A stretch of 47,504 nt of DNA, from NCBI GenBank assembly GCA_009602735.1, contig WELA01000963.1, forward strand, positions 340,192 to 387,695, given 5' to 3'. A program made the position numbers and the translations under genes. This document shows, piece after piece, positions 1-47,504 of the stretch. Source of the stretch: Mesotaenium endlicherianum (taxonomy: Eukaryota). A model generated the notes under the pieces. It made no database searches. It was not told the DNA's origin and saw only the letters and a program-made list of their open reading frames with translations. Within the stretch, counting starts at the first letter, position 1; every line of letters starts with the position of its first letter.

Positions 1-325
1 TAGCAGCACCGCATCGGAGAGGAAGGATGTCTGCTCAGTGGACACTGCTTTGAGGCATCCCGCACTCCAACAGATTCAGGCAGACACTGAGAAAAGACAA
101 GGGAGTAAAAACGGCCCTGGCTGGCAGAATTGCCGCAATGCTCCCACTGACTGCCTTTGGCGACGGCCGTACTGGAGAGCATGAATATGCGCTGCCCTGC
201 CCTGCCCTGCCACTGTCACTCATGCGCGTCATCTCACGACCATACCAGCTAAAATGAGGAGTCGAGAGAACATGCCGCGGGGGCGAGGCAGGGCAGGGCA
301 AGGGCGAGAGTGTGGTACAACGTAC

Positions 326-1369
326 AACGCCTCTCTGCTGCGCGGCGGCGCGCATGCCAAAGTTGGCGAGGCGGGTGCACGGGTCGATCTCCATCTCCGG
401 CGCCTCCGTCAGCGAGACTCTGATGGTGTCGCCCAGCCCATCCTGCCGCGCGCTCAACAGGGACACCGAGGACAGCATATGCAGGAGAGCGTCAGCCGCC
501 GGACAAGTGTTCATACGACGCTCGTGGCAACAACCCGCATGCCATAGTCAACCGTGTGTGTGCGTGTGCGTGTGTGTGTGTGAGTGCGTGTGTGCGTGTG
601 CATTTGTGAGAGGGGGGGNCCAAAATAGAAAATAGAAGTACAGGATACGGCACGTGCAGTTGCAGCCGGAGAAGCAGACAGCCGTGGCTTCCTTTTGGTT
701 CTCAGGACATCTGGACATGACTTGCCAGTACCCACGTGACTGCGCCTTGGTAGACGAGACGACGCAGGCACCGCAACAGACGGCCCTCTATTATCCCCTG
801 CCTCCTCCTCCAGCAAAACAGTCAAACAAATACCGGGCCAGCAACTGCTGAAGGTCTTGCACCTCAGTGTTTGCCACCAAGTCAATCATCCTCCTCTCCT
901 CCGCCAAACCTCCCCCAGTCAGCAGCCAGCTGCTGACTCATTCACTAGGCACCCCCTGCATTCCGTGTTTCTCTGGCCTCCGGGTCCCCATCAAAATGCC
1001 ACTACTCTCGCCCCTCCACCCCCCGCAACCATATCATTGGGTAGGCTTCTGGGCCGTGTCATCGGAGCCCCAAGTGAAAGGGAGGGAGGAGGCGAGAGAG
1101 CTGACCTGGAGGAGGGCGCCAATGCCGATGGCGGACTTCATGCGGCCGTCCTCGCCGTCTCCGGCCTCCGTGACGCCCAGGTGCAGCGGGTAGTCCCAGC
1201 CCTGGTTGTACATCTCCGCGCTCAGCAGGCGGTACGCGGCCACCATCACCACGGGGTTGCTGGCCTTCATGGAGAACAGGAAGTTGTGGTAGTCCATCTT
1301 GCGGCAGATGCGCGCAAACTCAAACGCCGACTCCACCTGCGCGCGTCGCAGTCAGAGGAGGGGGAAAGG

Positions 1370-1431
<62 letters not shown>

Positions 1432-4400
1432 NNNNNNNNNNNNNNNNNNNNNNNNNNNNNNNNNNNNNNNNNNNNNNNNNNNNNNNNNNNNNNNNNNNNN
1501 NNNNNNNNNAGAGAGAGAGAGAGAGAGAGAGAGGGCGGGTGGGGGGGAGGGGGGAGGACGGCAGCATTTAGGGGAAGGCTTGAGGATCTCAAATCCTGGC
1601 CTGATATAGAGAGGGGGGGTGAGAGCCACAAGCCCTTTTCCACCAAGGCTCCAAGTTGGGCCGAGAGACACAGGGGCAAGAAGGAAGACAGGCATATGCT
1701 CAGGGACAGAAATTGAATGCTTTGACACTGTTGACTCTGGGATGTGAAAAGTGCTCTTTCGACGTGAGGCCGGGGCTAGAGCAGGTGAGGGAAGCAGCCG
1801 CGCTTCTGGCTTTGTGAATGCCGCCCGGCAGCCAGCAACCAGCAGCTGCTCTTCTCCAGTACGCTGCTCCCATAGCTTATTTGCATCATTCCCTCCCCCC
1901 CAATAAACAATTGCTACTGGAGCAGACCTGCTGCGGCTGCTGCTACCAACAGTGGTGAGGACGATGGAGCCAGGGTGGAGTGTGCACGTGTGGGGGTCTT
2001 AGACAAACTCAGGGGCTGTGTAGAGAAGACACTTGCGTTGCGTTGTCATTTTGCCAACCAGCTGTAGAACGTCCACCAAAATCACAAAGCTCTGCCTCTC
2101 CCTGAGGCCGAGACCCTTCCCTCCCAGAAAGGGAGAGGGAGCAACACTATGTTCCAGTGCTTAGCCAAGAGAGCCCCATGTCTGCGTCCCGGTCAGCAGT
2201 GTGGCTTATGAGACGGAGGCAGGCACCCCAGTCACAGCCCCGCCACTCTCACATTCGCTCTCACGGTCTCCTTCTCCAGCAACCTCTGCGCACATATAAG
2301 TCAGACCAGCACACAAAACTGCACACAATGGAAACGGCTCAGGTGCCCCCGCGTGTTGGGTCGCAAACGTGGCTCTACTTCCCCTGCTAGATAAGTACGA
2401 CTGCAGACTGCTAGTTTCTTCGGGGGGGCTGAGGCGCAGAGATGCGTCCTCCATGGAAGCCCTTGTAGTTTCATGCCTTGTCTTCCCAGTTCTGTTCTCC
2501 AAGCCAGCAGTGGACTAACTTGGTGCTATCAAGCAGTGGACGTGTCCAGATGGCCGCAGCTCTACCAAGCAGGGCCACAGCAGGTCAGAAAAAGGCTCCC
2601 TGAGCATTGCTACTCCACCAACTCTCATCCTGCCCAGACTGTGGAGCAAGCCCGCATGGGTCCTCTCAAATCCCACCACTGGCACTCCATAGACCTGTGC
2701 AACCGTTTTTTTGGGCCGTAGTGGCAGGCCCAGCGCCGGGAGCCGCTCTATCTCTCTTAGGCTTTGGCCCTGCACCCGCGGCCCGTCTACACCTGTCTCA
2801 CAACCCTACCAAACCTCCAATCTGGAGCTCCGGTGGGCAGGCAATTGGCAAACTCCTCGCCAGCGGACAGCCATAGGCAGCCACATCGGCTGCTTCGCGG
2901 TACTCTGCTTGCCTCTCTGCTCAACATCCACTACCCACTCTCCCAGCACTGGGCAAAGGCCGGCCACCCGGGGACCCAGAGGCAGTGAGGTGCAGCCGTA
3001 GTTAGCAAGCACAGGCACAGCGCTAGGGGTGCAGAGAAAGTGAAGGGCATCCATGCGCACTGGTCTGGCCTGCAGAGGAGCTCGGGCAACACTGCCCCCC
3101 GCTCACGCTCGCTGGGTGGACCCTTCTACTCCTGTACTCGCCCCCCGAAGCTGTCGGCTCAGCGGCAATATTGCATCCACGCACTACCTACCTACACCCC
3201 AGCATGAACAGGATGGCCTCCTCCGGCCCGCCACTGCAACCCCACCTCCACCCCCACCCCCAACCCAGCCACCGCCACCGCCACCGCCACCCCCTGTGCC
3301 TCGTGCCTCCCACCCGGCAGGCAAGAATGCCACCCCCTGGCAGCACCTGACTCCACTGCCTTCAGCCCTGCCGGGTCAGCTTCTGGGCCCCCAGGGCCAG
3401 GTTCAGGTCTCAAGGTTGCTCCCACAAAGCAAGCAGTCCCTAGCGAGCACGAGACTAGAGATGTACGCCCTGGCTGGCCAGCTCCCGTCCGCCAGGAGGG
3501 CCCTTTCCTCTGCATGCTCTCTCCCTGCAGGACTCCACGCCTATCATTCATGATCGCTGACAGCAGTGAGGTGCACCAGGCCGCCTGCTGCTTGGGAGTA
3601 CCATCAAGCTGCCGAGGATCCGGGTCATATGGGGGAGAGACGAGGGACGAGGGAGGAGGGACCGGGGAGAAGAGGGGGGGCGTGGAGAGGATGGGGGGTG
3701 CGCATGGGCAAGCGCACCATGCCTCTGGGCGAGTCGCCGTAGTAGCTCATGATGCGGTCGGAGAGGCTGCCGTGGTTGGTCCCGATGCGCATGGCCACGC
3801 CGTTCTTCTTGCACTTCTCCACCAGCGGCGAGAACACCTGCCCGCCCCGCGACGACGAGCGTCAGGACAAACAGAGGGAGAGGGGGGGGGCTGCAGCCAA
3901 CACGCCTTGACCTCTGCACCTTGCACCAATGACCAGCCAGACATTTATCCTGCAGAGAGAATCGGGTCAACTTCACTCTGGGTCTTCTGAGGGGGGAGGG
4001 AGAGGACTAGTTCTGCGTCTGAAAGTAGAGCCACGAACAGGATCGGACAGGACACAGGTCCTTACCTCCTAGCGCTACCCCCCTGTCACGATCAGACATA
4101 CTCGTTGCTAAGTAATCCCTGCCACTCCGTGACCCCTGCTCACACTGTAAAGCCCAATCCCACTGCAGCTCGAGACACTAGACTTCGGGGGCGAGAAAGG
4201 GGGACGAGGAAGGGGGGTACAAGCACTAAGAAATGCTTACGCTGGGAGTCAATCCCACAGCCTGCTGATGATGGCTCCTGTTCAGAGACGAGTGCAAACA
4301 AGGAGCAGCGAGACGCAAAGGGGTTTGGTGTGTATGCCCCGCGCGGGGTGGGGGGGTTTGGGTGAGAGAGGAAAGTGTAGTCGAGGGCTGACCTTCTCGA

Positions 4401-6697
4401 TGTGCTCCAGCTCCTCCTGGTACTCCTTCTCCGTGTAGTCCACGATCTCAAACTGCGCCCTCCTGTCGGCTGCAGCCGCCCACGTAGCATGCAGGCAGCC
4501 GGGACAGCATTGATAAGCGCAAGGCACACATCGGGAAAGAGGATAGCCCACAGCATCTCACACTCTTGCTTTACATAACCAGGGTCACTGCAACACCTGA
4601 CTCACAAAGTTATAGCCTCAAATCCGGCGCCTGCCTGGGTTATGACATATTACCCCGCACCTTAACCCCCCTCAGACTCAAAACTCCACATCTTTGCCCC
4701 CCTCCAACTTAATAGTCAAGGCTCCACTAATATGCCGCCTGTCTCGTGCTAGCAGGGGGCACAACATCAAACACACGGCAGTGAATCCAATTTAGCGAGT
4801 CTGGAGCATCTGCATACTCCAGTAATGAACACTGAGACTGCACAAGTGATTCATATTATAGTTATATATTTCTATATGGACACACACACTCACACGCACT
4901 CGCACACAAACATGCATATATGCGTAGATAGAGACGTGAGAGATGGGCAGCCAGGGCCACCACATGGTACATGCTGGCATGGCCGACTAACCAAAGTTGC
5001 CGGGGTTGATGCGGATCTTGTCGAAGCAATCAGCCACACGCATGGCTATGGTGGGGGCAAAGTGGATATCAGCGACCAGCGGGATGTTATATCTGCAACC
5101 CCAACAGCGCCCAGTCGAGGAACCAATGAGCAGAGCCTGCATGGGCCACCTCCAACAGCCTCGCTAGCATCACCTAGCATGTTCGACCTGCAGTTAGCTG
5201 CTACACTTTGTCTGATTTCACGTCATTCCACGAGTAGCCCGCGTCGAAACCTGCAAGTGACTGAAGATAGAAATAGGACCTGTCCACCCATGGCTTACTA
5301 AAAATGGCAGGCACATATGTAATACATGCACACATGAAACACAGCACATACGCAACATTGCTGCGGAAGCCGAGCCCCAGCTGCGCCCTAGTCAACAGGC
5401 CTACCCACCCAGCCTTGACGAGGTTGTTCTTGATATCGAAGCAGGCATCAGCCTCCCTCTTGCCCTGAACTGTGATCCTGCAGATCTCGGCACCGGCATC
5501 CGCAATGCTCATGACCTGCCAGGAGGAGGAAGAGGAGGCAGAGGAGGCAAGGGTAAATCTTTCAAAGATAATAGTTGTACTTCTTCGCGCTGAAAACTTC
5601 CACTGCCATTGAACAAAGCTACTCGAGGGAGGATGAGCAACAGAGAAGCAGATCAGCTTCTTCAGGGCACGCCCGCTAAAATTTCGCCAGTACTCTGGGC
5701 AGTGCTTCAGTGACAGGGCTCTACATCTGCAAGGGGAGAGCTGAAGATGTGCAGTCATATCAAAAATTTCACAAGTTATAGACAGCCAGTTCTAAATTTT
5801 TGAGCCGCAAACTACGCCCATCCAGATCAGAAGTTGGAATTGAGAAACTTCGTATCATTACGCCACGGCTAAAGCTCCACCGTTTCTCATTCCCACGTGG
5901 TCGCCTTTCCCTCTCTTCAAGCTAGCACTTCAGGTACTTATACTGGGTGCAGCTGAAAAGTACCAGCTCCCTTTCCCATCTGTTCTATTCTGCAGTCTGA
6001 ATATGGCCTAGAGAAGCAGAGGTAGCAACCTACGCCTTGCCCCCGTGCTTGATAGGAGAGTCAAAAGCAGGAAGAGGTCCCTCACCTGGTTGACCGTGGC
6101 AACAACATCCTGTGTGGATGTTGTCGTCATTGTTTGTACCCTGATAGGATGATCACTTCCTACTGCCACGTCCCCTATCATGATTGTTCTCGTCTTCCGC
6201 CTCACAGTCTTATAGATGTAGTCTGAGTACTTCAGTCTAGGTACTGCCAACATAAAAAGAGATATCATCAGGTACAAGTGAAAAACCCATGAATTTCTAA
6301 GAGAACGTCACATAGGTTCCTCAGAGACGTCACAAAATGAGTGCAAAGTAGGGCTGCCATACATATGTTCAAACACAATTGTACGGCTTCATTATGGCTC
6401 TTACTACCGAATAAGATATTTCAGAATCACAAATTACAAAAGACCGGTAAGAACAAGACGATTTCTTTTACCAAGAAGAGTACTTCCTGCGGTCTTCTGC
6501 TGGACATCGAGCACGCTTTCTGCATAGCCACTCCTTTTTGCCCCAAGTCTTGCTACTCTGCTTTTTGGCATGGCTAGACATCTCGTAGATGTCTCGCTGA
6601 GACATCCCGGTAGTGTATCTGCGCGTCTGAGCTGTGAGTAAGTGGTTGACAACAAGCCATCCGTAAAGACTCGTGACACCACGTCGGCAGCCTGCAT
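326..6697 (-). CDS. ispG: 4-hydroxy-3-methylbut-2-enyl diphosphate synthase (HDS/GcpE), plastid-targeted; 5' portion, gene continues off the left edge
   Basis: Eight GT-AG exons that splice in phase: 6697-6472, 6243-6086, 5515-5409, 5092-4992, 4469-4393, 3837-3718, 1336-1106, 442-326. The joined peptide includes [121 protein letters not shown] and [13 protein letters not shown], all plant IspG motifs. The start ATG at 6697 (transit-peptide-like exon) is less certain. Confidence 0.96.
554..600. repeat. (TG)n-like microsatellite in ispG intron
   Basis: Imperfect gtgtgtgtgcgtgtgcgtgtgtgtgtgtgagtgcgtgtgtgcgtgtg run. Confidence 0.85.
1372..1533. repeat. (AG)n microsatellite spanning an assembly gap
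   Basis: Pure AG repeat on both sides of an N run. Reads (CT)n on the ispG sense strand, about 35 nt upstream of the acceptor at 1337. Confidence 0.95.
2400..3200 (+). mobile_element. Possible degenerate 3' fragment of an L1/Tx1-like LINE ORF2 in ispG intron 6
   Basis: Frameshifted translation [38 protein letters not shown] resembles the Cys-rich C-terminal region of L1/Tx1 ORF2. No RT motif, poly(A) or TSD is visible. Confidence 0.4.
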
Positions 6698-7144
6698 CTT
6701 CACCTCAAATGCACTCAGCCAAGTAGTGATGGAGTGATCGCTTAATTCTTCAGGCAAAGACGTGCTTCTCTTCTGTGACTGGAAACAAGAGAAATAAAAT
6801 GCTGTAAGTTCAATGGGAACTAGAACAGGAAGGTAACTAGACTCTAAAAAAGTGCACGAAGGACGGCACCACTTTGATTGTGCCCTGTGGTTCCCACGGC
6901 CCGGCTTCTCTTGCTTGCATGTCGCGAACTTTAAGTACTTTGATGTGGTACGAAAAGAGGCACAGCTCAATAAGTATATCCCTGAAATGTTGTGCAGACA
7001 TCATCTTATTGGCTGTTGTAGCTCGATTGATCTATTACGACACGTTGTTTTATCGAACCACCGACACAACTGGTCACAACTGAACTGCTGCCGAATCCAA
7101 GTGATGTAATAATTTGTCCTCATTTTGGAATATTTTGTGCACCT

Positions 7145-8412
7145 ATTTCAGAATTTTGAAAATGCTGCAGAATCTTTATGAGTAAATTTTGTTAACTTTA
7201 CATATGTAGATATATATAGGTGTAGGATGTATTATGCGACATATATAAATCTGCTTATATGGTTTATTTGAGAAGATAGAGAGATACATAGAATTTGGCT
7301 TTATTAGAATAAAAGTGATAGAACGAGAAATGAGTGCTAGGGAATAGGAAGTCTGAGAGAAAAAAAGGGGGGTAGAGAGCTACAATGGCTACCGTACTAG
7401 CTTATTTTTTCTTTGTACTCTCTACCTTATTCTATATGTACTGATTGTGTTACTAATTATACCTTCATCTTTCTCCTATGCAATATGCAACCTGCAATAC
7501 TGGCTGCTGCTTGGGGTCATTGACTAACTTGAGCTGCTGCTAGCTTATCCGGGCACCTAAAACTTCATAAGTTGTCTATGCATTTTTTACAAATTCAGTG
7601 CTATGATTGTAATAGCTCCTTCACAACTATGCCTCAAGCTCTTCTTGGCTTCAAGAATGATTGCTAATTGTGTGGATTATATGCTTCATCTCTGTGTCTT
7701 GCAAATGAATACACTGCTACTCTGCTGTTAAATCTGTATAACAGAAATTCTTAGGGGCAGCACTGCTGCCTTATTGTCTCTTGCATCACTGCTGCTGCAT
7801 TCTCTCTGGGCAGCACTGCTGCTTCACTTCTCAGGACAGCACTGCTGCCCAACCATGCTGCTCATATTCATCATGTGTTTGTTAGTAGAGGTTAGTGATG
7901 TAGGTGTGAATGTGTGAGATTGTGTGTGTTGTGCATTCAGATGTACTAGTGTATATGTTTTGCAGTGTGTGCATATGCTGTGTGTTATTTGTGGGTGGGT
8001 GGGTGGGATTCTAAAGCACTCAAGTCTGCTGAATAGCACTTGCATGTGGTTAGCGTGCAAGTGCTTGCATATATAGGTGTGGAGAAAGAGCACACAAGCT
8101 CTCTTCCGTGGAGGATGAAATGGAAAAAGAGAGAGTTCTAGGTATGGCGGGCATAATATGCCCGCCTCTCTCTCATCTCGATTCTGTATGCATTTTCAAA
8201 CCTGAATTTAATTACAAACTAAATTCACATTTTGAAAGTGTTGCAAAATCTTCATGAGTAAATTTTATTGATTATATATATGTAGATACATACAGGTGTA
8301 AAATGTATTATGATATAGTTATATATAGGTCTGCTCATATGGTTTACTTGAGAAGATAGAAAGATATATAGAATCTGGCTTTATTGAAATAAAAGTGATA
8401 GAATGAGAAATG
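7145..8412. repeat. ~190-bp diverged direct repeat pair (7145-7332 and 8222-8412)
   Basis: Both copies share ATTTTGAAA..TGCA.AATCTT.ATGAGTAAATTTT..TATGTAGATA..ATGGTTTA.TTGAGAAGATAGA.AGATA.ATAGAAT.TGGCTTTATT..AATAAAAGTGATAGAA.GAGAAATG. They lie downstream of the recombinase, as expected for B1/B2 split direct repeats. Confidence 0.85.
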
Positions 8413-8749
8413 CAGAAAGGCATATATGGTTATGGGGTAGGTAGGGTAGGAAAGGGGTGGTAGGGAAGTAATGGGCATAGAGGAGAAGGAGGGAGGGCAG
8501 GCACAAGTGGGCAAGCACGGGTCAAGTAGAGTGGGGGCACAAAGGGGCAACGGGGCACATACAGCTACTTACAAAATATGATGCCTTACAGATATAACTC
8601 TGAGGGTGCTGTGTACTGCAGTCTTTATTGGTCTTATCTGTTAGTTGTCATTTTTCTTTTAAAAGCTTGAGCAATCTGCAGTTGTGAATAAGCTGATGTA
8701 TCTGGTGTATCAAGAATATCTATGCTGTCTGCTGCAGCTAGCATAGAAG

Positions 8750-9706
8750 CATTCAAGTCTACAATGTATGCTAGCTTAGCTCAATCTGACTTTCATCTAC
8801 CCAATTCATTTAGAAGTCTGCCAGGCACCCCCAGATTAGCTGCAGCAGTAGCAGCTCCCTTTCTCAATGAGTGTGTCCCCATCTCTTTTACCTCTAGTCC
8901 CACATGTGCAAAGCATTCTAAACACCATCTTCTAACCACATGGTAAGATGGTACTGTTCCAGCCAGCTCACCTCTTGTGTTGACTTCCTGGATGATGGAG
9001 TCTTCGAGCTGGTATCTTGGAGCTTCAGCCATGAGTCTGCTGAAGAGGATGACTGGGGACCTCTTGCTCTTGGTGTGGAAGATGGGCACCCATGTGCCCT
9101 TCTTGTGCTGGTCATTTTTGGCCTTTCCAACCACAGCCATATCAGCCTTATTCCTTCCACTTCCTCCATTGGTTTAACCTTTATCTTCAGCTGAACTAAC
9201 ACAGAGAACCTCAAGAAGCCATAATACATCAATACCAAAGTGACTACCTTCATGAGGTCAGCCAGGGGTGCTCCATCCCTTGTATACGACATTAGCATCT
9301 AAGCCATCTTTGGAGGAGCTATAGGCATCTTAGTTTTCTTTGGTTTTTCCAAATTTCTCCTAGCCGTCTCCCTAATCATTTGCATCTCCCTCCCTGCCAA
9401 TGAATTGGGCTGTTTGACAAGCCTATGAACAGTGCCTATGGCTGCTGAGGTAAGGTTGAATACAGATTAGGTGACTCCTGAGTAAAGTACATGGATCATG
9501 TACATGGTGGTCACCTTCTCAAAGGCAGGCAAACTTTTCAAGCCTTTTGCCTGGCACCATATCTTGAACTTCCTCCAATAAGGGTTGTATGTCTTAAGTG
9601 TCCCCTGACTTACATACCCAAAAAAGACTTCTATTCTCTTATGCTGCAGCATCTTTAGTTTGAGATCCCTGTTTATTATTTCATCTGCAGCCCTCCCCCA
9701 GCCCAA
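8750..9706 (-). pseudogene. Tyrosine recombinase of the DIRS/PAT-like element (disrupted)
   Basis: ORF pieces 9467-9706, 8918-9298 and 8793-9140 carry R..HxxR..(W)..Y catalytic-type motifs and are broken by stops and frameshifts. Confidence 0.85.
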
Positions 9707-10257
9707 TCCAGTGCACTATTCTTGATGCTAGCATTTCACACCAAAAAAAATTCCCTTCTTTGAAAATGCCTTTTCATCAGAGCCTGGTTGTAAACACAAG
9801 GTGCTGTGTCCCAAGCTTATCCATTTTTTTACCCGAGGCATCCATTGCCTTGCTTAGGGCTGGAGGCGAGGCCACCAGCTGGCAGACTCCCATCTTGGTA
9901 CTACTAAGGTACAATTTGCTGTGCTCTTCTGAGTATGCAGCACAACAGCCCATGCCATCTGAGGGGGGGGGGAAGCAATAATTATATTCAACTCTCCACT
10001 TTGTGCAAAGGCATCAGTTCCCACAGCCTCCTTGTAATGGAATCTTCCAATAATTTTGGGCACCTTCCTGTTCTCTGGTGATGCAAATTTATCTAGAGAG
10101 TGGGGTCTCCATCTATCTTCTAGCATCTAAAAACCTTCTTTTTTGAGTGAAAAATCATCAGTTTCTACTATCTTAAATAAGTAATCAGCTTCCTGATTTC
10201 TCTCTCTTGGAAGCCACTCAATCATGATTCCCATCTGCAACTGCCTGGCTAGATTGA

Positions 10258-11174
10258 TGTAACGTTTTTGCTTTTCAAGAGGATCTTACCTTGCTATTCA
10301 AGGAATATTTAAATGAAGTGGAAAGAAAATTTATATACTTGTGCAAATTGACAAATCCTCGAGAAAGCGAAAATGAAAACTAACGTAGAATGTGTGCTTG
10401 TGAGAGTTGCACTCACAATGACTCTGCAGGTATTTATACTTGCACGACGTGAGGCACTGGAGTGCTTCGAGTCACCACCTAGGGCACTGGTTCATGTCAA
10501 CAAAAACAGGCGAAGGGGTACGACCCATTTTGGCTGAATGCTCGAAACGCGCCGTTTGGCCGTTTGGAGACCTTTCGACGGTTTTCAAAAAACCGTTTCG
10601 CGCCAAACGGGCGTTTTCGCGTCCTCGCGACTTTTCGAAAAGTCGCGACTGTTTGCGGAGTCGCGTACAAATGCTCTTCGTCATGAACCGGTAGTTATAA
10701 AAACTACTTCGCCAATCGGTTAGGTGTGAACGTTTCTAACGACAGGTCGCGGGTTCGAATCTGCTCGGATGCAAAGTCGCTTTGCATATTATGTGTCATT
10801 TGACTTTTACGACTGTTTGTTCGTATTAACGACTGGCCGTAAATCAAAAATCTGTGACTGTGCATTATCCGAAATAATGACAATCAAAATAACTTAATCA
10901 AACAATGACTAATTAAGTTATCGTCTCAAAATTAGTCAAAGTAACTTTATGAATAATTATGTCGTACTTTTGCGAAGTAGTCGAATTATGTTACGACGCT
11001 TTTTGCAATAGTATCTCGGTCGTTTCGCCAATCGACCGGGAATTGGCACACGCGTGTGGCGAACAATTCAATGTGATGCGATCATTTATCAAATAATGTA
11101 TGATAAATAACATAACGTATTTTAGGTAATCGGGAAAACGTCCCAAATACGCCTAAAAAGCTCAGACTGTTACA
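10258..11174 (-). repeat. 3' LTR of element A (917 bp)
   Basis: Starts TGTAAC and ends GTTACA. Its first ~665 bp closely match 17611-18278. Abuts the polypurine tract. Confidence 0.93.
10709..10773 (+). other. tRNA-like segment (A-box/B-box) inside the LTR of element A; second copy 18062-18126
   Basis: TCGCCAATCGG (A-box-like) lies 43 nt before GGTTCGAATCT (B-box-like), with a TTTCTAA anticodon-loop-like heptamer and a CGGATGCA end. Stems are imperfect, so it is not called as a tRNA gene. Confidence 0.45.
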
Positions 11175-12758
11175 CTCCTCCCCCCTTAAAAGAATTCAAC
11201 GTCCTCGTTAAGCGTACGTCTTTTAAGTCCGAATGTGTCAATACTAGCCGTGACTACCGGAAAACACTGGTGAGCGATTGGACTATGCATCATCACAGTG
11301 ACGGAAAAGAGCGATTATTTGGCCGCGTCTCTTTTGCGTTTGTTCCATGGCTTACAAAGAGCGCTTGGTAGCACACTTGCCTCGGCGCAGAGCTTCTAAG
11401 CAGAAGCCCATCGTAACCAATACAATTTTTACAATTAAGTAGGATTTTGTCCTGAGGTTTGTACGAGTTCCAACTGGAATTGTAATCAAGCCATTTGATC
11501 AAAAGTTCCACGCATGGAGGCTTATGACGAGTCTAGCGGCGTCCTGAGACCTCCTCTATATCCCAGGCCTTATCATCATCGGCGAGTTTCAATTCCGGTG
11601 CTTGCGGCTGATAGCGGCCATTGGACCTAAACATCTCTAGTAAACTGACATGGAACACAGGATGCGTTCGCCCCATGGATTTAGGCAAATCCAGTTGGTA
11701 TGCAACGGGTCCAACCTTTGCGATGACGATAAAAGGGCCTACCCAGCGAGGCAGAAGCTTGCGCTTTCCTGGGTGCTTGAGGTGGAAGTTTTTAGTTTGC
11801 AAGAGTACTTTATTGCCAACTTGAAAACTTAACTTAGTCCTGTGTGTGTCAGCAAACGTTTTCTGTCGATCTCGAGCAGCGACTAAAGCCAACTTCGCGT
11901 TTTTGTGCACCTCTTAAAGAGAATGGACAAATAGGCGTGCACTTGGCACTCTCATGGTTGACATCCCCGCCTCACCGAATACCGTACGCGTGAGAGGAGT
12001 GTGCGGATGTTTCCCATAGTTAAGAAAGAACGGTGTTTCCTAAGAACTTTCCTAATAAGCATTATTTCCAGCGAACTCTGCAATTGAAAGAAGGGTGTCC
12101 CAGTTATCTTGGCGAGGATTCACATAATGCCTAAGGAACTGTTGCTGAACGCGGTTCAGTCGTTCTATCTGACCATCGGTCTGAGGATGGAAGCTAGTGG
12201 ACATCTTAAGCTTCGTGTCGAAATGCGAGAAAACTTCCTGCCAGAAGTGGCTCGTAAATCTACTGTCACGGTCACTTATGATTTCTTTGGGCATGCCATG
12301 CAACTTGAACACATGATCCACGAAGAGACGCGCGGTCTCGACGGCATCAAGCGATGGTTTAGTGGCCACAAAGTGCACCATCTTAGTGAAACGATCCACG
12401 ATCGTTAACACCCCATTGTGTCCTCTATCGGTGGTAGGCAATTCCACGACAAAGTCGAGGCTTATGCTTTCCCAAGGAGCACATGCAAGTTCCAATGGTT
12501 GCAACTTCCCAGCCGGTAACGTATTGCTCGGCTTATTCCTCTGACATGTTGCGCAGTCGATGATGTACTCGGCAACATCAACCTTGAGGGACGGTCAAAT
12601 GTACCCTCGGCGCAAAGCGTGTGTGGTTTTGGTAATTCCATGGTGACCAGAGTAAGGAGAGTCATGCGCTTCGCGTAGTAGCACATGTCTTATTCGGCCT
12701 TCTGGGACAACAATGCGGCCATTGTGCCACCAAAAACCGTCCTCAAATGAATAGCTTG

Positions 12759-13503
12759 TGTAAGGTCATAGGTTTATAAAGTGCATTTTTGAGTTTCATG
12801 AAAGTGTGTTTTGTTTGTATAATAGTATAAAGTGCATTTTTGTGGTCATTTTGATATAAAGTTCATTGAATTTGGTCAAGTATTGAGAGAGTTATGGATT
12901 TCCGAAAGTTTAATTAGTTTTGAGGTCGGTTGACGACTGTCCTTAATTGGCGGTGAGCGCGACCGTCGGATTGACCGACAGCGTCGAGCGATCTGGCCCG
13001 TTAGAATGAACTCGAACCTTCACGTAAGTTCGGCTGACGCGGAGTGCCGACTAGGTCGATTTACCTAGAAGTTTCGGTTTAGCCTAGCGCGTCTAAGATA
13101 GAGTATTCTAGTAATGTCGATGCATGTATGTGGATGTCAATTCGGCCCGACACGTCAGATTAGACTGATCTGGCTTACTCACGAATATTCTGGAAGGGAC
13201 GATTTGACGAACACTGAGGAAAATCCGTAGCTTCCTCCTAGAGAGGAGCACTTAGGCAGAAAATTATAAATAGGCATAACTTCTTTCTTTCTTATCAGTT
13301 TTCACTTCTGTAAATTTCTACGGGTTTGTAATGACCAGGCCTTTTATCCTACATCATTTGTGAGCAGTTTCTTGCTACTCAAAATGTTGAGTCTTATTTC
13401 TAAGCTTTGTTAGTGATATGCCGCTGCACTCTCTAGTATGATGGCAACTAGTTCCTTTCCTCGTGAGTCACTACGCTTCCACTAGGGCACTCTGCCCCTT
13501 TCA
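12759..13503 (+). mobile_element. Solo LTR of family B inserted in the pol of element A
   Basis: 745 bp TGTAAGG..CCCTTTCA flanked by a perfect 5-bp TSD GCTTG (12754-12758 and 13504-13508). Closely matches 24565-25306. Confidence 0.95.
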
Positions 13504-16500
13504 GCTTGAGTGTTCTTTCCTTTTATCCATACTGTCCATCGTTACGGCTACACCGTTCAAGCCAGTACCCTGAAGATCTAGGAAAAACGGATCTTTGAGA
13601 TAGCCCTCGTGAAATAGTTGATGCAGGTCAAATACTTCCGAGTTATGCATGCTATCCAAATCGGGTGTGCCCGCGTCATCATGCTGGTTGCGGTCAGATG
13701 TCTGGGGGGTTACAGCAGAATCAAGGATGGCCGCCCTCGAACCCTGACCATTTTGTTCTCGCAAGCTAGCAACAGTCCCCAACATCAAGTGGTGATGAGG
13801 AATTCGACTTAGAGGATCAGCAACATTGTTGCGGCCTGGGCGATATGCCCACTCAAAGTGGAATCGTTGCAAGAAGGCAGACCATCTCGTTTGTCTCCTC
13901 GATAGCGTTGGCTGAATTTGAAAAAAGGTATATGGGCAGTGGTCCGTAACCATTGTCAAACCCTTGCAGCCTTCCAAATAACATCGCCAAGTTTTCAAAG
14001 CGTATATCACTGCCCAGAGCTCCAACTCTGTCGTTGAGTAATTTTGTTCGGCAGTTGTCAGCTTTTGACTCTCAAAACTGATAGGCTTGTCTGCCTGCAG
14101 TTGAACAGCCCCTATTCCAACACCAGACGCATCGGCGACTACCTCGTAAGGAAAGTCGAGATTGGCTAATGAAAGAAGTGGCGTATTAGTGAATGCATAC
14201 TGAACGCGCTCAAACGCATGTTGCGTATTCTCATCCCAAATGAATGGTCTTATCTTTCCTTTGTCAGAGCAGTGAGTGGCGCGGCCATCACTGAATAACC
14301 TTGCATAAACTTACAAAAGTAGTTAGCAAACCCAAGGAATGAACGTACAGTATGTACATCTTTCGGGACAGGCCAGTCTGCTACGCACGCTATCTTGTCT
14401 GGGTCCGGGCGCACCCTTTTCGAATCCACTACATGTCCGAGGTACAAAAGTTCATCCTTTAAAAAGAACATTTCTTTTGCTTAGCATACAGCTGTTGCTC
14501 ACGAAGGATTTGCAACACCAACTTGAGGTGCTTGTAATGCTCGGCCCTGGTCTTTGAATAGACGAGGATATTGTCGAGGTAAACCTGGACAAATTTCCCC
14601 AAGTAAGGTCTAAACAAATCGTTTATCGTACTTTGGAATGTCGCTGGTGCATTGGTAAGTCCAAAACTTAGGACTTTGTATTGGAAGTGCCCAATAGGCG
14701 TACGAAGCGCTGTGTTGGGGACATCCTCTGGTGTGATTCGAATCTGATGATAGCCTTGGGCTAAATCAAGCGAGGAGAACACGCATGCCCCCTGCAGCGA
14801 ATCAAAAAAATCATCAATGCGAGGCAACGAATAGCGGTTCTTGTTCGTGATATTGTTCAACGCACGATAATCAATGCACCGTCTAAGCGTCCCATCTTTC
14901 TTTTGAACAGATAGGATGGGCGCCCCGAACAGAGAAGAGCTCGGCTTAATTGATCCTTTCTGAAGCAAGTCGGTAATTTGGTCCTTCATTTCAGTCATTT
15001 CCAACGGGCTTAGGCGATAAATTGGTCGCCAAGTTGAGAATCGTGAATGAGAGGGATTGTATGTCCAATACCTCTATCAGGCGGAAGCTCGGCTGGTATT
15101 TCACTTGGAAACACTGACTTGCACTATTGCAGAAGAGCAAAAAGTTCAGCTGTGAGTGTGTCCTCATGACCAGTAACGTCTAAAATCGGCTCTTTCGTAA
15201 AGAGCGTAGTGGAAGTTCTTGGGGAATCGGGTCTTAGTAATCCATAGAAAACATTTTGACTTTGCTTTGCCAAACGTCGAGCTTGCTTTATGGACAATAG
15301 AAGAGTCTTCGAAGGACTATCCAAGGCCATATCGGGCTTAAGGGACTGAAGAGTGATCTTCTTGGTCCCTTTGCGTACAATGCATGTCTTTTGACCGAAG
15401 TCAAGCAATGCACTTGTATGCGTAAGCCAATCGTTACCCAAAACTGCGTCAATTCCATGTGGCAATTCAGTTACGTAGAAATGTACACGCCCATGAAAGG
15501 ACTACACGCTGAGCGGTAATTTAATCGTTCTAAACATACAAGCTAACGAGCCATCGCCGAGGCGAAGGGTCTCGTCCTTGAGTATTGGAAGCAACTTCAT
15601 CCCTTGTGCAAAACGTGCACTAATGAAGCTCACTGATGCGCCTGAATCAATGACTGTAAAGCATGATTTGCCTGAAACTTTTGTTTCAAATGTCACACTT
15701 AACCCAAAAGAAGCATTATGCATCACTAGCAATGTCCTCGCCTTGAGAGGAATGTGGGAAATATGGAGGTCCTTTACCAAAATTCCATTTTGCATTGCCA
15801 TCCGCGTGGGAAACCGAGTTATCGGGTGAGAATGCGCGCGTCGATATGTAAATGCAGCAATATAAATTGGTGCACGACACTGGTGCATTTTTTGTAAGCG
15901 AGGATAAGTGTGCGTAACACTTGGCAAGGTTAGGATCATGCGGCTGAAAGTGCAAGAACATGGTATCATGGATGCACTCGAATTCCAAGAACTCAGGTAA
16001 GCTCAACACTTGCATGCAAATATATTTGTTTTGAAGTATATTTATATCGGGTATGCCAGAGTAAACAAGATTCTTTGGTGCGTGCGCACAAACACCTAGA
16101 GTTTCCTGCTCACTAAGTCGTGTTGTCAATAGCTCAGAAGGAGGCTTTGCGGCTATCTCCTGAGCTACTCTTTTACAGGCCCCTTGTCTTTCCCCTTGGG
16201 ATTGTTTCTCGAATCCTTTCTAGTAGGACATGCCAAGATCGTATGCCCATGTTTCTCACAGCTAAAACACAGCCCTTCTGCCATCATGCGATTGCGAGCT
16301 TCTGTGTTGTCTATCTTGCCTACCTTGGGAGGTGGACCATTGGATCTAGCACTATTACCCGCGCCATTGGGATAGTTCCTCATTGGAGCGGCATTATTAG
16401 AACTAGGACACGACAATGGAGGACGTGATGGACGAGCTGCCTGAAGTTTAGGCGCAGCGACCGACTCCTCCTGGGCTAAAATCTCGGTATAACAAATGAG

Positions 16501-17596
16501 ATCGGCAATGGCTGTCCATTCCAAACCGATGACTGGGTTTACGTTGAGACATTTAGCGTATTCCGCCTCGAGCCCCAAGCGAAAGAGGTGAATTTGCATC
16601 CCAGTATCGACTGGAACATCCACTATCTGGGCGACTAAGATACGAAACTTATTGACATAGGTTTCGACATTGCCTGTCTGCTTGAGTTGAAGCAACTTAT
16701 CACGAGCTAGCTTTGATGGATTGTGACGCCCAAAGGAATTGCGTAACTCAGTATTATTTTTTTGAAAGTCATCAGCCCCCTCTCAACCCATGCCATAACT
16801 GCGATGCGTGCCCCTTGAGAAAAGTGGAAGCCATCATGTCTTGGTTGGTAGGGGCCACTTTAGCTAACGCAAAGAAGATTTTGAGTTTTTTGAGAAAACG
16901 GCGTACGTCAGAACCTGGACCGCCCTGAAACTTTTCAGGCGGTGAAGGCTTGTACAAAGGCGTTGGTGCCGCGGCCTGCCCAAGGATGGCGGGCGAGATT
17001 GGCGGGTTGGCGTTGTCGCCGGCGGTCCCTGATGGGCCCGGCATCCCTTAGGCAGCCTGTAAGAAAGGACCAATCGAAGGGTGAGTGTCCATGGCAGCAA
17101 CAAAGCGAGTGACAAGGTCCGCCAACTCAGTATGAGTAACCTCAGCAACATTAACACGGTCTTCTGTACGACCAATGACATCGGACAAGGTGCTTACAGC
17201 CATTGTCATGGTTTGTCTGTCAGTTGTCAAGGCCGTAAAGCGTTGTAAAATTGTCTGCTGGAAAGTGCGCGGCGAAATTGGTTTGTTGGGCAGTCCTCAA
17301 GCATTGCCGGCGTTGACAACAGGAACGGTAAGAGCAGCAGCAGCGGCGGCAGCAGCGGCGGCAGTAGTAGCAACGGCGGCAACAGCAGCAACAGCAGCCT
17401 CGGCACCATTTTCGCCCTCCATATGGAAGCCGAGATAGCGCCAGAAGAGAGAGAAAAAATTTCCTGTCAAAATACGATAAGCGACCGTTGGGTCAGGGCA
17501 GGACTGGGATGAGTGACCTTCCCAATACAAAAAATTGCCCCAAAATATATTTTCCAACCACTAAAAAAAAACAAAATCCTTGGAGAAACCGAGATC

Positions 17597-17609
17597 GGCT
17601 CCGATACCA
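17597..17609 (-). promoter_or_regulatory. Primer-binding site (tRNA-iMet type) of element A
   Basis: Minus strand reads TGGTATCGGAGCC, 1 nt after the LTR end, matching the usual TGGTATCAGAGC with one mismatch. Confidence 0.9.
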
Positions 17610-17610
17610 A

Positions 17611-18278
17611 TGTAACATTTCTGCTTTTCAAGAGGATCTTACCTCACTATTCAAGGAATATTTAAATGAAGTGGAAAGAAAATCTATATACTTGTGCAAA
17701 TTGACAAATCCTCGAGAAAGCGAAAATGAAAACTAACGTAGAATGTGTGCTTGTGAGAGTTGCACTCACAATGACTCTGCAGGTATTTACACCTGCACGA
17801 CGTGAGGCACTGGAGTGCTTCAAGTCACCACCTAGGGCACTGGTTCATGTCAACAAAAACAGGCGAAGAGGTACAACCCGTTTCGGCTGAATGCTCGAAA
17901 TGCGCCGTTTGGCCGTTTGGAGATTTTTCGACGATTTCCGAAAAACCGTTTTGCGCCAAACGGGCGTTTTCGCGTTCTCGCAACTTTTTGAAAAGTCGTA
18001 ACTGTTTGCGGAGTCGCGTACACATGCTTTTTGTCATGAACCGATAGTTATAAAAACTACTTCGCCAATCGGTTAGGTGAGAACGTTTTAAACGACAGGT
18101 CGCGGGTTCGAATCTGTTCAGATGCAAAGTCGCTTTGCATATTATGTGTCGTTTGACTTTTACGTCTGTTTGTTTGTATTAACGACTGGTCGTAAATCCG
18201 AAATCTGTGATTGTGCATTATTTGAAATAATGGCAATCAAAATAACTTAATCAAACAATGATTGATTAAAGTTATCAT
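17611..18278 (-). repeat. 5' LTR of element A, interrupted at 18279
   Basis: Direct repeat of 10258-~10924. The remaining ~250 bp are not found in the window. Confidence 0.92.
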
Positions 18279-19639
18279 TGTCGTGACTAACAGTGTCGGA
18301 CCCCCTTGGCACGTGCGTCCTGGCACGTGAGGAATCAACCGGGTTGATCAACCCTTGCACATGTGTCGGTAACAGGCTGGTCGGGGGTTGACCATCCCCG
18401 GTCTGCCTGCACTGGCATCATACGGTGGGGCATTCCACACTAAATAGAAATCTTCAAAAAAGATATCTTATACTCAGTTTCCCTTACAAGAACAGAAGCG
18501 TCTTACTTCCACACAGGCTTTCGCCCAAGTTGAGGATTTACAGGATGAACACGTTTGTAGTTTGCGAAAATCACGTCTAAGCAGCTTAACAGGCAATGCC
18601 AGATACGAAGAAAATCGCCCTTCAAGTCTTTCGCTTAACTTACACAAGTTACAGCTCACAAAACTCTGAAATTGCACATCTATGCTGGTCTGGTCTAGCT
18701 CTTCACTCAACACCGCGCCTTAACAATTCTTCACTGCTTGGCTGGGCTCACTCAGTTCTTCACTGAGAGCTTTACTTGTTGATACTACTCTTGCTATCAG
18801 CAATTCAACGGTTGAGACTTCTGAGAACTTGGAAACTTACACAGCACTCACCATTTTAAGTGGCTTTCGCACTCTTGTGGTGTTCAACCCGAATCTTTGC
18901 TAATCTCCTAACAGATTCTATTTTGCAACTCTCTACCTTCTACCAGCGAGATCCCCTCTTTAGAACTCCTGAGGTCTAACCTTTCTATGATACACTTGAG
19001 AAGAGATCTTCTAGCGTCGGCAGAAGCGTGGCGTCTCAACTCTTCTGTGGCCTTGGAAACTCCTTCTCCTTCAGGCACCTTCTTCTCCTTTCCTTTTGTA
19101 CCTGTGTCTTCAGCTTTCTTGACAACGCCATACGAGCCAGAATGAGGCAGCTTCAGGCAGGGCTCGTGCCTTCACAGGCACCACACATTATACTCTCTCG
19201 AGAATGCCAGTGCTTAGTCACAGCACTTAGCTTGCATGCCGTCCTTACCTAGCAACCTTCAAACAGCTTCGAAGTTGTCATCCAGCATGCATGCATGCCT
19301 TGGGAATGTTGCGCGTGACTGCTTAGCCTTTCAGCTGGCAATCATGCCTATGTGGCTGGCGGCTGGCAGCATTTGAGATGAACGCTCAAGCCGTGCCTAG
19401 TCACTTGAGGGTCTTGGCCGAGGTGGCACGTGACGCCTCTGCAACATCCAAGCTGTACTTGGCTTAGGCAGCCAATTAATCCGCACCTTTCTTGGCACTT
19501 GTTGGGCTGGCCCATTGCTGGTTCCAGGCCCCTAGCCTTTCGGTTGACTACTTCATCCAAATTCCCACCCATCCCTGGGTGTGGGATTTGACGTGTCGTG
19601 ACCACTTTGACAGTAACGACGATTTTGACATAACTGCTG
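18279..19639 (-). mobile_element. LTR fragment of the DNMT-carrying family (family C), inserted in LTR A and itself interrupted by element B
   Basis: 18480-19590 is a diverged reverse complement of ~40590-41665 (e.g. CACTCAGTTCTTCACTGAGAGCTTTA vs TAAAGCTCTCAGTGAAGAACTGAGTG). The terminus TGTCGTGACT mirrors TGTCGCGACT at 40431. Confidence 0.85.
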
Positions 19640-20883
19640 TGTAAGGTCATAGGTATATAAAGGGCATTTTTATGTTTCATGAAAGTATTTTTTTGATTGT
19701 ATAGTAGTGTAGAGTGGATTTTTGTGGTCATTTTGATATGAAGTTCATCAAAATTGGTCAAGTATTGAGAGAGTAATGGATTTCCGAAGTTTAATTAATT
19801 TTGAAATCGGTTGACGATTGTCATTAATTGGCGGTGAGCGCGAACGTCGGATTGACCGACAGCGTCAAGCGATCAAGCCCGTTAGAATGAACTCGAACCT
19901 TCACGTAAGTTCGGCTGACGCGGAGTGCCGACTAGGTCGATTTACCTAGAAGTTTCGATTTAGCCTAGCGCGTCTAAGATAGAATATTCTAGTAATGTCG
20001 ATGCATGTATGTGGACGTCAATTCGGCCCGACACGTCAGATTAGACTGATCTGGCTTTCTCACAAATATTCTGGAGGAGAAGTCTACGCCCACTTTCAAC
20101 AAAATATGCGTGCGGAGGTGGAGAGAATGGTGCGAGTTGTTGTTGGGAACGCCACTTCGACAGGTTTGGCACCTGCACCTGTTGTACCACCTATTCATGT
20201 TAACCCAGTGGTGCAACCAGTTATTCCACCCGCATCGGGAGTGCGTGCTCCAAAGCCTGAAGTGTACACTGGGGAGCATGGATCGCCGCCTGTTCATCAA
20301 TGAATTTTTGGAGTGAGGAAGTTTATGGAGTATTCTGCGCTCACGCCCCACAAGCAAGTCGCCTTTGTGATTACTTTGCTGAAGAAGAGTGCTAGAGCTT
20401 GATATGAGCAACAGGAGCAGCTGTTTTGATATCTTGCTACTGTTGATCAGCTGTTTGAAGGCTTGAAGAGGAAATTTTAACCTATTGCACCCGAGGCTAC
20501 CGCTCGAAATCTATTGGTGCGCCTTCGTCAACGAGCAAGCGTTCAAGAGTATGTATCGCGCTTCAACGAGCTGGTGCTTCAATGTCCATCCATGCACGAG
20601 TCGGAGATGATGGACAAGTTCAAGAGGGGACTCAAGCCAACTGTGGCCAAGGAAGTGGCACTCAAGGACCCTACCAGTGTTGGAGAAATGATGGCATTGG
20701 CAACAAGGGTCGACGCTGTGGAATGTAGTCAGAGGCAGTGGGGTAGCCACAACTTTGGAGGATATCAACACTTTGGATCTCAAGCGCCAAGCACGAGTGT
20801 TCAAGGTCAGTACCTAAGGAATTGGGACTTGTTCAGTACCCGCGCAGGCAGCAGAATTTTAAGCCGAGAGGACCCTGCTATAA

Positions 20884-23800
20884 TTGTGGCGAGCTTGGAC
20901 ATTTGGCTCGAGACTGTCATATGAAGGCGAAGCAACCTCAACAACAGGAAAAAGGAGGACGCCAATAAGTCGTTCTGGGGTGTCTACTGGCGTGAAGAAG
21001 GAAACTCACAAGGAGGTTATTCTCTGGAGCATGTTGAGAAGCGAAAGACGAAAAGTTGACAAGCCTATCGTCGTGGAAGGAGTAGTCGACGGCAACAAGG
21101 CGAAGTGTACGGTTGACAATGGCGCAAGTGCAAATTTTGTGCGCGAGAAGTTGGTGAAAGAATGGCAAATCCCTGTGCAGAAGCATTATGAGCCTAAGGA
21201 GGCAATTTTGGCAAATGGGCAGAGACTCAAGTGTGGTGCACCTACGGAAGCTATTCACGTGGAAGTAGCGGGGCACCGGAGTAAGGAAGTTATGGAGCAG
21301 GCAGAGTTGGGTCACCATGAGGTGATATTGGGCCGACCATGGCTAAGGAAAGCCAACCCTCAAGTGCACTGGAGCACAGGACAAGTGAAAGTCCAAGGGC
21401 GTGATGGTCGAATGGAGACAGCAAAACAGGTGGAGGTAGATACGACCACAAGTAACTGTCTTTTGTCGAGCCTGCAAGTTAAGAAGCTATGCAGGGCGAA
21501 TCAGGTGAAGGAGATGTACCTTGTTTTGGTGGCCCTGGCCAGGTTATCAGATGGACCAAGCGTGAATCTTAACAGCCTGGGCAAATGTACATCGCAGGAG
21601 GAGCAAGTAGTGGTGTCTGATCCCCTTGCTCAGAAGGAGCAGAGCCCAATTGCTCAAGAGGAGAAGCCTGCTGAGATGCCTGCCCAAATTAAGGAGCTGT
21701 TGGAGGAGTTCAAGTGCGTGTTTCCTGAGGAGCTACCTGCAGGATTACCTCCACAGAGAGCTATGAAGCACAAGATTGAGTTGGAACCAGGGAGCAAGCC
21801 ACCAGTAAGACCCGCCTATTGTCAATCGTTTGCGGAGTTGGACGAGTTGAAGAAGCAGCTGACAAAGTTATTGGAGAAGGGATTCATCCGACCCAGCGAG
21901 TCTCCATTTGCAGCGCCAGTCTTATTTGTGAAGAAGAAGGATGGGACTATAAGGATGTGTGTCGACTACCGGGCACTCNCGACTACCGGCTCTCAACAAG
22001 GTCACCATCAAGAACAAGTACCCACTTTCACGAGTGGACGAGTTAATTGACAGGCTTGTCGGGGCGAAGTATTTTTCGAAGATCGATTTAAGAAGTGGCT
22101 ATCACCAGGTCCGGATTGTGGAAGGAGACGTTCAGAAGACTGCTTTCAGGACTCGCTATGGTTTATTTGAGTTTACAGTCATGCCTTTTGGGCTGACTAA
22201 TGCACCTGCTACATTCCTGGGACTCATGAATAGTATCTTCAGACCCTTCTTGGACCAGTTTGTGGTGGTATTTTTGGACGACATACTTATCTATTCGAAG
22301 ACCTTGGAAGAGCATGTGGAGCATTTGAGGAAGGTATTGGAGGTCTTGAGAGATCAAAAGTTATATGGGAAGATGAGCAAGTGCGACTTCTTTCTTAAGG
22401 AGGTCAAGTTTCTTGGGCACATAGTGGGAGCTGAAGGAGTCAAGGTGGAGCAGAAGAAGGTGCAAGCAGTCAGAGATTGGCCGGTGCCTGCTGATAATCA
22501 TCAATTCAGGAGTTTCCTCGGCATGGCGAATTATTATGGACGTTTCATTGAAGGATTTGCGAAGGTGCGTGCACCGCTCAAGGACATGTTAAAGAAGCAG
22601 GAGAAGTGGCTATGGGGTGACAAGGAGCAGCAAGCCTTTGAGAAGATTAAGGAGCTGTTGACACAGGCACCTGTGTTGGCAATTGCAAGTCTCGAGCTTT
22701 CTTTCACCATCATCACGGATGCATCAGATTTTGCAGTGGGAGCCATTCTTCTCCAAGACCAGGGTAAAGGATTGCAGCCTGTGGCATATGAGAGCAGGAA
22801 GTTGAGTCTTGCGGAGCAGAACTATGCAGCACACGAGCGGGAGATGTTGGCTATTATCCAGGCTTTGGCAATGTTATGTGGACGGCCGGAAGGTGTTCAT
22901 CAAGACCGACCACAAGAGCTTGGAAAAGTTCATGACGCAGCCAACGTTGACACTAGGACAAGCAAGGTGGATGGAGTTTCTGCATCAGTTCCACCACAAG
23001 ATTGAGTACTTACCTGGGAAGATCAACCCTGCAGACGCTTTATCCAGAAGGTGTGACCTTGCAGCCGTCTCAGTCATTAAGGAGAGTATGGACTTCCAGG
23101 AGAAGCTTCAGAGAGGTTCTGAGGAGGACCCAAGAGTTTGCTGATCGTGGAGCAGCTGAGTCCAACTCGAATATGCAGAAGAAGGACGGCATATGATATT
23201 ATGGTGAATCCAAGAGAGTGGTGGTACCTGACATCAAGGAGCTACGAGACTTACTACTTGCGGAGCATCATGACTGCTTATATGCCGGACACTTTGGAAG
23301 CGAGAAGACGGCAAGTGTGTTGAAGCGGGAGTACTATTGGAGAAATATGGACAAGGACATCGAGGAGTGGATCAGGAGTTGCGATGCGTGCAAGAGAAAC
23401 AAGACACCAAATCAAAAGAAGGGAGGTACATTGCAACCCCTGCCTAATCTAGAGTACCCTTGGGAGCAGATTGCTATGGACTTTATCACAATTTTACCAG
23501 TGAGTAGTCAAGGATACAATGCAGTATGGGTTGTATCAGATAGACTCAGCAAGGTGGCCCACTTCATTCCCATGAAGGAGACTTGTACGGCAGCAGATGT
23601 GGCACGGCTCTTCTTTGATCATATTTTCAGGCTACATGGGTTGCCGAAGGTGATTGTTTCAAATCGGGATCCAAGATTTACTAGCAACTTCTGGCGGTCC
23701 TTGTTTACTTTGATAGGGACCAAGTTGAGTATGAGCACTTCCTATTATCCTCAGACAGACGGGCAGAGTGAGAGGCTCAACAAAACTCTGCAAGAGGTGC

Positions 23801-24550
23801 TCAGGAGTTTCACAATGGAAGACCCTTCAGAATCGGACAAGAAGCTGCCAGGGTTGGAGTTTGCCTACAACAATAGCATGCAGGTATCGACCAAGCAGTC
23901 ACCATTTGCGATGGTTTATGGAAGAGGAGTATATCATCCAGGGAATATCTTGTTGGAGAAGGCCAAGGAGACTCAGGTTCCTACTACACAAGCGTTTATG
24001 AAGCAGATGGCCAACACTTCGGATATGGCGAAGACGTTTTTTTCGGAAGGCACAGGAAGAGCAGGTCAAGCATGCTAACAAGCACACGAGGGAAGTGCTA
24101 TTCCATGTGGGCGACAAAGTACTCTTGTCCACAGAGAACCTACCTTTCACAGGCAAAAGGAAACTGCGGGCACCGTTTACGGGTCCCTTTGTAGTGCTCA
24201 AGCAGGTGAATCCAGTGGCCTACAAGTTGGAACTTCCTTCAGTCTGGCGTATCCATGATGTGTTCCATGTCAGTTGTTTGCGGCCATACGTTGACCCAAA
24301 CGAAGGACATCCAGGACAACTACCTACACCGCCACCACCGGTCGAGATCGATGATGTATTGGAGTATGAAGTGGAGGCGATTGTCGGCGATCGACGAGTA
24401 AAGCGAGGTCAACGATTTGTCCAAGATTATCGGGTTAAGTGAAAGGGCTACCATGCGGACGACAATACTTGGGAGCCAGAGGCCAACTTGACTCATTGTA
24501 AGAGTAAGTTGAGACGTCATTTACAGAAAGAGTCTAGGACGACGCATCTT
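20884..24550 (+). pseudogene. pol (PR-RT-RH-INT-chromodomain) of element B, frameshifted
   Basis: ORF pieces 20884-22050, 21959-23005, 22809-23144, 23218-24078 and 24095-24442 tile a gypsy-order Pol. Confidence 0.92.
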
Positions 24551-24564
24551 GAGGAGGGGGATGA

Positions 24565-25306
24565 TGTAAGGTGATAGGTTTATAAAGTGCATTTTTGAGT
24601 TTCATGGAAGTATGTTTTGATTGTATAGTAGTGTAATATGCATTTTTGTGATCATTTTGATATAAAGTTCATCGAAATTGGTCAAGTATTGAGAGAGTTA
24701 TGGATTTCCGAAGTTTAATTAGTTTTGAGGTGGGTTGACGACTGTCCTTAATTTGCGGTGAGCGCGACCGTCGGATTGACCGACAGCGTCGAGCGATCTG
24801 GCCCGTTAGAATGAACTCGAACCTTCACATAAGTTCGGCTGACGCGGAGTGCCGACTAGGTCGATTTACTTAGAAGTTCCGGTTTAGCCTAGCGCGTCTA
24901 AGATAGAAAATTCTAGTAATCAATGCATGTATGTGGACGTCAATTTGGCCCGACATGTCAGATTAGACTGATCTGGCTTACTCACGAATATTTTGGTAGG
25001 GACGATTTGACGAACACTAAGAAAAATTCGTAGCTTCCTCCTAGGGAGGAGCACTTAGGCAGAAAATTATAAATAGGCTTAACTTCTTTGTTTCTTATCA
25101 GTTTTCACTTCTGTAAATTTCTACGGGTTCGTAATGATGAGGCCTTTCATCCTACATCATTTGTGAGCAGTTTCTTGTTAGTCAAAATGCCAAGTAATTT
25201 TCCTAAGCTTTGTTAGTGATATGCCGCTGCACTCTTTAGTGTGATCGCAACTAGTTCTTTTCGTCTTGAGTTACTACTCTTCCACTAGGGCACTCTGCCC
25301 CTGTCA
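24565..25306 (+). repeat. 3' LTR of element B (742 bp)
   Basis: TGTAAGG..CCCTGTCA, preceded by PPT GAGGAGGGGGATGA. Matches 12759-13503 and 19640-20075. Confidence 0.94.
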
Positions 25307-38300: not shown

Positions 38301-39606
38301 GATGTGGCGGCACCCGGTGTCAGGTCATAACTGGGCCAAGTGCAGGCGGGTGTGCGCCACAGGCAACTTCGCAGCCACGGCCCAGCCAGGTAACACGCGA
38401 GGTGGCGTGGTGCAGTCCCTGGGGGGAAATACTACTTGCGGAGTGCCAGCTGGCGCACAGGCGGAGCGGCCGTGCCCGGCACTCGAGGGACTGGGGTGTG
38501 CACTCAGGCTCCTCGACGTTTCATCGAGGGGTGCTTAAAGGGCTCAGGGTAAGGGTACGGGGGTTTTAATCTGTAGCATGGGGTTTAGGTGTACAAGCCT
38601 AGTGCGTACCAACTCCTTGAGCCATGTCAGGGGCCAAGTCGAGGTCCCAGAGTGCTGCTTGCTCTTTGCAGAGAGAGGCTCCTGTTGCCTCTCTCTCGAG
38701 GCTGAGGGGTTGAGCTCAGTTGAGCCTGAGCCTGCAGATGTGCACAACTTTCCCTCCTGCTCTTCCATCCCCCCAATGCTCCCTCCCTCCTCTCGCCCTC
38801 GCTCTGTCCGTCTCCTTCCTCTATGTCCCACGCTCCCTCTCCTTCCTCTCCGCCCCTCTCGAGAGAACTATGGTGTACACTCAACATGTGCATGGGGTGA
38901 TGTGGCAGCTTCGTGCAAGCAGAGATTGTCTCCCGACGATGGACTGCCGGCCCTTTATCCATCTGCCTACTATCCAGCCAGGCTTGTCCCCCACGTCTCA
39001 CTACAAGTCAGCCTTAAGCTCCATTTCTTGTTCTGGACCAAAGTCCAAAAGGTGCCAAATCGCATTCAAAGAGGAACTTCTGGTGCCCCAACAACTCTCT
39101 CCAGCTTCTCTGTGCCCCCAGGTTCACCAGCTGTAACTTGCAGCTCTGATGCCTGATACCCCTTATCTAATTCCTTCTTGTGCCAGAGTAGAATTCATTA
39201 GGTGATGCAAGAAGTAAAGAGGCTTGCGGAAGAAAATAGAGCGTTGGAGCGTGAACTTTGTGCACGCCCCCGGAGAAGGGCCGATTACAGGAGGAAGAGG
39301 AGCACATACAGCTGTGAAGCATTTCTTGAGGGAGAGTTCACTGGCTGGCGTAACGTTTACATAGCCAAACCGCCGAGTCCCGGCAGCACTCCCGTCAACA
39401 GCTGACGCGTTTGCCTGTGGCTGAAGCTTGCTGGGAACAAGCTCAACGCTGTGCACTTCACCAAATGATGCAAACCTTGCCTTGAGCTCTTTCTCTGTTA
39501 CATCTGAAGGGAGGCCGCCTACATAGAGACGAGTTGTTAAAGAAGCAGGTGGCTCTAGGGCAGGGGACAAGGGGACTAGAGAGTGATCAGGAGTTGAAGC
39601 GTCCAT
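31461..39606 (-). CDS. ROS3: RRM-domain protein of the ROS3 (REPRESSOR OF SILENCING 3)/nucleolar protein 8 family, ~1,380 aa
   Basis: In-phase exons 39606-39310, 38275-37964, 36919-35671 (alternative donor 35659), 34615-34477, 33600-31461. Motifs RLYVGGLP..RRFGYV, YNGCKWRGGRLRIEKA, GKHKYSFQ, LRFDP and C-terminal CPFMR..EEEW are those I recognise from plant ROS3/NOL8. The middle is long, acidic and low complexity. Orthology was not tested. Confidence 0.85.
35123..35353. repeat. (AG)n microsatellite spanning an assembly gap
   Basis: Pure AG repeat flanking an N run in a ROS3-like intron. Confidence 0.95.
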
Positions 39607-40219
39607 CGCTTTTCGTGGGCGTGCTTTTTGAGAGGATGATCACATTTATTATGTTTTTCACTCGCTAGAAGCATGGAGATTACTTCAAAAACTTGGTATA
39701 ATCAATAGCTAGGCACAATCACCAGAAGTCCTCCACATGTTCCGTGCGTATTCGAAGCGGCGCATATAGTGGACGAGTGAGTGACACTTTGCAACGGACG
39801 ATAATACATTCACGCAATGCATGGCCACTACAACGGAAAAGCATGGTTGTCCGCACTGCATGCTCTCCAAGTACTTGCTACTTGCTCATTTACTCTTCCT
39901 TTTACCACACGTCGTTAAGTGCTTCGTTCTCACAGCTAGAGAGAGGGACATGGCCAGACAAGGCGGTAAAAAGACGAGCTATATCTGACACCCTGTGCGC
40001 TATATATATAGCATTGTACGACGGCACTCGAATCCGTCTTCGTCGCGACTTCCTCTGCAACTACAGTCTCCTTCTAGTGAGCTTACACCAGTGAAACTTC
40101 GGACCAGCCATAGACTTGATTTGACTTGAGCGTACCCGACGCTTATAAAGAAGGGCACAGACAGCATCTGACGAATTCGTGCGCGATCTTGAAACACAGT
40201 TGCTGTCCAGCCCATGTAC

Positions 40220-40430
40220 GGGAAAGTCAGCGTTGACTGACTGACTGGACTAATGATGTGGACAAGTCAGCATTGAAAGTCAAAGACCAAGTCACATAAA
40301 AGGGTGACTGTGACGTGTCAAAACCAACACTTAGTAATGGGTGGGGTTTGACAGCCAGCACCAGGACAAACGGTCCACGCCAGCACCTGCAAGGTCGAGG
40401 AAGCTTACCCAGCAACTAGCTTAGCAATTG
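40220..40430 (+). mobile_element. Older fragment resembling the start of the family C LTR
   Basis: GAAAGTCAGCGTTGACT..AGTCAGC..GTCAAAGACCA..ATGGGTGGGGTTTGACAG parallels GAAAGTCAACGTTGACT..AGTCAGC..GTCAAGACCA..ATGGGGGAGGTTTTGACAAG at 40495-40626. Confidence 0.55.
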
Positions 40431-41778
40431 TGTCGCGACTATTATCCGTTTGATGGTGTCGCACGCGAAGCGCAAGCTACGGCCACCTAGTGCTGAAAGT
40501 CAACGTTGACTCACCGACCACTTGACTGATCACATCGCAGTCAGCGGTTATGGCGGCGTCAAGACCACTGGCAAGGGGTCAATGTCAGTGTGCCCCACAC
40601 CCAGAGATGGGGGAGGTTTTGACAAGACAGCCGCGAGGCTAGGAGCTGGGGATCAGCAATGAGCCGCCCAGCAAGTACCAGGTCAGGTACTGTGTGACTG
40701 GCAGATTAAGCCAGGTCATGGCTGCAATGCCAAGATAGGTTACGGCCGCCCGGTTGGGAAAACTTGAGCAAGTGGCATTTGCTTGCACGCCGCTCAGGAG
40801 TTCTTCGCCATGAGCCAATTAGGCGTGACTGCCAGCTGAGAAGCTAAGCAGCCACGCGCGACAGTCACAAGGTGTGCATGCATGCTGAATGACTACGAGT
40901 TTGAGTTGAGCATGGCTAGGCAGAGGCGACATGCAGCTAAGTTGTGTGACTAAGCACGGCATTCTCGAAAGATGATGCTGTGTGGTGCCTGCGAAAGGCA
41001 CGAATCTTGCCTGAGACATGTCATTCACTCTCACGCACCTTTGCCAGAAGCAGAAGGAAAGAGAAGAAGGGCGCAAAGAGGAAGAAGGAGTTTCCAAGGC
41101 CATTGGAAGGCCAAAGCCCCACGCTTCTGACAACGCTGAAGATTCTTCTGTGTATCATAGATAAGTTAGGATTGTAGGAGTTCCCAAGAGGGAATCTCAC
41201 GGTTGAAGAAGGAGAACTGCAGAATAGAATCTGCTAGGAGATTAGCACAGAGTCAGCCGAACGCCACAAGTGTGTGTGTGAAGCAGCCTTAAAATAGTGA
41301 GTTGTGTATTGATTTCCAAGTTCTAAAAAGTCGCATTCGCATCTCGAAGAGAGAGAGTAGTATTGACAAATAAAGCTCTCAGTGAAGAACTGAGTGAGCC
41401 CAGCCTGGCAGTGAAGAGCTGTTAAGGCGCGGTGTTAAGTGAAGAGCTTGACCCAGGCCGGCATAGACGTAGTTTCAGAGTTTTGTAAGCTGACTTGTGG
41501 AAGTTAAGCGAAAGCCTGAAGGGCGATTTTCTCTGAATCTAACGTTGCATGTCAAGCTGCTTAGAGTGTGATTTCTGCAAACTACAATTTGCTCACTTGT
41601 GAACCCAAGAACCTTAAGGCATAAAGCCTATGTGGAAGTAAGAGACTTCTGTCCTACTTCTGAGAACTTCAGTTCTGTGGTTCAGGTGAATAGAAATTCC
41701 CAAGCAAATTGGGGATTGAGGCCTGTGAGGGCTGCCGGTGGTCAACCTGGAAGGGGACCCGGAGAAATTCAACTGTAC

Positions 41779-44146
41779 ATGCAGTTGAGGAGTGGAAGAC
41801 TCTACTACCCTGTGGAGCGTGCGGAAGGTTCTGATTCAAGCCAGAGTCCACGAGAAAGTGAGACATCTGAGCACACAGATAACCTGTGGAGTGAGCAACC
41901 GTCGAGAGACGAGTCACGCCATACTGCCACGAACGGTGAGAATCCGTATAACGTGCGAGCTTTTGTACCCAATTTGGGCAGAGAGCACGACGTGTGGGAT
42001 AAAGATAGTGAGTCGTGGTCACCACTCGAAATGACTGGTGATGATAAGGATGAAAATCCTAAGTTCAAGCTGTCTACAAAGTGTTTTAGTGGACGAACCA
42101 GTGGAAATAGTCTCATTTTCGAAGAGTTTGATGAGATCTATTGGGCTGACTTCTTTGAGAAAATCCGAAAGGATTCTTCTTACACTCAGTCAGTCGCTTT
42201 TATAAGCTTGGTTTAGTACTTGGACAAGGATGCCTTGTTGCTGTATCGCCAATTTCGGAAGGATGAGAACCTTACCCAGGAATGGGCGTTTGACGAGCAA
42301 AAGAAGACGAGAGATTTGAAAATCCAGAAAGAGGCTGCGAAAGCCCGCCTGTCCGCTTCGTCATCAGGAAGAGCGATACCTGCTGCACCTGTTGAGAGCG
42401 TAGACTTAGCTGCACTAACACAAGAATTAACAGATGCCATGAAGCATCTCACCGAGGGTCAGCAGCGAGCGGCTACTCGAGATGATGATGCTGGATCTGT
42501 CGCAGAATTGCGTTAAGTGTGTGCAGAATTGTCTGAAAAGATTGCTAATGCTCAGGAACGAGTAACACGCAGAGCTGCACCTTTTACAGGGCAGCATGGT
42601 GATAGTGTCACCACGTAAGCAAGCCATGCGCAAGCGTTGGCTAGTTGCCGTAGGGATATGGAGGCTGGGGATGACCAGTTAGACTCTGAGCACTGTCTGC
42701 GTCGTTTCTTTAAGTTGCTTGAAGCAACATTCCCAGAGGATCGCAGTCTTAAAGTGCACCGCTATGTGCATTTTGTCCGTCAGAAGAACGAGACAGTGAT
42801 GGAGGTCAAATCCAGATTGGTAGACCTTGCCAAGAAGGCAGGAATCTATGAGCCTAGGATTGTGGCTGACAAATTCTTATTGTGTCTGGGTAAAGATACA
42901 GATCGGGAGGTCAGGCCGCACCTATCTGCGAAACGCGGAATCGACTGGAACATCGACGAGGCTGCTGAAATAGCACGCAATGTCGAGGAAGGTAAAGTCT
43001 GGTACAAGGAGGCTTCCAGGACGCTTATGGCTCCTGAGAGAAGGGAGGAATCCTTTCAGCCCAAGGCCAATAGCTCTAATTTTCAGTTTAAGAAAAAGAG
43101 CGGGTCTTTCAATAGGTTTGCTAAGCACGCCAACACTGTTGAGACAACAGAGGGCTGTTGGAACTGCGGGAAATCAGGACATCAGAAGAGAGATTATCCG
43201 TACCCGGATGCTAAGCAATTGTCTGCTAGCAAGGCGCAGGTATGCGCACATTGCAGTAAAAAGGGACACTCAGAAGATGAGTGTTGGTCCAAGAACCCAA
43301 ATCTGAAACCACCATGGGCTAATGCTGCCACGAAAGAGGCGGATAAGGGTAAGAAACGGGAGAGAGATAACTCTGGTAACCGGAAGGGTAACCAGAAGTA
43401 TGATGCTATGAGTGCAGAGAGTGCAGAGTTGAAAGCTCAATTTGCAAGACTAAATGTGCCTACTGTCTATTATGATGCAGATGTGGCCGAAAAGACCGTC
43501 TGCAAAGGCGAGAAGCTGACGTCTGAGAAGGCCGTGGCTGCAACGGCTGCGGAGCGCGCAGATCATGACCGTTTGGTTCCAAGGAATGCTGGGAAGCTTC
43601 CTCAGACCTTTCGGATCACTCTCGATGAGAACGAGATTGCGCAGCTACGACAAGCCAAGCCTGGGCCACGCAAGACATTTAGTTTTTCACTGGAAAAGCT
43701 GAAGGCTCTGGTGGAACACCGGATTCAGCACATTCCTTGTCTTTCACTTGCTGATCTGCGTCTTACATATCCTTTCACGATTGAGGAAGCCGGACAGCAG
43801 CTGGACCTAGCTGAGGAAGGCGCAAACAGCGCTTCGCTGCCTACTAATTTCAACACTGTGAGAGTGCAGAACAGGGATAGACGTTTAAGAACTGGGCCGC
43901 TCCCAATATCCTTTTGGACATTGGCGCACAGCCAGTAATCTTGGGAAAGCTAGCTGTGAAAGCTCTGGGATTGACGGCAAGGGACCTGAAAGAAAGTCCT
44001 TTCCAGTTGACTGCATCTGGGCAAATTTCAAAGTCTTGTGGAATCACCCGCAAGCCTGTGGAAATCACACTAAACTTGGGGAAACCTGAGGAAGCCAACA
44101 CAATGAAGCAAGGGGCTAGCAGCCAGCCCCGACACAGGCAAGCAAG
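41779..44146 (+). pseudogene. gag plus N-terminal half of the aspartic protease of element C (disrupted)
   Basis: One frame from 41779 (MQLRSGR) to 43938 with in-frame stops at 42214, 42514 and 42616. RQKNETV gag motif; knuckles CWNCGKSGHQKRDY and CAHCSKKGHSEDEC. Protease NILLDIGAQPVILG lies in the -1 frame from ~43881. Confidence 0.85.
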
Positions 44147-47100
44147 GTGACAGAGGCAGAAAACTATGATGTTCTATTGGGGATAGAAGCTCTGATTCCC
44201 CTGGGTATGGTCATCCACCTGCGGAAGCAGAGGGTGACTTACCAGTCGACAGATCGGCAGCCGACAGGAAAAATTCCTGTAAAAATGGTTTGCTCCGGAG
44301 AAGCAAACTACAGACTGCTAGACTGCTATGTGAATGACCAGTATCCAGACCATTATGACCTCATCATGCAACGCGAAGAGAAGATCTACACCAGCATCAA
44401 CATGCCAACTCCCTTGGTTTGGCAACCTTGGATTATGGAGCAACTAGAAGCTGTGAGTAACAGGGACCGTGGCCCGCAAGAGCTGCTGCCAGTTCCTTAT
44501 CCAGTTAAGACTGCTGCCAATTTGATGCCTGGAGTAGACCCATTGCCGCAAGGCATTGTGAGGATGGAAGATCCTTTTTGCAGGAGAGGAGTAGTAGTGC
44601 TGGAAGCCGGACTTGGTACTGGAACCATCGCACTGATTCAGCGAGGTATCCAAGTATCCAAAGTGCTGTATGTGGACAATGATGAGAATGTTTCTACAGC
44701 ATTTGAGGAGGTCATGAGTCAGATGCGGCAAATGTACCATTTCAAGGCATTGGTGCCCACTAGTGTGGTGCGTCTTGCTGGAGGAAACATTCTCGATGTG
44801 AAGTCTGAGGACCTGTATGGTTACAGGATTGACTGGATTTTTGCGGGATTCCCTTGTCAACCTTTTTCGCAAGCTGGGAACAGGAGGGGATTCAATAACC
44901 CGCGAGCACAACACTGGGGAAGGATGGTGAAGATCATCAGTATGCTGCGGGAACGCCAGCATCTCTACCCACCAGTGTTTGTGATTGAGAATGTACATCC
45001 AGGGATGGATTACAACCAGATGAAGCCAGGAGATCCATGGCTGGTCTTCGACTCCACCCTAGGTCATCATGTGTTGATCAACGACGCCAGGCACGGAGGA
45101 CTCTCACACCGGGCCAGACTATTTTGGACCAACGGCATGTCCATTGAAATCCTGAGGGAGATGGAGGAGATTACGCGGCGCACGCCAACGGCAGTATCTG
45201 TGGGAGAAGCACTGATGGTGGAAACCAAGCCAGTGATCAGGAGGGATTCCTACCCACAGTACGTCGTCAACGAGCCAAGCCGGCCAAGGGTGGTGCTGCC
45301 CACCTTCACAACATACCCAGGATCACGCGCTTTCGTGAATGGAGGACCAGGAATGGTCAAAGATGTGCACGACAGAGAAGCTCAGTGGAGAGAGCCGACA
45401 GCTGAAGAGAAGGGAAGGTGCCTGGGGGTACCCAACTCCATTGCACAAGAGAATGTTGCAATGGTGGGACAGGACAGCGCTAAGAAGATATTCGGCAATA
45501 TGATTGGGCATCACTCCATGACATGGTTGGTAGAGACGATTATTACTTGGCAACAGATGACGTTCTCTGACAAGCCTATGCCCAGGCCGAGGCCGGTAAC
45601 GATTGGAGTCCATGTGGTGCCAACCTCTGATCAGAGAGCTATTAAAGAAGCGTATCAGCGACAAAAAGAATATGGTATTGAAAGAGACGCAGCTGAGGCT
45701 GACCAAGATGAAACACTCAGAGAAACCAGAGTGGTGGAGCTGACTAGGTGTCAAGACTTATTGACGCGAATTGACAATCGGATGGCGACTCTACACGACC
45801 CTCTGGAAAGAGAGCTGCGGAGGCTACGAGAAGACGTAACCATGGAAGACCAGGCAACTGGTGCAGCAAACCCTTTGGTGAGCGCTGCAGTAACACAGGA
45901 GGTCCCAGCATCTGCAGATCGCTCCAGCCAAGTATTTGGGAGGATGCCGGAATGGGAAAAATATACCAGTTCTGAGTTACGAAACATGGCCCCAGACCAA
46001 GTCTTCGGGAGCCCATCCCCAGACGCGGTAACATCAAGATATGAAGAACGCCAGTGCAATATTGGCGAATGGGCCGAAGAATGCAGTCAAAATTTAGGAA
46101 ATTCTGGAGGGTCTGGAAAGACCATTTGCCTGGAGGTGATTTTTGAAGAACACAAGAAGGAGACGGCCAAGAGATTCCCCGCCACACTTGCTCTGATGAG
46201 CCCAGGGCCAGAGGCCAAAGGGCAACCACAAGACACAGTTGGCAGCACAGCTGAGTCGATCACCAGGCAAATCATGGCGCAGTTGCTGGAAGCAGACGCC
46301 CCTCGACTCAAGGAAGAGAAAGTGGCGAAAGCAGCTCTCGCTCTACCGTCAGCCATCATCAACATGGCGAGGCTCAACACAGGAGGGGATGAAGAATTAC
46401 CGCCTCCTGGAACAGAGAAGTCGGAGGAGGAAGAGGATGCAGAGATGCAAGGCCTCTCGGAGTTGGAGTCACCATCACTCAACAATGAAGGGGACATTAG
46501 GGAAGAAATTCCACGTTTTCCCACGCCAGAGTTGGATCTGCTTCACTTACAGGAGCTGAGGGCAGACGACTGGGTGGCTGACCACCTGATGGGGCCAAGC
46601 CCGGCAGACCTTTATGAAGAATTAAGGTCGCCAACATCCAGTTCTCCTTCTGCCAGTCTTCCAGTGGCAGAACCCAAGTCAACCGCAAAACCGCCGCAAC
46701 GGCAGGAGGTGACTGCCAGCACTGCTAAAGTGGAGACAGCACAAGGAAAGCCCAAAAGTCGTGCAAGCAGACCAAGGAAGGTGGCCCGTGAGGGTAACGC
46801 ATCTTTTAGGAGGATGCTAAAGCGATATTTCAAGCATAAGGGGAAGGCTCAGAGAGAGGGCGTTCCGCGAGGAACCACAGCCCCACCTCCTCCGCCTCTG
46901 CGGGATATTCTGCAGAGAGAGGGAGAGGACGGTTTGGTTCGCAGGGCAATGGCATTGGGCATTAGTATGCCGCCAGGCATGAACACGCCCTTGTTGCAAC
47001 TATCAGATCTTAGGATACAGAGGTTGGAGGAGCCTGCTCTCATGATACCTGCAATCCCAGGATGGGAACTGATGGATCTGAGAAACACCATCAGCCGCTT

Positions 47101-47504
47101 GACCGCAGCAGATGATGCCTTTCTCGAACAACTAGCGGCATCTCAAAGGCCGCTAACATTGGCGCAGGCATGGATGGTCACACCACCCGCAAGGGAGGAG
47201 TATGGCACGACCGTCGCCCGCATGGCTATTATTGAGCGAGAATGGGGCTGGGCGATCAGCCCTAGGTTAGATCCCGCAGGTTTTCCAATGGCAAACCAAC
47301 CTCGGCCACGTGAAGAAGGAGGAACCGGGACCAGTTGGACTGCAGTCGACGAGGAAATGTTTTTGAGGCAGCCCATCCGGAGGCGCCTGACATACCCCTT
47401 ACCGCAGGAGAGGCGACGCGTCATTGGGAAAGGTAAAAAGCCTAAGAAACAGGCTGCCAAACTTATGGCAACGGAGGAGCAAGCTGCAAAGCCTGCTACC
47501 CCAC
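44147..47504 (+). CDS. Open frame of >1,100 codons: protease C-terminal half, DNMT3/DRM-like cytosine-5 methyltransferase (~44590-45540), then an unknown ~650-aa region; incomplete at the 3' end
   Basis: Manual translation finds no stop from 44147 to the window end. Motifs in order: VVVLEAGLGTG (I), VLYVDND (II), GNILDV (III), DWIFAGFPCQPFSQAG (IV, PCQ 44852-44860), FVIENV (VI, ENV 44987-44995), HRARLFWTN (VIII, 45107-45133), EPTAEEKGRCLGVP (IX), KKIFGNMI (X, 45482-45505). Confidence 0.9.
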   Translation, partial: MTEAENYDVLLGIEALIPLGMVIHLRKQRVTYQSTDRQPTGKIPVKMVCSGEANYRLLDCYVNDQYPDHYDLIMQREEKIYTSINMPTPLVWQPWIMEQLEAVSNRDRGPQELLPVPYPVKTAANLMPGVDPLPQGIVRMEDPFCRRGVVVLEAGLGTGTIALIQRGIQVSKVLYVDNDENVSTAFEEVMSQMRQMYHFKALVPTSVVRLAGGNILDVKSEDLYGYRIDWIFAGFPCQPFSQAGNRRGFNNPRAQHWGRMVKIISMLRERQHLYPPVFVIENVHPGMDYNQMKPGDPWLVFDSTLGHHVLINDARHGGLSHRARLFWTNGMSIEILREMEEITRRTPTAVSVGEALMVETKPVIRRDSYPQYVVNEPSRPRVVLPTFTTYPGSRAFVNGGPGMVKDVHDREAQWREPTAEEKGRCLGVPNSIAQENVAMVGQDSAKKIFGNMIGHHSMTWLVETIITWQQMTFSDKPMPRPRPVTIGVHVVPTSDQRAIKEAYQRQKEYGIERDAAEADQDETLRETRVVELTRCQDLLTRIDNRMATLHDPLERELRRLREDVTMEDQATGAANPLVSAAVTQEVPASADRSSQVFGRMPEWEKYTSSELRNMAPDQVFGSPSPDAVTSRYEERQCNIGEWAEECSQNLGNSGGSGKTICLEVIFEEHKKETAKRFPATLALMSPGPEAKGQPQDTVGSTAESITRQIMAQLLEADAPRLKEEKVAKAALALPSAIINMARLNTGGDEELPPPGTEKSEEEEDAEMQGLSELESPSLNNEGDIREEIPRFPTPELDLLHLQELRADDWVADHLMGPSPADLYEELRSPTSSSPSASLPVAEPKSTAKPPQRQEVTASTAKVETAQGKPKSRASRPRKVAREGNASFRRMLKRYFKHKGKAQREGVPRGTTAPPPPPLRDILQREGEDGLVRRAMALGISMPPGMNTPLLQLSDLRIQRLEEPALMIPAIPGWELMDLRNTISRLTAADDAFLEQLAASQRPLTLAQAWMVTPPAREEYGTTVARMAIIEREWGWAISPRLDPAGFPMANQPRPREEGGTGTSWTAVDEEMFLRQPIRRRLTYPLPQERRRVIGKGKKPKKQAAKLMATEEQAAKPATP

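Follow-up and report, generated by a model that had tools for sequence, protein, structure and literature searches.

The window analysed here is a stretch of 47,504 nucleotides of the Mesotaenium endlicherianum contig WELA01000963.1, in which pieces of host genes alternate with remains of retroelements. The host genes are represented at 35-5791(-) (GcpE/IspG, split by introns), 27079-29486(+) (a CRAL-TRIO protein) and 37925-39639(-) (an RRM protein). An intron-split GcpE/IspG gene agrees with a plastid-bearing eukaryote; the atlas rows obtained for a host exon are a mixture of Arthropoda and Streptophyta. Two decayed Ty3 elements that carry no methyltransferase are located at 10257-18276(-) and 19638-25307(+); their terminal repeats are 93% and 91% alike, respectively, and inside the first element a solitary repeat belonging to the second family occupies 12757-13504. 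A remnant of a tyrosine recombinase at 8793-9298(-) (Phage_integrase, E 0.014) possibly stems from a DIRS-type element. The 5' end of the element described in this report faces the RRM exon in head-to-head orientation at a distance of approximately 0.7 kb, and the 3' end of the element lies beyond the window.

At its 5' end the element has a terminal-repeat-like segment (40300..41655, +, ends approximate), which was called from contig depth and a blastn copy, without fixed TG..CA ends or a primer site. Positions 40594-41655 match 18489-19585(-) at 72% over 1116 columns (72-75% identity by blastn), as expected if the segment is a terminal repeat. This second, more diverged copy has no coding part and sits between two unrelated Ty3 elements. 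The segment further contains an inner direct repeat (40222-40359 / 40495-40631, 63%). In sequencing run X1, which may be the source sample, 6362 contigs align to 39500-47504. Their summed depth, which does not equal copy number, rises from 75 in the flank to 53,000-132,000 at 40301-41635 and amounts to 45,000-70,000 in gag, 25,000-34,000 in the methyltransferase (DNMT) and 12,000-32,000 in the following tail. Every bin from 40301 to the end of the window is thus far deeper than the flank, which suggests hundreds of element copies, with the methyltransferase as a regular part of the repeat family. Two runs that bear the labels of other organisms, X8 and X11, have coverage in 27 of 30 bins. The polyA run X23 (6% sampled) gave 42 reads, mostly from the 5' repeat, with depth in just one of five DNMT bins, and no RNA run is among those listed in the search for sequencing runs with the element.

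The 5' segment is followed by gag (41779..43938, +) with two CCHC-like zinc knuckles and stop codons at 42214, 42514 and 42616. The Pfam zf-CCHC match stays under the cut-off (E 0.0022); our own CCHC profile matches at 43156-43200 (E 7e-6), and the second knuckle was identified by reading the translation. Next comes an aspartic protease (43890..44290, +), divided between two frames near 44120-44147 and altered in its active-site motif. Its Asp_protease_2 match is again under the Pfam cut-off (E 0.013), and our own protease profile matches 43905-44099 with E 5.5e-9. For both gag and protease, the first-ranking relatives are proteins in which a methyltransferase follows the protease or precedes the reverse transcriptase (RT), referred to below as layout A. 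Among 195 proteins compared by phmmer, Closterium P0026 is the best for gag (E 2.9e-13); P0004 (5e-10) is the best for the protease, with Klebsormidium nitens P0032 at 1e-7, and the back half of the protease matches Closterium P0035 (E 3e-5).

The back half of the protease lies in an open frame at 44120-47503(+) that comprises 1128 codons without a stop, a length with a chance probability of about 7e-24 at the base composition of the window, and continues past the window end. The sequence-only reading had recognized in this frame, after gag and protease, a cytosine methyltransferase, and had named a profile comparison with PF00145 as its check. The enzyme is real: the domain at approximately 44564-45540(+) matches PF00145 with E 1.2e-14 (54.9 bits, Pfam cut-off 22), and a family profile matches 44582-45532 with E 3.7e-65. 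The interval first assigned to it, 44147..45540, does contain the methyltransferase; its beginning, 44147-44290, still belongs to the protease, of which it forms the second half, and a linker of about 90 codons separates the two. From the back half of the protease through the methyltransferase there is a single, intronless frame. The catalytic motifs follow in canonical, unpermuted order: GFPCQ (Cys codon 44855), ENV (Glu 44987) and HRARLFWTN (45107-45133), which includes both arginines of RxR (Arg 45110 and Arg 45116). The AlphaFold model of the domain has a pLDDT of 91.2. Over 133 aligned domains, the catalytic Cys is kept in 99%, the Glu in 100% and the two Arg in 99% and 98%.

The window copy is dead: it has three stops in gag, two frame changes, an altered protease site and a shortened motif I. 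Gag, the front half of the protease, and its back half together with the methyltransferase lie in three separate frames, and relatives such as P0003, P0016, P0026 and P0032 have all of them in one protein. The protease active-site motif differs from the form found in 11 of the 13 relatives checked, the other two giving no pattern match. Compared with 22 of the 23 relatives shown, motif I, which binds SAM, lacks two residues (the remaining relative, P0141, is truncated there). Two Asp are also replaced; across the 133 aligned domains, conservation of these residues is 98% and 86%. At both the protease motif and motif I, the sequence of the window is not the one seen in contigs of other copies. 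In run X11 a contig reads differently at motif I, and the shortening is therefore likely damage of this copy and not a property of the family. The family need not be dead although the window copy is.

Which kind of C5 methyltransferase the domain represents was addressed at the level of sequence and of predicted fold. The window protein alone, searched against PDB sequences, has M.HaeIII as its best match (1.4e-5) and no DNMT3 chain at E 1. Profiles built from the window and its relatives rank DNMT3A first (4.6e-23), and so does a profile of mostly layout-A and unassigned rows (4.8e-25). After DNMT3A, the same profiles place DRM and HhaI at 1e-10 to 1e-14 (HhaI 2e-10 and 5e-13), and DNMT1 is not among the profile matches listed. 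Foldseek with the domain model returned DNMT3 chains at all of ranks 1-14. Fold Z scores (VIA) are 25.6 for DNMT3B (275 residues aligned, rmsd 2.9), 24.7 for DNMT3A, 24.1 for M.MpeI, 21.1 for HhaI and 18.7 for DNMT1. The proposed DNMT3-like nature of the enzyme is supported by these comparisons, with a modest margin in the modelled fold. An atlas search placed it among DNA_methylase clusters at 0.79, which we treat as a lead only.

A phmmer search of 1.84 billion representatives gave 697 matches at E 0.001, the best at 2.6e-31, with identities of 25-39%; among the matches listed, identity to the window enzyme reaches at most 35% over full length and 39% over a short match. Word-based searches that started from the window protein alone retrieved no homologs. 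The best 150 of the 697 matches were classed by means of profiles cut from Pfam coordinates of 29 relatives. Retroelement domains occur in the same protein in 96 of them: 18 have layout A, and 78 have layout B, in which the methyltransferase follows RT/RNase H or precedes the integrase and a PHD finger is mostly terminal. The other 54 show the methyltransferase alone. The enzyme is accordingly borne by retroelements and placed after the protease, with gag and protease of the window matching layout-A polyproteins. Layout A is complete, in the Ty3 order protease-DNMT-RT-RNase H-integrase, in P0016, P0160, P0196 and locus L003. Layout B has the order RT-RNase H-DNMT-integrase-PHD finger in P0055, P0133, P0011 and 75 more of the best 150.

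Eight of 30 proteins looked up carry a species name. Those of layout A are K. nitens GAQ93235.1, five Closterium proteins and one of Mesostigma, hence all from streptophyte algae; the sole species-named layout-B protein is the pol of Scenedesmus sp. PABB004. The domains of GAQ93235.1 (CCHC 295-314, protease 594-693, DNMT 822-1148) stand in the same order as in the window. The Closterium proteins show the order gag-protease-DNMT and the Mesostigma protein protease-DNMT; a further profile search found four more Closterium proteins among 4435 candidates. The possibility raised in the sequence-only reading, that gag-protease-DNMT is a distinct architecture, is not supported, K. nitens GAQ93235.1 being already CCHC-protease-DNMT. 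Only four of 80 metagenome loci (L001-L004) carry retroelement domains, and an IMG/VR scan with P0003 gave no locus. One of the four, L003:10607-15670, combines layout A with the terminal PHD finger typical of layout B and so connects both layouts. Another, L004:367-3063, is a distant Ty3-like element with RT, a weak C5 methyltransferase match (2.5e-14) and integrase; its RT forms a long branch apart from layouts A and B, possibly a separate capture.

Beyond the methyltransferase, the open frame encodes a charged, helical or disordered tail of about 655-657 codons (45541..47504, +) with no known domain. It gave no match to Pfam at E 0.05-0.1, to PDB sequences at E 1 or to relatives, and profiles of RT, RNase H, integrase and PHD finger found no match in it, in six frames, up to the end of the window. 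Its model has a pLDDT of 46.8 and is too poor for use. A coding-like periodicity of G persists through the tail, the six variants listed at 47025-47127 fall on second codon positions where no other frame is open, and by its X1 depth the tail belongs to the repeat. Layout-A relatives (8 proteins, 3 loci) have 59-236 codons between the methyltransferase and the beginning of RT, as against some 657 codons without RT in the window. P0003 has a charged tail of 482 residues after its methyltransferase and ends without RT; the two tails show no similarity. Seven relatives (P0032 of K. nitens, P0132, P0122, P0167, P0138, P0089 and P0143) end exactly 12 residues past the DNMT domain, which suggests that a stop naturally follows gag-protease-DNMT and that RT occupies another frame or is translated by read-through. 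Because RT, RNase H and integrase are absent inside the window, the Ty3 class and the autonomy of the element are inferred from its relatives.

In an unrooted IQ-TREE phylogeny of 61 domains, layout B is separated from layout A, the unassigned rows and the window (99/97), and the window pairs with P0003 (93/85) on long branches. FastTree with 133 domains likewise puts the window among layout A. The RT tree groups layout B (97/95) and eight of nine layout-A rows (97/83); this mirrors the DNMT split and suggests long joint descent. When rooted on bacterial-type outgroups, the tree has the window as the first branch outside A and B (95/89; LG, 29 rows), as has a mixture-model tree of 22 rows (87/78). 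Both rooted trees carry long-branch warnings for the window and the outgroup and nest layout B within layout A; the outgroups are in part metagenome loci without retroelement domains, and host DNMT3 sequences are absent from the trees. AU tests do not reject the grouping of the window with layout B (p 0.108) or with P0003 (p-AU 0.084). A profile covering the region C-terminal to motif VIII, made from 16 relatives with the window excluded, matches the window with E 3e-24 over 126 of 131 positions, and bacterial enzymes with 0.008 at best. It had been suggested that sharing domain order and clade with the described Klebsormidium elements would speak against the novelty of the element: the order is the same, the clade is the same in the unrooted tree (99/97), and in the rooted ones the window branches first, outside A and B. 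We read layouts A and B and the window as one family, in which the window would be, as far as alignments and trees indicate, a divergent and perhaps basal member.

Several other origins of the locus deserve consideration. That it is a one-off chimera, a misassembly or a retrocopy of a host DNMT3 is almost certainly wrong: frame changes do flank the protease, and no single contig spans the whole stretch, but the X1 depth stays far above the flank from 40301 to the end, X8 and X11 cover 27 of 30 bins, the same domain order is found in many other genomes, and the same group of retroelement polyproteins is matched by gag, protease and methyltransferase alike. A second option, that a related Ty3 lineage acquired a DNMT3-like gene independently at the same place, would agree with the position of the window as first branch next to the bacterial outgroups, with the low identity among the matches listed (at most 35% full-length, 39% over a short match) and with a catalytic loop resembling that of bacterial enzymes. 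It is nevertheless quite improbable, given that the family-specific C-terminal part is common to the window and its relatives (E 3e-24), that gag and protease match the same elements as the methyltransferase, and that the rooted position combines a long-branch warning for window and outgroup with a tree lacking host DNMT3, pairing with P0003 being retained at p-AU 0.084. A somewhat better but still unlikely alternative is a non-autonomous or rearranged sub-lineage, made of gag-protease-DNMT and an extended charged tail, its RT being absent or encoded in a distant frame of its own; a partner would provide RT and integrase for its mobilization, and the element would supply the methyltransferase. 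The 657 codons without RT, the comparable RT-free tail of P0003, its nearest row in the tree, and the seven relatives that stop 12 residues past the methyltransferase speak for such a sub-lineage, the last of these indicating that the family does include first frames free of RT. Against it, the tails of the window and P0003 are dissimilar and their pairing (93/85, unstarred) joins long branches, spacer lengths vary widely in these polyproteins, and the frame is still open at the window end.

We return to the reading of the element as a member of one methyltransferase-bearing family and to the possible role of its enzyme. The Ty3 polyprotein is packed into the particle and cut there by the protease. 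In intact copies, the polyprotein would carry the methyltransferase into the particle, where the protease would free it, and the freed enzyme would sit beside the new cDNA. It could then write 5mC, probably at CG, on the cDNA or the fresh insertion, and the methylated copy might arrive marked like host DNA or already damped. We regard the chances that the enzyme of intact copies methylates the cDNA of its own element as about even; the CG context is proposed by analogy with SymbioDIRS-Dnmt3, for which de novo methylation of CG in yeast is described in the available part of PMC5890265. The window copy is unlikely to methylate itself, since its gag, protease and SAM motif are all damaged. CpG observed/expected is 0.61 in the element and 0.47 in its protease-DNMT part, as compared with 1.02 and 0.71 in the two neighbouring DNMT-less Ty3 elements and 0.57 and 0.63 in the host flanks; the element is below these neighbours, but not below the flanks. 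Of 589 differences, 40 were listed, and 9 of the 20 T/A-versus-C/G transitions among these 40 fall at CG (background 32%, p 0.15). CpG depletion and transition context together give no clear signal of self-methylation. A different role, in which the domain of intact copies binds DNA or acts on the host, for example by methylating host targets or by damping the element to the benefit of the host, appears doubtful to us. The K. nitens enzyme was without activity in yeast, and its authors list such alternatives (both in the accessible text of PMC5890265); the CpG signal, too, does not go beyond host level. On the other side, the preservation of the catalytic Cys, Glu and both Arg over 133 domains argues for catalysis, and the position in the polyprotein puts the enzyme together with the cDNA.

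Altogether, we consider it probable that the locus is a decayed member of an abundant retrotransposon family, likely Ty3/Gypsy, with a gag-protease-DNMT3-like polyprotein, that this family likely belongs, as a divergent lineage, to the streptophyte Gypsy-Dnmt3 elements, and that the enzyme of intact copies would likely methylate the cDNA of its own element. Membership in the streptophyte Gypsy-Dnmt3 family, taken separately, we hold with good confidence. A bolder scenario, offered as speculation that we think has little chance of being correct as a whole, would make the window the deepest known branch of a single ancient DNMT3 capture by green-plant Ty3 elements, with high copy number and RT lost or displaced behind a new 650-residue module; the captured gene would later have been relocated downstream of RNase H in an extensive radiation of chlorophyte elements, apparently not yet described, whose integrase ends in a PHD finger. 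As a dead copy, the window contributes a divergent member and no new principle. DNMT-bearing Gypsy elements have been described from few copies in one alga; with a family as abundant as that of the window, Ka/Ks, methylome and cDNA tests could draw on substantial numbers. Moreover, the homologs suggest that the capture extends beyond Klebsormidium, with Mesostigma, Klebsormidium and Closterium in layout A and one chlorophyte in layout B. For the group of this chlorophyte, a transcriptome survey reports no host DNMT3 (PMC9998398, in the portion available). We found no paper on the Closterium or Mesostigma members and none with the layout RNase H-DNMT-integrase-PHD in a literature search that mostly excludes subscription papers, and cited trees or supplements may contain them. 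PMC12344493 restates already known cases, and the accessible parts of PMC11244446 and 10.1101/2021.11.30.470311 hold nothing on these elements.

Among cellular enzymes, the catalytic domains of animal DNMT3A/B and plant DRM2 are the best profile and fold matches and have the HRAR-FW-N motif in common with the window enzyme, at 16-18% identity in fold alignments. The window enzyme differs from them in that no PWWP, ADD or UBA is seen and its target-recognition part is longer and family-specific; it is not permuted, whereas DRM is. Two further types of DNMT-bearing retrotransposons were compared. SymbioDIRS-Dnmt3 of Symbiodinium also has a DNMT3-type domain in Pol; these dinoflagellate DIRS elements use a tyrosine recombinase and go back to an independent capture, as stated in the available part of PMC5890265. 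The window element, in contrast, has an aspartic protease and its relatives carry a DDE (rve) integrase, on which grounds the SymbioDIRS type was rejected. To our knowledge, DIRS elements have no aspartic protease. EpiLTRs of Cymbomonas and Euglena resemble the window element as LTR retrotransposons with a cytosine methyltransferase, in the former case in a green alga. Their DNMT is sister to DNMT4 and, in Cymbomonas, located at the 3' end of pol together with DAM and a chromodomain; the same source, as far as its text is available, lists the streptophyte Gypsy-DNMT3 elements as known and EpiLTR as distinct from them (10.64898/2026.05.21.726589). An EpiLTR identity was rejected, the window enzyme being DNMT3-like and directly following the protease; neither DAM nor a chromodomain occurs among the Pfam matches of the 29 relatives.

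The closest known system is KnitGypsy-Dnmt3 of K. nitens, of which we take GAQ93235.1 to be one element. In both it and the window element, the Gypsy-type polyprotein includes a DNMT3-like domain that is unpermuted and free of introns, and the order CCHC-protease-DNMT is shared, with a window protease match of 1e-7. According to the accessible text of PMC5890265, its DNMT is part of Pol and shares a reading frame with RT and RNase H (authors' reply), its repeats are DIRS-like, and few copies exist in K. nitens; the negative yeast result for its enzyme is considered inconclusive by the authors, and the DNMT3B control was also without signal. The window element differs by the low identity of its domain (approximately 25%), by the far higher copy depth of its family as against these few copies, and by its 655-codon tail and decayed state. 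The layout is therefore not new, Klebsormidium elements of this kind having been described earlier, and the window element is likely a divergent addition to them.
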